Below are positions 1-64,000 of a stretch of DNA of 64,000 nt, in pieces. The notes below the pieces were generated by a model that was not told where the DNA came from, made no database searches, and saw only the letters and a program-made list of their open reading frames with translations. This DNA is from Candidatus Magasanikiibacteriota bacterium (lineage in GTDB: Bacteria > Patescibacteriota > Patescibacteriia > Magasanikbacterales > UBA922). The stretch is taken from assembly GCA_041674805.1 (NCBI GenBank), contig JBAYVA010000001.1:125136-189135 (forward strand), read 5' to 3'. The stretch's first letter is position 1. Every line of letters starts with the position of its first letter. The translations under genes were made by a program, and so were the position numbers.

Positions 1-10
1 ATTTTATTTT

Positions 11-1252
11 ATGCTTTTTAGAGATGTTTTACAACTTTCATATTTAGCCCTTGCTCGTCAAAAAATGCGTACTGTTTTGACAGTTATAGCGCTTAGTATT
101 GGTATTTCCGCTGTGATTATTATTGTTTCAGCGGGTAGAGGACTTGAATCTTTGGTTTTGGGTGAATTGGATATGTATAATGCTAATACTTTGAATATTG
201 AAGTGCGTGTGCCAAGTAAAGGTGGTTCTGGTAGTGCGACAAGTATGGCACAAGGTGTCAATATTACTTCACTCAAAAATTCTGATATGGAAGAGATAGT
301 GAAGCATCCAAATATTTCTATAGCTTACAACTATATTACCAATCAGCAGATGATAAAATATCGTGAAGAAAGTAAATCTTCAATAGTTTTTGGTTATGGT
401 GCCAATGCTGCTTTGATAGATAATATAAAAATGTCAGAAGGTAGATTTTATGATGTAGAAGAAGAGGAATCTTTGGCTCAAGTAATAGTGCTTGGTTTCA
501 AATTGAAAGACGAACTTTTTGGTACAGATGATGCTATTGGCAAAACTGTTTTTGTCAAAGGTAAATCGTTTAAAGTTGTGGGTGTGCAAGCCAAACGTGG
601 TGCTAGTTTTGGTATAGATTTTGATAAAATTGTATATATTCCTACCAAAACTTTGCAAAAGAAATTTTTAGGTACAGATTATGTTATGGGTATCAATGCT
701 CAAGTAATTGACATGGCTCAATTAGAGAGTACCAAAGAAGATGTTGAAATTATTTTGCGTGAAAGACATGATATTACTGATCCTGACAAAGATGATTTCA
801 AAGTTACAACTATGGATGAAATACGCAGTACTTTGGAGACTGTGGTTGGAGGTATTACTTTGTTATTGATTGCTTTGGTTTGTATTTCTTTATTAGTTGG
901 TGGAGTTGGTATTACCAATATTATGTATGTGACTGTGACAGAGCGTACTTTTGAAATAGGTCTTCGTAAATCTCTTGGTGCAAAATCAAAAGATATTTTG
1001 TGGCAATTTTTGACTGAAGCTATGATGCTTACTTTTGCAGGTGGAATTGTTGGTGTTATTTTTGGTATTATGATTTCTTATGTTATTTATTTAGGTGCTA
1101 ATAGTTTTGGTTTAAAATGGGTTTTTGACGTACCTGTGTATTCTATCATTTTAGCTATTGGTTTTTCTACTTCAGTTGGTTTGTTTTTTGGTATATATCC
1201 AGCCAAAAAAGCCGCTGAGTTGAATCCTATTACGGCAATTAGGAAAGAGTAG
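11..1252 (+). CDS. ABC transporter permease, FtsX/MacB-like
   Basis: 413 aa. The N-terminus (MLFRDVLQLSYLALARQKMRTVLT..., TM then a large extracytoplasmic loop, then a C-terminal 4-TM bundle) is typical of FtsX-family permeases. The frame is open to the window start, so the true start could lie upstream. Confidence 0.7.
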   Translation: MLFRDVLQLSYLALARQKMRTVLTVIALSIGISAVIIIVSAGRGLESLVLGELDMYNANTLNIEVRVPSKGGSGSATSMAQGVNITSLKNSDMEEIVKHPNISIAYNYITNQQMIKYREESKSSIVFGYGANAALIDNIKMSEGRFYDVEEEESLAQVIVLGFKLKDELFGTDDAIGKTVFVKGKSFKVVGVQAKRGASFGIDFDKIVYIPTKTLQKKFLGTDYVMGINAQVIDMAQLESTKEDVEIILRERHDITDPDKDDFKVTTMDEIRSTLETVVGGITLLLIALVCISLLVGGVGITNIMYVTVTERTFEIGLRKSLGAKSKDILWQFLTEAMMLTFAGGIVGVIFGIMISYVIYLGANSFGLKWVFDVPVYSIILAIGFSTSVGLFFGIYPAKKAAELNPITAIRKE

Positions 1253-1258
1253 GGAGAT

Positions 1259-1771
1259 GAGGAATGAGGTACGAGGAATGTGGAATGGGGGACCACGAAA
1301 AAATTAGCATTGGAATAAATGATGAAATTAAAATAATTTTTTATATAATATGTCTTTACCAAAATCTTTATTAGATTTGAAATTGGTACAAGAAACAAGA
1401 AAATTTATAGTTATTATTTATAAAGTAACTGACAAGTTACCAGAACATGAAAAATATGGTTTGGTATCACAAATGCGCAGGGCTGTTGTCTCTATATTGG
1501 CAAATATAGTGGAAGGTTATGGTAGAGAAACAAAAAAGGATAAATTACATTTTTATATAATTGCGCGAGGATCATTTAGAGAAATAGAATGTTTCATTTT
1601 GGTTTTGAAAGACTTAGATTATATTTCAGACAAACAATATGAATATTTAGTAAAAGTTAAGGATGTCGTTGGTGGTTTACTAACTAATTTTATAAAATCA
1701 AAATCTTGAGACAATCCATGTTACATTTTATTACACTTTCCTCATTCCCCATTCCTCGTACCTCATTCCTC
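1259..1771. repeat. 32-bp inverted-repeat pair (1259-1290 / 1740-1771) bracketing the four-helix-bundle gene; IVS-like cassette
   Basis: GAGGAATGAGGTACGAGGAATGTGGAATGGGG at 1259-1290 and its reverse complement at 1740-1771 (30/32 identical), read directly from the sequence. Confidence 0.75.
1350..1709 (+). CDS. four-helix-bundle protein, 23S rRNA intervening-sequence (S23/Avd-like) family
   Basis: 119 aa. Motifs SQMRRAVVSILANIVEGYGR...HFYIIARGSFREIECFILVLKDL match the PF05635 / TIGR02436 family. Confidence 0.7.
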   Translation: MSLPKSLLDLKLVQETRKFIVIIYKVTDKLPEHEKYGLVSQMRRAVVSILANIVEGYGRETKKDKLHFYIIARGSFREIECFILVLKDLDYISDKQYEYLVKVKDVVGGLLTNFIKSKS

Positions 1772-1840
1772 TATTACTTCTTGCTTTTTCTTCCAAAATT
1801 TGCTATTATATATACATAATTTATATCCAATATTTTTCTT

Positions 1841-2548
1841 ATGTGGAGTTTTATTTGGAACGATTTGTTGTATCAACCTGTTTTTAACATTTTGATTTGG
1901 CTCTACAATAATGTAGCCAACCAAAATTTGGGTTGGGCTGTAGTTTATCTTACTATACTTTTGCGTGTTTTGTTGTTGCCTTTGACTATTATAGGTGAAA
2001 GAAATAAGATTAGAGATGAAATGTTGCAAGAACAAATCAAACAAATTGAAAAAGATTTTCGTAATGATGTTGTGGCTCAAAAAGAAGAAATTAGAAAATT
2101 GGTCAAAAAAAATAAAATTAGTCCTTGGGCAAAAGTTTCTTCCCTTGGTATTCAGTTGTTGATGTTGATTTTGTTGTATCAAGTGTTTTTGCAAGGTATT
2201 ACTGGTGAAAAATTGCTTAGAACTTTGTATTACTGGGTAGATTTTCCAGGTAGTATAAATATTAATTTTTTAAGTTTTGATTTGTCTCATACTCATGATA
2301 TATTTTGGCCTGGTATTATAGCTGTTATATTGTTGGTAGAAATTTATTTAGAATTCAAAAAGAACAAAGAAAAATTGAATCAATCAGATTTATTTTATTT
2401 CATTTTATTCCCGGCATTTTCATTTTATATATTATGGATATTGCCAATGGTAAAATCATTATTTATTTTAACCTCAATACTTTTTGGCTTGGCAGTAGGC
2501 CCTATTATAAGAGCGATGTTTAAACCAAAGAAAAAAGATAATAATTAA
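1841..2548 (+). CDS. yidC: membrane protein insertase YidC/Oxa1 family (short form)
   Basis: 235 aa, multi-TM. Conserved YidC core with the amphipathic region KIRDEMLQEQIKQIEKDFRND and a basic C-terminal tail. Confidence 0.7.
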   Translation: MWSFIWNDLLYQPVFNILIWLYNNVANQNLGWAVVYLTILLRVLLLPLTIIGERNKIRDEMLQEQIKQIEKDFRNDVVAQKEEIRKLVKKNKISPWAKVSSLGIQLLMLILLYQVFLQGITGEKLLRTLYYWVDFPGSININFLSFDLSHTHDIFWPGIIAVILLVEIYLEFKKNKEKLNQSDLFYFILFPAFSFYILWILPMVKSLFILTSILFGLAVGPIIRAMFKPKKKDNN

Positions 2549-2558
2549 TATTAATTTT

Positions 2559-3167
2559 ATGGCTGGAGATTCACTAGACAAATTGATGTATTCATTTGTC
2601 ATGGAGGACGTTTTAAAAGGTTTGTTTATAAAAGTACCTCCTGGACATGTAGCTTGTGTTTATGATCTTGGTAGAGGAGTATTGAAAAAAGTTTTGACAC
2701 CAGGTCTTCATTTCAAAATTCCATTTTGGCAAAAAGCAAGATTATTTAATACTCAAACACTTGAGTATGCTATTTCTCGTGATTTTAATCAATTGAATTC
2801 TAGAGCCATGGGTGATGTGCCGATTGGAGCTGTGACTAAAAGTAACAAAAAAATTGCTATTGAAGGTACAGTGTTACTTCGTTTAGATATTCACCAAATT
2901 CCAAATATTTGGCAGACTATTGGTGAAGATTTTGTTGAAAAAATTATCCGTCCAACTATGCGTAGTCGTATGCGTATGGTTATCAGTCGTTTTGATTCTG
3001 AAGAAATCATCGGAGCTAAGCGTGATGCTGTAGAGACTGAACTAAAAAATGAATTAGAAAGAATATTTTATTCTCGTGGTATCTATGTAGAAAATGTTTT
3101 GCTAAGTGAAATTTCTAGTATTGCTGAGATTAGAAATGCTGGTAAGACTGTTGCAGAAGGAGAATAA
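2559..3167 (+). CDS. SPFH/band-7 (prohibitin/HflC-like) domain protein
   Basis: PGLHFKIPFWQKARLFNTQT and a following alpha/beta core typical of the SPFH domain. Confidence 0.6.
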   Translation: MAGDSLDKLMYSFVMEDVLKGLFIKVPPGHVACVYDLGRGVLKKVLTPGLHFKIPFWQKARLFNTQTLEYAISRDFNQLNSRAMGDVPIGAVTKSNKKIAIEGTVLLRLDIHQIPNIWQTIGEDFVEKIIRPTMRSRMRMVISRFDSEEIIGAKRDAVETELKNELERIFYSRGIYVENVLLSEISSIAEIRNAGKTVAEGE

Positions 3168-3198
3168 ACTTCATTAAAACACTAGAACATAAAAACAT

Positions 3199-3234
3199 TA
3201 AAACAACCTCAAAAAATGAGGTTGTTTTTTTATT
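3199..3234 (+). terminator. rho-independent terminator
   Basis: AACAACCTC-aaaaaat-GAGGTTGTT followed by a T-run. Confidence 0.6.
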
Positions 3235-3335
3235 TTGTTGGATAACACAAATAAATTATGTGTATTTTACCAACCCCCGCCGATTTGTCGGACGGTTAGG
3301 CATCCGTAAATCCGTATTATCCGTATGTTGATAAG

Positions 3336-3405
3336 TTATCACTTGACACCATAGAGTGATAATAGTATAATATCACTGTAGATATAAGAGTGCTAATATT
3401 ATAAT
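3336..3405 (+). promoter_or_regulatory. hrcA promoter (TTGACA 3343-3348, 17-nt spacer, TATAAT 3366-3371) overlapped by two tandem CIRCE-like operators (3336-3362 and 3370-3396)
   Basis: TTATCACTT-N9-GAGTGATAA and ATATCACTG-N9-GAGTGCTAA versus the CIRCE consensus TTAGCACTC-N9-GAGTGCTAA. A second TATAAT lies at 3400-3405, 3 nt before the hrcA ATG. Confidence 0.6.
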
Positions 3406-3407
3406 CT

Positions 3408-4088
3408 ATGTTAGATGAAAGAAAAGCCAAAATTTTGGCTCTAATAATCGAAAAATATACGAAATCAGCTGAACCTATTGGATCCAGTTTTTTGGTTGAT
3501 GAATGTGATTTGGAACTTAGTGGTGCCACTCTTAGAAATGAAATGCGTGACTTGGAAGAATTGGGTTATTTGACTCATCCTCATACTTCATCTGGTCGTA
3601 TTCCGACTGAAATTGGTTACAAATACTATGTGGAAAATATCATGAAGGTAAAGACTATTGCCAAAAAAGTTGCCGAAGATTTCGATAGTGTGTCAGCTGA
3701 AAAAATAAATGATGAACTAAAAACTATTGCCAAAAATATTTCTGAAAAAACTGGCAACTCTGTGATTATTGCTTTTGGTCCTGGTTCACTTTATTACACT
3801 GGTATCAAAAATCTTTTTTCACAGCCTGAGTTTCATGATTATGCTTACATGGTTAGTGTTTCAACAATTTTTGATCAATGTGAAGATATGATTGGTGAGA
3901 TGTACAAAGCGATTGAAAGTGCTGAACCAAAAATTTTGATTGGTGCAGAAAATCCTTTTGGCAGTATGTGTGGACTAGTCGGAGCTAAACTAAAAAACAA
4001 CATTTTGTTTATGGTTTTAGGTCCTGTCCGAATGGATTATTCTACCAATTATACTTTGTTGGATTATTTACTAAAAAAATTTAATTAA
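3408..4088 (+). CDS. hrcA: heat-inducible transcription repressor HrcA (short, 226 aa)
   Basis: N-terminal winged helix: ERKAKILALIIEKYTKSAEPIGSSFL...SGATLRNEMRDLEELGYLTHPHTSSGRIPTEIGYKYYV. CIRCE sites lie upstream. Confidence 0.75.
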   Translation: MLDERKAKILALIIEKYTKSAEPIGSSFLVDECDLELSGATLRNEMRDLEELGYLTHPHTSSGRIPTEIGYKYYVENIMKVKTIAKKVAEDFDSVSAEKINDELKTIAKNISEKTGNSVIIAFGPGSLYYTGIKNLFSQPEFHDYAYMVSVSTIFDQCEDMIGEMYKAIESAEPKILIGAENPFGSMCGLVGAKLKNNILFMVLGPVRMDYSTNYTLLDYLLKKFN

Positions 4089-4096
4089 AAATATTT

Positions 4097-5017
4097 ATGT
4101 CTGAGGAAAATATGCAAGTTATCCCAAGTGTTGGAATGTATATAGAAAACAAAAAAGGTGAATTATTACTTGTAAAATCACACAAATGGGATGATAAATA
4201 TGCTGTACCAGGTGGAAAAATAAAATATGGTGAAACTGCGGTGCAAGCCGTTGAGCGAGAACTATATGAAGAAGTTGGACTGAAAGCAAAAAGTGTAGAG
4301 TTCGTAGATAATATAGACATGATAAAAGATCCAGAATTTATTTATAAACCAGAAGCACATTATGTTTCTCGAAGATTTCAAGTTATAGTTTCTAATACTG
4401 ATGTTGTCTTAAACAATGAAGCTGAAAGTTTTGAATGGGTTGCGCCAGAAGAAATTTTGAAAAGAGATGATGTAGTAACTATTGTCAAAGATTATGTAAA
4501 ACAACACATGCTTTCCAAAGAAAATAAGAAAACAAATAAAAAAGTATTAGAATTAGAAGAAAAAATAGAAGAATACAAATCAGGTTGGCAAAGAGCCCAA
4601 GCTGATTACAAAAATTTGCAAACTGAAATAGAAAATAAAAGAAGTGAATGGGTGAAGATGAGTGAGTTGCAAGTGTTGGAAGATTTTATTCCTGTGTATG
4701 ACAATTTCAAAAAAGCTTTTTCACACCATCCAGAGCTTGATAGCGAAAATGAAAAAGACAAAAAAGTAAAAAATTGGGTAGACGGAATTGGTTATATCAT
4801 GAAACAATTTAGTGATGTATTAAAAAGATTTGAAATAGAAGAAATAAAAACAGTAGGGGAGATGTTCAATCCAGAATTTCATGAAGCAGTCGGTGAAGAA
4901 GATTCAGAAGAAATAGAAGGTAAAATTTTGAGAGAAATAGATGTTGGTTATACTATGAAAGGAAAAGTGATAAAAGTCGCGAAAGTAATAATTTCCAAAA
5001 ATTCCAATAACAAATAA
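4097..5017 (+). CDS. grpE: NUDIX hydrolase domain fused to GrpE nucleotide-exchange factor
   Basis: Residues 1-140 carry a Nudix box (GGKIKYGETAVQAVERELYEEVGL). Residues 150-306 are GrpE (coiled coil LELEEKIEEYKSGWQRAQADYKNLQ, then GEMFNPEFHEAVG...KGKVIKVAKV). Single continuous ORF. Confidence 0.7.
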   Translation: MSEENMQVIPSVGMYIENKKGELLLVKSHKWDDKYAVPGGKIKYGETAVQAVERELYEEVGLKAKSVEFVDNIDMIKDPEFIYKPEAHYVSRRFQVIVSNTDVVLNNEAESFEWVAPEEILKRDDVVTIVKDYVKQHMLSKENKKTNKKVLELEEKIEEYKSGWQRAQADYKNLQTEIENKRSEWVKMSELQVLEDFIPVYDNFKKAFSHHPELDSENEKDKKVKNWVDGIGYIMKQFSDVLKRFEIEEIKTVGEMFNPEFHEAVGEEDSEEIEGKILREIDVGYTMKGKVIKVAKVIISKNSNNK

Positions 5018-5086
5018 ACAAATTCCAAACAATACACAAATAACAATTTGGAATTTGTAATTTATTAATTTGTAATTTTAAAGCAT

Positions 5087-5518
5087 ATGTTACCAAGACT
5101 ATGGGATCCATTCGATGATATGGATAATATGGTAAGAAATTTTCCTGCTCTTACCAACAACAATGATTTCAATCGTAAAGGCTTCGTGCCAGCCGTCGAC
5201 GTCTATGAGACAAAAGACGCTGTCGTAGTCGAGACCTTACTTCCTGGTGTCAATCCAGAGCAAGTAGAAGTCAGTGTAGAAAAAGGAGTTTTGACTATTC
5301 AAGGTGAAAGTCAAAGAGAACATGAAATTGATGAAAAAAATTATTATCGCAAAGAAGTGCGTGGTGGATCATTTTTCCGCCAAGTATCTTTGCCAGTTTC
5401 GGTCAAAGAAAATGAAGTAAGTGCTGAATTTGAAGATGGCATACTCAAAATTACTTGTCCAAAAGCTGAGGAAAAGAAAATGAATAAGGTGGATGTGAAG
5501 GTGATTAAAAAACAATAA
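5087..5518 (+). CDS. Hsp20/alpha-crystallin small heat-shock protein
   Basis: ACD motifs: PAVDVYETKDAVVVETLLPGVNPEQVEVSVEKGVLTIQGE...AEFEDGILKITCPK. Confidence 0.85.
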   Translation: MLPRLWDPFDDMDNMVRNFPALTNNNDFNRKGFVPAVDVYETKDAVVVETLLPGVNPEQVEVSVEKGVLTIQGESQREHEIDEKNYYRKEVRGGSFFRQVSLPVSVKENEVSAEFEDGILKITCPKAEEKKMNKVDVKVIKKQ

Positions 5519-5522
5519 TTCT

Positions 5523-5948
5523 ATGATAAATAGATTTGATCCAATATGGGAAGGTCATCAAAAAGATACTAATACTATAAATAAGTATTTACTTATTACA
5601 AGTAGATTATATACTATTGCCATTGTTGTTACTTCATTCTTTGTTAGAATTTTTCTTACTAATTTCAAATCAAGTGAGATAATGTCTGGTATTTTATTAG
5701 TTTCTTTCATGATTACTTCTGCGCTCCTTGTATATAATTTTTCACTTTATAGAGAATTAGCAAGTGTTTTAGTTATTGAAAAGTTAAGAAAAATAATGTT
5801 TTTCATTTGGTTGATTATTTTTTTTCTTTTTAACATATTCCAAATTATTACTTTGTTTGTGAATTATGGATGGTGGATGGTAGTGTTAAATATCATATGG
5901 GGTATAGTTGGTGATTTATTAATAAATAAAGTTATAAAAAAGAATTAG
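5523..5948 (+). CDS. hypothetical membrane protein (4 TM)
   Basis: Hydrophobic segments; starts 5 nt after the hsp20 stop. Confidence 0.4.
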   Translation: MINRFDPIWEGHQKDTNTINKYLLITSRLYTIAIVVTSFFVRIFLTNFKSSEIMSGILLVSFMITSALLVYNFSLYRELASVLVIEKLRKIMFFIWLIIFFLFNIFQIITLFVNYGWWMVVLNIIWGIVGDLLINKVIKKN

Positions 5949-5958
5949 TATTTATTAA

Positions 5959-6004
5959 CTGGCAGTGGTGAACTGAACATTCTAAACTGCCAAGACTTTT
6001 TTCT
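5959..6004 (+). terminator. putative terminator hairpin
   Basis: Imperfect CTGGCAG...CTGCCAAG stem followed by a T-run. Confidence 0.35.
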
Positions 6005-6083
6005 ACATAATAAATATCTTATAATAGTTTGATATGTGGTACGCGTTGTGTGATATGTGAATTAACTAATTAATTTAATAAAT

Positions 6084-6893
6084 ATGGAAAGACGAAATCC
6101 AGAGCATTCATTTTCTACAGGTGCAAAAAAAGTAGAAGAAAAAGAGAAAAAAAAGAGTTTACGAGAACGTCTCATTAATAAATGGACTTTGCTTTTTACG
6201 GCACTAACTGTATTTGCAGGTCATGAAATTTCTTCTGCCGAAAAAAACAAATATAATGATGATTTTGCTGAAAGATTACCTCAAGATCCTGAGTCTTTAG
6301 CAGAAATTGATAAAGCTCTTGATATTGTAGAAGAAGCTATACAAGAAAGAACACAAAGACAAAAAAATAAAGATGTTGAAGAAGAACAACTAGAAAAGCT
6401 TGCGCGTGGTATCCAACGTGAACATGGTTGGAAAGGAGACCAAGAAAAAGCTTTAGTTGATTTAACTGATATTCCTAAAAAGGAAGAATTACCATCGAAT
6501 CAAATGTTCAAAGAAGATTATCAAGCCATTTTTGATGCTCTTCCTAATAAAAATTTTAATCTTGCACCTATAGAGCTTGGATATTTGAATTATCTTATTA
6601 CCAACTCTCAGGATGATTTTGAAGCTGAACTAGATTTTGAGCATGAAGTTGTAAAACCAGAAGAAGATGACAAGGATACTTCTGAATATGTTGTAAGTAA
6701 TTACAAATTAACTGTTGGATTAGAAGGAAAAACACAAGAATTTGTTGCAGGTACATTACAGGAGGTTGCAAAATTAGTTTCTTATACACATGATTTACAT
6801 AGTTTATGGAAATTTTATGAAAGTGGTGTATTAACTGAAGAACAATATCAAAATGATAAAAAGGAATTACAAACTAAACATGGTTTTAATTAA
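6084..6893 (+). CDS. hypothetical protein, acidic, single N-terminal TM; possible SHOCT-like C-terminus
   Basis: ORF only. The C-terminus LWKFYESGVLTEEQYQNDKKELQ resembles the short C-terminal (SHOCT) motif. Confidence 0.4.
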   Translation: MERRNPEHSFSTGAKKVEEKEKKKSLRERLINKWTLLFTALTVFAGHEISSAEKNKYNDDFAERLPQDPESLAEIDKALDIVEEAIQERTQRQKNKDVEEEQLEKLARGIQREHGWKGDQEKALVDLTDIPKKEELPSNQMFKEDYQAIFDALPNKNFNLAPIELGYLNYLITNSQDDFEAELDFEHEVVKPEEDDKDTSEYVVSNYKLTVGLEGKTQEFVAGTLQEVAKLVSYTHDLHSLWKFYESGVLTEEQYQNDKKELQTKHGFN

Positions 6894-6936
6894 ATTTTAT
6901 AAATAAAAAATAAACTAATTAAAATAATTTATATTT

Positions 6937-6977
6937 AAGAAAGATCCCTCGTCGTGCTTTCGCCGACTTCGGGATGA
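6937..6977 (+). promoter_or_regulatory. palindromic GC-rich leader motif, copy A (upstream of dnaK)
   Basis: AAGAAAGATCCCTCGTCG...CGACTTCGGGATGA ends 12 nt before the dnaK ATG. Same motif at 13956, 15877 and 51961. Confidence 0.45.
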
Positions 6978-6988
6978 AGTAAAAAAAT

Positions 6989-8926
6989 ATGTCAAAAATA
7001 TTAGGAATCGATCTAGGAACAACTAACTCATGTATGGCTATCATCGAAGGTGGTCAGCCAAAAGTGTTAGAAAACAAAGAAGGAAATCGTACTACTCCAT
7101 CTGTCGTGGCTATTTCCAAAACAGGTGAACGTCTTGTTGGGCAATTGGCTAAGCGTCAAGCTGTAACCAATCCTGGCAATACTTTGAATTCAATCAAGCG
7201 TCTTATTGGTCGCAGATTTGAAGACAAAGAAGTAAAAGATATTATAGAACATTCACCATATACTATTATCAAAGATGGCGAAAAATTGAAAATAAAAATG
7301 GGGGACAAAGAATATACACCTCCAGAAATTTCAGCCATGATTTTGCAAAAATTAAAAGCTGATGCCGAAGAAAAATTGGGAGAAAAAATTACAGAAGCTG
7401 TTATTACAGTTCCTGCATATTTCGATGATTCACAAAGACAGGCTACTATTGCTGCTGGTGAAATCGCAGGATTGAAAGTTGCTCGTATTATCAATGAACC
7501 AACTGCCGCTGCTTTTGCTTATGGCTTCGACAAAAAAGGTGACCAAAAAATAATGGTTTACGATTTGGGTGGTGGTACTTTCGATGTTTCAGTTTTGGAT
7601 ATCTCTCATGATGGCGAACAATCTACAGTAGAAGTTTTATCAACCAATGGTGATACACATCTTGGTGGTGACGACTTTGACAAAAAAGTTATTGAATGGA
7701 TTCTAGAAGAATTCAAAAAAACAGAAGGTATTGATTTGGCAAAAGATCCACTTTCACTGCAACGTGTCAAAGATGCTGCTGAAAAAGTAAAAATTGAACT
7801 TTCAAGTACTGTCGACGCTGAAATCAACGAACCATTTATTACTTCAGGTGCTGAAGGTCCAAAACATTTGAACTTGAAACTTAGTCGTGCTAAGTTGGAA
7901 GAGTTGGTAAATGATTTGGTAGAAAAAACTATGGGTCCAGTTAGAAAAGCTTTGGAAGATGCCAAAATGCAAAAAACTGAAATCAATGAAATCGTGCTAG
8001 TCGGTGGTATGACTCGTATGCCTCTTGTACAACAAAGTGTAGAAAAGTTTTTTGGTAAAAAACCAAACATTAGTGTCAATCCAGATGAAGTCGTCGCTGT
8101 TGGTGCTGCTATCCAAGCTGGACAATTGCAAGGTGACTTGGGCAAAGAAATTTTGCTTCTTGATGTCACTCCACTTTCATTAGGACTCGAAACTCTAGGT
8201 GGTGTATCTACCAAACTTATTGATAGAAATACAACTATTCCAACTAGTAAAACTCAAGTTTTCTCTACTGCTGCTGACAATCAGCCAAGTGTAGAAATTC
8301 ATGTTTTGCAAGGTGAACGTCAAATGGCAGTTGATAACAAAGCTCTTGGTAGATTTATGCTTGATGGTATTCCACCAGCTCCACGTGGCGTGCCACAAAT
8401 CGAAGTAAAATTTGATATTGATGCTAACGGTGTATTACAAGTATCTGCTAAAGACAAAGGAACTGGTAAAGAACAATCAATTCGTATCGAAGCTTCTTCT
8501 GGTTTATCTGATGAAGAAATAGAAAAAATGAAAAAAGATGCTGAAGCTCACGCTGACGAAGACAAGAAAAAACGTGAAATGATTGATATCAAAAATACAG
8601 CTGACACTATGATTTATACTACCGAAAAAATGATGAAAGATGTAGAAGAAAAGAAAATCGAAGTGACAGATGAAGAAAAACAAAAAGTAAATGATGCTTT
8701 GACAAAAATGAAAGAAGTCAAAGAAAAAGATGATATTGAAGAAATCAAAAAAGTTTCTGAAGAATTATCTACAGCTGCACAAGCTATTGGTATGAAGATG
8801 TATCAACAAGAACAAGCTCAACAGCAAGCAGGTAACAGTGAACAAAAAACAGGTGAACAACCAGCTGATGAAAAAAAGAATGAAGGTGAGTCTGTAGAGG
8901 GGGAAGTGGTTGATGGGGACAAATAG
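6989..8926 (+). CDS. dnaK: molecular chaperone DnaK (Hsp70)
   Basis: 645 aa. [26 protein letters not shown] and a full substrate-binding domain. Confidence 0.97.
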
Positions 8927-8968
8927 TAAGCAGAATAGGCAGAATAAGTAAATTAAGTAGACGAAATT

Positions 8969-9006
8969 GCCCTGTCCAAATTCGGACGGGGCAAATGGTT
9001 TGTTTA
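8969..9006 (+). terminator. terminator hairpin after dnaK
   Basis: GCCCTGTCC-aaattc-GGACGGGGC followed by a T-rich tail. Confidence 0.5.
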
Positions 9007-9065
9007 ATTGAAGACATTGTAGTAAAATGTATATGTTTAGAAATTTTTAATTTTAATATTTTTAT

Positions 9066-9674
9066 ATGAACGGAATGGAATCGTCTTTTTTGAAAGTTAT
9101 ACCAGAGGGAAAATTGGATGATGTGACTTTTGATGATTTAAAAGGTGTTTTGATGAAAGGTTGTGAAGATTTTTTTGAAAAATATTTTGCAGAAAAATTT
9201 TTTGGTAATAATAAAAAAACATCATCTCAATATTTAGATATTATTTCTGAACAAATTCACAATAGTGAAGAAAGTGTTCCAGAAGATTTGGACAAAAATT
9301 TTTATTTAGAAATAAAAAAAGTAATGAAAAAAGTTTTTTCTATTTTTAATATAGAAAATTTGCAAGAATTAGATAAAAATTTATTAGCTATTGAATCACA
9401 TATAAGTGAAACATTAAAAATTCAAGAATTTATTTTTACTTTGTTGTCGTATGTTGAAAAAGAATCAGAAGAAGTTAGAGAATTTGTGAGAGAACTGAGA
9501 GCTGAGATTGAAAGAGATGGTATTGGTGATATGGCAGGAATGTTAGAAGGTTTGGAGGACGTTTTTGGCTCTAAAGGTGAAAAAAAAGATGGAGAAGGTG
9601 AGGTAATAAAACTTTCAGAAAGAAGAAAACCAACTAATCCAGAAACAAATCCAAATGGTAATGGTAGAAAATAA
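9066..9674 (+). CDS. hypothetical acidic protein
   Basis: ORF in the dnaK-dnaJ interval; no recognisable motif. Confidence 0.4.
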   Translation: MNGMESSFLKVIPEGKLDDVTFDDLKGVLMKGCEDFFEKYFAEKFFGNNKKTSSQYLDIISEQIHNSEESVPEDLDKNFYLEIKKVMKKVFSIFNIENLQELDKNLLAIESHISETLKIQEFIFTLLSYVEKESEEVREFVRELRAEIERDGIGDMAGMLEGLEDVFGSKGEKKDGEGEVIKLSERRKPTNPETNPNGNGRK

Positions 9675-9694
9675 TTTATTTTTATAATAAAAAT

Positions 9695-9997
9695 ATGAAC
9701 AACCCACAACCACAAAACGAAAACAAAGGAATACAAATAAAAGTAACTGATGAAGTCTTGGCTGGTAAATATTCCAACATGGCGCAAATCTCTCACAATA
9801 GAGAAGAATTTGTGCTTGATTTCATGACAATACTGCCACCTGCTGGCACTCTAAATTCTCGTATTATCATGAGTCCAGGACATTACAAAAGAATGATCAA
9901 AGCTATGCAAGAAAATTTGCGTAGATATGAAGAAAGTTTTGGTGAAGTAAAAGAATCAAGTGAGCCTGAGACTATTCATGGGTTTCCTGTTAAGTAA
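9695..9997 (+). CDS. DUF3467-like protein
   Basis: The block YSNMAQISHNREEFVLDFMTILPP resembles the DUF3467 family. Confidence 0.45.
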   Translation: MNNPQPQNENKGIQIKVTDEVLAGKYSNMAQISHNREEFVLDFMTILPPAGTLNSRIIMSPGHYKRMIKAMQENLRRYEESFGEVKESSEPETIHGFPVK

Positions 9998-10005
9998 ATT
10001 TTAAT

Positions 10006-10611
10006 ATGAAGTCTACAACAGTGTTGTGTGCTTTTTGTGGAAAAAATCTTTCAAAAGAAGATCCTATAATTGTATTAAAAAAAAGTAAAAGAAATAATTA
10101 TTTAGCAAAATATAATTCTGTTTTAGAATTAAAAAAATATGTTTTCTTTCATAAAAATTGTTATTCTTCTAATTTAAAAGTAACAAAAAGAGTTAGTACA
10201 ACAAATGCTATAGACTCTGTTTCTGATTTTTTATTATTATTTATTTTTTTGGTAAGTTTAACTAGCCAGGCTATTTTCATAGCAATTTTACCTATGCAAG
10301 ATATGGTAATGAGAATTAGAGATTGGTTTACTTTAATATTATTTTTATTTTCAATAGGATTTATTTATTTTTTATTTTTTAGAGCTGTTTACATTTTATA
10401 TCTTGTTTACAAATATGATTTATTTATCAAAACTAAATTTTTGTGGGTAATATTTTCAAGTTTTATATTAGGAATGGTTTTGTATTTTGCAACAGTCGTA
10501 ATAAATATAAAATCTTTAGTATTAAATTCTGTTATAGGAAGTTTGGGGATTGCTTTTATTTGTTTAAGTATAGTTTGGGGTCATTTATCCTCATTTAAAA
10601 TAAAAGAATAA
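10006..10611 (+). CDS. membrane protein with N-terminal Cys-X2-Cys zinc-ribbon-like motif
   Basis: CAFCGKN...HKNC, then 4 predicted TM segments. Confidence 0.45.
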   Translation: MKSTTVLCAFCGKNLSKEDPIIVLKKSKRNNYLAKYNSVLELKKYVFFHKNCYSSNLKVTKRVSTTNAIDSVSDFLLLFIFLVSLTSQAIFIAILPMQDMVMRIRDWFTLILFLFSIGFIYFLFFRAVYILYLVYKYDLFIKTKFLWVIFSSFILGMVLYFATVVINIKSLVLNSVIGSLGIAFICLSIVWGHLSSFKIKE

Positions 10612-10623
10612 ATATAAAATATT

Positions 10624-11616
10624 ATGTCAATTGATAGTAAAGATATTTTAGAAACTGAAGCCGTCGCCGATTTTCAGTTTAAAAGAATACTTGAAAAAGG
10701 AGTTGTGATTGCCACCTCATCAAAATATAGAGAGGCAATTTTTAGAGATATTGGTTTTAAAGATTCTATTGGTATTCCAGTTGAACAGGTTGATGAAATG
10801 GGTATAAAAAAAGAGTATGAAGAAAAAAATCCTGTAGCTAACGAAGAAGATCCTTATAGAACTAAGATGGTAGAATCTGTAGCAAGAGGAAAAGTTGCTG
10901 AGTTAATGTCACAACTTAAGGAACATCCAGATTACAAAGATAAAGTATTAGTAGGATTAGATACAATGCCTATTTATTTTGGTTTTGATTTTGATGAAAA
11001 TGGTGGTATGTCTTACAGAGGTGACGCTATACCAAAACCTACACCACAAGAAAAATATAGTGAAAATTATGATCCAGAAAATGGTCATGTAGAATTAATG
11101 GCAGAAGAAATGATGGAAGATGAATTGACTTATTTAGTTGAGATGATAAGAAAAAAATTGGATGAAAAATATAAAGAAAAATTGAAATATAATGGAAATA
11201 CCATACATCGTTCAGTTGGAATTCAAGTAACAACAGGGTTAGCTATACATGTGCCAGGTGATTCTGAAGAAATTAGAACATTTTCTATTAGTAGTTTTCT
11301 TGAATTTATTAAATTAAAAGAAATAGCTAAGATTGAAGGTAGCGAAAAACGTAATATTGAAATAAAAAAATTAGTAAAGGAAATTGTTTCTCAATATGAT
11401 GATGAAAATTTAAAAAATAAAATAAGTGGTGGTATAAATTTTGGGGATGAAAGAATGAAAAAAATATTAGATGCAAAAGAAGTAAAATTGAATAATAGAG
11501 GAGATGTTGTGCATGATATGAATCTAGAAGTTGAATCAGGTATTTATCTTGGTGCACCTGAAAATGCTATAAAACAAGCTTTACAATATATTGCCAGACA
11601 AATGGTTACTAAATAA
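10624..11616 (+). CDS. Maf-like (nucleoside triphosphate pyrophosphatase) protein, divergent with insertions
   Basis: VVIATSSKYREAIFRDIGF, VLVGLDTMPIYF and SVGIQVTTGLAIHV align with Maf motifs (LILASGSPRR.ELL..LG; VLGADT; TGVAL). At 330 aa it is longer than canonical Maf (~190 aa). Confidence 0.4.
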   Translation: MSIDSKDILETEAVADFQFKRILEKGVVIATSSKYREAIFRDIGFKDSIGIPVEQVDEMGIKKEYEEKNPVANEEDPYRTKMVESVARGKVAELMSQLKEHPDYKDKVLVGLDTMPIYFGFDFDENGGMSYRGDAIPKPTPQEKYSENYDPENGHVELMAEEMMEDELTYLVEMIRKKLDEKYKEKLKYNGNTIHRSVGIQVTTGLAIHVPGDSEEIRTFSISSFLEFIKLKEIAKIEGSEKRNIEIKKLVKEIVSQYDDENLKNKISGGINFGDERMKKILDAKEVKLNNRGDVVHDMNLEVESGIYLGAPENAIKQALQYIARQMVTK

Positions 11617-11624
11617 AATAAACT

Positions 11625-12716
11625 ATGTCCAAAGACTATTACAAAATTCTTGGTGTTGATAAAAGCGCTAGCAAAGACGAAATCAAAAAATCTTTTCGTA
11701 AGCTAGCTCACGAACATCACCCGGATAAAAAAACTGGAAACGAAGAAAAATTCAAAGAAATAAATGAAGCTTTTCAAATCTTAGGTGATGACACCAAACG
11801 TGCACAATACGATCAATATGGTTCTGATTTTGAACAACAGGGCGGTTTTGGTGGTGGTATGAATTGGAACGACTTCATGAACTCTACTCGTGGTCAAGGT
11901 GGTGGTTTTGGTGGAGCAGGATTCAACGGGATTGATTTGGGTGATATCTTTGGTGACATCTTTGGTGGCGGTAGAAGTAGTAGAAGAGAAGCCAAAGGAC
12001 AAGATATTCAAGTCACAGTGGAACTCACTTTTCGTGAAGCTATTTTTGGTGTAGAAAAAGAAGTAAGATTGACCAAGAATAATCCTTGTAAAACTTGTGA
12101 AGGCTCAGGAGCCGAGCCAGGAGCTGGTACAGAGACTTGTAGTGACTGTCGTGGTCAAGGACAAGTAAAACGTGTCCAACAGACCATTTTGGGGGCTATG
12201 CAGACTGTCGCGACTTGTCCCAAGTGTCAGGGTGCTGGCAAAATACCAAAACAAGCTTGTAAACATTGTAATGGACGTGGTATGGAGCGTAGTGAATCGA
12301 AATATAACGTCAAGATTCCCGCTGGTATTGCCGACGGTGAGATGATCAGACTAACTGGTAAAGGTGAATCTGGTGGCATTGGCGCTCATCCAGGCGACCT
12401 TTATATTCGTGTTCATGCGAAAAAAGAAAATGGTTTTGAAAGACAAGATTTTGATATTTTTACCGAAATTACTATTTCTTATCCGCAAGCAGTACTTGGC
12501 GACAAAGTAGAAATAGATACTCTAGAGGGTAAGAAAAAATTAGTCATTCCCGAAGGCACCACTTCTGGACAAAAATTCAAATTAAAAGCACTTGGTGTAC
12601 CGAGATTGCAACGTAGTGGACGAGGGGATCAGTATGTGACAGTGATTATTGATGTGCCAAAAAAAGTTGATCGTAAGACAAAGAAACTTCTTGAAGATTT
12701 GAGGGAAATGTTATAG
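11625..12716 (+). CDS. dnaJ: molecular chaperone DnaJ
   Basis: J domain (DYYKILGVDKSASKDEIKKSFRKLAHEHHPD), G/F-rich region, four CxxCxGxG zinc-finger repeats. Confidence 0.93.
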   Translation: MSKDYYKILGVDKSASKDEIKKSFRKLAHEHHPDKKTGNEEKFKEINEAFQILGDDTKRAQYDQYGSDFEQQGGFGGGMNWNDFMNSTRGQGGGFGGAGFNGIDLGDIFGDIFGGGRSSRREAKGQDIQVTVELTFREAIFGVEKEVRLTKNNPCKTCEGSGAEPGAGTETCSDCRGQGQVKRVQQTILGAMQTVATCPKCQGAGKIPKQACKHCNGRGMERSESKYNVKIPAGIADGEMIRLTGKGESGGIGAHPGDLYIRVHAKKENGFERQDFDIFTEITISYPQAVLGDKVEIDTLEGKKKLVIPEGTTSGQKFKLKALGVPRLQRSGRGDQYVTVIIDVPKKVDRKTKKLLEDLREML

Positions 12717-12764
12717 AAGGCTTGAAATGCCTGAAAAGCTAAAAAGGCTTAAAAGGCTATTTTG
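12717..12764. repeat. phased A-tract GGCTTAAAAG-type repeat (family copy)
   Basis: GAAGGCTTGAAATGCCTGAAAAGCTAAAAAGGCTTAAAAGGCT. Confidence 0.6.
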
Positions 12765-12770
12765 AAAAAT

Positions 12771-12799
12771 AAAACTCCGTGATTAGCGGAGTTTTTTTA
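12771..12799. terminator. bidirectional terminator between dnaJ and the convergent thyA-like gene
   Basis: AAAACTCCG-tgattag-CGGAGTTTTTTT. Confidence 0.65.
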
Positions 12800-13385
12800 A
12801 TTTTTCAATATCATCTTTGTAAATATGTGCAGAAGTAATATTGGCGATTATTTTCATTTTTTGCAGACCTAGTTTTTCTTTTATTGGTTCAAATAATTTT
12901 GTTATTTCAATATAATCTGCATAAGATTTTTTGCCAATATCTTGGCTTTTGAAAGTAGCTGTGATTATAAGTATTTCATCTCTTACAATATATTGTAACA
13001 TCGCCAAACATGGCACGTGTGTTACATCTTCTTTTGGGATTAAAGTAGAAAAAATAGCATCCATAGAATTTTCTCTTTTTTCTAAATTAGCAAGAGAATT
13101 TTCTATTTGATTCAAACCATGATAATCAAAAAATCTTTGTCTATAAGTATAACCGAAGCCGACATTTTCGTCTGTTTCAAAATTTTTCTTCATGTATTCT
13201 AAAATATCTTTGTCGCCGTGCTTTTCAACTATTTCGTCATTAATATTTGGTTCATTGATTATAAGTTGTAAATTCAAAACTTCAAGCAACTCTGTCTCAC
13301 GATAATTTATTTCTTTTCCATTTTTCAAAATATATTTTACTGCTTCAAGCCAGACCTCACCAATTGTATTTTTTTCTATGATCAT
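12783..13385 (-). CDS. thyA: thymidylate synthase family protein (short, archaeal-type)
   Basis: FGYTYRQRF (compare YGxQWR), PCLAMLQYIVRD...ATFKSQDIG (compare PCHxxFQFYV...CQLYQRSxD), SAHIY (compare THLY). Confidence 0.55.
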   Translation of the reverse strand: MIIEKNTIGEVWLEAVKYILKNGKEINYRETELLEVLNLQLIINEPNINDEIVEKHGDKDILEYMKKNFETDENVGFGYTYRQRFFDYHGLNQIENSLANLEKRENSMDAIFSTLIPKEDVTHVPCLAMLQYIVRDEILIITATFKSQDIGKKSYADYIEITKLFEPIKEKLGLQKMKIIANITSAHIYKDDIEKLKKLR

Positions 13386-13395
13386 AATTTATTTG

Positions 13396-13800
13396 TTACA
13401 TGTTACGTGAATCAAGAACCTTATTCACTTCAGCATCTGCTTCTTTATTGCCAGCACGCAAAATATGTTTGATATTAACTTTTTTGAATTGTTGCATTTC
13501 ATTCCAAGCTTTGATAAATAATTTTTGAATGGTTGGCTCTTTTACTTTCCAATGTCTATTTAGTTGTTCGCAAACAAGCTTGCTGTCTACTATACAATCT
13601 ACTTCGTCGGCTCCTAGCTCTTTGGCTTTTTTGAGACCAGAAATAATAGCCATGTATTCGGCATAGTTATTAGTTTGCTTACCCAAATATTCACCATAAT
13701 TGGCGACATTTTGTCCTTCTTCATTTTTGATTACAATGCCTGTGGCAGATGGTCCCGGGTTGCCTCGTGAGCCACCGTCGGTATATAGGTATAATTTCAT
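13396..13800 (-). CDS. rnhA: ribonuclease HI
   Basis: LYTDGGSRGNPGP...NNYAEYMAIISGL...DSKLV...ILRAGNKEAD. Confidence 0.8.
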   Translation of the reverse strand: MKLYLYTDGGSRGNPGPSATGIVIKNEEGQNVANYGEYLGKQTNNYAEYMAIISGLKKAKELGADEVDCIVDSKLVCEQLNRHWKVKEPTIQKLFIKAWNEMQQFKKVNIKHILRAGNKEADAEVNKVLDSRNM

Positions 13801-13907
13801 AGTGTACTATAATCTCGAAGCGTAGCGAGAGATCTTTCTCAGCAAACGCTATTTTAATTAATTAATCGTTAATTGATTCTAAAAGACTTCAGAATCAATT
13901 AGCGTTT

Positions 13908-15746
13908 TTACTTTCCTAAAAATTTTTGTTTAAGAAACCTGCCTGCCGGTAGGCTGGGATCCCTCGTCGTATTCTCGACTCGGGATGATTTATGCAAATC
14001 AACTATCGTAAGTTGAAGCTCCCTATTCCCATTCCACTCATTCAAATCAATTTCAAACACTATATCTATTTTATCACCAATTCGCAAAATTTTACACCAA
14101 TTGATTTCACCTTCTTTATCACAAAGACTCCAGCCAATGGTTTTGCGGATTTTGTTGTCTTGTTTGACTGTCAATTTCAAATGTTTGGCGTCTTTGCCGA
14201 CTGTCGTCATGTCAAAGATTTCTACTTCGCGAGCCAGATATTTTGGTCGGTCGTTGTTCATACCAAAAGGTTTGAATTGTTCTAGCAAATCAAACAATTC
14301 CCAATCAACTTCTGTCAGTCTTAGTTCGGCATCTATTTTGATAGTTGAACGCATGTCTAGATCTTTGGTTTTTTCATTATACTTTTCTATCATGTGTGCT
14401 TTGAAATCTGCTAGTTGGTCTTTGTTTGCCAAAGTGAAACCACAGGCCATCGGATGTCCGCCATATTTGAGAAACAAATCAGCTTTTTCTTGGAAAGTCT
14501 CAATAATATTGAAGCCTTCAATACTTCGGCCTGAACCCATTATCTCTTTTTTATTTTCTGACATTACCAAAGTTGGTTTGTAATATTGTTGAACGATTCT
14601 GCCAGCAATAAGTCCGACTAAGCCACCTGGCCAATCTTTGCCCACGACAAAAAGTACGGGTTTGTCCTTTTGGTCTTTTTCGATTTGTTCAATTGCTTTT
14701 TTTAGTAATTCCTCGGTAATTTCTCTACGTTCTTTGTTGTTTTGATCCAGTTCAAAAGCAAGATCAATAGCGTCGGTAGCTCTATCAGTCATCATGAGAT
14801 TGTAGGCAACGTTGGCATGTTTTATTCTGCCAGCAGCATTTATTCGAGGAGCAATTTGGAAACCAATAGTGTAGGCATCAAGATTTTTTTTCATACTGCC
14901 ATCTTGTTCTATGATGCGAGCTTCCATCAAAAGTTTTTGCATGCCGATTCTTTTGGTTTTGTTCAAAACTAGTAATCCATATTTGGTTAGAGTTCTTGAT
15001 TCACCAATCAGTGGTACCATGTCAGCCACGCTAGAAACAGCTACCATATCTAGTAACCATTTTTCGTGAGCTTCATGTTTTTCGCCGTTTGCTAGTAGTT
15101 CATGTTTTTCTTTGTGTTTGATAAGCAAGGCTTGCATCAGTTTGAAAGCCACACCGCCACCAGACAGATTTTTGTCAGGATAAGTTTCTGTAGAAATCTT
15201 AGGATGAATTATAGCAAAAGCTTTTGGTAGTTGCGGAGGAATAGTATGATGATCGGTAATAATCACATCTACTTTTTGCTCATTGGCAAAATCAACTTCT
15301 TTGGTATTACTAATGCCACAATCACAAGTGATGATAAGTTTGGCCCCTTCATTTTTGAGTTCAGTGATAGCTCGTGTATTCAAGCCGTAGCCATCAGTTT
15401 CACGATGGGGGAGAAAAGCGTCAACATTATCATAACCCATGGCTTTGATAGTAGAAACAAGAATAACGGAAGCCGAGACACCATCAGCATCGTAATCACC
15501 ATAGACGATTATTTTTTCTTTTTTGTCTATCGCTTTCATGATTCTCTTGACTGTCTTTTTCATGTCATGAAACAAATAAGGATCATGAATATCTTGGCTG
15601 TAATCTGGATTCAAAAATTCGTCTATATCTTTTTGGGTACGCATGTTTCTGTGGTACAACAAAGAAGCTACGACTTTTGGTAGCTCAGGAAATTCTTCAA
15701 AAAAAGATTGAGGAGGGGATTCGAGTATTTTCCAGGTTTTTTGCAT
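13908..15746 (-). CDS. recJ: single-stranded-DNA-specific exonuclease RecJ
   Basis: DHH (YGDYDADGVSAS, ITCDCGI, DHH) and DHHA1 (GGGHPMACG) motifs plus a C-terminal OB region. The last ~25 codons read through palindromic motif copy C. Confidence 0.85.
   Translation of the reverse strand: MQKTWKILESPPQSFFEEFPELPKVVASLLYHRNMRTQKDIDEFLNPDYSQDIHDPYLFHDMKKTVKRIMKAIDKKEKIIVYGDYDADGVSASVILVSTIKAMGYDNVDAFLPHRETDGYGLNTRAITELKNEGAKLIITCDCGISNTKEVDFANEQKVDVIITDHHTIPPQLPKAFAIIHPKISTETYPDKNLSGGGVAFKLMQALLIKHKEKHELLANGEKHEAHEKWLLDMVAVSSVADMVPLIGESRTLTKYGLLVLNKTKRIGMQKLLMEARIIEQDGSMKKNLDAYTIGFQIAPRINAAGRIKHANVAYNLMMTDRATDAIDLAFELDQNNKERREITEELLKKAIEQIEKDQKDKPVLFVVGKDWPGGLVGLIAGRIVQQYYKPTLVMSENKKEIMGSGRSIEGFNIIETFQEKADLFLKYGGHPMACGFTLANKDQLADFKAHMIEKYNEKTKDLDMRSTIKIDAELRLTEVDWELFDLLEQFKPFGMNNDRPKYLAREVEIFDMTTVGKDAKHLKLTVKQDNKIRKTIGWSLCDKEGEINWCKILRIGDKIDIVFEIDLNEWNGNRELQLTIVDLHKSSRVENTTRDPSLPAGRFLKQKFLGK
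13956..13988. promoter_or_regulatory. palindromic GC-rich motif, copy C (inside the recJ 3' end)
   Basis: GGGATCCCTCGTCGTATTCTCGACTCGGGATGA. Confidence 0.4.
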
Positions 15747-15876
15747 AGTTCACACGTCATCTTGAGCTGAGAATACAGCGAAAGATCTTTCCTGAATTAA
15801 AACTTATTTATTTAATTGATTTTCTTAGACGAAAATTTTCGTTTTCAATGTATACCTATTCATCCACTTTCATCTT

Positions 15877-15932
15877 AAGAAAGATCCCTCATTCAATTTC
15901 TTCGTACCTCAGAAATTTCATTTCGGGATGAA
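15877..15932 (+). promoter_or_regulatory. palindromic motif, copy D (variant with a 32-nt inner insert)
   Basis: AAGAAAGATCCCTC-[32 nt]-TCGGGATGA, in the intergenic region between the NUDIX gene and recJ. Confidence 0.3.
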
Positions 15933-16040
15933 TTACTAAAAAGTACTAAACATCGGCATGATAGTAAAAAATATCATACTGATAACAGCAATGATTGAGA
16001 TTATTGTCCAAAGGACTTTCATTTTTTTTCCGTACATAGT

Positions 16041-16088
16041 AAAAGGCTTACAAAGCTTACGAGGCTGACAAGGCCTACAAGGCTTTTA
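16041..16088. repeat. A-tract repeat family copy (GGCTTACAAAG variant)
   Basis: AAAAGGCTTACAAAGCTTACGAGGCTGACAAGGCCTACAAGGCTTTTA. Confidence 0.5.
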
Positions 16089-16090
16089 AT

Positions 16091-16516
16091 TTATTTGTTA
16101 TTTAAATTTATTGCAATTTTTAAAGCATTACGTGCATCATCATGGCTTAATTTATTAATTGCGTCTTTAACAGGAAACCAATTACCATCTATGAATCCTT
16201 CAGAACTGTTTGGAACAATTGTTTGTTGTTTTTTTGTTAAGAAACAATGAACTCTGATTACCTTGAGAGCTTTTTCACCATCAAAATAAAATGAAAATTC
16301 TGTAACAAAGCCAAGGTGTTCATCATTTGAAATAATAACCTTAGTTTCTTCTTCGACTTCACGAATAGCAGTTTGAACTTCATTTTCACCTTTTTCAACA
16401 TGACCTTTTGGTAATACCCATTCGTTTTCATTATTTTGAAGCAAAAGAACATCCATTTCATCATGTGAATGTTTTTTATAAAAAACTATGCCCATTGCTG
16501 ATGTTTTTTTCTTCAT
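16091..16516 (-). CDS. NUDIX hydrolase
   Basis: Nudix box LPKGHVEKGENEVQTAIREVEEETKV. Confidence 0.75.
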   Translation of the reverse strand: MKKKTSAMGIVFYKKHSHDEMDVLLLQNNENEWVLPKGHVEKGENEVQTAIREVEEETKVIISNDEHLGFVTEFSFYFDGEKALKVIRVHCFLTKKQQTIVPNSSEGFIDGNWFPVKDAINKLSHDDARNALKIAINLNNK

Positions 16517-16567
16517 ATTAATTATTAAAATTCTTACATTCGTAAGTATTCGTAATTCGTATATAAT

Positions 16568-18358
16568 TTACCTCTTCAGTACAGCAAGATACGCTTCCGT
16601 CGGAATCGTCACTTTTCCTTTACCCATACTCATCATTTTCTTTTTACCTTTCTTTTGCTTTTCTAACAATTTTCTTTTACGAGTGACATCTCCACCATAT
16701 AGCTTAGCTGTAACATCTTTACGAAGAGCTGAGATTCTTTCGCCAGCAATTATTTTGCCACCGATAGTTGCTTGAATTTTGATAACGAATTGTTGTTTTG
16801 GCAAAGTGTCTTTGAGTGAATTGACTATTTTTTTACCGATTTTAAAAGCTTCATCATCCCAAACTAATGTTGATAATGCTTCGACTGGTTCGTCAGCAAT
16901 AAGAATATCTAGTTTAACAACTTTTGTTTTGCGGTAATCTTTGAATTCATAGTTGAGAGATGCATAACCACTGGTCACGGTTTTTAGTTTGTCATAAAAA
17001 TCAGTAATAAGAGAAGCTAGAGGCATTTCGTAGTGAAGCATAGCGCGCTGATCGCGACCAGTACTAAGATATTCAGTATTTGAATAAATTCCTTTGCGTT
17101 CAGCAACTAGACCCATGACGTTGCCGATGAAATCTTCAGGAGTGATAATATCGACATTCATCCAAGGTTCTTCGATATGTTCGATTTGTTGGACTTCTGG
17201 CAAATCTTGTGGACTTTTGACAATGATGTCATCTCCTTTTGTTTTGAAAACATGATAAGCTACACTTGGCACAGTCGCGATAATATTTATACCAAATTCG
17301 CGCCAGATACGTTCTTGAAAAATTTCTAAGTGAAGCATTCCCAAAAATCCACAACGGAAACCAAAGCCAAGTGCTTGAGAATGTTCTGGTTCGTAAAAAA
17401 GAGCTGAATCACTTAGTTTCAATTTATCCATGGCTTCACGCAAAGAATTGTAATCGTCACCTTCTTGAGGGAAGACACCTGCGAAGACCATTGGTTTGAC
17501 TTCTTTGTAACCTGGCAGTTGCTCTGGAGCTGGATTTTTTTCGAGAGTAACAGTATCACCGACGCGGACATTGCCAAGTTCTTTGAGGCCTGTCACCACA
17601 AAACCAATTTGGCCATTTTCCAAAAGTTGGTCAGAATTCATGTTTGGAGAATAGTGTCCAAGATCAAGAATTTCGGCGTGTTTTTCAGTACCCATGAAAA
17701 CTATTTTGTCACCTTTTTTTAGTTCACCTTCTTTGACACGGATTGACGCCACTACACCACGATAATCATCGTAAAAAGAATCAAAAATAAGAGCTCTCGT
17801 TTGAGTGATATTTTCTTGTGGTGGAGAAACACGTTTGATGACTTCTTGTAAAACATTTTCTACACCTTCACCAGTTTTGCCAGAACAAGCCAAAATTTCT
17901 TCTTTTTTGCAACCTAGTAAATGAATAATTTCTTCACTTACTTTTTCAACATCAGCATTTGGTAAATCAATTTTGTTGAGAACCGGAATAATTGTTAAGT
18001 TTTGTTCTATTGCTAAATATAAGTTTCCAATAGTTTGAGCTTGCACGCCTTGAGTCGCGTCAACTAGCAGAATTGCACCTTCGACAGCAGCGAGAGAGCG
18101 AGAAACTTCGTAAGTGAAGTCGACGTGGCCAGGAGTATCAATTAAGTTCAAGTTAAATTCTTTATATTTCATTCTGACTGGTTGTAATTTGATAGTAATA
18201 CCACGTTCTTGTTCAATATCCATTTGGTCAAGAAGTTGAGCATGCATTTTGCGTTTATCAACTGTATTGGTGATTTCCAAAAAACGGTCAGCCAAAGTGG
18301 ACTTACCGTGATCGATGTGAGCGATGATGCAGAAGTTGCGAGTGTTTTTTATTTCCAT
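16568..18358 (-). CDS. lepA: elongation factor 4 (LepA)
   Basis: 596 aa. G motifs AHIDHGKST and DTPGHVDF, plus the LepA-specific C-terminal domain. Confidence 0.95.
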   Translation of the reverse strand: MEIKNTRNFCIIAHIDHGKSTLADRFLEITNTVDKRKMHAQLLDQMDIEQERGITIKLQPVRMKYKEFNLNLIDTPGHVDFTYEVSRSLAAVEGAILLVDATQGVQAQTIGNLYLAIEQNLTIIPVLNKIDLPNADVEKVSEEIIHLLGCKKEEILACSGKTGEGVENVLQEVIKRVSPPQENITQTRALIFDSFYDDYRGVVASIRVKEGELKKGDKIVFMGTEKHAEILDLGHYSPNMNSDQLLENGQIGFVVTGLKELGNVRVGDTVTLEKNPAPEQLPGYKEVKPMVFAGVFPQEGDDYNSLREAMDKLKLSDSALFYEPEHSQALGFGFRCGFLGMLHLEIFQERIWREFGINIIATVPSVAYHVFKTKGDDIIVKSPQDLPEVQQIEHIEEPWMNVDIITPEDFIGNVMGLVAERKGIYSNTEYLSTGRDQRAMLHYEMPLASLITDFYDKLKTVTSGYASLNYEFKDYRKTKVVKLDILIADEPVEALSTLVWDDEAFKIGKKIVNSLKDTLPKQQFVIKIQATIGGKIIAGERISALRKDVTAKLYGGDVTRKRKLLEKQKKGKKKMMSMGKGKVTIPTEAYLAVLKR

Positions 18359-18500
18359 AGTTTGAAAATGCTCAAAAGGCCTTTAATGTTGTTGTTTATT
18401 TATATTTTTAATTTGGTAATTTTATTGCTCTATATTAGCAGTTTTTGGAGGGTTTGGCAATGTCTCGTTGGACAAACATTAAGTTTTGTCTGAAAGATTC

Positions 18501-18528
18501 AAAAAAACACGAAATTATCGTGTTTTTT
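18501..18528. terminator. bidirectional terminator
   Basis: AAAAACACG-aaattat-CGTGTTTTTT. Confidence 0.6.
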
Positions 18529-18556
18529 AAGTATTTAAATTTTGAAAAAGTGTTAA

Positions 18557-18660
18557 AATGTTTAGGTGTTAGGTTCTAGGTATTAGGTTCTAGGTTTTTA
18601 GTGTGATCAAGTAATCAGGTGACTTAAGTGTTCAGGTGATAAGGTGTCAAAGTGATTGAG
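18557..18660. repeat. TTAGGT/AGGTG-rich short tandem repeats
   Basis: GGTGTTAGGTTCTAGGTATTAGGTTCTAGGT... A related copy lies at 33617-33650. Confidence 0.5.
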
Positions 18661-18664
18661 TGAA

Positions 18665-20275
18665 TTACTGTGTAATATCCGTCTGCACATTACGCAACTT
18701 GAGCCAACGTTTTTTGAAACTTTCGGCAAAAAGGCTCATTTCTTTTAATTTTAATTGTTGGCAAATAAAGCCATAGACGAGCAATCCTATTATGGCTGAA
18801 ATTGTGGTTTGAAGTAATATTCCCCAAAATTTTTCCATGTTTACAAAAATAGAAATTAATTCTTTCAAAAGTTGGGTAACCAAAGCCATCAAGATACCAG
18901 CAATAAATATTTTTATTATTGAAACAAATATTTTTCTTTCATTGATATTACCAAGTTTGTTGCGAAGTAGTAGCCACATCAAAAAAAATTGAAAAATCAT
19001 ACTAAAAGAATAAGCTGAAACTAGTCCCAAAATAGCATATTTGTGTGATAAATAAATAGCCATAATGATATTGATAATAGTTGCTATAATACCTGTAACA
19101 AGAGGAGTAATCGTATCTTTTAGTGCATAAAAAGAACGGGATAAAAGAGGTATTAGTGTTTGCGCAAAAAGTGAAATAGCAAAAATAGAAAGAGCATTGA
19201 AAGTAGCACGAGTATTGTCCCAGTTGAAAGCACCTGTACCCAAAACTAGACGAACTATTTGTGCTTTTAATAATAAGATAATAATAGTAATAGGAATAAT
19301 CAAAAATAATATTTGTCGGATAGTTCTTTCTATTTGTTCTGACATTTTTTTGTAGTCATTATTGCTTGCCATTTGTGATAAAGTAGGAAAAATTGCAATA
19401 GCAAAAGACATACCAATAATACCAATAGGTACTGATTGTAAATTATCAGCAAAATTGAAAATAGCCAAACTACCTGATTGTAAAGTGGAAGCAATAATAG
19501 TAATTGCTAACAAATTTATTTGCATAGTTGCCATACCAAGAGTACGTGGTAACATTAGCAACATTATTTTTTTGAAATATTTATTTTTGAAATCAAAAAC
19601 AAATTGATATTTGAAACCTTGTTCAAAAAAAGAAGGAACTTGAATAAGTAAATGAAACAAAGCACCAATGACTACACCATAAGCCAAACCTTGGTAACCA
19701 AAAATTGGTACCAAAAAAATAGCACCAATAATAATACCCAAATTATACATGATAGGGGACAAAGAATAGATAAAAAATGCTTTGAAAGATTGTAATACAC
19801 CACTGACTATACTACTAATACCAAGTAAAATAGGACTGACAAACATAATTCTACTTAGTAATACAGTCAATTCAAATTTATCTTGTGAGAAACCTGGTAC
19901 CAAAAATTGTAAAATTTGAGGAGTAAAAAAAATCAATAAAGTACAACTAATAATAAGAAAAAATCCTAAAATATTTAGAACTATATTTGTCACTTTCCAA
20001 GCTTCTTTTTCATCTTTTTCTAGTAACTCAATAAAAATTGGAATGAATCCAGCAGACAAAGCACCAACTATCAAAAGATTGAAAACTAAATCAGGAATTT
20101 TGAAAGCCGCATAATAAGCGTCCATGACATCACCTGCCCCAAAATAATGTGCAAATATACGATCACGAAATAAAGCAATTATTTTACTAACAAAATAAGA
20201 CGCACCAATAACAATGGCTGCCCCTGTAATAGTATGGGATTTTATGTTAAGAATTTTTTTTAACATTTTTTTCAA
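18665..20275 (-). CDS. murJ: lipid II flippase MurJ/MviN
   Basis: 536 aa, 14 TM. N-terminal SKIIALFRDRIFAHYFGAGDVMDAYYAAFKIPD is typical of MurJ. Confidence 0.8.
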   Translation of the reverse strand: MKKMLKKILNIKSHTITGAAIVIGASYFVSKIIALFRDRIFAHYFGAGDVMDAYYAAFKIPDLVFNLLIVGALSAGFIPIFIELLEKDEKEAWKVTNIVLNILGFFLIISCTLLIFFTPQILQFLVPGFSQDKFELTVLLSRIMFVSPILLGISSIVSGVLQSFKAFFIYSLSPIMYNLGIIIGAIFLVPIFGYQGLAYGVVIGALFHLLIQVPSFFEQGFKYQFVFDFKNKYFKKIMLLMLPRTLGMATMQINLLAITIIASTLQSGSLAIFNFADNLQSVPIGIIGMSFAIAIFPTLSQMASNNDYKKMSEQIERTIRQILFLIIPITIIILLLKAQIVRLVLGTGAFNWDNTRATFNALSIFAISLFAQTLIPLLSRSFYALKDTITPLVTGIIATIINIIMAIYLSHKYAILGLVSAYSFSMIFQFFLMWLLLRNKLGNINERKIFVSIIKIFIAGILMALVTQLLKELISIFVNMEKFWGILLQTTISAIIGLLVYGFICQQLKLKEMSLFAESFKKRWLKLRNVQTDITQ

Positions 20276-20354
20276 TTTTATTTTTTGGGTAGAAAATTTA
20301 TTTGATTATAAATTTTTTAAAATAATTTGAGATAATTATTATTAGTCTTTGCTT

Positions 20355-21275
20355 TTATAATGTTTTTTTCTTTTTCATGATAAAAATCAAGAACAATATG
20401 AAAGTTGCAATAGCTATGAAAAGCCCCCAAACAAACCAAGGATTGTGAGCAAAAGGTAAGCCATCTATGTTCATACCATAAATACCAGACAATAGAGTAA
20501 GAGGCATTAAAGAAACAGAGATAACAGTAAGTAAGGTAATTATTTTGTTGGTTTTTTGATTGATAAGAGATTCTACTGTAATATGTAAACCATCCAAAGT
20601 TTCTTTGTAAGTATCAACAATTACCCAAAGTTTGTCCAAATAATCTTTGATATCATCAAAGTAAATACTTAATGATTCATCAAGAAATGGTTTGCGGATA
20701 TTTGACAAAGTAGAAACAATGAATCTTTGTGGATCCAAAATTCTTTTGAAATTCAAAACATTTCTTCTATAAATAGCCAATTGTCTAATCACATCAATAT
20801 CTTGTTTGTCAGAAAAAATATCATTTTCTATATTAGAAATTTGTTTGCCCACGGTATTTAGCATGAGTCTACTTTGGCTAAACAAAGATTCCAAAATTTT
20901 GTAAAGTAAATATCCTGAAGTTTTGTTTGTCCATTCATTGCGTACTTTTCTATTGTTCATTGAACGATAAAAAAAATCTTTTATTTCTTTATTTTTGCCA
21001 TGTTGAATAGTAATTAGAAAATCAGGTCCAACAAAAATATCTATTTCATGGTGAGTGATTTTTTGGATGTCAGCTCTCCATTGTGGAAAATGTACAACCA
21101 AAAAAAGATAATCTTTGTAAGTATCTAATTTTGGATTTTGACTTTCACTTTTTATATCTTCAATATCCAAATGATGAAATTTAAAATTTTTTTTCAAAAA
21201 TTCAATTGATTCTTCATTGACACTGCTGATGTTTGTCCAAGTTAAGCCTTTTTGTTTTATTTGTTTAACTGGCAT
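20355..21275 (-). CDS. corA: magnesium transporter CorA
   Basis: GMN motif (YGMNIDGLPF) and two C-terminal TM helices. Confidence 0.8.
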   Translation of the reverse strand: MPVKQIKQKGLTWTNISSVNEESIEFLKKNFKFHHLDIEDIKSESQNPKLDTYKDYLFLVVHFPQWRADIQKITHHEIDIFVGPDFLITIQHGKNKEIKDFFYRSMNNRKVRNEWTNKTSGYLLYKILESLFSQSRLMLNTVGKQISNIENDIFSDKQDIDVIRQLAIYRRNVLNFKRILDPQRFIVSTLSNIRKPFLDESLSIYFDDIKDYLDKLWVIVDTYKETLDGLHITVESLINQKTNKIITLLTVISVSLMPLTLLSGIYGMNIDGLPFAHNPWFVWGLFIAIATFILFLIFIMKKKKTL

Positions 21276-21304
21276 CTTGTTTGCGAAGTTAAAATTAAAA
21301 AATT

Positions 21305-21997
21305 TTATTGATTTGGTAGGTTGACAGTAATAGACATATAATCTGTATCCGTAGTTTCTACTGTATCTACTGTATATACTACACCATCAATATCTTTTTC
21401 TTCTTCAAAAAAAGTAAATTGTTTGGTATTGCCATTGTTACTTTCCTCGTCTATTTGAAAGCCTTTTTTCTTGAGTTCTGTTTTGTAATATTCGATCAAA
21501 AAATCTTGTTTAGCATGAAGTTTTATCCATTCTATTTTATAAGCATCTCTTTCATCAGACAAAGGTTTTTGCATAAAAGAAATTAACTTTTCTATGTTGT
21601 TCATTTTTTCACCTTCAGGTTTATTATTAGGTATATATTTATTTTCTTTATCAAAATAAATCAAAAATGGAGACAAAACTAATTTTGGCAAAAAAGCAGC
21701 TCTTTCTATTTTTTTGCTCTTTTCTTTGCCAGAAGTATGTGTAATTTTTTCTACATTTGAGACGTCGTAGATTGGTATTTTGGTAGTAAAAGTTTCTGGC
21801 AAATCTTTCAATTCTTTGCTAGTTGGACCAAAGGCAAATTTGAGTAAAACAATAGAAATTATAAATAAAATAGTAAAACAACCACAGCCTGTGGCACAGG
21901 TGGATTTTAGGCAAGATCGTTGTTTAGTAAGTTCCTCAATAGGAGGTTCTTTGATTTTGATTTTGTCTATTTCTTGACGCATATTTGTTGTGAGCAT
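21305..21997 (-). CDS. hypothetical membrane-anchored protein (start trimmed to Met 21997)
   Basis: The 22330 start of the ORF-track entry translates the A-tract repeat and overlaps the RNase J gene. The Met at 21995-21997 (MLTTNMRQ...) is the first start after the repeat. Confidence 0.4.
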   Translation of the reverse strand: MLTTNMRQEIDKIKIKEPPIEELTKQRSCLKSTCATGCGCFTILFIISIVLLKFAFGPTSKELKDLPETFTTKIPIYDVSNVEKITHTSGKEKSKKIERAAFLPKLVLSPFLIYFDKENKYIPNNKPEGEKMNNIEKLISFMQKPLSDERDAYKIEWIKLHAKQDFLIEYYKTELKKKGFQIDEESNNGNTKQFTFFEEEKDIDGVVYTVDTVETTDTDYMSITVNLPNQ

Positions 21998-22057
21998 TAT
22001 AGCAAAAAAACTTTGATTTGTATAGTCAAGTATATTTTGGTACAATATTATAATAGT

Positions 22058-22141
22058 AAGGCCTAAAAGGCTTAAAATGCTTGAAAAGCTGAAAAAGCCT
22101 TTTAAGCCTTTTGGGCATTTTAAGCCTTTCAAGCTTTTTTT
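22058..22141. repeat. A-tract repeat copy arranged as a long imperfect palindrome (forward units then reverse units)
   Basis: AAGGCCTAAAAGGCTTAAAATGCTTGAAAAGCTGAAAAAGCCTTTTAAGCCTTTTGGGCATTTTAAGCCTTTCAAGC. Confidence 0.6.
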
Positions 22142-23500
22142 ATGCATATAAAATTCTGCGGAGCCGACGAGGGCGTTACTGGTTCTTGTCATCTTTTGGA
22201 TACTGGCAAAATGAAGATACTCATTGATTGTGGGATGTTTCAAGGTGGAGATTTCAATGAAGGAAGAAATCATGATGTGTTTCCTTTTGATCCAAAAGAT
22301 ATTGATGTTTTGTTGGTTACTCACGGTCATTTAGATCATATTGGACGTATTCCAAAATTAGTAAAAGAAGGTTTTGCTGGCAAAATTTACTCTACCAAAG
22401 CGACTCAAGAATTTATGCCTCTTATTTGGTATGATGCTTACAATATTATGTCTTATGACAATCGTAAATTTGGTTATCCTGTTTTGTTTAATGAAGTAGA
22501 TATTGCTGAAGCTCAAGCTCTTTGTCATGGTCTAGATTATCATGAAGAATTGGATTTGGGTCATGATGTCAAAGCTGTTTGGAAAGATGCTGGACATATT
22601 TTTGGTTCAGCTTTTATTGAAATTACAGTTGATGGCAAAAAAATTGCTTTTTCTGGTGATTTGGGAAATGAACAAGTTCCAATTCTCAAAGATACAGAAA
22701 GTTTGAGTGACGATGTTACTTTGGTTGTCTGTGAATCTACTTATGGTAATCGTTTACATGAAGATATAGATACCAGAAAAAGTGTTATTTCTAATTTAAT
22801 TTTGGAAGGTATCAAACGTGGTGGTACTATTATGATTCCAGCTTTTTCACTTGAACGTACTCAAGAACTTTTGTATGAATTGAATCAGTTGAGTGAATAT
22901 GATAATACTTTGCCTCAGGTACCAATTTTCTTGGATAGTCCTTTGGCAATTGATGCTACCAAAGTTTACAAAAAATATGCTGAGTATTATGATAAAGCAG
23001 CTTTTGATTTGCATATGTCTGGAGATGATTTTTTACATTTTCCTCAATTACAAAATACTTATAGTAAACGTGAATCTCAAAAAATAAACAATACTCCTGG
23101 ACCAAAAATTATTATTTCAGGTGCAGGTATGATGAATGGCGGCAGAATTTTGCATCATGCTTTACGTTATTTATCAGATTCTTTGTCTACTCTTATGATT
23201 GTTGGTTATCAAGCAAATGGTACTTTGGGTAGAAGGCTTTTGGAAGGTGAAAAACATGTAAAAGTTATGGGTACAGATGTTGATGTCAGATGTGAAATAA
23301 AAGCCATTGGTGCTTTGTCAGCTCATGGTGATCAAGCAAAATTGTTGAAGTGGCTTGGCACTGGCAAAAAAGTCAAAAAAGTTTTTTGTGTACATGGTGA
23401 AGGCGACGCTTTGACTACTTTTGCAGACAAAATAAAAACTGATTTGAAAAAAGAAGCTTATATTGCTAAGTATGATGAAGTGGTGGAAATAAAGGCTTGA
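22142..23500 (+). CDS. rnj: MBL-fold beta-CASP ribonuclease (RNase J-like)
   Basis: HGHLDHIG metallo-beta-lactamase motif and a beta-CASP region. 452 aa, shorter than canonical RNase J. Confidence 0.7.
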   Translation: MHIKFCGADEGVTGSCHLLDTGKMKILIDCGMFQGGDFNEGRNHDVFPFDPKDIDVLLVTHGHLDHIGRIPKLVKEGFAGKIYSTKATQEFMPLIWYDAYNIMSYDNRKFGYPVLFNEVDIAEAQALCHGLDYHEELDLGHDVKAVWKDAGHIFGSAFIEITVDGKKIAFSGDLGNEQVPILKDTESLSDDVTLVVCESTYGNRLHEDIDTRKSVISNLILEGIKRGGTIMIPAFSLERTQELLYELNQLSEYDNTLPQVPIFLDSPLAIDATKVYKKYAEYYDKAAFDLHMSGDDFLHFPQLQNTYSKRESQKINNTPGPKIIISGAGMMNGGRILHHALRYLSDSLSTLMIVGYQANGTLGRRLLEGEKHVKVMGTDVDVRCEIKAIGALSAHGDQAKLLKWLGTGKKVKKVFCVHGEGDALTTFADKIKTDLKKEAYIAKYDEVVEIKA

Positions 23501-23530
23501 AAGGCTTAAAAAGCTTAAAATGCTCGAAAG
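23491..23530. repeat. A-tract repeat copy
   Basis: AAAGGCTTGAAAGGCTTAAAAAGCTTAAAATGCTCGAAAGG. Confidence 0.6.
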
Positions 23531-23562
23531 GCAATCTTTGTACTAAAAGATTGCCTTTTTTA
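23528..23562 (+). terminator. rho-independent terminator
   Basis: GGCAATCTTT-gtactaa-AAGATTGCC followed by TTTTTT. Confidence 0.7.
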
Positions 23563-23602
23563 TTTGATTTTTATCTAAATTTAAGTTAATATTAGTTTAT
23601 TA

Positions 23603-23649
23603 AAAGCCTTTTTGGTTTTTCTGGCCTTTTGAGCCTTTCAAGCTTTTTT
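23603..23649. repeat. A-tract repeat copy, reverse orientation
   Basis: AAAAGCCTTTTTGGTTTTTCTGGCCTTTTGAGCCTTTCAAGCTTTTTT. Confidence 0.6.
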
Positions 23650-25749
23650 ATGAAATTCAAACTAAAATCAAAATATAAACCAGCCGGTTCACAACCTGAA
23701 GCTATCAAAGAGCTTGTTTTGGGTTTGGACAAAGATTACAAAAATCAGACGCTTCTTGGTGTGACAGGATCAGGTAAAACTTTTACTGTTGCTAACGTGA
23801 TTGAAAAAGTGCAGATGCCGACACTTGTCATTGCTCACAACAAGACTTTGGCAGCTCAGCTCTGTAACGAATTTCGTGAATTCTTCCCCGACAATGCGGT
23901 AGAGTATTTTGTGTCATATTATGATTATTACCAACCAGAAGCCTACATGCCGGGCAGTGACACTTATATTGAAAAAGAAGCCCAGATAAATGAAGAAATA
24001 GATAGATTGCGTCACGCTTGTACTCAAGCGTTGATTACACGCAGTGATGTGATTGTTGTCGCCTCTGTTTCGGCTATTTACAATCTTGGTAATCCTCTTG
24101 ATTATGAAAAAACAGTTTTGCATTTAGAAGTCGGACAAAATCTAGATAGACGAGGAATGCTTGAAAAACTTATTTCTATGCAGTTTGAAAGAAATGATAC
24201 CGAACTCAAGCGCGGACAATTTCGTATGCGTGGACAAGTGTTTGAGATAATGCCAGTCAACGAAGAACTTATTTATCGTTTTGAGATTAGTGACAAAATT
24301 GATTTGATCGAAATCGTGGATCCTGTTACTCGCAATGTCAAAGTAAATAGCAATGATGCTTGGTTTTTTCCAGCCAAACATTATGTGATAAATGAAGAAG
24401 AACAAAATCAAGCTTTCCAAACTATTTCTAGTGAATTGGAAGACAGATTGAATACTTTCAAAAAACAAGGCAAAGCTCTAGAATACGAAAGATTGAAACG
24501 CAAAGTAAAATATGATTTGGAAATGATCAAAGAAGTTGGTTATTGTAATGGTATTGAAAATTATTCTCGTCATTTCGACGGACGTAAAGAAGGTGAGCCG
24601 GCTTTTACATTGATTGATTATTTCAAATACGCTGCCAAAGAAAAAGGTTTCCTCACAGTTATCGACGAGTCACATGTCACTTTGCCACAAATACGTGGTA
24701 TGTATGCTGGTGACCGCGCTCGCAAAGAAAATTTGGTTGAACACGGTTTCCGATTGCCAAGTGCTTTAGACAATCGTCCACTGATGTTTGACGAGTTTAG
24801 TGATAGAATTCAAAAAACTATTTTTGTATCAGCTACACCTTCTGTTTTTGAGATTGAACAAAGTGGACAAGTCGTCGAGCAAATCGTCCGTCCGACTGGT
24901 CTTATTGATCCTGAAATTATAATCTGCCCAGTGACCGAAAAACCAGGCAAAAATAAATCACAAGTGGAAGATGTGATAGAGAGAATAAAAGCTAGAGTGA
25001 GTATTGGGGAGAGAGCTCTTATCACTACTTTGACCAAGCGCATGGCCGAAGATTTGTCTGATTATCTCAAAGAACAAAAAATAAAAGTAGAATATTTGCA
25101 TAGTGATATCAAGACTATTGAGCGTATAGAAATTATTACCAAACTTCGCAAAGGTGAAATAGATGTTATCGTCGGTGTCAATCTGCTTCGTGAAGGCTTG
25201 GACATTCCAGAAGTTTCGCTCGTGGCCATTCTTGATGCTGACAAAGAAGGATTCCTCCGTAATGAAACTAGTCTTATCCAGACCATAGGTCGTGCTGCGC
25301 GTAATGTAAATGGACAAGTGATAATGTATGCCGACGAAATGACCAAGTCTATTGATAAGGCTGTTTCTGAGACCAAGAGACGTCGTGAGATTCAACTTGC
25401 TTACAATGAAAAGCATGGTATCACACCAAAGACTATCCAAAAAACTATTCGTAACATTTTGGAAGAATTTGGTTTGACTAGTAATAGTGTCAAAAATACC
25501 AAGACCAAAATTAATCGTCGTGATAGAAGTATTTTGAATCTTGATATTATGGGAGATGCTAGACCACTCAAAGAAATTATCAAAGAAAAAGAATTCAAGA
25601 TGCGGGAAGCGGCGACTAAACTTGAGTTTGAGTTGGCTGCGATTTTGAGAGATGAAGTGAGGGAGTTGAAGGCGAGAGAAAAGACGGGGGAGAGTCGAAA
25701 GTCTGTCCCGCCCAAGGCTGGCAAGAAAGTTCGTAAAGTCAAAAGTTAA
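23650..25749 (+). CDS. uvrB: excinuclease ABC subunit B
   Basis: GVTGSGKT Walker A, helicase motifs, the UvrB interaction domain and a C-terminal UVR domain. Start set at the ATG at 23650; the upstream TTG of the ORF track translates repeat sequence. Confidence 0.9.
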   Translation: MKFKLKSKYKPAGSQPEAIKELVLGLDKDYKNQTLLGVTGSGKTFTVANVIEKVQMPTLVIAHNKTLAAQLCNEFREFFPDNAVEYFVSYYDYYQPEAYMPGSDTYIEKEAQINEEIDRLRHACTQALITRSDVIVVASVSAIYNLGNPLDYEKTVLHLEVGQNLDRRGMLEKLISMQFERNDTELKRGQFRMRGQVFEIMPVNEELIYRFEISDKIDLIEIVDPVTRNVKVNSNDAWFFPAKHYVINEEEQNQAFQTISSELEDRLNTFKKQGKALEYERLKRKVKYDLEMIKEVGYCNGIENYSRHFDGRKEGEPAFTLIDYFKYAAKEKGFLTVIDESHVTLPQIRGMYAGDRARKENLVEHGFRLPSALDNRPLMFDEFSDRIQKTIFVSATPSVFEIEQSGQVVEQIVRPTGLIDPEIIICPVTEKPGKNKSQVEDVIERIKARVSIGERALITTLTKRMAEDLSDYLKEQKIKVEYLHSDIKTIERIEIITKLRKGEIDVIVGVNLLREGLDIPEVSLVAILDADKEGFLRNETSLIQTIGRAARNVNGQVIMYADEMTKSIDKAVSETKRRREIQLAYNEKHGITPKTIQKTIRNILEEFGLTSNSVKNTKTKINRRDRSILNLDIMGDARPLKEIIKEKEFKMREAATKLEFELAAILRDEVRELKAREKTGESRKSVPPKAGKKVRKVKS

Positions 25750-25757
25750 AAAGTAAT

Positions 25758-26261
25758 ATGTTTTTAGAAAAAACTTTTATAAATCCAAAAATTGAAATAA
25801 AGAATTCAGAAATTTCTAGCAAAGGTATGTTTGCAAAAGAAAAAATTTTTAAAGATGAAATTGTAATAAAATGGGGTGGTGAATTTTTTACAACAGAAGA
25901 AATAAAAAATAAAGATAAAAAATATTTTTTGATAATTCAAATTGATGAAGATTTGTGGAGTATAGAAAAAAGGGGAGAATATGAAGAAGATTATTTTATC
26001 AATCATTCTTGTGATTCCAATGTTTGGATGATAGATGGTAGGACTTTTGTAGCTAGAAGAAATATTGAAAAGGGAGAAGAAATTACAGTTGATTATTGTT
26101 TGTTTGAATCAGAAGATTATGTTGCTAAATGGGAATGTCATTGCGGTGTGTTCGATTGTCGAAAGAAAATAACTGGTAGAGATTGTTTATTACCAGAAAT
26201 TCAACTTAGATACAAAGGACATTTTTCACCAATAGTACAAAAGCGTATAAAAACAGTTTAA
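25758..26261 (+). CDS. SET-domain protein (putative lysine methyltransferase)
   Basis: NHSCDSN and EEITVDY motifs, and a post-SET Cys cluster CHCGVFDCRKK. Confidence 0.7.
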   Translation: MFLEKTFINPKIEIKNSEISSKGMFAKEKIFKDEIVIKWGGEFFTTEEIKNKDKKYFLIIQIDEDLWSIEKRGEYEEDYFINHSCDSNVWMIDGRTFVARRNIEKGEEITVDYCLFESEDYVAKWECHCGVFDCRKKITGRDCLLPEIQLRYKGHFSPIVQKRIKTV

Positions 26262-26284
26262 TATAAATTATTAATAATTAATAT

Positions 26285-26923
26285 ATGAAATGGGATAAAA
26301 TATATGAAACTAAAGGAGTTGTACAAAACAAGCCTTTAAGTATTTGTAAGAAATTATATAATATATTGCCTAATAAAAAATTAAATATTTTAGATTTGGG
26401 TTGTGGTACTGGTAGGCATTCATTTTTATTAGCTAATAATATTAAATGGAATATTATATCTTTAGATAATTCACAAAAAGCATTAAATTATATTGAAGAC
26501 AAAGCTAAGATTCATAACTTAAAAAATATTACAACAGTTAATGCTAATTTTGAGAAAATACCTTTTAAAGAAAATGAATTTGATGTAATTATATCTACTA
26601 AGGCAATACATCATGGTACTTTTAATACTATGAAAATAATTTCACGAGAAATTAATAGAGTACTGAAGCCTGGTGGTTTGTTGTTACTTGTTGTTCCATC
26701 TATAAAAGATTTTAGGTCTAATTTTGGTGATATTCTTGAGGATTATAATACTAGAGTAAATTGTCCTGCTTTAATTGATCCAGAGATTCCACATCATTTT
26801 TTTACAAAGGATGAATTACAAACCTTATTTAATTATAAATCTATTTATTTTAAAACAATAACACGTAGTTCTGTAAATGGATTTAAAAAAGTAACATATT
26901 TTGATTTGATATTCAAAAAATAA
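26285..26923 (+). CDS. class I SAM-dependent methyltransferase
   Basis: ILDLGCGTGRHS motif I; LKPGGLLLL. Confidence 0.65.
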   Translation: MKWDKIYETKGVVQNKPLSICKKLYNILPNKKLNILDLGCGTGRHSFLLANNIKWNIISLDNSQKALNYIEDKAKIHNLKNITTVNANFEKIPFKENEFDVIISTKAIHHGTFNTMKIISREINRVLKPGGLLLLVVPSIKDFRSNFGDILEDYNTRVNCPALIDPEIPHHFFTKDELQTLFNYKSIYFKTITRSSVNGFKKVTYFDLIFKK

Positions 26924-26950
26924 TCATTTAATAATTTAGCAACTTGAGAA

Positions 26951-26986
26951 TAAAAAAACCGAGCATCTAACTCGGTTTTGTTTTTA
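26951..26986. terminator. bidirectional terminator
   Basis: AAAAAAACCGAG-catctaa-CTCGGTTTTGTTTTT. Confidence 0.65.
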
Positions 26987-27019
26987 TGTTTTTATGTTCT
27001 TGTGCTTTTATGAAAAAAT

Positions 27020-27298
27020 TTATTTTTTCAAAGCATCTTTCAAACCTTTTCCAGCTTTGAATTTAGGAACAGTTACAGAAGGGATTTGAATTTTTTCAGT
27101 TGGGTTTTGTGGATTGACACCAACACGTCCAGCACGTACTTTGGCACTGAAAGCACCAAAACCTGAGATAGTGACTTCGCCACCATTTTTTAGAGTAGTT
27201 ACTGTGATTTCTACAAAAGATGCTAACATGTTTTCAGCTTCTTTTTTTGATACGCCAACTTGTTCGGCAATCTTTTGAGCTAATTCTGCTTTGTTCAT
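27020..27298 (-). CDS. hup: DNA-binding protein HU
   Basis: 92 aa: MNKAELAQKIAEQVGVSKKEAENML...GFGAFSAKVRAGRVGVNPQNP. Confidence 0.88.
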   Translation of the reverse strand: MNKAELAQKIAEQVGVSKKEAENMLASFVEITVTTLKNGGEVTISGFGAFSAKVRAGRVGVNPQNPTEKIQIPSVTVPKFKAGKGLKDALKK

Positions 27299-27394
27299 AA
27301 TTAAATAAATTATTCCCTTGTATTAAGGGTGAATTACTTTATGTCACTATTCTATAATATTTTAGAAAAACTGTCAATAGAGCCAAAAGCTTCG

Positions 27395-27500
27395 CTAATT
27401 TAGAAATTTTGAATTTTGAATTTTAAAACAATTTTAAAATTTTAAATTTAGAAATTAGAAATTGTTTTAAAATTAAAAATTACTAAATTCAAAATTAAAA
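27395..27500. repeat. AT-rich ~100-bp dispersed repeat (copy 1)
   Basis: Shares TTTTGAATTTTAAAACAAT, TTTAAATTTAGAAATT, AAATTGTTT and AAAATTACTAAATT blocks with 31245-31352. Confidence 0.55.
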
Positions 27501-27558
27501 ACAGCCCCATATTTCATGAGCTGTCTTTTGAGATTATATTTTTTTCAACTAAAACGTC

Positions 27559-29085
27559 TTACTTCGCGTATTCTACAACTCTCGATTCACGAATTACGTT
27601 TACTTTTATTTCACCAGGATATTGATGTTCGTTTTCAATTTTACGAGCAATATCTTTGGCTAGATTGTAAGCAGCATAATCATCCACTTGATCTGATTTT
27701 ACAAAGACACGTACTTCACGACCAGCTTGGATAGCGTAGACTTTATCAATGCCATCAAAACTTGAAGCGGTTTTTTCCAATTCTTCAAGACGAAGAACAT
27801 ATTGTTCATAAGAATCACGACGAGCACCGACACGAGAACCTGATATTGCATCAGCAGCTTTGACAATTTGAGTGATAATTCTTTCTGGTTTATCATCATG
27901 GTGATGACCAGCTGCCAATTGGATTTCTTCGTGAAGACCAAATTTTTTCAAAATTGTTTCACCAATTTCTGGATGTCCACCTTGAGTTTCTTGGTCAACA
28001 GATTTACCAATATCATGGAAGAATCCTGCTTTACGAGCCATCACTGGATCTACGCCAAGTTCTTCAGCGATAAGAGCTGACAATTGAGCAACTTCAGTCG
28101 AGTGGTTGATGATGTTTTGTCCATAACTTGTACGATATTTTAGACGACCAACGATAGAAACAAGTTTTGGATCAATACCTGTGATACCAAGTTTGTATAG
28201 TACTTCTTCACCAGCTTTTTTGATATCTAATGCCAATTCTTTTTTGGCTTCTAAAATGAATTCTTCAATTCTTGCAGGTTGAATACGTCCATCTTTGATA
28301 AGTTTTTCCAAAGCCAATTGACAAACACGACGACGGATAGGGGAAAAACCAGAGATAAGGATCACGCCAGGTGTATCGTCGATGACGAGTTCACAACCTG
28401 TCATTTTTTCAATAGTTTTGATATTGCGTCCATCTTTTCCAATGATACGTCCTTTCATTTCATCACTAGGTATGACTACTGCAGTAGAAGTAGTTTCACT
28501 AGAATGATCAGAAGCACAACGTTGGATTGAGTTGATAATTATTTCACGAGCTTTGACATCATATTTATCACTATTGTCATGTTCTACTTTTAGGACTCTA
28601 CTATAAAGTTCTTCAGAAGCATCTTTTTCTATTTTTTGGAAAAGTATTTCTTTGGCTTCTTCAACAGATAATTTGGCTACTTGTTCCAATTTTTCTGCTG
28701 TTTGAACTCTTAAATTTTCTATTTTTTCTTTTATTTTTTGAACTTCTTCTACTTTTTCTTGTAAATGACTTTTTTTATCTTCAAATTCCATTAATTTTTT
28801 GTCGAACATGTTTTCACGTTGTTCAAGACGCTTTTGTGTTTGACTGATTTCACCACGTCTATCATTTTCGTCCTTTTTGGCTTCGTCAATGATTTTGATA
28901 GCTTTTTCTTTGGCTTGAAGTAATACTTCTTGCTCTTTTTGTTTTGCTTCTGTAAGCATTTTTTCTGCTATAGCTTCAATAGAGTTTGCTTTAGCTTGGG
29001 CTGTTTGTTTACGAATGAAATAACCAAGACCAATACCGACGCCCACACCGGCAAGGATCCCGATTAATAGTAATACTTCTGACAT
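27559..29085 (-). CDS. rny: ribonuclease Y
   Basis: N-terminal TM, coiled coil, KH domain (GRIIGKDGRNIK) and HD domain (HHDIGK...GHH). Confidence 0.9.
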   Translation of the reverse strand: MSEVLLLIGILAGVGVGIGLGYFIRKQTAQAKANSIEAIAEKMLTEAKQKEQEVLLQAKEKAIKIIDEAKKDENDRRGEISQTQKRLEQRENMFDKKLMEFEDKKSHLQEKVEEVQKIKEKIENLRVQTAEKLEQVAKLSVEEAKEILFQKIEKDASEELYSRVLKVEHDNSDKYDVKAREIIINSIQRCASDHSSETTSTAVVIPSDEMKGRIIGKDGRNIKTIEKMTGCELVIDDTPGVILISGFSPIRRRVCQLALEKLIKDGRIQPARIEEFILEAKKELALDIKKAGEEVLYKLGITGIDPKLVSIVGRLKYRTSYGQNIINHSTEVAQLSALIAEELGVDPVMARKAGFFHDIGKSVDQETQGGHPEIGETILKKFGLHEEIQLAAGHHHDDKPERIITQIVKAADAISGSRVGARRDSYEQYVLRLEELEKTASSFDGIDKVYAIQAGREVRVFVKSDQVDDYAAYNLAKDIARKIENEHQYPGEIKVNVIRESRVVEYAK

Positions 29086-29518
29086 ACTTTTATATTAAAA
29101 TTAGTTATTAATAAAATTATTTTTTAAATAAAAAAATCTCTCAACTACAGAGATTTGCCAGAATTTTGATATTTTTTGTTTTTAAATAGAAGAATTACTG
29201 AAATTTGTTTTCAGTATTTTATTATTCTATTTTAGAAGATTTGCCATGATGGCAATTTGGAGAATAATAGCTAGTTTTTGCATTTTTTTTGACATTTTCA
29301 AACATAAAATGTTTAACAACGATCTTTATTTTTTCTAAACTAAGTAAACTCTAATATCAATATTCTGGTCAATTCCTGTAGTTTTTACTACAGATATAGT
29401 AGCACAAAAGTATGTATTTGTCAATTTTGTCTTTTGCCTATTTTTTGCTTGAGTAGCTGTGGATAATTTTATCCTTTGTTAGATTATGTTTTGAAATAAT
29501 CTAAATATTTGTATATAT

Positions 29519-30175
29519 TTAAATTTCTTTTACTTTTTTGGCATCTTCAACTTTATAATCTCCAATTTGTGTTCTACGTAATTCAAAACAGTACGCGCCA
29601 CAACCTAGTGCTTCACCAATATCTTGAGCGAGCTGACGGATATAGGTACCAGTAGAGCATTTTACTTCTATTTTCAATTTTGGATATTGATAGTCAATAA
29701 GCTTGATATCATAAATTTCAATATCATTGGCTTGTCTTTCAATTTCTATACCTTGTCTAGCTAATTCATAAAGTCTTTGTCCTTTGATTTTTTTGGCTGA
29801 GTGCATAGGTGGCATTTGTTGTTGTTTACCCAAAAATTTTTTTAAAACATCTTGAACTTGTTCTAAAGTAATGTCAGAAGTAAAATTTGTACTTTCAATT
29901 TCTCCTTCTGGATCTTGTGTATCTGAAATTTCACCAAATTGTAGTGTAGTTTCGTAAGTTTTGTCTAGATTTTTGAATTCGTCTAGTCTGACTGTGGCTT
30001 CTTTACCTACGCCAACAATAAGTAAGCCTGTAGCAAAAGGATCAAGTGTGCCTGCATGGCCAACTTTCAAATTTTTTATTCCTTTTTCTTTTTTGAGTTT
30101 ACCACGAAGAAAGGCCACCACATCATTGCTGGTCCAAGTTGTTTCTTTGTCAATTAGTAAAAAATTTCCTTCCAT
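29519..30175 (-). CDS. truB: tRNA pseudouridine(55) synthase TruB
   Basis: HAGTLDPFATGLLIVGVGKEATV. Confidence 0.85.
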   Translation of the reverse strand: MEGNFLLIDKETTWTSNDVVAFLRGKLKKEKGIKNLKVGHAGTLDPFATGLLIVGVGKEATVRLDEFKNLDKTYETTLQFGEISDTQDPEGEIESTNFTSDITLEQVQDVLKKFLGKQQQMPPMHSAKKIKGQRLYELARQGIEIERQANDIEIYDIKLIDYQYPKLKIEVKCSTGTYIRQLAQDIGEALGCGAYCFELRRTQIGDYKVEDAKKVKEI

Positions 30176-30277
30176 ATTTTCATTAAATCATAAAATCACT
30201 TGATTTTACATAATGTCACAAATTCGGTGATTAAAGCATTTTAAGTTTTTTAAGCTTTTGTGTTATAATAAATCAAT

Positions 30278-31222
30278 ATGATAGAAAAATCAAGACAAGT
30301 TATCTGTTGGGGTGCTTCTGAAAGAGGGGAAGAAGAAAAAGGAATAAATGATTTTTGGGATGCTAGACCCATTTTTGATCAAGATGAAGTTACTTGGAAA
30401 GACAAAGTAAAACTTTTGTTTTTTCCAAAAAAGTTGTTACTTTATAATTGGATTAGAAAAGCTTTGCAAGAAAAAAGAAAAGAAAATAAAAGAACTGGCA
30501 AATTTTCCAAATTAAAAATTTTGGATGTAGCTTGTGGTACAGGTGCCAATATTATTGAAATGAAAAAACTATGGTGTAAAGAAATAGAAGTATATGGAGT
30601 TGATAGAATTCATTTACAAGTAGATTTGGCAAATAGACGTATCAAAGAATATGGTGTTTGGGCTGATATTAGTTTTTATGAGGCTAATTCTTTGCCTTTC
30701 AACCATGATTTTTTTGATGTTGTTTTTAGTTCTGATATTTTAGTTAATATTGAAGACTTTTCAAGTTATTTGGAAGAGTTACAAAGAGTTTTGTCTTTTG
30801 GTGGTAGTTTGGTAATTTTTGCTGACTCAAAATTAGGTAAGCATGCTTATATAAAAAATTATTTGCATAAAAAAGGTTTGGATATATCCAATCACAAACC
30901 ATTTCATTTGTCTTCTTATTCAAAAGAAGATTTGATAAAAACTTTAACAGTCAATGATTTTGAAATAAAAAAAATGTATACAACTTTTTTCTTGGATTTT
31001 TTGACATATCCTGAAGATTTTTATGAAAGTTTACAATCACAAAACAAGTTTTTCTTTTTACGTAATATTAACAAATTTTTGTGTTGGTTAAAAATAAAAA
31101 CAAAACCAGTTTCTTCATTTTGTTCTGGATTATATAGTTTGATTGAAATGTTGACGATTGGTAGATTTTTGCAAGTGCAGGGGTATATTGTGTTAGCTAA
31201 GAAAAAGCACTATAATGAATGA
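30278..31222 (+). CDS. class I SAM-dependent methyltransferase
   Basis: ILDVACGTGANI motif I. Confidence 0.6.
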   Translation: MIEKSRQVICWGASERGEEEKGINDFWDARPIFDQDEVTWKDKVKLLFFPKKLLLYNWIRKALQEKRKENKRTGKFSKLKILDVACGTGANIIEMKKLWCKEIEVYGVDRIHLQVDLANRRIKEYGVWADISFYEANSLPFNHDFFDVVFSSDILVNIEDFSSYLEELQRVLSFGGSLVIFADSKLGKHAYIKNYLHKKGLDISNHKPFHLSSYSKEDLIKTLTVNDFEIKKMYTTFFLDFLTYPEDFYESLQSQNKFFFLRNINKFLCWLKIKTKPVSSFCSGLYSLIEMLTIGRFLQVQGYIVLAKKKHYNE

Positions 31223-31244
31223 TGTTTCAATTACTATATAGTTT

Positions 31245-31352
31245 TTAATTTTAAATTTAGCAATTTTGAATTTTAAAACAATGAATAAATTTTTAAATTT
31301 AGAAATTTAAAATTGTTTCGAAATTTAAAATTCCTAAATTACTAAATTTTAA
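31245..31352. repeat. AT-rich ~100-bp dispersed repeat (copy 2)
   Basis: See copy 1 at 27395-27500. Confidence 0.55.
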
Positions 31353-31355
31353 AAT

Positions 31356-33632
31356 ATGTCCTATAATTTATTAAACAAAACAGATTTCGAAAAATTCAAA
31401 AAAAATAATTCTAATAAATTCAAATATGATTTTGAAGGTGGGGCTTATTTGAATTTGCAAAATTTAGATTTGGAAAGTTTGCCTGGTATTGAAGTAGATA
31501 AATTAAATAAAATTGCCACACTCATGCGTGAGCTTATTTTTGCCACTGTTGAGGGAAGTCGCTCGGGTCATCCGGGTGGCTCTAGTTCCAAAGTCGAACA
31601 ATTTCTAGGGCTTACTCTTGGCGGTGCTTTGGCTTTTGATCCACTTGAACCAAAAAATACTTGTCGCGATAGAGTAATTTGGTCAGCCGGACATTGTACA
31701 CCAGGTCTTTATAGTGGTCTTGCTTTGTTTTATGAAAGTTTGAAAAAGAAAGGTGTAAAATTTGATGCCAAAAAGTTACATGCTGTTTTGGCCAGAGATT
31801 TGGCAAAATTTCGACGAGCTGGTGGACTTCCTGGTCATGCTGAAAGTTACACTCCTCTTTCAGATATTTCTACCGGTCCTTCTGGCCATGGTTTTTCGGC
31901 TGCTGGTGGATTAGCTATTACTCACAAATCAGCTGGCACGGGAAGTAAAGTTTGGGTTTTTATGGGTGACGCCGAGAGCGAAGAAGGTATGACTTACGAA
32001 GCTCGTAATCTTTTGCATACTGTTGGTGCTGACAATATGATTGTTTCTCTTGATTACAATAATTTTGGTATTGATGGTGATATAAGTGAAGTATTGTCGA
32101 ATAAATATATCAACAACTGGTTAGGCTTAGGTTGGAATGTGATTGAAATAAATGGTCATAATATTTTGGAGTGTGTCTATGCTTATCGTCTTGCTGCACA
32201 AAAAGTTTTTGACAACAATAATCCAACTGTTGTTATTGCTCATACTATTAAAGGTGAACAATATGGTAGTTTGGAAAACACCAATAAATCTCATGGTGAA
32301 GAAGTAAGTCATGAAGAATATGTAAGAATTGAAAGAAATTTAGATATTAACAAAAATACAGTTTTTCCAGATGCCGAAGGTGATATTAAAGATGATTTAT
32401 CAAGCATTGAATTGGATTTGGATATTGTCCTCTCAACTTACATTGTAAACAGACTAAAAGTCTCGGCCAAAAATATTCCAACTGAAAAAAAAGTTGTAGC
32501 ACAAATGAAAAAAACTTTATCTAAAAGAAAGTTTCAAAGTGTTACTTCAATCAAACGTCCTCTTAAATTGCCAAAAGAACTTATTTTTGAAGCAGTGAAT
32601 AAAGTGGCTACTCGCAAAGCTAGTCAAGCATTTTTTGAATACTTAATGAAAGAAAGTGCTTTTTTCTGGGCTGGAGCAGGGGATTTGTCAGAATCAGTCA
32701 AAACAGATAAGGCTGAAAATGTTTTTGGTGTTATAAATAAACAAAATCCTTACGGTCGTGGTATTCGTTATGGTATTGCTGAACAAAATATGGGAATGAT
32801 GGGCACAGGTATGACACTTGATAGATTGCCAGGGAGTTTTGCTCCAGCTTCTGTAATTGGTACTTATGCAGCGTTTACTTCGATGATGTGCAATGGTATT
32901 CGTGTGGCAGTGATAAATAATCATTTATATCCTGCTCACAAAGGTTTTTTCATTGTACTTGCTAGTCACGACGGACCAGAAGTTGGTGAGGATGGACCTA
33001 CACATCAAGGACTTTATTGGATGAGTATGTTTACAGCTTACCCTGGTATCAAAGTTTATAAGCCAACAGACGCTAACGAAACTATTGAAATGCTTTTTCA
33101 TGCTATCAAAATTGGAGAACCAATTGTACTTTCAGTTTCTCGTCCGGATGTAGCAGTACTAAAACGTGGTAAAAATGCTTGTTGTGGTCAGACAGTGCCT
33201 TCAGCCAAAGAAGCTATCAACGGCGCTTATATTTTCAAAGATTACAAAAATAATGGTAAACAAAAAATGTGTGTAGCTGTCTCGGGTGCAATTGTTTTGA
33301 ATAATTTGTTACAAATTTTACCAGAATTAGAAAATGAAAATAAAGACGTTAAAATTGTAGTAGTAACTTCACCAGAACTTTTTGCAGAATTAAAAAAGAA
33401 AAATAAGAAAAAAGCTGAAAGTATTTTCAATTCAAGTGACAGAAAAGTTTGTGTTACTCTGCATGCGGGCTGGAAAGGATTTTTAAGAGACTTCATTGAT
33501 AATGATTTTTATGATGAACGTTCAATTGGTCTTGAAACTTATTTGGAAAGTGGAAGTGTGGATGAAGTTTATGAAATGGCAAAATTGTCGAGTGAGGATA
33601 TAAAAAAGAAATTGTTGGGTATTAGGTTTTAG
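31356..33632 (+). CDS. tkt: transketolase (single-chain, unusually long at 758 aa)
   Basis: TPP-binding motifs GHPGGS and GDAESEEGMTYEARNL...DYNNFGIDG; pyrimidine-binding and C-terminal domains present. Confidence 0.8.
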   Translation: MSYNLLNKTDFEKFKKNNSNKFKYDFEGGAYLNLQNLDLESLPGIEVDKLNKIATLMRELIFATVEGSRSGHPGGSSSKVEQFLGLTLGGALAFDPLEPKNTCRDRVIWSAGHCTPGLYSGLALFYESLKKKGVKFDAKKLHAVLARDLAKFRRAGGLPGHAESYTPLSDISTGPSGHGFSAAGGLAITHKSAGTGSKVWVFMGDAESEEGMTYEARNLLHTVGADNMIVSLDYNNFGIDGDISEVLSNKYINNWLGLGWNVIEINGHNILECVYAYRLAAQKVFDNNNPTVVIAHTIKGEQYGSLENTNKSHGEEVSHEEYVRIERNLDINKNTVFPDAEGDIKDDLSSIELDLDIVLSTYIVNRLKVSAKNIPTEKKVVAQMKKTLSKRKFQSVTSIKRPLKLPKELIFEAVNKVATRKASQAFFEYLMKESAFFWAGAGDLSESVKTDKAENVFGVINKQNPYGRGIRYGIAEQNMGMMGTGMTLDRLPGSFAPASVIGTYAAFTSMMCNGIRVAVINNHLYPAHKGFFIVLASHDGPEVGEDGPTHQGLYWMSMFTAYPGIKVYKPTDANETIEMLFHAIKIGEPIVLSVSRPDVAVLKRGKNACCGQTVPSAKEAINGAYIFKDYKNNGKQKMCVAVSGAIVLNNLLQILPELENENKDVKIVVVTSPELFAELKKKNKKKAESIFNSSDRKVCVTLHAGWKGFLRDFIDNDFYDERSIGLETYLESGSVDEVYEMAKLSSEDIKKKLLGIRF

Positions 33633-33650
33633 GTATTAGGTGTTAGGAAT
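33617..33650. repeat. TTAGGT repeat copy
   Basis: GGTATTAGGTTTTAGGTATTAGGTGTTAGG, overlapping the tkt stop. Confidence 0.5.
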
Positions 33651-33796
33651 ATAATAAAAAGTCTTAAATTGATTATAATTTTAAAATTTTATTTTTGATT
33701 TAGGATTTAGGATCTCGTATTTTTTATTTTTCGCTAATTTATTGACTTTTCTTATTATTTCCTATATAATGTCAACAATTAAATAACAAAAGCATT

Positions 33797-33835
33797 TCTA
33801 GCCTTTCAGGCATTTTCAGCTTTTTAAGCATTTTT
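33797..33835. repeat. A-tract repeat copy, reverse orientation
   Basis: TCTAGCCTTTCAGGCATTTTCAGCTTTTTAAGCATTTTT. Confidence 0.55.
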
Positions 33836-33840
33836 ATCAC

Positions 33841-35862
33841 ATGAACGTCACTGAACTAGCCCGTCAACTTAGAATAAATACTGTAGAATTATTGGATGTT
33901 TTGCCTCAATACGGTTTTGATATTGGTCGCAAAGCTATCAAGATTGATGATGCCACTGCTGAACAAGTGATACGTCGTTGGAAATATATCAAACGTGAAA
34001 TGGAACAAAAGAAAAAACAAGAATTGGAAGAAAAAAAATTAAAAGAAAAAGAATTACGTAAAGAATTGGGACAGCATGTAACTTTGCCAGAAAAATTGAC
34101 AGTTAGAGAATTTGCAGAAAAGTTGAACATGTCTACCACTCAAATTATTACAGAACTCATGAAAAATGGTATTTTGGCAAATCAAAACCAAAATCTTGAT
34201 TATGACACTATGTCTATCATGTCTGAAGATTTGGGTTTTACTGTACACAAACAAGATGGTAATCCAGATGAAGCAAGAAAAGAAGAAGAAAGAATTCAAA
34301 ATCTTGAAGAAGCTTTGTCAAAAGCCAAAAACTTACAGCCACGTGCTCCAGTTATTGTTGTGATGGGTCATGTTGATCATGGTAAAACAAAATTGTTAGA
34401 CACTATTCGTCATGCAAATATTATTGATACAGAAGCTGGTGGTATCACCCAACATATTGGTGCTTACCAAACTATCTGGAAAGATCCAAAAACAAAAAAA
34501 GAACGTGCTTTGACTTTTATTGATACTCCTGGTCATGAAGCTTTTTCTATGATGCGTAGTCGTGGTGCCAAAGTCGCTGATATTGCTATTTTGATTGTTG
34601 CTGCTGATGATGGGGTCAAGCCTCAGACAGAAGAAGCTATTAGTATTATCAAAGCTGCTAAATTGCCGTATGTAGTTGCAATCAATAAAATTGATAAAGA
34701 AAGTGCTGATGTTCAAAAAACAAAAACTGATTTGTCACAAAAAGGTGTTTTGGCTGAAGAATGGGGTGGAAATATCCCAATGGTAGAAATTTCTGCAAAA
34801 CAAAATTTGAATATTGACAAATTATTGGATGTGTTAATTTTGGTTGCTGATATAAATGAAGACAAAATACAAGCTGACCCAGATTTGCAAGCTATTGGTA
34901 CTGTAGTAGAATCAAATGTAGATAAGGGTATGGGGCCTGTCGCCACTGTACTAGTGCAATCAGGTACTTTGCATAGAGGTGACAAACTTGTGGTAAATAA
35001 TGAAATTTATGGCAAAGTAAGAGCTATGAAAGATTATAAAGGAGATTTAGTAGACGAAGCTGGACCTTCTGTACCTATTCAAATCATTGGTTTCAAAATA
35101 GCACCTGAAGTAGGTGATGTCTTAGATATTACCAAAGAAAGTACTGCTACTGAAATAAATTTGAGAAAGAAAAAAGTAGAACAAACAGGTGCTGAAAGAA
35201 ACTTGGATGTTGATAACAATGTTGATGAAGAAGACAAAAAGAAGAGTTTGAACATAGTTGTAAAAGCAGATGTACTTGGTTCTCTTGAAGCAATTATTTC
35301 TTCTTTTGAAAAGATTAGACATGACGAAGTAGGTGTCAAAATTATTGGAAAAGGTCTTGGCAACATTACTGAAGATGACGTAAAAAAAGCAGCTACTAGT
35401 GGTGCTACTGTCATTGGTTTCAATGTCAATGCGACTCCTTTGGCTAACAGTATGATGCGTGAAGAAAGAGTTGACTTTTTGAAATATGATATTATTTATG
35501 ATTTGATAAATTGGGTAAAAGAAGAATTGGGTAAATTGCTTAGTGATGAAAAAATTATTACAGAATATGGTAAAATGAAAGTTATAGGCATTTTCCGCAA
35601 AGAAAAAGGTTCGATGATTGTTGGTGGCAAGATGGAATCTGGCAAAGTAGTCAAAAATGTTTTGGCTAGAGTAGTTCATGAAGGTTTGGTGATGGGTAAT
35701 GGCAAAATTACAGAATGTCGTCTTGGACAATCTATTGCTAAAGAAGTTCATGAAGGTATGGAATGTGGTGTTAGATTTGAAGGTAAAATTAAAATTGAAG
35801 TTGATGATGTATTGGAATTTTATACTGAGGAGACAAAAGCACGTGAAATTCAATTTTTATAA
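33841..35862 (+). CDS. infB: translation initiation factor IF-2
   Basis: N-terminal IF2_N, G domain (GHVDHGKTKLLD, DTPGHEAF, NKID) and C-terminal beta-barrels. Confidence 0.93.
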   Translation: MNVTELARQLRINTVELLDVLPQYGFDIGRKAIKIDDATAEQVIRRWKYIKREMEQKKKQELEEKKLKEKELRKELGQHVTLPEKLTVREFAEKLNMSTTQIITELMKNGILANQNQNLDYDTMSIMSEDLGFTVHKQDGNPDEARKEEERIQNLEEALSKAKNLQPRAPVIVVMGHVDHGKTKLLDTIRHANIIDTEAGGITQHIGAYQTIWKDPKTKKERALTFIDTPGHEAFSMMRSRGAKVADIAILIVAADDGVKPQTEEAISIIKAAKLPYVVAINKIDKESADVQKTKTDLSQKGVLAEEWGGNIPMVEISAKQNLNIDKLLDVLILVADINEDKIQADPDLQAIGTVVESNVDKGMGPVATVLVQSGTLHRGDKLVVNNEIYGKVRAMKDYKGDLVDEAGPSVPIQIIGFKIAPEVGDVLDITKESTATEINLRKKKVEQTGAERNLDVDNNVDEEDKKKSLNIVVKADVLGSLEAIISSFEKIRHDEVGVKIIGKGLGNITEDDVKKAATSGATVIGFNVNATPLANSMMREERVDFLKYDIIYDLINWVKEELGKLLSDEKIITEYGKMKVIGIFRKEKGSMIVGGKMESGKVVKNVLARVVHEGLVMGNGKITECRLGQSIAKEVHEGMECGVRFEGKIKIEVDDVLEFYTEETKAREIQFL

Positions 35863-35915
35863 TTTGGATGAAAACATAAAAGCATAAAAACATTAAAACA
35901 ATTTGAAAAAAGAAA

Positions 35916-35941
35916 AATCGAGGCTAGAACCTTGATTTTTT
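35916..35941 (+). terminator. terminator hairpin after infB
   Basis: AATCGAGG-ctagaa-CCTTGATT followed by TTTT. Confidence 0.5.
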
Positions 35942-36090
35942 ATTAGCATAATAAGCAAATTAAGCAGAACATGCAAAATAAGTGACTTTACAAACTTTTA
36001 ACTATTTTTGTCCACACCTTGCCACATTTTTTGAAAAGTAGTATATTATTTACACTATTCAAAAAAGTTAATTTTTAAGAAGTAAATAAT

Positions 36091-36414
36091 ATGTCAGAAG
36101 TAATTTTAACAGATGCAAATTTTGAAGCAGAAGTACTAAAATCAGAAGTACCTGTTTTGGTAGATTTTTGGGCTCCTTGGTGTGGTCCTTGTCAAATGAT
36201 GGGTCCCGTAGTATCTCAATTGTCAGATGAATTAGTTGGCAAAGCTAAAATTGCCAAAATGAATGTTGATGAAAACAATCTTACAGCTGGTAAATATCGT
36301 GTGATGAGTATCCCTACATTTTTGGTATTCAAAGGTGGTGAATTGGTAGATCAAATGATCGGTGGAGTACCAAAAGACAGATTAAAAGAAATGATTGAAA
36401 AACACGTATCATAA
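36091..36414 (+). CDS. trxA: thioredoxin
   Basis: WAPWCGPCQ active site; 107 aa. Confidence 0.92.
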   Translation: MSEVILTDANFEAEVLKSEVPVLVDFWAPWCGPCQMMGPVVSQLSDELVGKAKIAKMNVDENNLTAGKYRVMSIPTFLVFKGGELVDQMIGGVPKDRLKEMIEKHVS

Positions 36415-36516
36415 AAAAATTGAAACATAGAAAAAATAAGACAATCTTTCACAAGGTTGTTTTATTTTTGATAATGTATTAAACTTAAGATAAGTTATTT
36501 TTAAGTTTTTAAAATT

Positions 36517-36768
36517 ATGTCTGAATTTAATAATTCACCAATGCCAAGTAATTTATCTGGTGAAAGTGATAATAGATCTGAAATAGAAAACAAAAAAGAA
36601 ATAAAAGAAAAAATGGAAAGTCTTATTAATCATTTTTTTATGCAAAAAAATAAAAATGCTGCTGTTAGTGCTTTTGATAAGATTATGAAATATGCTAATA
36701 TTAATAATATATCTTTATCAAATGAAGAATGGGATAAATTAAAAGCACATGTAAATAAATTTGTATAA
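36517..36768 (+). CDS. hypothetical small protein
   Basis: ORF followed by a hairpin terminator. Confidence 0.4.
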   Translation: MSEFNNSPMPSNLSGESDNRSEIENKKEIKEKMESLINHFFMQKNKNAAVSAFDKIMKYANINNISLSNEEWDKLKAHVNKFV

Positions 36769-36795
36769 AAATGCTCAAAAAGAGCATTTTTGTTG
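36769..36795 (+). terminator. terminator
   Basis: AAAAATGCTC-aaaaa-GAGCATTTTTGTT. Confidence 0.55.
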
Positions 36796-36886
36796 CTATT
36801 GATTTTTGTCTTAAATTTTGTTAATGTAGTATTGTAACTCAGAACTTTAGTCCTGATATATTTTCTTGAAAAAATAATAAAATTTT

Positions 36887-39379
36887 ATGAACAAATACAA
36901 TCCTCAAGATATAGAGAAAAAATGGCAAAAATATTGGGAAGATAATAAATCTTTTTGTGCTCAAGATTCTTCTGACAAGCCAAAATTTTATCCTTTGATA
37001 GAATTTCCTTATCCATCTGGAGCAGGTTTGCACGTCGGTCATCCTCGTCCTTACACTGGTATGGATATTGTTGCTCGCAAAAAGAGAATGGAAGGATTCA
37101 ATGTCCTTTATCCAATTGGTTTCGATGCTTTTGGTTTGCCAACTGAAAATTATGCGATCAAGACTGGTCGTCCACCGGCTGATGTGACAGCTGAAAATAT
37201 TGCTAATTTTACTAGACAGATAAAAAGTCTTGGCATTAGTTTTGATTGGTCTCGTGTGGTAGATACTACTGATCCAAAATATTACAAATGGACACAATGG
37301 ATTTTTTTACAACTTTTCAAACACGGTCTTGCTTACAAGAAAAATATGCCAATCAATTGGTGTACTTCTTGCAAGATTGGTCTTGCTAATGAAGAAGTCG
37401 TCGATGGTAAATGTGAACGTTGTGGTGGAGAAGTAGAAAAAAGAGACAAATATCAATGGATGCTTGCTATTACCAAATACGCTGACAAACTTTTGTCTGG
37501 TCTTGAAGATGTAGATTATATTGAGCGTGCCAAAGTCCAACAACAAAATTGGATTGGGAAGAGTGAAGGTGCTAGCGTATTTTTCAATATCAAAGACTGT
37601 GAAGAAAAAATAGAAGTATTTACTACCAGACCGGACACTTTGTTTGGTGCGACTTATATGGTCTTGTCACCAGAACATAATTTGGTAGAAAAGTTGAAAG
37701 ATAAAATTAGTAATTTTGCAGATGTAGAAGATTATATAAATAAAGCCAAATTAAAATCAGACTTAGAACGTACCGAATTACAAAAAGAAAAAACAGGTGT
37801 GGAGTTGCAAGGTATCAAAGCAATCAATCCTGTCAACAACGAAGAGATTCCTGTTTTTGTTGCTGATTATGTTTTGGCTACTTACGGTACTGGAGCTATT
37901 ATGGCGGTACCTGCGCATGATGAAAGAGATTTTGAGTTTGCAAAGAAATATGATATAGCTATAAAAAAAGTTGTTTTGCCACCAGCTATTTATACATCAT
38001 ATAGAAATGCTGAAGATGTTGCTGCTGGAGCATCTAGTAGTATTAGAGTAGAATCTGAATGTTTTCCTGGTGAAGGAATTTCTGTTAACTCTGATTTCTT
38101 AAATGGATTGAAGACAGAAGAAGCCAAAGAAAAAATGATTACTTGGCTTGAAGAAAAAAATATTGGAAAAAAACAAATCAATTTCAAACTTCGTGATTGG
38201 GTTTTTTCACGTCAAAGATATTGGGGTGAACCTATTCCACTTGTTTATTGTGAAAAATGTGCGAGTGAAAATAAAGGTGGAAATGAACAAAATCCAGGTT
38301 GGTTTGCTATTGCCGAAAGTGAGTTGCCACTAGAATTGTCACAAGTTGAAAAATATGAACCGACAGACACAGGTGAATCTCCATTGTCACAAATTCCTGA
38401 ATGGGTGAAGACGACTTGTCCAAATTGTGGCGGAGAAGCAAATAGAGAAACCGATACTATGCCAAATTGGGCAGGAAGCTCTTGGTATTTCTTGCGTTAT
38501 ATTGATCCAAACAATGATACAGAATTTGCTAGTCAAGAAAAATTGAAATATTGGATGTCAGTTGATTGGTACAATGGCGGTATGGAACATACTGTTTTAC
38601 ATTTGCTTTATTCTCGTTTTTGGAATGAATTTTTGTATGATATTGGATTAGTGCCAACGAGTGAACCTTACAAAAAGCGTACTTCACATGGTATGATTTT
38701 GGCCAAAGGTGGTGAAAAGATGAGTAAATCCAAAGGCAATGTCGTCAATCCTGATGATGTGGTAGCTGAATTTGGGGCTGATACACTTCGTACTTATATT
38801 ATGTTTATGGGTCCATTTGATCAAGCGGTTGAATGGGATACCAATGGTCTTGTTGGTGTCAAAAGATTTCTTGATAGAGTTTGGAATTTGCAAGAAAAAA
38901 TAGGGGATAATACAAGTGATGATGTCACTCGTCTGCTTCATGTTGTAATCAAGAAAGTTACTGATGATATAGATAACATGAGATTTAATACAGCTGTAGC
39001 CAAGCTTATGGAGCTTAGTAATGAAGTTTCAAAAGCACCTTTTATTACCAAAGAAGACTATTTGCAAATTATCAAATTACTTTCACCATTTGCACCACAC
39101 ATGGCTGAGGAACTTTGGGCGATGTATGGAAATAGTCAAAGTATCTCCACACAAAAATGGCCAGAGTATGATGAATCAAAAACGAAAGAAGATGTGATTA
39201 CAATTGTCGTCCAAGTTAATGGCAAAGTACGTGATGAATTACAAGTTGGTGCAGAACTTTCTGAAGAAGATATCAAGTCTAAAGCGTTAGCACTTGAAAA
39301 TGTACAAAAATGGTTGGAAGGCAAAGATCCTAAAAAAGTTATTTATGTGAAAGGGAGACTTGTGAGTATTGTCGCTTAA
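36887..39379 (+). CDS. leuS: leucine--tRNA ligase
   Basis: HVGH (HIGH) and KMSKS motifs; editing domain; 830 aa. Confidence 0.95.
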
Positions 39380-39400
39380 AAAATTATTTTATATAGCATA

Positions 39401-39428
39401 AAACATCCTAAAAAAGGATGTTTTTTTG
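39401..39428 (+). terminator. terminator after leuS
   Basis: AAACATCCT-aaaaa-AGGATGTTTTTTT. Confidence 0.7.
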
Positions 39429-39498
39429 CACAGTTTTTTTTACAAATCTTAAATTTTTTTTTAATGTCTTTTTGTCTCTTCTTTATAGGGGGTGGAAA

Positions 39499-40311
39499 AT
39501 GTTGGACCTGAAAAGGTATACGACAATCCGCCTTCTGGGAGAAGGTGGATTTGCTCGTGTTCACCTCGTCGTGGACGAGGTGACAGGTGAGGAGTACGCT
39601 CTCAAAGAGCTTATTCCTCAAGAAGATGAAGTGAGTCATCTGCAAAATCTGGAAAAGTTACTCATGGAGTTTACTCTCCTGGTAGCTTTGCCACAACACT
39701 CGAACGTGGTTCGGGTGTTTGAAACCGATTTCAAAAATGGATATTTGATGGAGGCGTTTGGCGCTTCTCTCACTAAAAATATCCATTTGGTTGGAAAATT
39801 CCGTCATCTGATTCAGATTATGATGGGAATTTTTCAAGGTCTGAATCATTTTCACCAGAATGGGAAGCTTCATCTCGACGTGAAGCCTTCTAACGTCTTG
39901 ATCTCCCGAGATCAATACGGAAACATTCAGGTGAAACTCACCGATCCTCTTGTCCTTGGGAAAGACAAGAGTCTGTTCTTTGGGACTTCAGAATATGCTG
40001 CGCCAGAGTTCATGGCGTATGTAGGTGGAGATAGTCCCAAGGCAGATATGTTCGCCGCTGGTATCATTTTTTACCAACTTTTGTTTGGTAGTTTCAGATC
40101 GGACCCTTGGGGAGTTCGTCATGATAGTGATGCCAGTAAATTCTATGATTTTAGGTTTAATCGTAAACCTAGATCTTTGAAAATAAAGTGGCCAGAAGAA
40201 ATCCGCCAGCTGATTGCGGAACTTTTGTCCCACCGTCCAAAAAAACGGCCAGACGCCAGCTCGTGCATCGAGCGGCTGAAGCCTTTTTTGGAAGAAGAAG
40301 ACAAGGAGTGA
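39499..40311 (+). CDS. Hanks-type Ser/Thr protein kinase-like protein (atypical catalytic motifs) on a GC-rich islet
   Basis: G-loop LGEGGFARV, YALKEL, catalytic loop HLDVKPSNVL (non-RD), LTDP in place of DFG, AAPE. GC is about 48% against about 30% in the flanks. Start trimmed to the ATG at 39499 (MLDLKRYTT). Confidence 0.65.
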   Translation: MLDLKRYTTIRLLGEGGFARVHLVVDEVTGEEYALKELIPQEDEVSHLQNLEKLLMEFTLLVALPQHSNVVRVFETDFKNGYLMEAFGASLTKNIHLVGKFRHLIQIMMGIFQGLNHFHQNGKLHLDVKPSNVLISRDQYGNIQVKLTDPLVLGKDKSLFFGTSEYAAPEFMAYVGGDSPKADMFAAGIIFYQLLFGSFRSDPWGVRHDSDASKFYDFRFNRKPRSLKIKWPEEIRQLIAELLSHRPKKRPDASSCIERLKPFLEEEDKE

Positions 40312-40388
40312 GCCCGAGAGTCTTGAAAGACAGACAATCTCGGGCACACACAAAAGCAATTCATAATTATGAATTGCTTTTGTTTTTA
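40312..40388 (+). terminator. double hairpin terminator after the kinase gene
   Basis: GCCCGAGA...TCTCGGGC, then the perfect palindrome AAAAGCAATTCATAATTATGAATTGCTTTT and a T-run. Confidence 0.65.
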
Positions 40389-40434
40389 CTAACTAATTTA
40401 AGTTTAAGTGATGTTGTTTTTTTGTAAGTATGGA

Positions 40435-41304
40435 CTAATTTGTGATTTTTAGACTGTTAATTATATTTGTCCATTCTTCTATGATATTTGTTTCACTGTC
40501 CAAAGCGTGGTAACTAATAACGATATATTTGTCACCGACTTTTCTAGAAGAATATTTCATAGCACTATAAACATTGGAAGCTTTATATTGTTCTAGACTA
40601 TTCCAGACACTAATAACAGCACGATAAGATTGTGCACCTGGAGCTGTTTCAATAAAGTTGACTACAGAATTTGTCCAAGCAGCTGTGTCTACTGCGGTCT
40701 TGTAAGTAGTTGGATATTTTATTGTGAAATTGTGAGTAGCATTGCTATAAGTTTGCCAACTTTGAGTGCCATCATCCAAATTAGCAACAGTGAAGCTATC
40801 CATAATTGTACTGATTTCACGCCATCTAGCATCAAGAGATTCTATTTTGATATATTGAGATTGTCCACCATAATAATAAACTTGTCCATTGGTACCAAAA
40901 TATCTCATGTTTGGATGAGGATTTACTTCTGTTGGATAAACAGATATAGCAAACATGTCATCCCAATCTGATAATCCAATCCAAACAGTTTTTCCACCTA
41001 AATCGTTTTCAGTTGTTTTGGTAGTATAACCTGTCCAAGTAGCAGGAAGAGTTAGACTAAAATGAAATTCAGGATTAGTGTAAGTTATTGGATTTGTTAC
41101 AGTATTAGTGTTGGTATTTTGAGTAGTTGTCTCAGTATTATTTTGGTTACTAGTTTCGTTTGAAGTATCATCAGCTTGTTCAGTGGTAGCTGTTGTATTG
41201 TCAGTTGGAGTAGTGTTAGCAGGTGTATTGATGTTTACATTACAACCAGCTCCGAGCAACACGACTGTTGCCAAAACACTTCCCAAAGATATGATTTTTT
41301 TCAT
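40435..41304 (-). CDS. hypothetical lipoprotein with T/N-rich low-complexity linker
   Basis: Signal peptide with lipobox LLGAGC; an NTTxT-rich region, then a globular domain. Confidence 0.55.
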   Translation of the reverse strand: MKKIISLGSVLATVVLLGAGCNVNINTPANTTPTDNTTATTEQADDTSNETSNQNNTETTTQNTNTNTVTNPITYTNPEFHFSLTLPATWTGYTTKTTENDLGGKTVWIGLSDWDDMFAISVYPTEVNPHPNMRYFGTNGQVYYYGGQSQYIKIESLDARWREISTIMDSFTVANLDDGTQSWQTYSNATHNFTIKYPTTYKTAVDTAAWTNSVVNFIETAPGAQSYRAVISVWNSLEQYKASNVYSAMKYSSRKVGDKYIVISYHALDSETNIIEEWTNIINSLKITN

Positions 41305-41460
41305 AAATATTTATTATTATTTAAATGAATTAAGTACCTGCACTTTATCACAAAATAGTTGTAATATCAATAAGATTGTGTGATTAACTTTTTTGTATTT
41401 TTTATCACAATAATAAGCAATTTGATTACTTATTAATTTTGGATGCTTTATTTTTTTATC

Positions 41461-41766
41461 TTAATTTTTTTTATCATCATTTTCCTTTGGAATACCCCAT
41501 TGCCAACGTGGTTTTTCTCCTTTTTTGTAAGCAAGGAACATTAGCAAAAAAATAGCAACGGCTATTTTGGCAAAGAACCAATCAAGATCGTTTGTAGTGG
41601 CAGTTGGACTCAATGTTGTACCTGTCCAGATAATAAAGCCTACAAAAATTAGAGTAACTAACCAACCTTGCCATTTGACAGGTGTCCAACCCCAACCATA
41701 GAGTTTACGTTTGAACCATAAGCCTTTTGGATTGTCTTTGATGTAGTCTGTGTATTCTTTGAGCAT
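41461..41766 (-). CDS. hypothetical small membrane protein
   Basis: Two TM helices; Trp-rich N-terminus (KRKLYGWGWTPVKWQGW). Confidence 0.4.
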   Translation of the reverse strand: MLKEYTDYIKDNPKGLWFKRKLYGWGWTPVKWQGWLVTLIFVGFIIWTGTTLSPTATTNDLDWFFAKIAVAIFLLMFLAYKKGEKPRWQWGIPKENDDKKN

Positions 41767-41945
41767 AAGTTGTTTGTATTAAGAATTATTATTTTTTAAT
41801 TTTATAAGTTTATTTTATGATATAATTGTACTCCTTTGAAGATGATTGAGTCAAATTTATTGACAAATCAGCTAAAATATGAGATTATATGTCGGAATTA
41901 CGAACCTTTTTTAGGCTCGTTATTTATTCTTAAATTATATATAAT

Positions 41946-43397
41946 ATGGCTGAAGAAGTAATTCTACGTTTTGACAATGTTTGTTTTGAATATGCAGAAA
42001 GAAAACCAGTCTTGGACGAGGTCAGTTTTTCTGTACGTAAAGGTGCAAAACTTACATTAATGGGCCAAAATGGTGCTGGCAAAAGTACACTTTTTAAACT
42101 TATCAAAGGTGAAAATAAACCAAACTCAGGTAATGTTTTTTTGACAAATGAAGCTAGTATTGGTACAGCTGAGCAGATGATTGCCAAGAGTGATTTGGCT
42201 TTGACTATTGAAGATTATTTTGGCAAAGCCTTTCATGAAGTTCCAGGTAATATCAAAAGTCAAATAAGTAAGGTAATGGACGCTGTTAATCTTACAGTAC
42301 CAACTGATCGCAAAGTAGGAGATTTGTCTGGTGGACAGCAAGCACGTATTTTACTTGCTTTTGCTCTTATCCAAAATCCAGATATTTTGCTTTTGGACGA
42401 ACCTACAAACAATTTGGATAAAGACGGAATTGATCATCTTATCCAATTTTTGGTGATGTATGACAAAACAGTGATAGTGATTTCTCATGACGCTGATTTC
42501 CTCAATTGTTTTACTGAAGGTGTTATTTATCTTGATGTCTTTACCAAAAAAGTTGAGACTTATGTTGGTGACTATTATTCAGTAGTTGATGAAATTCAAA
42601 ATAGAATTGATAGAGAAATAAAGAAAAATGCTCAACTAAAAAAACAAATTCAAGATAATAAAGACAAAGTAAATTTCTTTTCCAACAAAGGTGGTAAAAT
42701 GCGTAAATTGGCGAGTAAATTGCGTGAAGAAATAGACGAATTTGAAGAAAATAAAGTAGAAGTTCGTCGCGAAGATAAGACAATTAGAGAATTTGATATT
42801 CCTGCTCAAGGAATTATTGGTGATATAGTGACTATCAAATCTATCAAAGTTATCAAAAATCACGAGGCTATTATAAAAGAAGTTGATATTATTTTGCGTC
42901 AAAGAGATAGACTACTTATTGCTGGTCCAAATGGCGTTGGAAAAAGTACTTTACTTAGAACTTTGGTCAATGGTAGCAATGAAGGTGTCACTATTATGAA
43001 AAATACTCGTGTAGGTTATTATAGCCAAGATTTTGCTACGCTTGATTATGATCAAACAGTTTTTGATTCTTTGCAAAGTGTAGTACAAGAGGGGACTACT
43101 ACTGAAAATATGCGTGCTGTAGCGGCTGGATTTTTACTTTCTGGTGAAACTATGGGGCTCAAAATTTCACATTTGTCAGAAGGACAAAAAGGTCTTTTAT
43201 CTTTTGCTAGATTGGTTTTATTGCAACCTGGTTTACTTGTTTTGGACGAACCTACCAATCATATCAATTTCCGTCATATACCCGTTATAGCTGAGGCTAT
43301 AAATAATTATAGTGGTGCTATTATTTTGATTAGTCATATGCCAGATTTTGTGGAAAAAATAAAATTTGACCAAGAATTGGATTTGGGAAGATATTAA
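41946..43397 (+). CDS. ABC-F family ATPase (tandem ABC domains, no TMD)
   Basis: Two Walker A motifs (GQNGAGKST, GPNGVGKST) and two signature motifs (LSGGQQARI, LSEGQKGLL) with an inter-domain linker. Confidence 0.8.
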   Translation: MAEEVILRFDNVCFEYAERKPVLDEVSFSVRKGAKLTLMGQNGAGKSTLFKLIKGENKPNSGNVFLTNEASIGTAEQMIAKSDLALTIEDYFGKAFHEVPGNIKSQISKVMDAVNLTVPTDRKVGDLSGGQQARILLAFALIQNPDILLLDEPTNNLDKDGIDHLIQFLVMYDKTVIVISHDADFLNCFTEGVIYLDVFTKKVETYVGDYYSVVDEIQNRIDREIKKNAQLKKQIQDNKDKVNFFSNKGGKMRKLASKLREEIDEFEENKVEVRREDKTIREFDIPAQGIIGDIVTIKSIKVIKNHEAIIKEVDIILRQRDRLLIAGPNGVGKSTLLRTLVNGSNEGVTIMKNTRVGYYSQDFATLDYDQTVFDSLQSVVQEGTTTENMRAVAAGFLLSGETMGLKISHLSEGQKGLLSFARLVLLQPGLLVLDEPTNHINFRHIPVIAEAINNYSGAIILISHMPDFVEKIKFDQELDLGRY

Positions 43398-43399
43398 AC

Positions 43400-43449
43400 A
43401 AGGCTTAAAAGGCCAGAAAAGCTTGAAAGGCTCAAAAGGCCTTTTTTGT
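43400..43449. repeat. A-tract repeat copy ending in an AAAAGGCCTTTT palindrome (acts as terminator)
   Basis: CAAGGCTTAAAAGGCCAGAAAAGCTTGAAAGGCTCAAAAGGCCTTTTTT. Confidence 0.6.
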
Positions 43450-43611
43450 TATGTTTTGCTTGTAGTTAGCAATTATATAATAACAAAAAGTAACTGGAAG
43501 TAATTAACAAAACATCATCCAGTTACCTTTAGTTACTTCAAGTTATTATGAGTGCATGTCTAATATTCGTGGTTAATATTTGTTTAGTATTTGAAATAAT
43601 ATTCGTGTTTC

Positions 43612-43640
43612 TTGACAAAGTGTTGAAATTCTGCTATACT
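43612..43640 (+). promoter_or_regulatory. sigma70-type promoter TTGACA-N17-TATACT
   Basis: TTGACA at 43612-43617, 17-nt spacer, TATACT at 43635-43640; about 38 nt upstream of the 43679 ATG. Confidence 0.55.
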
Positions 43641-43678
43641 AAGGGACAAATTACATTTAAGTAATTGGAATATTTTAT

Positions 43679-44377
43679 ATGGGAAGTTTTAATCGTGACG
43701 GCGATAGATCCGGTGGTGGTTTTGGCCGTGGTAGTAGTTTTGGTGGTAATAAATCATTTGGGGCCAAAAGATTTGGAGATAGAGGTGGTGACAGAGGTAG
43801 TAGAGGTGGAGATTTCCAAAAAACCATGCACAGAGCTGTCTGTGATGAATGTGGTGATAATTGTGAAGTACCTTTTAAACCTTCAGGAGACAAACCGGTT
43901 TTGTGCAGTCATTGTTTTGGCAAAAGTGGTGGTCCAGCACCTAGATTTGGTGGTGACAGAGGAGAAAGACGTGAAAGACCAAGTTTTGAAGATAGACAAA
44001 TGCATGATGCAATTTGTGATAAATGTGGTTCAGAATGTCAAGTACCTTTTAGACCTACACCTGGTAAAGAAATTTTTTGTAATAACTGTTTTGTAAGAAA
44101 AGACGATACAAGAGGAGGAAGTAGAGAAACAAAAGATTCTGGTGAACTTTTAGAAAAAATCAATCAATTGAATTATAAGGTTGATAAATTGATGAAACTT
44201 CTAGGTTATTCTGATGTAAAAGAAGAATCAAAAGAAAAAAAAGAAACAAAAGAAAAAACATCAAAAGAAACTAAAACAGAAGAAATAAAAGAAGAAAAAC
44301 CAAAAAAAGAAATAAAAGAAAAAACTACAAAAACAAAAGTAGCTAAGAAAAAAGAAACAACAAAAAAGAAAAAATAA
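43679..44377 (+). CDS. RGG-rich protein with two CxxCG-x3-C...C zinc-ribbon repeats and a Lys/Glu-rich tail
   Basis: RGG/GGF repeats; CDECGDNCEVPFKPSGDKPVLCSHCF and CDKCGSECQVPFRPTPGKEIFCNNCF; C-terminal KEKKETKEK... tail. Confidence 0.6.
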   Translation: MGSFNRDGDRSGGGFGRGSSFGGNKSFGAKRFGDRGGDRGSRGGDFQKTMHRAVCDECGDNCEVPFKPSGDKPVLCSHCFGKSGGPAPRFGGDRGERRERPSFEDRQMHDAICDKCGSECQVPFRPTPGKEIFCNNCFVRKDDTRGGSRETKDSGELLEKINQLNYKVDKLMKLLGYSDVKEESKEKKETKEKTSKETKTEEIKEEKPKKEIKEKTTKTKVAKKKETTKKKK

Positions 44378-44393
44378 TTGTTTTCTAAATTTT

Positions 44394-44428
44394 TAAAACG
44401 TACTTGTCTAGGTACGTTTTTTTTATCT
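44394..44428 (+). terminator. terminator
   Basis: AAAACGTAC-ttgtctag-GTACGTTTTTTTT. Confidence 0.65.
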
Positions 44429-44456
44429 TGACATAATAATAAATAAATACTATACT
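44428..44456 (+). promoter_or_regulatory. sigma70-type promoter TTGACA-N17-TATACT
   Basis: TTGACA at 44428-44433, 17-nt spacer, TATACT at 44451-44456. Confidence 0.5.
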
Positions 44457-44532
44457 AAATAAGTAGTGTATTAAATTTGTTTTGTTTATTGATGTAATGC
44501 AAAAATCTATTATTTATTCTTAACCACAAATC

Positions 44533-44694
44533 ATATGAGTTTATTTTCCGTAGATGAAACTGATGAAGAAAAGAAAGAAAAAGAAGAAGAAAAAGCAAAA
44601 AAAGATAAAAAATCTCTTTTTGATATAGGTGTAAAAGCCGGTAAAGAAGAGGCTCTAGAAGATGCTGAAGCAAAGAAAAATAAAAGTAGTTGGT
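44533..44694 (+). CDS. small Lys/Glu-rich protein (53 aa), unannotated in the ORF track
   Basis: ATG...TAA ORF (MSLFSVDETDEEKKEKEEEKAKKDKKSLFDIGVKAGKEEALEDAEAKKNKSSW), preceded by a consensus promoter and followed by a strong terminator. The overlapping minus-strand 85-aa ORF is low-complexity. Confidence 0.4.
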
Positions 44695-44700
44695 AAAACA

Positions 44701-44737
44701 AAAAAGACTCACTGGAAAATAGTGAGTCTTTTTTTAT
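44701..44737. terminator. bidirectional terminator
   Basis: AAAAAGACTCACT-ggaaaat-AGTGAGTCTTTTTTT. Confidence 0.7.
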
Positions 44738-45366
44738 TATAATTTTTTTATTTCACTTGCTGTCAAAATTTCTAATTCTTGCAATCTTTGCAACAGGCTT
44801 TCCATATTGGTATAGAGAATTGGTTCAAAACCTATTTCTTTGGCATTTTCCAAAACTCTGGGAGTATCGTCTATAAAAATCATTTCGGAAATATTTACTT
44901 CAAGTTTTTCTGCTAGCATTAGGAATGCTGCTGGGTCTGCTTTCATTACACCTACTTCGGCAGAAAATAAAGTGATATCAAACAAATCATCAACGCCAAG
45001 TTGTCTGGCTTCTTGTGCACCAGTTGCAGTGTGATTACTAAACAAACCAACTTTGTAACCTTTATTTTTTAATAATTTTATTAGAGGAAGTATCTCTTCA
45101 TTATATTTTCCTTTTGGAAAATTGTGAAGTAATTTCAAGAATTCATCTACTTTTGATTCTTTTCCTAAATCTGTAAATACTATAGTCCAAAATTCTTTTT
45201 CGTCTATATTGGTAGTATTTATAAGATGATTGTATTTGTAATAAGAATTACTAAATTCTTCATTGGAAATATTTAGAAGTTCTGAAATCATGGTGTGATA
45301 TCTAGAAGTAAAAAAGACTACTCCTACCCAATCAAAACCAATTGCTTTTATCTTTATCATAAACAT
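44737..45366 (-). CDS. HAD-superfamily hydrolase
   Basis: Motif I at the N-terminus (IKAIGFDWVGVVF, aspartate nucleophile); motif III FIDDTPRVLENAKEIG. Confidence 0.65.
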   Translation of the reverse strand: MFMIKIKAIGFDWVGVVFFTSRYHTMISELLNISNEEFSNSYYKYNHLINTTNIDEKEFWTIVFTDLGKESKVDEFLKLLHNFPKGKYNEEILPLIKLLKNKGYKVGLFSNHTATGAQEARQLGVDDLFDITLFSAEVGVMKADPAAFLMLAEKLEVNISEMIFIDDTPRVLENAKEIGFEPILYTNMESLLQRLQELEILTASEIKKL

Positions 45367-45800
45367 GTTGTTCTAGTGTGATCTACTTTTCCTCTATTTA
45401 CTATTCCTATTGCTTGATCAAATTTTTCATATCTAAGTCTTATTTTTTCCAGTTCGTCATCAGAAATATTAGTTTCATTTTTAATTGTTTGTATTTTGGT
45501 ATACATAGTTGATAGATCTGCTTTGGCAGGACTTCTTTTATTACGTTGTGGTGAGTTTTCTGGTCCTAATTCTTCAATTGCCATTAATTTTTGAATATTA
45601 TGATTTTGTTCAAATTCATCAAACATCCTTTCTAGTTCAGCAATATCTTCTCTACATTCTCTTTTTGTTTCAGGTATTACAGGTCCTTTATCTTCATGAA
45701 TTTCAGCAAGTTCTGCATATGCTGCATACATATCAGCTTCAGCAGCTTCCTTTTGTGAATTTATTTCTTCGGGTGTTGGCCCTGGTTTATCTATTCCCAT
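45357..45800 (-). CDS. hypothetical acidic protein
   Basis: ORF; its stop overlaps the HAD start by 10 nt (ATGTTTATGA). Confidence 0.4.
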   Translation of the reverse strand: MGIDKPGPTPEEINSQKEAAEADMYAAYAELAEIHEDKGPVIPETKRECREDIAELERMFDEFEQNHNIQKLMAIEELGPENSPQRNKRSPAKADLSTMYTKIQTIKNETNISDDELEKIRLRYEKFDQAIGIVNRGKVDHTRTTCL

Positions 45801-45844
45801 ATTGTATTTTGGTTAATAATAATTTAGTTAATATAATATATTTT

Positions 45845-46093
45845 TTAATCAGTTTGCTCTTCCCTTGTGCTATCTAAATAATCAACTAAAAAATCAGAAA
45901 AAATCTTTTCTAAATCTTCTTGATTTAATTCAATTATACTTTTATTTTCTTTTACTAAATATTTTTCTAAATATGGTTCTACATCAATTTCTTCAAATTC
46001 TTCGCCAGCTTGTTCTATAGTTTGTAATATAAAAGAGATTGCTTTTTTTTTAGCTTCAATTTCTAATTCTCGCATTTGTTCTGGTGGAGTCAT
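45845..46093 (-). CDS. hypothetical acidic small protein
   Basis: ORF 16 nt downstream of the helicase stop. Confidence 0.4.
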   Translation of the reverse strand: MTPPEQMRELEIEAKKKAISFILQTIEQAGEEFEEIDVEPYLEKYLVKENKSIIELNQEDLEKIFSDFLVDYLDSTREEQTD

Positions 46094-46109
46094 AATTTTA
46101 ATTTAAAAT

Positions 46110-47411
46110 TTATTTATTTAAATCCATAAACTTCTTTACTCTTTCATCAATGAAAATGTACTTAGCAAGCAGGGGAGTCGTGAGAGACATACCTTCTAGT
46201 GTGCGACAGCGACTAAGGGCGACATAAGCTTGTCCGTGAGCAAAAGTACCTGAACCAAAATCTATATGTACTTTGTCAAAAGTTTTTCCTTGTGCTTTGT
46301 GAATAGTTACTGCCCAAGCAAGTTTTAGTGGCAGTTGGGTGAAACTACCAACAACTTCAGATTCTATTTTTTTGTTTTCTCTGCTGTAGATAAAACGGAT
46401 AGCTTCTCTTGTCTGGGATGTAATATCTTCGTAAGTATTATCATCAAAAAGTACTCTTACACTATCTTTTTCTGTTTTTATTATTTTTACAATATCACCA
46501 TTTACCCAACGACCAAGAGGATCATTGCTAAGTATCATGACTTGAGAACCTTCTTTCAAAATTAAGTTTAGTTCGGTAGGTAAATCTCTTTCTTTGAATT
46601 GTCCTTCAATTGTCCCATTGTACATTTTTGCTTTGGCTGGCAATTTGTCCATTTCTTTTTTGTTTATAGTATTAGCGACATAATTGGTTGGGACAATAGA
46701 TAGCACAAATTCATCTTCAGGTTTTTTGTATTGTGGTATAAATCTGCTATTTATTAATTCTATATCTTGTTGGTCAAAACTGCAAGTTCTAATTTTGTCT
46801 AGAGCCTTGATAAATTTATTTTGTTTTTTGCTGTCTTGTCTATATATTTGTGTTAATTCTACTTTGAAAAAATTGCCATCTGAAAAACATTTGGCATCAA
46901 AGAAATAAGGACTTTCATAATGTAACTTGAAAAAAATTTCTTCATCATCTACGACGATAGGTGGCAATTGGTACAAGTCACCAATAGCAAATATTTGCAC
47001 TCCGCCAAAAGGTTCATCTGGTCTGTTACCATTTAGACGCATAAATTTGTCTATGCAATCCAACAAGTCAGCACGAACCATAGAGATTTCATCGATGATA
47101 ATAATATCTATTTTTTTATAAATATTATTGTTGTCATCATACATTTTTTTTATGCTGTCTAATGTAGTTTGTGGGTGAAAGCGAAAAAAAGAGTGAATAG
47201 TTTGTCCTTGGACATTGAGAGCTGCTACGCCAGTGTATGCCAAAGTTACCACATTTTTTTTGGTGGTAGCGCGAAAGTATTTGAGGAAGTGGGATTTACC
47301 AGTGCCAGCTCGGCCTGTCATAAAGATATTTCTATCGCTATTTTCCAGCAAGTCTATTATAGCTTTTTTTTCTTTGTTTAGATCAAAGTCTGTTGGTGCT
47401 GTGACACTCAC
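46110..47411 (-). CDS. PIF1/RecD-like SF1 DNA helicase
   Basis: Walker A GRAGTGKSH; YTGVAALNV; IIIIDEISMV; GDLYQLPPI; C-terminal AVTIHKAQGKTFD. Confidence 0.7.
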   Translation of the reverse strand: MSVTAPTDFDLNKEKKAIIDLLENSDRNIFMTGRAGTGKSHFLKYFRATTKKNVVTLAYTGVAALNVQGQTIHSFFRFHPQTTLDSIKKMYDDNNNIYKKIDIIIIDEISMVRADLLDCIDKFMRLNGNRPDEPFGGVQIFAIGDLYQLPPIVVDDEEIFFKLHYESPYFFDAKCFSDGNFFKVELTQIYRQDSKKQNKFIKALDKIRTCSFDQQDIELINSRFIPQYKKPEDEFVLSIVPTNYVANTINKKEMDKLPAKAKMYNGTIEGQFKERDLPTELNLILKEGSQVMILSNDPLGRWVNGDIVKIIKTEKDSVRVLFDDNTYEDITSQTREAIRFIYSRENKKIESEVVGSFTQLPLKLAWAVTIHKAQGKTFDKVHIDFGSGTFAHGQAYVALSRCRTLEGMSLTTPLLAKYIFIDERVKKFMDLNK

Positions 47412-47550
47412 TTTTTTTTGGCTTTCTCTTTTTTTGCCAATACCTTTTTTGATAAAAAAAGTCTTGAAAGGAGTCGCTTCTTTTGGTTTTGTTTGTTTTG
47501 TTGTTCTTTTGATATGTTTTGGTTTAGATTTTAGGTTGCTTTATTATATC

Positions 47551-47580
47551 ATAAAACGTATCGGGAGGGGATACGTTTTG
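47551..47580 (-). terminator. terminator for the DGQHR gene (minus strand)
   Basis: ACGTATC-gggagggg-GATACGT with flanking A/T runs. Confidence 0.5.
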
Positions 47581-47594
47581 TGGAGTTATGAATT

Positions 47595-48902
47595 TTAATT
47601 GTTATTAATATTTTGTTTTTTAATATTTTCTAATTCATCATCATTTATTATAGTTGTACTATTATCAAATGTTAAAATGTGGTGATTTCTGTTATATTCA
47701 TCTGATTTTCCATGTTCTATATCCAATATAATTAAATTATTATGTTTTTTACCAATAACATCTTTTTTATAATCTATTATTTCTTTCATTTTTTTGTATA
47801 ATCTTGATTGTAATCCTTCTCCACCACTTCTACTGAAATCTCCTTCAATACCAAATAATTTTTTTGCTTCTGTTTTATTTATTAATGAAAATATTTTGTT
47901 AAAATATTCTTTTAAATATTGTATATTATTGTTATTAAGTTTTATCTCTTTTTCAAAATCATTAAATAATTTCAAAAAGGCTCCTACGCCAGTAGTTTTA
48001 AATAATATAGATTGCTCAAATATTGAGTAACTTCCATCTATTTTTGGTTTTGGATAATGTTCTGAAAATTTTTCTTTTATTATTTGGAAATAAATTGATA
48101 ATATATTATATATTATTATAGGATCTGTTTTTTTATTTTTATATTCATCATATAATATTGAAAAAGCTTTTTCTGGTTTAAATAATTCTTTTATCTTTTC
48201 TACTAAAAAAGCCTGAGAAATAGTGCCTGAGCCAGTTCCTAACATTTTTATTAGACCAAAAAAAGGGTCACTTTTTGAATAATTAAGCTTTTTAACTATA
48301 GAGTGAGAAAGAGTATATTCATTATATTCTCCTTCTTGAGAACCAAATAAATCATAATATAAAGATTTATTTACGGCTTTTTGTTCAAAGTTTACTGTAG
48401 CAAATATTTTTGATTGTTCCCAAATATCATAACCGACAAGCATTGTAATTGGCAATTCAATATCTAATTCATCAAAAGTTAACTTGTTTTCTTCATAAAA
48501 TTTTTTTATTCCTAACAATCTGTGTTGTCCGTCAATAATAAAAGCTTTGTATAGTTTTGTGTCAAATGTTAAATATTCTCCATCCCAAGTTATTTCACTT
48601 TCTGTGTTTTCATCCCTTTCATTAATGGATAATATTATAGCAGTTGGAAAAAGTACTATAGATTTTTTATCTTTTTTTATTATTCCTTCTTCATCTATTA
48701 AAGAATTTTTTATGTAGTTAGCTATTTTTTTTATTTTTTCTTGGTCACTTAGTCTTTGAAAAAATTTATTATCTGATCCATCATTTTCTATTTTCCTATA
48801 TGTAAATTCAGAAATTTTGTCTAATTCAGAAAAAGACATCTTTCCTACAAAAGAAGATTTTATTAGATCTTTATTTAATTGTGATAATTTTAGTTTCATC
48901 AT
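47595..48902 (-). CDS. DGQHR-domain protein (DndB-like, ParB/Srx-like superfamily)
   Basis: FPTAIILS, IIDGQHRLLGIKKF, VNFEQKAVNKSLYYDLFG; 435 aa. Confidence 0.65.
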   Translation of the reverse strand: MMKLKLSQLNKDLIKSSFVGKMSFSELDKISEFTYRKIENDGSDNKFFQRLSDQEKIKKIANYIKNSLIDEEGIIKKDKKSIVLFPTAIILSINERDENTESEITWDGEYLTFDTKLYKAFIIDGQHRLLGIKKFYEENKLTFDELDIELPITMLVGYDIWEQSKIFATVNFEQKAVNKSLYYDLFGSQEGEYNEYTLSHSIVKKLNYSKSDPFFGLIKMLGTGSGTISQAFLVEKIKELFKPEKAFSILYDEYKNKKTDPIIIYNILSIYFQIIKEKFSEHYPKPKIDGSYSIFEQSILFKTTGVGAFLKLFNDFEKEIKLNNNNIQYLKEYFNKIFSLINKTEAKKLFGIEGDFSRSGGEGLQSRLYKKMKEIIDYKKDVIGKKHNNLIILDIEHGKSDEYNRNHHILTFDNSTTIINDDELENIKKQNINNN

Positions 48903-48903
48903 A

Positions 48904-49557
48904 TTAAATATCTATTTCTTTTTGACTTGTTATTTCATTTTCATAGGAATCTTCCTCTTTTGTATTTTTTATAGTTGAGTTACTGGCTATTTCTTTTAGA
49001 ACATTATCTATATCTGTATTTGTTTCTTTTCTTAACTCTTTAAATTGTTCCGATATATCAGTACGTATTTGTTCCTTTATATTTATCATTTCTTCTTTTA
49101 CTTTTATTTCGGCTTCTTTTACTAAAAGTTCTTTTTGTTCCTTAAATGACGTATCTAATTCTTTCTTTTTTATTTCTAATTCTTCAGATAGTTCCTTTTT
49201 TTTATCTTTTAATCTTTTATCTTCCATTATTCCAAAAAATATTAAAATAGCTGAGATCAAAAAACCAAAACCAGTAATCCACCATTTTAATTGATTAATT
49301 GCTTTATCATAAGCTGCCTCTTTTTCATCGGCTACATTTTTTTTGAAATCTATAGAAGTTATCAAGTTTTCAATACTTTTGTATTCAATAGTTTTTGAAT
49401 CTAATTTTTGGTTTTGAAATTCTTGATCTAATATTATTTTATTTATAATTTTTTGGTCTACTGAATTAAAAGCAAACACTTGTTTTATAAAAAGAGTAGA
49501 AAATCCTGATATTATGAATATTATTAATATCATTATTTTTTGATTAAATTTGATCAC
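48904..49557 (-). CDS. membrane protein with C-terminal coiled coil, translationally coupled to the DGQHR gene
   Basis: Two TM segments, then a long KE-rich heptad region. Its stop lies 1 nt before the DGQHR ATG. Confidence 0.5.
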   Translation of the reverse strand: MIKFNQKIMILIIFIISGFSTLFIKQVFAFNSVDQKIINKIILDQEFQNQKLDSKTIEYKSIENLITSIDFKKNVADEKEAAYDKAINQLKWWITGFGFLISAILIFFGIMEDKRLKDKKKELSEELEIKKKELDTSFKEQKELLVKEAEIKVKEEMINIKEQIRTDISEQFKELRKETNTDIDNVLKEIASNSTIKNTKEEDSYENEITSQKEIDI

Positions 49558-49740
49558 AGTGTTTATTTTTTTAGTTTAAAATACATATTTATAATACCTC
49601 TCTACTCTAATTATCGCAAATATACAAAAAAGTAGCTTGTTTTAGCAAAAAAATAGCTATTTTTAAAAAAACTTAAAATAAAATTAAAAGTTATTCACAC
49701 CATAATAACAAAAACAGCTAAATTAGCTGTTTCTTCTTAG

Positions 49741-49811
49741 TTCGGGGATAGGGATTCGAACCCCAATAGTCAGGATCAAAACCTGAAGTCCTACCATTAG
49801 ACGATCCCCGA
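49741..49811 (-). tRNA. tRNA-Gln (anticodon TTG)
   Basis: Hand-folded cloverleaf: acceptor TCGGGGA/TCCCCGA, D-stem GTCT/GGAC, anticodon stem TCAGG/CCTGA with loop TTTTGAT, T-arm GGGG-TTCGAAT-CCC. Confidence 0.8.
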
Positions 49812-49883
49812 ATGTTTGAATTGTTACTTCACAGAAAACATAATATCACAATAAAGACTTGAAATCAAGTCTTTATGTGGACA

Positions 49884-50492
49884 TTATTTCATATCAAATA
49901 ATACTGGTATTTCTAGCGTTGCGTCGTACTCAGGCAATCCAGAAGGATTGTCTTTCTTGAGTATTAGATGTCCATTATTTTTGTAGGTCGGTGTGTCAAA
50001 AGTTAGTGTCGCTTCAAATGCTACAAACTCTTCTGTCATCCAATCACTTTTGGCTGTAGCAATACCACTTGCGATGATGATTCCATCCCAGTCAGTCAAG
50101 ACGATAGGGAAGCTTGCTTCAAAAAACCAAGTACCACGAGCTTGACCAGTGATAGTCAAAGGACTGGTAACAATTTGATTGGGACGAATATTTTCCAAAA
50201 TTATTTGATCTCTTTGATTTAGTTCGTTACCAATATCTTCAATAAAATTTTTGTTATCAGTTGTTTTACATTGTCTTGGATAACTTTCCATTATTGGGAA
50301 ACCTGCTTCAAGACATTCTGTAAAATTAGTAATAATTTTTTCTTCTACTTGTGGAGTCAAAGGTGTTTGTGAAGTAGAACTAGGGGAGACATTATTATTT
50401 ATTTGTTTATTTTGTCTAGAATAGTTCAAGATAAAAATGTTTGCTACAATCAAAGTTACAAATATGAGACTTATAATGATAATTTTTTTCAT
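49884..50492 (-). CDS. secreted Gmad2 immunoglobulin-like domain protein
   Basis: Signal/TM, then VTSPLTITGQARGTWFFEASFPIVLTDWDGIII...EEFVAFEATL...NPSGLPE, typical of PF10648. Confidence 0.55.
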   Translation of the reverse strand: MKKIIIISLIFVTLIVANIFILNYSRQNKQINNNVSPSSTSQTPLTPQVEEKIITNFTECLEAGFPIMESYPRQCKTTDNKNFIEDIGNELNQRDQIILENIRPNQIVTSPLTITGQARGTWFFEASFPIVLTDWDGIIIASGIATAKSDWMTEEFVAFEATLTFDTPTYKNNGHLILKKDNPSGLPEYDATLEIPVLFDMK

Positions 50493-50496
50493 ATGT

Positions 50497-50548
50497 TTGA
50501 AAATGCTTAAAAGGCTTAAAATGCTGGAAAAGCTAGAAAGGCTAATTA
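50497..50548. repeat. A-tract repeat copy
   Basis: GAAAATGCTTAAAAGGCTTAAAATGCTGGAAAAGCTAGAAAGGCT. Confidence 0.6.
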
Positions 50549-50585
50549 TATTTATATTTCAAGCCTTTTGAACTTTTTTGTTTTT

Positions 50586-51425
50586 TTAATTTTTTTGTGA
50601 AATCATTTTTTTATATAATAAAATTACTTCTTTTGCTTCTTTGACATCATGCACTCGTAAGATTTTAGCACCTTTGGTCAGAGCTAGAGTGTTTAGTACA
50701 GTCGTGCCATTTAAGGCTTGCTCGGGAGTCGTGTTAATTACTTTGTTTATCATTGATTTTCGGGAAAAGCCAACTAATATAGGTAATCCAAATTTTTGAA
50801 AGATTTGCAAATTATTCAAAAGTTCATAATTGTGTTCTACAGTCTTGCCAAAACCAAAACCAGGATCAATGATAATATTTTTGACACCAAGTTTTTGGAG
50901 CTTGTTTATTTTTTCTGTAAAAAATTGTAATTCTTCTTCACAAATATTTTCATAACTTGGATTGTCTTGCATGGTTTGTGGTGTACCTTGCATATGCATA
51001 ATAATATATGGTACTTGCAAGTCAGCGACAGTTGTAAACATTTTTTCGTCCATGTTACCGGCAGAAATATCGTTGATAATACTAGCACCAGCTTGGATAG
51101 CTTGTTTGGCTACAGTACTACGGAAAGTATCAATTGAAATGACGATGTCAGGAAATTTTGTATTTAATAATTGGATAACAGGAATAACTCTGCTTAGTTC
51201 TTCTTCTTCGCTCACATAGTCAGCACCTGGGCGAGAAGAGTAGCCACCGATATCTACAAAAGTTGCACCATGATCTATCATTGTTTGGACTTTTTTCAAG
51301 ATGGTTTCTTGTCCAGAATTTTTGCCACCATCATAAAAAGAATCTGGTGTAATATTCAAAATACCCATTACATGAAGTTCATTTAGGTTTATTTCTTTAT
51401 TTTTTAGGGTAATGATATTTTTCAT
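50586..51425 (-). CDS. folP: dihydropteroate synthase
   Basis: ILNITPDSFYDGG, DIGGYSSRPG, pterin-binding barrel motifs. Confidence 0.85.
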   Translation of the reverse strand: MKNIITLKNKEINLNELHVMGILNITPDSFYDGGKNSGQETILKKVQTMIDHGATFVDIGGYSSRPGADYVSEEEELSRVIPVIQLLNTKFPDIVISIDTFRSTVAKQAIQAGASIINDISAGNMDEKMFTTVADLQVPYIIMHMQGTPQTMQDNPSYENICEEELQFFTEKINKLQKLGVKNIIIDPGFGFGKTVEHNYELLNNLQIFQKFGLPILVGFSRKSMINKVINTTPEQALNGTTVLNTLALTKGAKILRVHDVKEAKEVILLYKKMISQKN

Positions 51426-51508
51426 AATTTGATATTTTTATATCATCTATTATCTTTAGTATAACCTTTTTCATATGATATGGGAATACTTATACACATA
51501 TTGTGTGT

Positions 51509-51558
51509 TTGTTTAAGTTTTGTTTCAATGCTATAATACCTATACCTGGGGTATAGGT
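51509..51558 (+). promoter_or_regulatory. csoR promoter (TTGTTT-N17-TATAAT) with a perfect 9-bp inverted-repeat operator ACCTATACC-TGG-GGTATAGGT immediately after the -10
   Basis: -35 at 51509-51514, -10 at 51532-51537, operator at 51538-51558. It resembles CsoR-type GC-cored pseudo-palindromes. Confidence 0.5.
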
Positions 51559-51582
51559 TATTTATTATTAAAAACAAGTTAT

Positions 51583-51867
51583 ATGCAAACAAATTTAAGT
51601 CCAAACAAACAAAAAGCTTTACTCAATGCCAAAAAAGCTTATACCTCACTTGGTAAAATTATGAAAATGTTGGAAGAAAATAAATATTGTGTAGATATTA
51701 TGCAACAAAATTTGGCAGTAATAGGACTCTTAAAATCTGCCAATAATTTACTTTTGGAAGGTCATCTAAAATCTTGTTTCAAAAATGCGATTGTTAGTAA
51801 CGATGACGTCAAACAAGAAGAAAAAATTCAAGAGATTATCAAAGTTACGAAGTTGTCACAGAAATAG
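51583..51867 (+). CDS. csoR: CsoR/RcnR-family metal-sensing transcriptional repressor
   Basis: YCVDIMQQ (Cys), EGHLKSC (His/Cys), DUF156 helical core. Start trimmed to the ATG at 51583; the upstream extension translates the operator. Confidence 0.6.
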   Translation: MQTNLSPNKQKALLNAKKAYTSLGKIMKMLEENKYCVDIMQQNLAVIGLLKSANNLLLEGHLKSCFKNAIVSNDDVKQEEKIQEIIKVTKLSQK

Positions 51868-51960
51868 TAATTATCAAATAACAATTAATAACTAATAATT
51901 AATTTAATTTAAAATTTTATTTAGTTTGAAATATTTTGTTAAATAAATAAGTATAATTTT

Positions 51961-51997
51961 AAGAAAGATCCCTCGTCGTATTCTCGACTCGGGATTA
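51961..51997 (+). promoter_or_regulatory. palindromic GC-rich leader motif, copy B (upstream of the HMA membrane-protein gene)
   Basis: AAGAAAGATCCCTCGTCGTATTCTCGACTCGGGATTA, directly after a TATAAT and 12 nt before the ATG. Confidence 0.45.
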
Positions 51998-52008
51998 TAT
52001 AAAAAACT

Positions 52009-53358
52009 ATGAGCCAGTACAAAAAAATCTATATCAATGGTATGACTTGTGTGTCGTGCGAGCATCTTATTTCTGAAGATGTAAAAAAAATACCAAACGT
52101 TGAGAAAGTAGAAGTCTCACACAAGACTCAAATTGCGCAAGTCTATTTTTCAAACGAAAAACCAGATAGTCAAGAAATAATCAAGACGATTGAAAAATTG
52201 GGTTATAGCGCTTCCGAAAATCCGATTGACAAAAAAGAAAAGAAAAACAAAGCGACAGGTGCACAGTGGGCTTGGTCACTTTTTATTGTTTTTTGTATTT
52301 ATCTAGTTTATAAATACTTTTCTTGGATCGGAGTTTTTGATTGGATTCAAATTGATTCCAAAAATATTGGTTATGGTGCTGCTTTTCTCATCGGTATTGT
52401 GGCTTCAATGTCTACTTGTCTGGCTGTTGTTGGAGCGGTGGTTATGTCTTTTGGTGCCAAATACAAAACTGTAGAAAATAAGTTTAGCAAAAATGCCAAA
52501 CCTCATTTACTTTTTCATGCTGGACGTATCGGAAGTTTTTTCTTGTTGGGTGGATTGCTAGGGATTCTTGGCAACTTCGTCCAATTTTCAGCAAGTGTAC
52601 TTAGTATCTTTACTATTTTGATTGCTCTTATACTTTTCTGGCTGGCCTTAAATATTTTGGGATTTTTGCCATCGATGACAACTCTAGGGATTCACATGCC
52701 AAAAAAAAGTATGGGTGTTTGGAATAAATTGAAAGATTCGGAACATGCCATGGCTCCGATTCTTTTGGGAGCTTTTACTTTTTTCTTGCCTTGTGGTTTC
52801 ACTCAGAGCATGCAACTTTTTGCCGTTAGTTCGGGGAATTTTTGGGTCGGTGGTCTGACTTTGGCTATTTTTGCTCTTGGAACTAGTCCAATATTATTTA
52901 GTATTGGGATGGCGAGTAGTAAAGCTAGTAGCAAAAAAAATGTGGTGATGCAAAAAGTAATTGGTTTTATTATTCTTGCTTTTGCTTTTTATACTTTGTC
53001 ATCTGGATTAGCTGTTCGTGGTATTGGTTTGACTGATTTTTTGAAAAATACAAATGCACAAAGTAATTCTGCAGTATCTATCGTAAATTCAGAAGGTGTG
53101 CAAGTAGTTAAAATGGCGGTGGAATATAGTGGTTACAATCCTGAAGTGATAAAAATAAAAGCAGGTGTGCCAGTGCGTTGGGAAATAGATGGTAAACAAG
53201 TGACTGGTTGTACTAGTGAAATTGTGGTGCCGGATTTGAATATTAAGAAAAAATTAAATCAAGGTTTAAATATTGTAGAATTTACAGCAACAGAAAAAGG
53301 AACTTTGAATTTTAGTTGTTGGATGGGGATGGTGAGAGGGAAGTTTATTGTGGAATAG
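52009..53358 (+). CDS. HMA-domain / DsbD_2-like (TauE-CcdA-like) membrane / C-terminal cupredoxin-like fusion protein
   Basis: N-terminal GMTCVSCEHL; TM region with paired Cys (SMSTC, FLPCGF); C-terminus NPEVIKIKAGVPVRWEIDGKQVTGCTSE...FSCWMGM. Confidence 0.65.
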   Translation: MSQYKKIYINGMTCVSCEHLISEDVKKIPNVEKVEVSHKTQIAQVYFSNEKPDSQEIIKTIEKLGYSASENPIDKKEKKNKATGAQWAWSLFIVFCIYLVYKYFSWIGVFDWIQIDSKNIGYGAAFLIGIVASMSTCLAVVGAVVMSFGAKYKTVENKFSKNAKPHLLFHAGRIGSFFLLGGLLGILGNFVQFSASVLSIFTILIALILFWLALNILGFLPSMTTLGIHMPKKSMGVWNKLKDSEHAMAPILLGAFTFFLPCGFTQSMQLFAVSSGNFWVGGLTLAIFALGTSPILFSIGMASSKASSKKNVVMQKVIGFIILAFAFYTLSSGLAVRGIGLTDFLKNTNAQSNSAVSIVNSEGVQVVKMAVEYSGYNPEVIKIKAGVPVRWEIDGKQVTGCTSEIVVPDLNIKKKLNQGLNIVEFTATEKGTLNFSCWMGMVRGKFIVE

Positions 53359-53371
53359 TCCTGAATTGGTT

Positions 53372-53465
53372 CTCCCCCTAGTAGGGGGAGTTAGAGGGGG
53401 TCTATCTTTGAGCTAGACGTTTTATCTTGCTAAAGACCCCTCCTAGCCTCCCCTAATAGGGGAGG
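53372..53465 (+). other. cluster of three GC-rich hairpins between the copper genes
   Basis: CTCCCCC-TAGTA-GGGGGAG (53372-53390), GAGGGGGTCT...AGACCCCTC (53394-53442), CCTCCCC-TAATA-GGGGAGG (53447-53465). Confidence 0.5.
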
Positions 53466-53510
53466 AAATCGTTAAGTAAATTTAAAATTTAAAATTTTAT
53501 AAAAAATCTT

Positions 53511-55649
53511 ATGAAAAAAGATACTCTCAAAATTGAAGGTATGCACTGCGCTTCATGTGCGGTCAGTATCGAACGCAGTTTGCAAAAACAGCCTGGTATG
53601 AAAAGTGCTAGTGTGAATTATGCTTTAGCACAAGCTTATCTTGAATATGATGAAAAGCAAGTCAAAGATGAAGATCTTGCCAAAGCTGTAGCGAGTGCCG
53701 GGGATTACAAAGTCATGATTGCTGAAGCCAAAGACAAAACAAAAAATAATATCAAAAAAAGTTTTCAAAAATTTGTTTGGTCACTTATTTTCACTTTGCC
53801 GATGCTCGTGGCAATGTTTTTTGAAATGGCTATGTGGTTTCCTTGGGTTGCTCTTGCTTTGTCATTTATAGTTGTCTTTGTGATTGGTTTTCAATTTCAT
53901 CGTGGTATGCTAAGTCAACTGAGACATTTTCAAGCCAATATGGATACACTTGTTTCTGTTGGAACTTCTTCGGCCTTTTTTTATAGTGTTTATGCTATGA
54001 GTATTGGTAGTCCTCTATATTTTGAGACAGCTGCCACTATTATCATGCTTATTTTGCTTGGAAAATATTTGGAAATTAAAAGTAAAGGACGAGCGTCAGA
54101 AGCTATAAAAAAACTTTTTGCGCTTGGTGTGAAGAAAGCTCGTCTGCTAGAAAATAATAAAGAAAAAGAAGTTGTTGTTGAAGATTTACAAGTTGGTGAT
54201 ATCTTGCTTGTCAAAGCAGGGGAGAAGATTCCGCTTGATGCTAAGATTATAGAAGGTAGTACTTCTATTGATGAATCAATGCTGACTGGTGAAAGTGTGG
54301 CTGTGGAAAAAAACATTGGAGACCAAGTTTTCGCGGCAACTATCAATGGTACAGGAGTTATCAAAATACAAGTAAGTAAAATCGCTAGCGAAACTATGCT
54401 TTCCAAGATTATAAAATTGGTAGAGCAAGCTCAAAGTAGCAAAGCACCAATGCAAAAGTTGGTGGACAAAGTCTCAAGTATTTTTGTGCCGAGTGTGATT
54501 GTGATTGCTGTAGTCACTTTTGCAATTTGGTATTTTTTGCTAGGCGCGGGCTTTGAAGCTAGTATTATCAACGCAGTAGCAGTGCTCGTCATCGCTTGTC
54601 CTTGTGCTTTGGGTCTAGCTACACCGACAGCTATCATGGTCGGTAGTGGTAAGGGTGCAGAAAAAGGAATTTTGATCAAAGATTCTGAGAGTTTAGAAAT
54701 AGCCCACAAAATCCAAGTGGTGATGTTTGATAAGACTGGTACTTTGACACAAGGCAAACCAGAAATCACCAATATTCAGGTAATAAAAAGTAATTTAGTG
54801 GAAAATGATGCCTTAATATTAGCTTGTGCTTTGGAAAAACAAAGTGAACATTCACTTGCCTTGGCTTTTGCTAAATTTGCTACAGAAAAAAGTTTGACTA
54901 TTTCGGAAGCTAAAAAAGTTCAAACAGTAAAAGGTAGAGGAATAAAAGGTGTAATAAATAATCAAGAAATATTTTTGGGTAATGCCAAATTTGTTGTTGA
55001 AGAAAAAGTGAAGATAAACAAAGACGCTGAAGAAATTTTTGAAAATTATGCGGAAAAAGGCAAAACACCAATTTATCTTTTTGATAAGAACGAAATCTTG
55101 GCTGTCATCGCTGTAGCTGATATTTTGCGTGAGACTGCCAAAGAAGCGGTACAGAAATTGCAAGACAAAAATATTGAAGTCTACATGATTACAGGTGATC
55201 ATCGCAAAACTGCTGAGGCTATTGCTAATAAATTGGGAATTAGCAAATTTGTGGCTGAAGTCTTGCCCCAAAATAAGGCAGAAGAAGTGAAGAAGCTACA
55301 AGCTCAAAACAAAGTCGTGGCATTTGTTGGCGACGGTATCAACGACGCTCCTGCGCTCGCACAAGCCGATTTGGGGCTAGCTATGGGTGGTGGCAGTGAT
55401 ATTGCCCTAGAAACAGGAAATATCGTCCTAACCAATAGTAATCCAGTCAAAGTCTATGAGGCGATAACTTTATCAAAGAAGACTTTTTCAACTATCAAAC
55501 AAAATTTGTTTTTTGCTTTTTTCTACAATGTTGTGGCTATTCCACTGGCAGCTTTGGGATTACTCAACCCGATGATTGCGGCTTTGGCTATGAGTTTGAG
55601 TAGTTTTTCTGTAGTAGTAAATAGTTTAAGAATTAAAATATCTAAATAA
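53511..55649 (+). CDS. copA: copper-translocating P1B-type ATPase
   Basis: HMA GMHCASCA, CPC, DKTGTLT, GDGINDAP. Confidence 0.92.
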   Translation: MKKDTLKIEGMHCASCAVSIERSLQKQPGMKSASVNYALAQAYLEYDEKQVKDEDLAKAVASAGDYKVMIAEAKDKTKNNIKKSFQKFVWSLIFTLPMLVAMFFEMAMWFPWVALALSFIVVFVIGFQFHRGMLSQLRHFQANMDTLVSVGTSSAFFYSVYAMSIGSPLYFETAATIIMLILLGKYLEIKSKGRASEAIKKLFALGVKKARLLENNKEKEVVVEDLQVGDILLVKAGEKIPLDAKIIEGSTSIDESMLTGESVAVEKNIGDQVFAATINGTGVIKIQVSKIASETMLSKIIKLVEQAQSSKAPMQKLVDKVSSIFVPSVIVIAVVTFAIWYFLLGAGFEASIINAVAVLVIACPCALGLATPTAIMVGSGKGAEKGILIKDSESLEIAHKIQVVMFDKTGTLTQGKPEITNIQVIKSNLVENDALILACALEKQSEHSLALAFAKFATEKSLTISEAKKVQTVKGRGIKGVINNQEIFLGNAKFVVEEKVKINKDAEEIFENYAEKGKTPIYLFDKNEILAVIAVADILRETAKEAVQKLQDKNIEVYMITGDHRKTAEAIANKLGISKFVAEVLPQNKAEEVKKLQAQNKVVAFVGDGINDAPALAQADLGLAMGGGSDIALETGNIVLTNSNPVKVYEAITLSKKTFSTIKQNLFFAFFYNVVAIPLAALGLLNPMIAALAMSLSSFSVVVNSLRIKISK

Positions 55650-55825
55650 ATTGTTATAAAAAAATTAATCCACTGTTTTTATAATGGATTTTTTTTGCTT
55701 TTTGTGATACAATAGCAATGTATTTATTGGCTAATTTTAGCTAAAAATGCTTATTTTACTATTGACAAAAGAGCATTTTTGTGCTATACTTGGCTGTTTT
55801 AAATCTACTATAATCATTTATTTAT

Positions 55826-57325
55826 ATGAAAAAGTATCTTCTATATTTCATTAGTCTTTTCGTCGCTATCGTGACTGTCTTTTTTGCTACGGGTGAAGAA
55901 ACTTTGGCCGCTACATATCCAGCTGGTAGTCTTATCAAATTGTCTAGTAAATCAGCAATATATTATGTTGGTTCTGATAATTTGAAGTATCTTATACCTG
56001 ATGAAGTTACTTTCAAAAGTTGGTATGATAATTTTTCTGAAATAAAAGTGTTGTCAAGCAAAGATTTCAATAGTGTCAAAACTGCTAAATACAATGTAAC
56101 TATTCGTCCTATAAAACAATTGGTAAAATTTTCTAATAGTAATAAAGTTTATGTAGTAGATACAGCAGCTAGATTGCGTTGGGTTGTGGATGAAAAAACT
56201 GCCAAAAAATATTATGATGATGATTGGAACAAAAAAATTGTAATTTTGTCTAGTAGTAGATTTGATGATTATCGTTTGGCTTCTGATTTGGATAGTAAGA
56301 CTATTTTTTCAAAAACACGTGTAGCTAATTCTAGTAATGATATTAATGCTGAATTAAAAAACAGAAAAGTCTTAGTGGAAAAAACAACATCTGTAAGTTC
56401 AAATAATACGACAGTAGAAGTTTCAGAACCTTTTTTGAAGTACATGTCTGAAAATTTGAAATATAGTTTGCAACCAAAATTTTCTTCTACCGTGAATAAT
56501 TATTTTATGAATGCTCAATTTTCAGAGATAACTCTCAATTTGAAATTGGCTGTTGTAGACAAAAATCATAAAATTTATGTAAATGATGTTCCTGTTAATA
56601 ATGCTAGTAGTATCAAATTAGCTTTGTCAATTGGAAAAAATATGTTTAAGATAAAAGTTGTAAGTAATACTGGTAAAGAAAATATTTACAATTTGGAAGT
56701 TTTACGTGAACAAGCCGCTAACAATAGTTATTTAAAATCTCTTACTGAAAATTTGAATGCAAAACTTGATCCATTGTTTGATCCAAGTATCAAAGAATAT
56801 GAAATAAAAGCTGATTATACTGAAAGTGTCTTGAAATTGACTTTGCGTGCTGATGATATCAAATCTTCTATTTATGTAAATGAAGAATTATTGAAGAGTA
56901 AATATTATGGTACCAAGAGTTTGTTACTTTCTTCTGGCGAAAACAAAATAATTGTCAGAGTAGTAGCTGAAAATGGCTATAGTAGAGAATACAAATTGAC
57001 AGTAACTAGATACAAATATCCAAAATTAGGTGACAATGATTTATCTTCATTGAAAATAAGTGGTATTGTTGATACACTTTCACCAGTCTTTGATCCAAAA
57101 CAATCATTGTATTATTTACAAGCCAATGAAGATGAAGATCGCATAGTGATTACGGCCAAAGCAAAAAATAAAAATGCTAGAGTAATAATTGATGGTAGTT
57201 ATACTACTTCTAAATCAGTTTATCTAGATTATGAAGAAAATGAAATCTTTGTAACTGTTGAGATTTCAGGTTATCCTGAATTCACCAAAAAGTATAAAAT
57301 AAGAGTTTATAGAGATTGGGAATAA
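55826..57325 (+). CDS. secreted surface protein with three cadherin-like beta-sandwich repeats
   Basis: Signal peptide; repeated blocks ending ...YxLxVTR (e.g. NGYSREYKLTVTRY). Confidence 0.5.
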   Translation: MKKYLLYFISLFVAIVTVFFATGEETLAATYPAGSLIKLSSKSAIYYVGSDNLKYLIPDEVTFKSWYDNFSEIKVLSSKDFNSVKTAKYNVTIRPIKQLVKFSNSNKVYVVDTAARLRWVVDEKTAKKYYDDDWNKKIVILSSSRFDDYRLASDLDSKTIFSKTRVANSSNDINAELKNRKVLVEKTTSVSSNNTTVEVSEPFLKYMSENLKYSLQPKFSSTVNNYFMNAQFSEITLNLKLAVVDKNHKIYVNDVPVNNASSIKLALSIGKNMFKIKVVSNTGKENIYNLEVLREQAANNSYLKSLTENLNAKLDPLFDPSIKEYEIKADYTESVLKLTLRADDIKSSIYVNEELLKSKYYGTKSLLLSSGENKIIVRVVAENGYSREYKLTVTRYKYPKLGDNDLSSLKISGIVDTLSPVFDPKQSLYYLQANEDEDRIVITAKAKNKNARVIIDGSYTTSKSVYLDYEENEIFVTVEISGYPEFTKKYKIRVYRDWE

Positions 57326-57334
57326 AAAATAAAA

Positions 57335-57366
57335 AAAACTCTCGTAACAACGAGAGTTTTTTATTT
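57335..57366. terminator. bidirectional terminator
   Basis: AAAAAAAACTCTCGT-aaca-ACGAGAGTTTTTTATTTT. Confidence 0.7.
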
Positions 57367-57371
57367 TGTAT

Positions 57372-58394
57372 TTAATTCTTTTTTCTGTTTTTCAAGGCTA
57401 ATTGTCCGCAAGCTGCATTGATATCTTGTCCAAAAGCAAATCTTTCAGTAGTTTTTATGCCAGCGCGAAGTAAAATATTTTTGAATTTTTTGATGTTTTG
57501 TGTTTGAGATGGTCTAAATTTACCTGTTGGGTTGTAACGAATCAAATTGACCATATATAATGTTGTATCATTGCCTAGAAGCTCTACTAACTGTTTGGCA
57601 TGAATTTCTTTGTCATTTATGCCATCCATCATTAAATATTCAAACATTATTTGTCTGTCACGTGCTTCTTTGTATTCTTCTACGGCTTGCATTACTTTTT
57701 CAATAGGGAATCTATCATTTATGGGCATAAGAGAAGAACGTAATTCATTATTTGGTGCATGTAGTGATATTGCTAAATTCAATTGTAAAGGTTCTTTGGC
57801 AAATTTTTTGATACCAGTGACTATACCACTAGTAGAAATAGATATATGTCTAGCACCAATGTTGAAAGCATCTTTGTCATTTAACATTTTTACAGAAGCC
57901 ATTACATTGTCATAATTCAAAAATGGTTCACCCATACCCATATAGACGACATTGGTAATGCGATTGTTTTCAGCTTCATTTTTCTTTAGATATCTAGCAA
58001 AAAATAGAACTTGTAAGATAATTTCACTTACAGTCAAATTGCGACCAAGTCCGAGTGTACCTGTAGCACAAAAAGCACAACCAACAGGACATCCAACTTG
58101 TGAAGAAACGCAGACAGTATTGCGTCCGTCTTTATGTAGCATTAAAACAGTTTCAATTAGAGAGTTATCTTCCAATTGGATTAGTGCTTTGATAGTGTCA
58201 GTATTATTGGAATCAAAAGCAGTTGATTTGATAGTCAAAGGACATTCTTCATTTAGTTTGTCACGTAAAGCTTTTGGTAGAGTAGTGTTTTCATTCCAAT
58301 CTTCTATTAAATCTACAAAAACAGCTTGCCAGACTTGTTTGTAACGAAATTTAGGCTGTTCTCGTAGTACTTCTTTTAGTTTGTCTATGTTCAT
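57372..58394 (-). CDS. rlmN: 23S rRNA (adenine2503-C2)-methyltransferase RlmN (radical SAM)
   Basis: CPVGCAFCATG radical-SAM motif; MGMGEP. Confidence 0.85.
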   Translation of the reverse strand: MNIDKLKEVLREQPKFRYKQVWQAVFVDLIEDWNENTTLPKALRDKLNEECPLTIKSTAFDSNNTDTIKALIQLEDNSLIETVLMLHKDGRNTVCVSSQVGCPVGCAFCATGTLGLGRNLTVSEIILQVLFFARYLKKNEAENNRITNVVYMGMGEPFLNYDNVMASVKMLNDKDAFNIGARHISISTSGIVTGIKKFAKEPLQLNLAISLHAPNNELRSSLMPINDRFPIEKVMQAVEEYKEARDRQIMFEYLMMDGINDKEIHAKQLVELLGNDTTLYMVNLIRYNPTGKFRPSQTQNIKKFKNILLRAGIKTTERFAFGQDINAACGQLALKNRKKN

Positions 58395-58622
58395 AGTGTA
58401 TGTTATAGGTATTGAAGTTGTTAAATCACTTCGTTTGTTGTAATTGAATCTAGGGTATTCTAGCTAAAGTTATCATTTATAACATTTAGAACAGTTACAA
58501 TATTCATAACAATACTACCTTATTTTAGCTTTTTTTTCAAGGGGTTGCTAAATTATATCTTTTTGGTATAATATATCTATAATTTATTAAAGCCTAGTTT
58601 AGGGCAAATTAACTAATGTTAT

Positions 58623-59309
58623 ATGAAAAAGAATTTATTTTTTTTGGCACTAATTTTTTTATTAGTTGGTGCTGGTTGTGAAGAAACTAGTAAATTAAGT
58701 AATAGTGACAGTGAAGATCTGGAAAAGATTGTCATGGATAATGAGTTTTTGGAAGATGAAAGTGGAGAACAAAATGTAACAAATACAGAAAAAATGGAAT
58801 TAGATGATTCTACTAAAGAAAATTCTGGTGAAATCAAAAAAGAAACAAAAACAGTAGAAAATAAATTATCAAAAAAAGAAGAGAATGAAGACGAGGATGA
58901 AGATAAAGAATTTGAAGATGAAGATGGGGAAGACGATGATAAATCACCTTCTCAAGTAACAACACCAGCACCTGTTACTCCAAAACCAACCACACCTACT
59001 ACGCCAACTACGCCAACTACGCCAACTACACCTACTACACCTACTACACCTACTACACCTACTACACCTACTGTAAAATCTTATACTATGGTAGAAGTAA
59101 AAGCTGCTAATAGTGCTCAAAAATGTTGGACAGCAGTAAGTGGCAAAGTTTATGATCTTACTCCTGCTTTGACTCAACATCCTGGTGGAAAAGCAGCTAT
59201 TATGTCACTTTGTGGAATTGATGGCACTTCAGCTTTTAATAATCAACATGGTGGTCAATCAAATCCAATAAGTATGTTGAATGGTTTACAAATTGGTATT
59301 TTGAAATAA
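58623..59309 (+). CDS. lipoprotein with acidic region, (TPTTP)n linker and C-terminal cytochrome b5-like heme-binding domain
   Basis: Lipobox LVGAGC; acidic stretch ENEDEDEDKEFEDEDGEDDD; cyt b5 core KCWTAVSGKVYDLTPALTQHPGG...GIDGTSAFNNQH. Confidence 0.6.
   Translation: MKKNLFFLALIFLLVGAGCEETSKLSNSDSEDLEKIVMDNEFLEDESGEQNVTNTEKMELDDSTKENSGEIKKETKTVENKLSKKEENEDEDEDKEFEDEDGEDDDKSPSQVTTPAPVTPKPTTPTTPTTPTTPTTPTTPTTPTTPTTPTVKSYTMVEVKAANSAQKCWTAVSGKVYDLTPALTQHPGGKAAIMSLCGIDGTSAFNNQHGGQSNPISMLNGLQIGILK
58960..59075 (+). repeat. 6-bp tandem repeat (ACGCCA/ACACCT)n encoding the (TP)n linker
   Basis: ACGCCAACTACGCCAACTACGCCAACTACACCTACTACACCTACT... Confidence 0.7.
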
Positions 59310-59444
59310 AATAATAATTTTATATCTCGTTTCTAATTCTATCATTTAGATTAGGATCAAAAAATTAGGTACGAAAGTATCTAATTTTTGTTTTTTTATA
59401 TATTGTAGTATAATATATAAAATATTAATATTTAAGTTATCTTT

Positions 59445-59810
59445 ATGAATAAATATGTAATCGTTTTTCCTTTATGTTTAATTTTGGCGGGATGTACTGC
59501 TCAAAAAAATGGAAATCCTTCTTTGTCTAATTCAACAGGTAAAATTAATTCTGTTGAAAGTACAAATAATGTGGATGTCTATGATTTGACGCAAGTAGCT
59601 AGTGCTAGTAATAAAGAAAAATGTTGGTCTATTATTAATAATAATGTTTATGATTTAACTAGTTATATAGATAAACATCCTAATGGTCCAAAAGACATTT
59701 TAGCTATTTGTGGTAAAGATGGTACGAATTTATTTGATAGTCAACATATTGGTAATAGAAAAGTTGAAAACATTTTGTCTCAATATAAAATAGGAACTTT
59801 TAAAAAATAA
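59445..59810 (+). CDS. second cytochrome b5-like domain lipoprotein (paralogue)
   Basis: Lipobox LILAGC; KCWSIINNNVYDLTSYIDKHPNGPKDILAICGKDGTNLFDSQH. Confidence 0.55.
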   Translation: MNKYVIVFPLCLILAGCTAQKNGNPSLSNSTGKINSVESTNNVDVYDLTQVASASNKEKCWSIINNNVYDLTSYIDKHPNGPKDILAICGKDGTNLFDSQHIGNRKVENILSQYKIGTFKK

Positions 59811-59819
59811 AATAATAAA

Positions 59820-59850
59820 AAAACTCACTTATTTAAGTGAGTTTTTTATA
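59820..59850 (+). terminator. terminator
   Basis: AAAAAACTCACTTA-ttt-AAGTGAGTTTTTTAT. Confidence 0.7.
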
Positions 59851-59922
59851 TTTAGTTAAGTTGTTATAATATGGACTGGCTTTTTTATAGCATGTAGATA
59901 TTGTCTATATTTACTATAATGA

Positions 59923-60375
59923 CTATTTATTCATTAATCTCGCATTGTGTAAGGCTGCAGATACTGCGTCAGAGCCAATGCTAACACGTTCTTCGGCTAG
60001 TTGTTGATTTGGTGTAGTAAGTACAGCAAAACCAATAGAAATTGTATTATCCAACATTACACGTAAAACACCATCAGTAACCATGTTACAAACATAAGTG
60101 TAATGATCAGTTTCACCTTTGATAATAGTACCAATAGCCACAAGACAATCATATTTTTTACTTTGAGCTAGATGTTGTAATAATACTGGTATTTCTACAC
60201 TTCCCGCTACTTGAAACACTTCTGTATTGTCTTTTGGGACTTGAAATTCTTGTAATTTTTGTAAAGCAGAGGTTTTGATTTTTTCTATAATATTTGAATT
60301 GAAAGTTGCACAAACAAGAGCTACTTTGTAAGAAGAAGCGTCAAATATTTCTAATTCTTTTTTTCCTTCATGCAT
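59923..60375 (-). CDS. ribH: 6,7-dimethyl-8-ribityllumazine synthase
   Basis: VAGSVEIPV; IGTIIKGETDHYTYVCN; 150 aa. Confidence 0.75.
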   Translation of the reverse strand: MHEGKKELEIFDASSYKVALVCATFNSNIIEKIKTSALQKLQEFQVPKDNTEVFQVAGSVEIPVLLQHLAQSKKYDCLVAIGTIIKGETDHYTYVCNMVTDGVLRVMLDNTISIGFAVLTTPNQQLAEERVSIGSDAVSAALHNARLMNK

Positions 60376-60448
60376 ATTATGTATGATTAAGAGTTAGTAA
60401 ATTAGTTATTACTAAGTTAGAAGCTAAATTAAAGTTTTTTTTCTTTAG

Positions 60449-60519
60449 TTCGGGACTAGGGATTCGAACCCCAATAGACAGGACCAGAACCTGCCGTCCT
60501 ACCATTAGACGAGCCCCGA
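60449..60519 (-). tRNA. tRNA-Gln (anticodon CTG)
   Basis: Same scaffold as the 49741 tRNA with anticodon loop TTCTGGT; acceptor TCGGGGC/GTCCCGA. Confidence 0.8.
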
Positions 60520-60570
60520 TTGTTTTCTTTATGTTATAATACTAGCATAAAGAAAAGACAAGTCAATATT

Positions 60571-62199
60571 TTAGACGATTATTTCTCCACCAAGAGCTGC
60601 CGCTAAGTCGCCAATCTGACTATAGGAATTATCATTTTGTTTGTCTGAGTTGGCTATTTCCAAAATTTCTAATTTTATACTTGAGCCTAGTAATTCAGAA
60701 AAAAAGTTTTCAAATTTTGTTTTGTTGCTTGTTTCTAATAATTTTTCTTTATGAAAGGAATATTCTACCGCAATTTTGATTACATTTTTTTCAACACCAT
60801 TTATTTTGGCCATTTTCAAAATAAAGGTCATAGAAGGTGCTTCTTTTTCTACTTTTTTGATGAATTCATTCCATACACTTTCTACTTGAGAAATTGAAAT
60901 GTCTTTTATTATTTCAGGAGAACTGGTTTTTTCTACTACAATTTCTTCTGATTTTTCGGATGTTTGTTTTTCAAAATTTTCTTCTTTTTTTGATTCTATT
61001 TTTTCAATGTTAGAAATATTTTGTGGAATGGTTTCAGATTTTTTTTCTGGTAAAGATTTGGGAGTTGGTAGGGGAGTAGTCGTTTTGTTTTCAGTCGTTA
61101 TAATTGATTGTCCCAAATTACACCATTCTATTACGAGCATTTCTAATGGTAATTGTGGTAAAACTGAATTTTTGATTTCACTATCTCGTTTGATAGCTAA
61201 ATCTAGAAGTTTTATAATTTCTGGTGCAGAAATAATATTAAGTACATCTTCAATTTGTTTTTTTTGTTCGTTGTTTAGATCCATTTCTTGTTCTGCTAAT
61301 TTTTTGTCAACACTAGAAATCATCATAATACGTAAAAATTCGATGAATTCTTTTGAAAAATAAGAAATATTTGTTCCTTCCAAATTTAATTTTCCAATAA
61401 ATTTGATAGCTTCTTTATCATTTTTGTTTGCTAAGTATTCTACGAATTCAATTTGTTGTTCTATATTGGCTGTTGGCAAAATCAGAGAAGCTGTTTTTTC
61501 AGTAATCTTTTTTTCACCAGTTGCTAATAATTGTTCCAAAAGACTAATACCATCACGTAAACAACCTTCACTTTTTTTGGCGATTCTAAACAAGACATCT
61601 TTGTCAATTTTTATACCTTCTTTTTTGGCAATAGCTTCTAGCGTGTTTTGCATTTCAGTATTTGGTACTTTGGTAAAAGTATATCTTTGACAACGAGAGA
61701 TAATCGTTGCAGGTATTTTTTGGGTGTCAGTAGTTGCTAAAATAAATGTTACATAACTTGGTGGTTCTTCCAATGTTTTTAGCAAAGCATTGAAGGCAGC
61801 TGTGGACAACATATGAACCTCATCTATGATGAAAATTTTGTATTTTGATCTAGTTGGTTTGAATTGAGAATTTTCGATGATATTTTGTCTGACATTGTCT
61901 ACGCCTGTATGACTAGCAGCATCTATTTCAATTACATCAATAGAGCTAGAATTGCTTATTTCAAGACAAGAAGAACATTTGTTACAAGGTTCAAAAGTGC
62001 CTTCTTTTCGGTCATCACAATTCAAAGATTTGGCTAAAATACGGGCTGTTGTTGTCTTGCCAACACCTCGAGGACCTGTAAAAAGGTAAGCATGAGAAAC
62101 TTTGTTGTATTTTATTTGATTGGTCAAAGTTTGAATGATGTGTCTTTGTTCTACAATTTCAGAAAATACTTGAGGACGGTAAATGTGGTATAGAGCCAT
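60571..62199 (-). CDS. dnaX: DNA polymerase III subunit gamma/tau
   Basis: GPRGVGKTT Walker A; zinc module CNKCSSC; IIDEVHML; SRCQ. Confidence 0.85.
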   Translation of the reverse strand: MALYHIYRPQVFSEIVEQRHIIQTLTNQIKYNKVSHAYLFTGPRGVGKTTTARILAKSLNCDDRKEGTFEPCNKCSSCLEISNSSSIDVIEIDAASHTGVDNVRQNIIENSQFKPTRSKYKIFIIDEVHMLSTAAFNALLKTLEEPPSYVTFILATTDTQKIPATIISRCQRYTFTKVPNTEMQNTLEAIAKKEGIKIDKDVLFRIAKKSEGCLRDGISLLEQLLATGEKKITEKTASLILPTANIEQQIEFVEYLANKNDKEAIKFIGKLNLEGTNISYFSKEFIEFLRIMMISSVDKKLAEQEMDLNNEQKKQIEDVLNIISAPEIIKLLDLAIKRDSEIKNSVLPQLPLEMLVIEWCNLGQSIITTENKTTTPLPTPKSLPEKKSETIPQNISNIEKIESKKEENFEKQTSEKSEEIVVEKTSSPEIIKDISISQVESVWNEFIKKVEKEAPSMTFILKMAKINGVEKNVIKIAVEYSFHKEKLLETSNKTKFENFFSELLGSSIKLEILEIANSDKQNDNSYSQIGDLAAALGGEIIV

Positions 62200-62371
62200 A
62201 TGTTTGTTTTTTGATAAATTTGGAAAAAATTATAAAGACATTATAGCGTATTTTTGTACATAGGTAAACCTCTTTTTTTGGTATTTGTGATTAGAAGACT
62301 TGCGGCTATTTAGGAGAAGTGCTATACTATTTGTAGTTAAGTTAATTTAATTTAATATTAATTTTAATATT

Positions 62372-62641
62372 ATGCCAAGAAAAGTAAACCCTGCGTTACT
62401 TAAACCACAAAATCTTTCAGCACAATTGGAAGCTATTGTAGGAAAAGGTCCTATGCCTCGTTCTCAAGTTGTAAAAAAACTTTGGGAATACATCAAAAAA
62501 AATAATTTACAAAATCCAGAAAATAAAAGAAATATTTTTGCAGATGATATTCTTATGCCAATCTTTGGTAAAAAGGAAATCAACATGTTTGAAATGACAA
62601 AACTTGTTTCACAACATATTACAGATCCTGATAAAAAATAA
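62372..62641 (+). CDS. SWIB/MDM2-domain protein
   Basis: LSAQLEAIVGKGPMPRSQVVKKLWEYIKKNNLQNPENKRNIFADDILMPIFG matches the SWIB consensus. Confidence 0.7.
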   Translation: MPRKVNPALLKPQNLSAQLEAIVGKGPMPRSQVVKKLWEYIKKNNLQNPENKRNIFADDILMPIFGKKEINMFEMTKLVSQHITDPDKK

Positions 62642-62652
62642 TTTTTTCAAAA

Positions 62653-62685
62653 TCAAAACGTCCTCTAGTAGAGGACGTTTTTTTT
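62653..62685 (+). terminator. terminator
   Basis: AAAACGTCCTCTA-cta-GAGGACGTTTTTTTT. Confidence 0.75.
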
Positions 62686-62702
62686 ATTTGATAGTATTTT
62701 AT

Positions 62703-63473
62703 TTATTTACTTATTACATTTTCCATTGCACACCAATCACTAGCATCATCTTTCGGGATAAGAGCTACAGCTTCATCATATGGCCTTCCTTTATAAAAAG
62801 TAACAGAGGCAGTCAATACTTTGTAACTTTTTCCTTGATAAAAAACATTCCACATTTGTCGTTCTTCATCAAATTCTAGTATGCCAATGATTCTTTTGCG
62901 TGGTATAGGTCCTATTTGTTTGTAAATAAATTTGCCATTATCATTGACTGTCAATTTCATAACATCTCCTTCTACTAACTTAGATTTACTAGCATAATTT
63001 GGAGGTACAGCATATTCTTTACCGTCAGCATCTATCATTTTTTCTCCGTTGAAAACACCTTCAATTATTTTTTCATTTGGATTGATAGATATTATCTCAG
63101 TGGCATTTGCAATATATGGTTTTTTGACCATATTTTTTTCAACAATAGTTTCTATTTTTGTCTCAGTAACTATATTATTTTTTTCTTCGACTGTTGGTAT
63201 TGCTTTGTCTTCTAATAATAGTAAAATTTGGTCTACATCGGTTCTTAATTTTAAAAGTGATTCTTTTAATTTTGATAAATCAATAGTAGGAGCAGTTTCT
63301 AATGTAGTTTTTTCTTCTACTATTTCTTTTTTTTCAATTACTTTTTTTTCGGGTACTTCTATAAGGTCATCTTCTTGTAAAAAAGGGGAGATATTTGAAC
63401 TTATTTTATTGATAGCATCATCATCAAAAATGTTTGACAAATGGTTTGTCATTATATTAGAAAATTGGTCCAT
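62703..63473 (-). CDS. hypothetical protein
   Basis: ORF; acidic N-terminal half, basic beta-rich C-terminal half. Confidence 0.45.
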   Translation of the reverse strand: MDQFSNIMTNHLSNIFDDDAINKISSNISPFLQEDDLIEVPEKKVIEKKEIVEEKTTLETAPTIDLSKLKESLLKLRTDVDQILLLLEDKAIPTVEEKNNIVTETKIETIVEKNMVKKPYIANATEIISINPNEKIIEGVFNGEKMIDADGKEYAVPPNYASKSKLVEGDVMKLTVNDNGKFIYKQIGPIPRKRIIGILEFDEERQMWNVFYQGKSYKVLTASVTFYKGRPYDEAVALIPKDDASDWCAMENVISK

Positions 63474-63530
63474 ATATATTTATTTTATGTTTGTTTATTT
63501 TTTGGTATTTGTAAATTGAAAATTGTAATT

Positions 63531-64000
63531 TTACAAGGTTGCCTCAATCATGTCGTCTTTACTAAGTTTTGTACTTTTGTCTACTTGAGTTCTTTCCATA
63601 ATTTCTGCCTCTACGATACTTCTTTCACGTCCATATTTGAGACGAGAGAGTTGTTTGATAGCTTCAGCCATTTTTAGGTTGCCATCCTGTGGTGGATAAA
63701 TTGACATATTGAAAGGTTTGGTTGGTTCATTGTCAATAATTATTTTGGTATTGGCTGTAAATTTTTCTACATTCATAAGATCATAAGGTCCGAAAACAGG
63801 TGCCATTTCTTTGGCCAAAATATCTGCGTCGTCAGGACCAATACGAAAGATAGACATACTGCCTACGTTACCTAATACTGCGTCTTTGATTTCAGCCTTT
63901 CCTTTGTCGTCTACAAGCTGATTTAGGTATTGGTGGGCAATAATCAAGTCTAGACGATATTTACGGGCCTCAGACAAGATTGTAGCGATAGAATCAGTAA
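63531..64000 (-). CDS. partial CDS: C-terminal region of a TraG/TraD/VirD4-like (T4SS coupling / AAA-like ATPase) protein
   Basis: RLDLIIAHQYLNQL...GNVGSMSIFRIG resembles the TraG-D_C block (R.G..l.lA.Q...QL). The frame stays open upstream of the TTG picked by the ORF track, so the gene continues past the window end. Confidence 0.4.
   Translation of the reverse strand, partial: TDSIATILSEARKYRLDLIIAHQYLNQLVDDKGKAEIKDAVLGNVGSMSIFRIGPDDADILAKEMAPVFGPYDLMNVEKFTANTKIIIDNEPTKPFNMSIYPPQDGNLKMAEAIKQLSRLKYGRERSIVEAEIMERTQVDKSTKLSKDDMIEATL

Follow-up and report, generated by a model that had tools for sequence, protein, structure and literature searches.

A probable CsoR-repressed copper operon with a gene-less palindromic repeat between its membrane-protein gene and copA

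Described copper operons and the present locus

The copY-cupA-copA operon of S. pneumoniae encodes a repressor, a membrane-attached Cu(I) protein of the cupredoxin fold (CupA, 4F2E), and CopA (Neubert et al. 2017, PMC5646241). In the CsoR-regulated copZA/cso operons of M. tuberculosis, B. subtilis, and S. lividans, an autoregulating repressor of family PF02583 with x-C-H-C ligands accompanies a P1B ATPase, and the operators are pseudopalindromic, with TAC/GTA dyads around a G tract and overlap with the promoter (PMC3902906). Thiol-disulfide membrane conduits of the DsbD/CcdA/ScsB type have been linked to copper tolerance (PMC7785015), and REP and REPIN elements have been described together with their RAYT transposases (Bertels & Rainey 2011, PMC3116915; Di Nocera et al. 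2013, PMC3733652).

The locus at 51509-55649 of the window (the whole 64-kb stretch of DNA that was analysed, about 31% GC overall) is an ordinary copper-resistance operon in the genome of an uncultured member of Candidatus Magasanikbacteria (Patescibacteria), with the gene order csoR, HMA/DsbD_2/CupA-like membrane protein, and copA (Table 1). We consider it very likely to be a standard CsoR-repressed copper-detoxification operon that carries a gene-less dispersed palindromic repeat in the fusion-copA spacer. The promoter, palindrome, genes, and hairpins named in an earlier sequence-only reading were all found in place, and its assignment of the locus to copper was borne out and sharpened to csoR, an operator, a three-domain fusion, and copA. 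The csoR-fusion-copA synteny was kept in all relatives, and the operon of L251 was compact, with spacers of 1 nt (csoR/fusion) and 18 nt (fusion/copA). As in S. pneumoniae, a repressor, a membrane-bound cupredoxin-fold protein, and CopA are combined; however, the repressor here is CsoR rather than CopY, and the CupA-like domain forms one protein with an HMA domain and a seven-helix DsbD_2 core, whereas CupA has a single anchor helix. The CupA-like domain is also predicted to face outward, whereas CupA, which delivers Cu(I) to the metal-binding domain at the N terminus of CopA, is for that reason probably cytoplasmic.

Table 1. Features of the copper locus (positions in the window)
Feature	Position	Strand	Remarks
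-35 element of csoR promoter, TTGTTT	51509-51514	+	read directly
Extended -10 element, TGcTATAAT	51529-51537	+	read directly; TG at 51529-30, TATAAT at 51532-51537
Predicted CsoR operator, ACCTATACC-TGG-GGTATAGGT	51538-51558	+	perfect palindrome; overlaps transcription start
csoR	51583-51867	+	94 aa from ATG at 51583; PF02583, E 4e-16
29-nt hairpin repeat, GATCCCTCGTCGTATTCTCGACTCGGGAT	51967-51995	+	13 nt upstream of fusion gene
Fusion gene	52009-53358	+	449 aa; HMA aa 7-66, DsbD_2 core aa 124-327, CupA-type cupredoxin Cu(I) domain aa 361-448
Palindromic repeat element, gene-less	53370-53467	.	98 nt; 34-nt inverted arms; REPIN/MITE-like
Hairpin B, CTCCCCC-TAGTA-GGGGGAG	53372-53390	.	followed by TTAG
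Central stem-loop, GAGGGGGTCT...AGACCCCTC	~53394-53442	.	followed by CTAG
Hairpin A', CCTCCCC-TAATA-GGGGAGG	53447-53465	.	read directly
copA	53511-55649	+	712-aa Cu(I)-exporting P1B-1 ATPase; one N-terminal HMA; E1-E2_ATPase, Hydrolase, HMA domains
Possible weak intrinsic terminator, AATCCA-12 nt-TGGATT and T run	55667-55697	+	read directly; putative

Promoter, operator, and encoded copper proteins

The -35 and -10 elements of the csoR promoter were separated by 17 nt and followed by the perfect palindrome, as had been read before, and this was the only operator site in the window. A TTG(Y)WW hexamer lay 17 nt 5' of the -10 element in the window, L001, L002, L126, and L128 (sequences read by eye), and TATAAT or TATAGT directly abutted the palindrome in all related loci. 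The consensus promoter scan did not list this promoter, because the weak -35 element TTGTTT agrees with TTGACA at only three of six positions. Six related lineages kept the promoter and the 9-3-9 palindrome, with compensatory changes such as that in the L251 operator (ACCTGTACC-TAT-GGTACAGGT). The operator pattern occurred once in the window against an expected 0.01, and among 254 fetched loci it was found only at orthologous csoR promoters. A single promoter with a dyad operator abutting the -10 element is strongly indicated. The operator shares the dyads, G tract, and promoter overlap of known CsoR sites, but has TAC-N5-GTA with an outer ACC/GGT pair instead of TAC-N9-GTA, and its G tract spans only 4 nt (PMC3902906).

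The ORF that had been called CsoR/RcnR-like was assigned to CsoR by PF02583 and by alignment with its nearest solved relative, M. tuberculosis CsoR (2HH7, E 7e-12), in which Y35, C36, H61, and C65 align. Retention of the Cu(I) ligands C36/H61/C65 is strongly indicated, and Cu(I) binding at these residues would cause CsoR to leave the operator. As in the copZA/cso operons, csoR would be autoregulated. We infer that CsoR would bind the operator, that copper would induce the operon, and that csoR, the fusion gene, and copA would be co-transcribed on one mRNA.

The hairpin repeat upstream of the fusion gene belongs to a second dispersed family, unrelated to the G+C-rich triple hairpin. It has a folding energy of -13.7 kcal/mol, an exact second copy at 13958-13986, and a diverged third copy at about 6940-6977 of the window. 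It was found in L001, L002, and L128 and was missing from L251, where 1 nt separates csoR from the fusion gene.

Profile searches placed all called domains above the Pfam cut-offs (PF02583 in CsoR; in the fusion protein HMA, 47.7 bits; DsbD_2, 108 bits; Cupredoxin_1, 40.8 bits). This upheld the three-domain architecture proposed before, to which the fold and sequence match with CupA was added. The membrane core matched PF13386 (DsbD_2) rather than PF02683 (19 bits, below the cut-off of 27.1), in which it differs from DsbD/CcdA/ScsB; it resembles them in two conserved intramembrane cysteines and in genetic linkage to copper genes, and a DsbA-like gene adjoins a 60%-identical homologue (L254). 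In an AF2 model of the fusion protein (pLDDT 79.5), the best fold match was S. pneumoniae CupA (4F2E, target-normalised TM-score 0.91). The C-terminal domain also matched CupA in sequence (E 2.4e-13), with the four ligands C74/C111/M113/M115 aligned to the C...CxMxM motif of the fusion protein. Residues C14, C17, C137, H246, C262, C401, C437, M439, and M441 were invariant. It is strongly indicated that a CopZ-like domain and a CupA-type Cu(I) site are combined in this protein with a core of the CcdA/DsbD type that has two invariant cysteines within the membrane. The protein would handle copper at the membrane, with its HMA domain predicted inside and its CupA-like domain predicted outside, and the Cys pair of the core may transfer Cu(I) or, alternatively, reducing equivalents; a metal-transport role for the core seems equally possible. 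More than 1400 homologues had the same architecture, mainly in Patescibacteria, where the HMA, DsbD_2, and CupA-type combination is common.

CopA scored 594.7 bits against TIGR01511 (cut-off 397), and the CPC motif was read directly in its translation; its function as a Cu(I) pump is strongly indicated. With just two G-C pairs in its stem, the candidate terminator downstream of copA went unflagged in the scan. In front of the next gene, the scan scored a separate, strong promoter-like site (55762-55790, 11 of 12 matches).

The palindromic repeat in the fusion-copA spacer

As the sequence-only reading had described, three G+C-rich hairpins lie between the fusion gene and copA, in an element of 51% GC against 32-37% in the surrounding DNA. 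Together they also make up a long, imperfect inverted repeat with two arms of 34 nt, and the folding energy of one long hairpin (-49.7 kcal/mol, + strand) was close to that of three separate hairpins (-50.5 kcal/mol, - strand). Its folding energy ranged from -49.7 to -53.6 kcal/mol (z about -3.5). The pattern CTCCCC-N3-9-GGGGAG had two matches in the window against 0.00 expected, and apart from these hairpins the 64 kb contained no C4...G4 hairpin. Neither they nor the operator palindrome are due to chance.

An element family was collected by nhmmer. Arms were present on over 120 contigs from genomes and over 120 from metagenomes, spread across many phyla (GC 0.31 to 0.59), and the three-hairpin architecture was held while the stem sequences varied; 24 of 25 full copies had both terminal hairpins perfect and the central stem. 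Full copies lay between co-directional (21) or convergent (2) but not divergent (0) genes, and both orientations relative to the genes occurred (13 vs 6). A copy about 91-93% identical was found between gmd and fcl (L020, 6697-6794), and a single arm between narG and narH. The window held one copy; multiplicity within this genome is suggested by relatives, and one Patescibacteria MAG, STC_93, had arm matches at four loci on four contigs, two of them full copies. The element was absent from the fusion-copA spacers of L001/L127/L252, L002-5, and L251, and in close relatives this spacer consisted of 18 nt (L251), an AT-rich repeat, or other repeats. L126 carried it at the orthologous site, with a second copy upstream of csoR, and L128 had a variant with the same termini there. 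Occupation of one site in three lineages (window, L126, L128) could reflect selective retention, not shared ancestry.

The element resembles REP/REPIN sequences in being a short G+C-rich palindrome that occurs as singlets or as inverted doublets 20-100 bp apart, which fold as separate hairpins or one long hairpin. It is likewise extragenic, mostly between co-directional or convergent genes, has an unpaired tetranucleotide adjoining the stem, and can hold an associated gene between inverted copies (REPtron). However, its tag reads YTAG/CTAA where REPs have GTAG or CGTC, its arm has an extra G/C run pairing across the centre, its arms are near-identical in several phyla whereas REPs are usually species- or genus-specific, and the enclosed gene encodes DUF559 (PD-(D/E)XK, Vsr-like) rather than the HUH tyrosine transposase of REPs. 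No RAYT emerged from a crude search for HUH/Y motifs in 1.74 Mb.

MITEs and IS200/IS605-derived palindromic elements are similarly about 100 nt long and non-coding, with terminal inverted repeats and subterminal hairpins, and their presence differs between close relatives. Here, in contrast, the arms are themselves palindromes, and no target-site duplication, IS-type transposase, or other mobilising enzyme was found in the window.

In the K-12 ycjD-fabI spacer, the repeat CCCCTCGCC-CCTCT-GGGG-AGAGG-GTTAG-GGTGAGGGG follows the same grammar of a C/G-run hairpin, TTAG, and a G run. In other E. coli strains, a 50-nt repeat occurs at the 3' end of ycjD (DUF559), with a median of 12 per E. coli genome. 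We take the ycjD-associated repeats to be the 'BoxC' of Bergler et al. (1992) and Bachellier et al. They have low sequence identity with the window element, and each is one two-tier hairpin, not an inverted doublet.

Origin and effect of the repeat

We read the triple hairpin as a gene-less copy of a dispersed REPIN/MITE-like palindromic repeat, not as a copper-specific RNA. It would consist of two inverted arms, each a C-run/G-run hairpin with YTAG and a G/C run, flanking a short central stem, and would have entered a spacer that measures only 18 nt where the operon is compact.

Such arms are often found in inverted orientation on either side of a small nuclease gene, DUF559 (Vsr-like endonuclease), in Patescibacteria, Cyanobacteria, Deinococcus, and Proteobacteria, and E. 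coli ycjD has a related repeat only downstream; therefore the window copy looks like a gene-less form of a DUF559-associated element. In L020 an A arm (5049-5117), a DUF559 gene (5147-5500), and a B arm (5522-5555) form a cassette, DUF559 genes also lay between both arms in L146, L055, L011, L167, and L227, and the inner boundary CTCAAAGAT(A/G)GACCCCC was common to gene-bearing and gene-less copies. The element may have originated as a landing site for, or as what is left of, a DUF559 homing-endonuclease gene, not as a self-spreading repeat, with gene-less copies as empty target sites or deletion derivatives of the cassette. We regard this as a real possibility with somewhat under an even chance: a search of all window ORFs found no DUF559 gene, 15 of 24 DUF559 genes on viral contigs lacked such hairpins, and the hairpins could be mere terminators or insertion hot-spots. 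This account concerns only the origin of the element and is compatible with an operon carrying a repeat.

An improbable alternative is a selected intercistronic RNA element that balances expression of csoR and the fusion gene against that of copA, acting as a 3' stabiliser of the upstream segment, a processing site, or a partial attenuator. The very stable fold, a start 11 nt past the fusion stop codon, the like occupation of the site in the three lineages, the tight placement of full copies elsewhere between co-directional genes, and the effects of REP elements on flanking-cistron mRNA in E. coli (PMC3733652) argue for it, but the most similar operons lack the element or carry unrelated repeats, the same element or an arm lies at the unrelated gmd/fcl and narG/narH sites, and both orientations occur. 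It is very unlikely that the G+C-rich stems 3' of the stop codon are a terminator that closes a csoR-fusion unit and leaves copA to be transcribed independently: no T/U run followed any stem and the scan called no terminator there, the promoter scan found no promoter-like site in the 43 nt preceding copA, the operator search of the window found no second CsoR site 5' of copA, and copA of L251 begins 18 nt past the fusion gene. Since copA lacks its own promoter, the element must permit read-through. A riboswitch-like RNA sensing copper or a related signal, for which only the location 5' of copA speaks, is close to refuted, with no Rfam match up to E 10, no conservation among orthologous operons, copies in non-metal contexts on both strands, and a perfect palindromic symmetry that fits DNA repeats, not ligand-binding RNAs.

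The proposal of a regulatory or metal-responsive spacer RNA was contradicted by the element at unrelated intergenic sites of other genomes, the result that the sequence-only reading had itself set as the refutation; among the three options offered before, the REP-like insertion alone agreed with the evidence. Such a stable structure near a stop codon could well alter expression. As a dispersed repeat, the transcribed element would fold at about -50 kcal/mol and would at most modulate decay or translation of the flanking cistrons. Absence from close operons, presence at unrelated sites, and occurrence in both orientations suggest that any effect on copA expression would be an incidental consequence of the repeat rather than a designed part of the operon.

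The copper operon and its predicted operator

The locus is probably a CsoR/Cu(I)-derepressed polycistronic cop operon, and the spacer between copA and the preceding gene has probably been invaded by a dispersed palindromic element in its gene-less form, that is, without a gene between the inverted arms. The sequence-only reading had described a promoter, a palindrome, csoR, a 449-aa ORF encoding an HMA–DsbD_2–cupredoxin protein (hereafter the fusion) and copA, and all of these were found at the positions it gave (Table). The operator pattern occurred once in the window against 0.01 expected. The gene order csoR–fusion–copA, with a cadherin-like and a radical-SAM gene downstream, was kept across all close relatives, in which a TTG-type -35 box lay 17 nt from TATAAT or TATAGT and the -10 box adjoined the palindrome when the sequences were read by eye. 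The palindrome was found in none of the remaining 240-odd fetched comparison loci. In one related locus, L251, the operator was altered symmetrically to ACCTGTACC-TAT-GGTACAGGT, a compensatory change with the dyad preserved. The CsoR operators known so far carry a TAC-N9-GTA dyad in a G-tract pseudopalindrome (PMC3902906), whereas the window operator had a conserved inner TAC-N5-GTA dyad, GGGG and an extra outer ACC/GGT pair. We infer that the palindrome at 51538-58 is a CsoR-like operator of variant geometry, to which the repressor would bind. Perfect 9-bp inverted repeats whose stems contain G+C were also seen at 57336-57360, 39561, 62657 and 3203; the repeat at 57336, in the gap where the cadherin-like and radical-SAM genes converge, resembles a bidirectional terminator.

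Table. Features of the copper operon, fusion–copA spacers and DUF559 loci (positions within the window or the named comparison locus)
Locus	Feature	Position or length	Remarks
Window	csoR promoter, -35	51509-14	TTGTTT, then a 17-nt gap; read directly
Window	csoR promoter, -10	51532-37	TATAAT, extended by TG at 51529-30; read directly
Window	Predicted CsoR operator	51538-58	ACCTATACC-TGG-GGTATAGGT, perfect palindrome
Window	csoR	start 51583	94-aa ORF
Window	Fusion gene	52009-53358	449-aa ORF
Window	G+C-rich hairpins	53372-90; about 53394-442; 53447-65	Between fusion gene and copA
Window	copA	53511-55649	
Window	Fusion–copA spacer	152 nt	Holds the element
L126	Fusion–copA spacer	135 nt	Same element, about 90% identical
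L128	Fusion–copA spacer	338 nt	Termini of the element; interior differs, other hairpin repeats
L001/L127/L252 and L002-5	Fusion–copA spacer	186-193 nt	12% GC, AT-rich palindromic repeat
L251	Fusion–copA spacer	18 nt	No repeat
L254 (distant)	Fusion–copA spacer	176 nt	Different GC hairpin repeats
L020	A arm	5049-5117	
L020	DUF559 gene	5147-5500	
L020	B arm	5522-5555	
L146, L055, L011	DUF559 gene		Between inverted arms
L167, L227	DUF559 gene		Perfect 33-nt inverted repeats

The operon of L251 was compact and ancestral-looking, and its gaps of 1 nt between csoR and the fusion gene and 18 nt between the fusion gene and copA argue for a single transcript from the CsoR-controlled promoter. An independent copA promoter or a second CsoR site was rejected, as the 43 nt before copA in the window contained no promoter-like site and no second CsoR site was found for copA. 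On the other side of the promoter, an 11-nt block at 51489-51499 (ACTTATACACA), approximately 33 nt upstream of the csoR -10 box, was invariant in five related loci and present in a variant form in L251, while the neighbouring sequence diverges; read on the minus strand as TGTGTATAAGT, it may be the -10 region of a divergent folP/Gmad2 transcript.

The csoR product matched the four-helix-bundle domain PF02583 with 59.6 bits (cut-off 22.8), and its closest solved relative was Mycobacterium tuberculosis CsoR (2HH7), with which it shares the Cys36/His61/Cys65 fingerprint; in the alignment, Y35, C36, H61 and C65 occupied identical positions. Residue 3 of the translation was Thr, not His. The predicted ligand set thus has the Cu(I)-type x-C-H-C form and differs from the patterns of RcnR, FrmR and CstR. 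The copA product scored 594.7 against the copper-subfamily model TIGR01511 (cut-off 397) and had an N-terminal HMA domain (aa 5-64) and a CPC motif within ACPCALG; by these sequence criteria it is a predicted P1B-1 Cu(I) ATPase.

The fusion protein

The HMA, DsbD_2 and Cupredoxin_1 domains of the fusion each scored above the Pfam cut-off, which upheld the DsbD_2 and cupredoxin calls of the sequence-only reading. The fusion was 100% identical to an NCBI protein from a Candidatus Magasanikbacteria MAG, which assigns the window to the Patescibacteria (CPR). It had more than 1400 homologues, whose named sources were nearly all Patescibacteria, and according to the precomputed Pfam column all three domains were present in 109 of the best 120. 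Residues invariant across 40 homologues were C14 and C17 of the HMA CxxC motif, C137, H246 and C262 in the membrane core, and C401, C437, M439 and M441 in the C-terminal domain. The core, with a DsbD_2 match of 108 bits, resembles DsbD/CcdA in having one Cys in each half (the invariant C137 and C262), but scored only 19 bits against canonical DsbD_TM (PF02683), under the cut-off of 27.1. Among PDB structures, Foldseek matched the AlphaFold model (pLDDT 79.5) best with 4F2E, the structure of Streptococcus pneumoniae CupA, at 34% identity and a target-normalised TM-score of 0.91; 4F2F, a metal-binding domain of CopA, was also among the best matches. The C-terminal domain matched CupA with an E value of 2.4e-13 in phmmer, and C401, C437, M439 and M441 aligned with C74, C111, M113 and M115 of CupA. 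From alignment and model, the domain is predicted to adopt the cupredoxin fold and to form a CupA-type binuclear Cu(I) site, Cys...Cys-x-Met-x-Met.

Whereas S. pneumoniae CupA is a stand-alone protein with a single N-terminal anchor helix and a domain taken to face the cytoplasm, the corresponding domain of the fusion follows an HMA domain and seven predicted helices. By the positive-inside rule, the lysine-rich loops and these helices would put the HMA domain on the inner side of the membrane and the CupA-like domain on the outer side. With this fusion and predicted location, assignment as a CupA orthologue was rejected in favour of a CupA-like domain. In a Parcubacteria relative with 60% identity (L254, 1662-6692), a DsbA-like thioredoxin-fold gene and a DUF3105 gene precede the fusion gene and copA, with no csoR immediately upstream.

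Besides binding Cu(I), CupA is able to reduce Cu(II) via C74/C111, and the source that re-reduces these cysteines in the pneumococcal protein is stated to be unknown (PMC5646241). The most likely role of the fusion is copper handling on the outward-facing side of the membrane. Two functions of the core Cys pair ranked about equal: by analogy with CcdA or ScsB it may deliver reducing equivalents, or it may pass Cu(I). More tentatively, the arrangement suggests that the electrons with which CupA-type domains reduce and retain copper may come from a CcdA-like conduit. The operon is another of the CsoR–CopA kind; what is new is the fusion context of its CupA-like domain.

The palindromic element in the fusion–copA spacer

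The three G+C-rich hairpins of the sequence-only reading were present in the spacer and together form a 98-nt element. The pattern CTCCCC-N3-9-GGGGAG matched twice in the window against 0.00 expected, and the only C4...G4 hairpins in the 64 kb were those of the element, which has 51% GC compared with 32-37% in the surrounding DNA (window approximately 31%). Neither the operator nor the hairpins are due to chance. From 5' to 3', full copies consist of TTC-CCCCTCC-loop-GGAGGGG, TTAG, GGGTGGTC..., a variable self-complementary centre, ...GACCCCCTC, TAAC and TCCCCC-loop-GGGGGAG-AA. Stems were extracted for each sequence, and column-wise covariation in MAFFT alignments was dropped because variable loop lengths shift the stems out of register. 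Both terminal hairpins were perfect in 24 of 25 full copies, the central part folds, and the stem sequences varied (CCCCTCC vs CCTCCCC; CTCTCCC/GGGAGAG; GGTCTGAAC vs GGTTAC vs GGTCAC). The loops of the arms tended to be mutually complementary, and on folding the element could form one long hairpin or three hairpins. Longer copies, in which extra G+C-rich segments are inserted symmetrically in both arms, nested and mutually complementary, were seen at L126 ~515-700, L120 3263-3390, L134 667-769 and L151 12368-12473.

The element was dispersed. L126 carries its second, longer copy upstream of csoR, and another Magasanikbacteria genome (L020) has a copy 91-93% identical between gmd and fcl, with a single arm upstream of gmd. 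The window holds one copy; arm matches were found at four loci in the Patescibacteria MAG STC_93 and at 3-4 in L207, and RIFOXYD12_FULL_33_17 had three copies, one full and two single arms. Scans with the hairpin motif in a genome collection and with the 19-mer GGGGGAGTTAGAGGGGGTC in metagenomes each matched at least 120 stretches, and among the genome and metagenome matches listed the contig GC ranged from 0.31 to 0.59. A Moraxella plasmid has one arm between narG and narH. In a phage collection the element was unmatched, and the 19-mer was on only 2 viral contigs. An assembly artefact was rejected because independent assemblies carry near-identical copies.

The element behaves as a REP/REPIN- or MITE-like repeat (PMC3116915, PMC3733652). 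Like REPs and REPINs (doublets of REPs), it is a short imperfect palindrome occurring as singlets and as hairpin-forming inverted doublets; its tags are TTAG, CTAG and CTAA, whereas REPs have unpaired GTAG or CGTC at one end (PMC3733652). The cognate gene of REP/REPIN is a RAYT (an HUH-Y1 transposase), whereas the gene found between arms of this type encodes DUF559. A crude regex, which is a weak test, detected no HUH/Y-motif ORF of RAYT/IS200 type in 1.74 Mb of fetched loci. The terminal inverted repeats are a MITE trait; no target-site duplication was visible at the ends of aligned copies, in a comparison without an exact empty site. Searches of the literature with the arm sequences gave nothing relevant, and nothing specific was found on repeats in CPR/Patescibacteria; on BoxC repeats, the only papers found dealt with the pneumococcal BOX element.

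An AT-rich palindromic repeat filled this spacer in relatives without the G+C-rich element (L001/L127/L252 and L002-5), which indicates colonisation by repeat families that differ between lineages. This AT-rich repeat (GAATTTTAAAACAAT...ATTGTTTTAAAATT...CCTAAATT; L001 7354-7539, L002 7315-7507) was also seen in the window at 27381-27501 and 31223-31373. Another hairpin repeat, (TTTAAGAAA)GATCCCTCGTCG...CGACTCGGGAT, was seen in the window at ~6940-6977, 13958-13986 and 51967-51995, with two copies that agree exactly along 29 nt. All three are sense to the gene that follows and end 5-13 nt before its start codon; the genes are a DnaK-like ORF (ATG 6989), an ORF whose ATG is at 13992 and the gene of the fusion. 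Variants occupied the same place in relatives, with none in L251, and the repeat may represent a hairpin element of the 5' UTR. Arrays with a 9-nt period (AAGGCTTAA/AAAGCTTGA) occurred in both orientations at many intergenic sites of the window (12708, 16034, 22049-22140, 23483-23649, 33788, 43391 and 50493-50551). Two tRNA genes, 49741-49811 and 60449-60519 (- strand), lie in 93-nt regions, flanks included, that are 85% identical.

DUF559 genes between the arms and the origin of the element

A search seeded with a small ORF that precedes the lone arm of L020 retrieved 11 related ORFs from the fetched loci, 10 of which had a C-run/G-run hairpin 6-44 nt past the stop codon. All five tested were DUF559 (PF04480, E 1e-31 to 1e-34), with 3HRL, an 'endonuclease-like protein', as the closest structure. 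The same two arms flank DUF559 genes on both sides in inverted orientation (Table), and the inner boundary CTCAAAGAT(A/G)GACCCCC is common to gene-bearing and gene-less copies. Since the seed-set loci had been fetched for containing the hairpin, four controls were run. Within the hairpin-selected loci, 8 of 9 DUF559 ORFs had a 3'-end hairpin, compared with 80 of 1284 other ORFs (6.2%; Fisher p = 3e-9). Among 14 plasmid or chromid DUF559 loci picked by protein similarity, perfect C4/G4 hairpins lay beside the gene in 11, mostly on both sides, and degenerate ones in two more (Neisseria gonorrhoeae and Escherichia coli); the Pseudanabaena locus had an exact 40-nt inverted repeat, and the Photobacterium locus read AACCCCACC-TAG-CCTCCCCC-loop-GGGGGAGG, the same grammar as the window arm. 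Among 24 viral-contig loci, also picked by protein similarity, hairpins flanked the gene in 9 (both sides in 5), with complementary loops in L284-L286, and hairpins were denser near DUF559 (1.42 per kb) than elsewhere (0.26 per kb; P = 2e-7). In certain strains of E. coli, ycjD (DUF559) ends in 50 nt that belong to a repeat with a median of 12 copies per genome. The ycjD–fabI spacer of strain K-12 reads CCCCTCGCC-CCTCT-GGGG-AGAGG-GTTAG-GGTGAGGGG, which we take to be the 'BoxC' repeat. Statistical support for the association of DUF559 with the hairpins was strong in each of three samples chosen in different ways, and the association holds also for E. coli ycjD; it is real, not universal. The DUF559 loci with C-run/G-run arms included L063 and L240, plasmid loci L257-L269 and E. 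coli K-12 (L270, 3041-3761). DUF559 also lay within the pntAA/pntAB gap or apparently split methyltransferase-like genes (PglX, DUF1156) in a Sphingomonas plasmid (L263) and cyanobacterial plasmids (L256/L257/L259), and such placement between or within genes is the behaviour expected of an invasive cassette.

That the element derives from DUF559 mobilisation or homing is a real possibility, falling somewhat short of probable, and is compatible with colonisation of the spacer by a gene-less repeat; DUF559 may move the arms, home into them or simply lie next to them. No link of DUF559 to repeats was found in the open-access literature searched; an earlier description is possible.

The sequence-only reading had proposed a dedicated regulatory role for the hairpins, naming occurrence at unrelated intergenic sites as the outcome against it; the element sits at such sites, and the role was not borne out. 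Full copies lay between co-directional genes in 21 cases, convergent genes in 2 and divergent genes in 0, in mixed orientation relative to the genes (13 vs 6). The terminal hairpins and centre fold despite differing stem sequences, so the structure is a reflection of palindromic DNA. A selected intercistronic stabiliser or attenuator is accordingly offered here as an unlikely alternative. An intrinsic terminator was rejected as very improbable, although the stems are G+C-rich: no T run follows them, and there was no terminator call at 53370-53467. A metal-sensing RNA is hardly credible, as no Rfam family matched: Rfam 15 covariance models gave no match at E up to 10 in 51000-56000, and a gathering-score search of the window and 18 copy-bearing loci returned nothing except tRNAs.

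The REP-like insertion that the sequence-only reading had also considered was borne out by the dispersed copies, their two orientations and the differing spacer content between lineages. In a cop operon with a colonised spacer, Cu(I) would derepress CsoR and the cop genes would be transcribed as one polycistronic message; a gene-less palindromic element would have entered the fusion–copA spacer. The structure of this element (approximately -50 kcal/mol) starts 11 nt past the stop codon, and whatever influence it has on translation or the decay of the mRNA would be incidental. For the window, the annotation is thus clear: a cop operon under CsoR control and, in one of its spacers, a selfish repeat. 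The hairpins, though conspicuous, should not be read as a riboswitch or regulator for copper.

In a wider sense, C-run/G-run double-hairpin inverted arms around a DUF559 (PD-(D/E)XK, Vsr-like) gene may constitute a mobile class, of which no description was found in the literature searched. It would be a counterpart of the REP/RAYT 'REPtrons' with a different nuclease, and the part of DUF559 would be mobilisation of the arms or homing into them. Members would occur in Patescibacteria, Cyanobacteria, Deinococcota and Proteobacteria and probably also in Bacteroidota (a Prevotellaceae MAG and rumen contigs), and the repeats adjacent to E. coli ycjD would belong to the class. Two separate readings are tentative and somewhat less likely than not: the triple hairpin as the gene-less form of this DUF559-flanking class, and the fusion as a CcdA-like conduit feeding electrons to a CupA-type domain. 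The HMA–DsbD_2–CupA-like protein, common in Patescibacteria, provides a testable model for keeping a CupA-type copper site reduced. The arms of the repeat family are nearly identical across genomes of 31-59% GC and enclose DUF559 far above chance; should DUF559 prove to be their nuclease, a role would follow for a very common domain whose function is unknown, E. coli YcjD included, and a class of dispersed repeats would gain a mechanism testable with purified protein and oligonucleotides.
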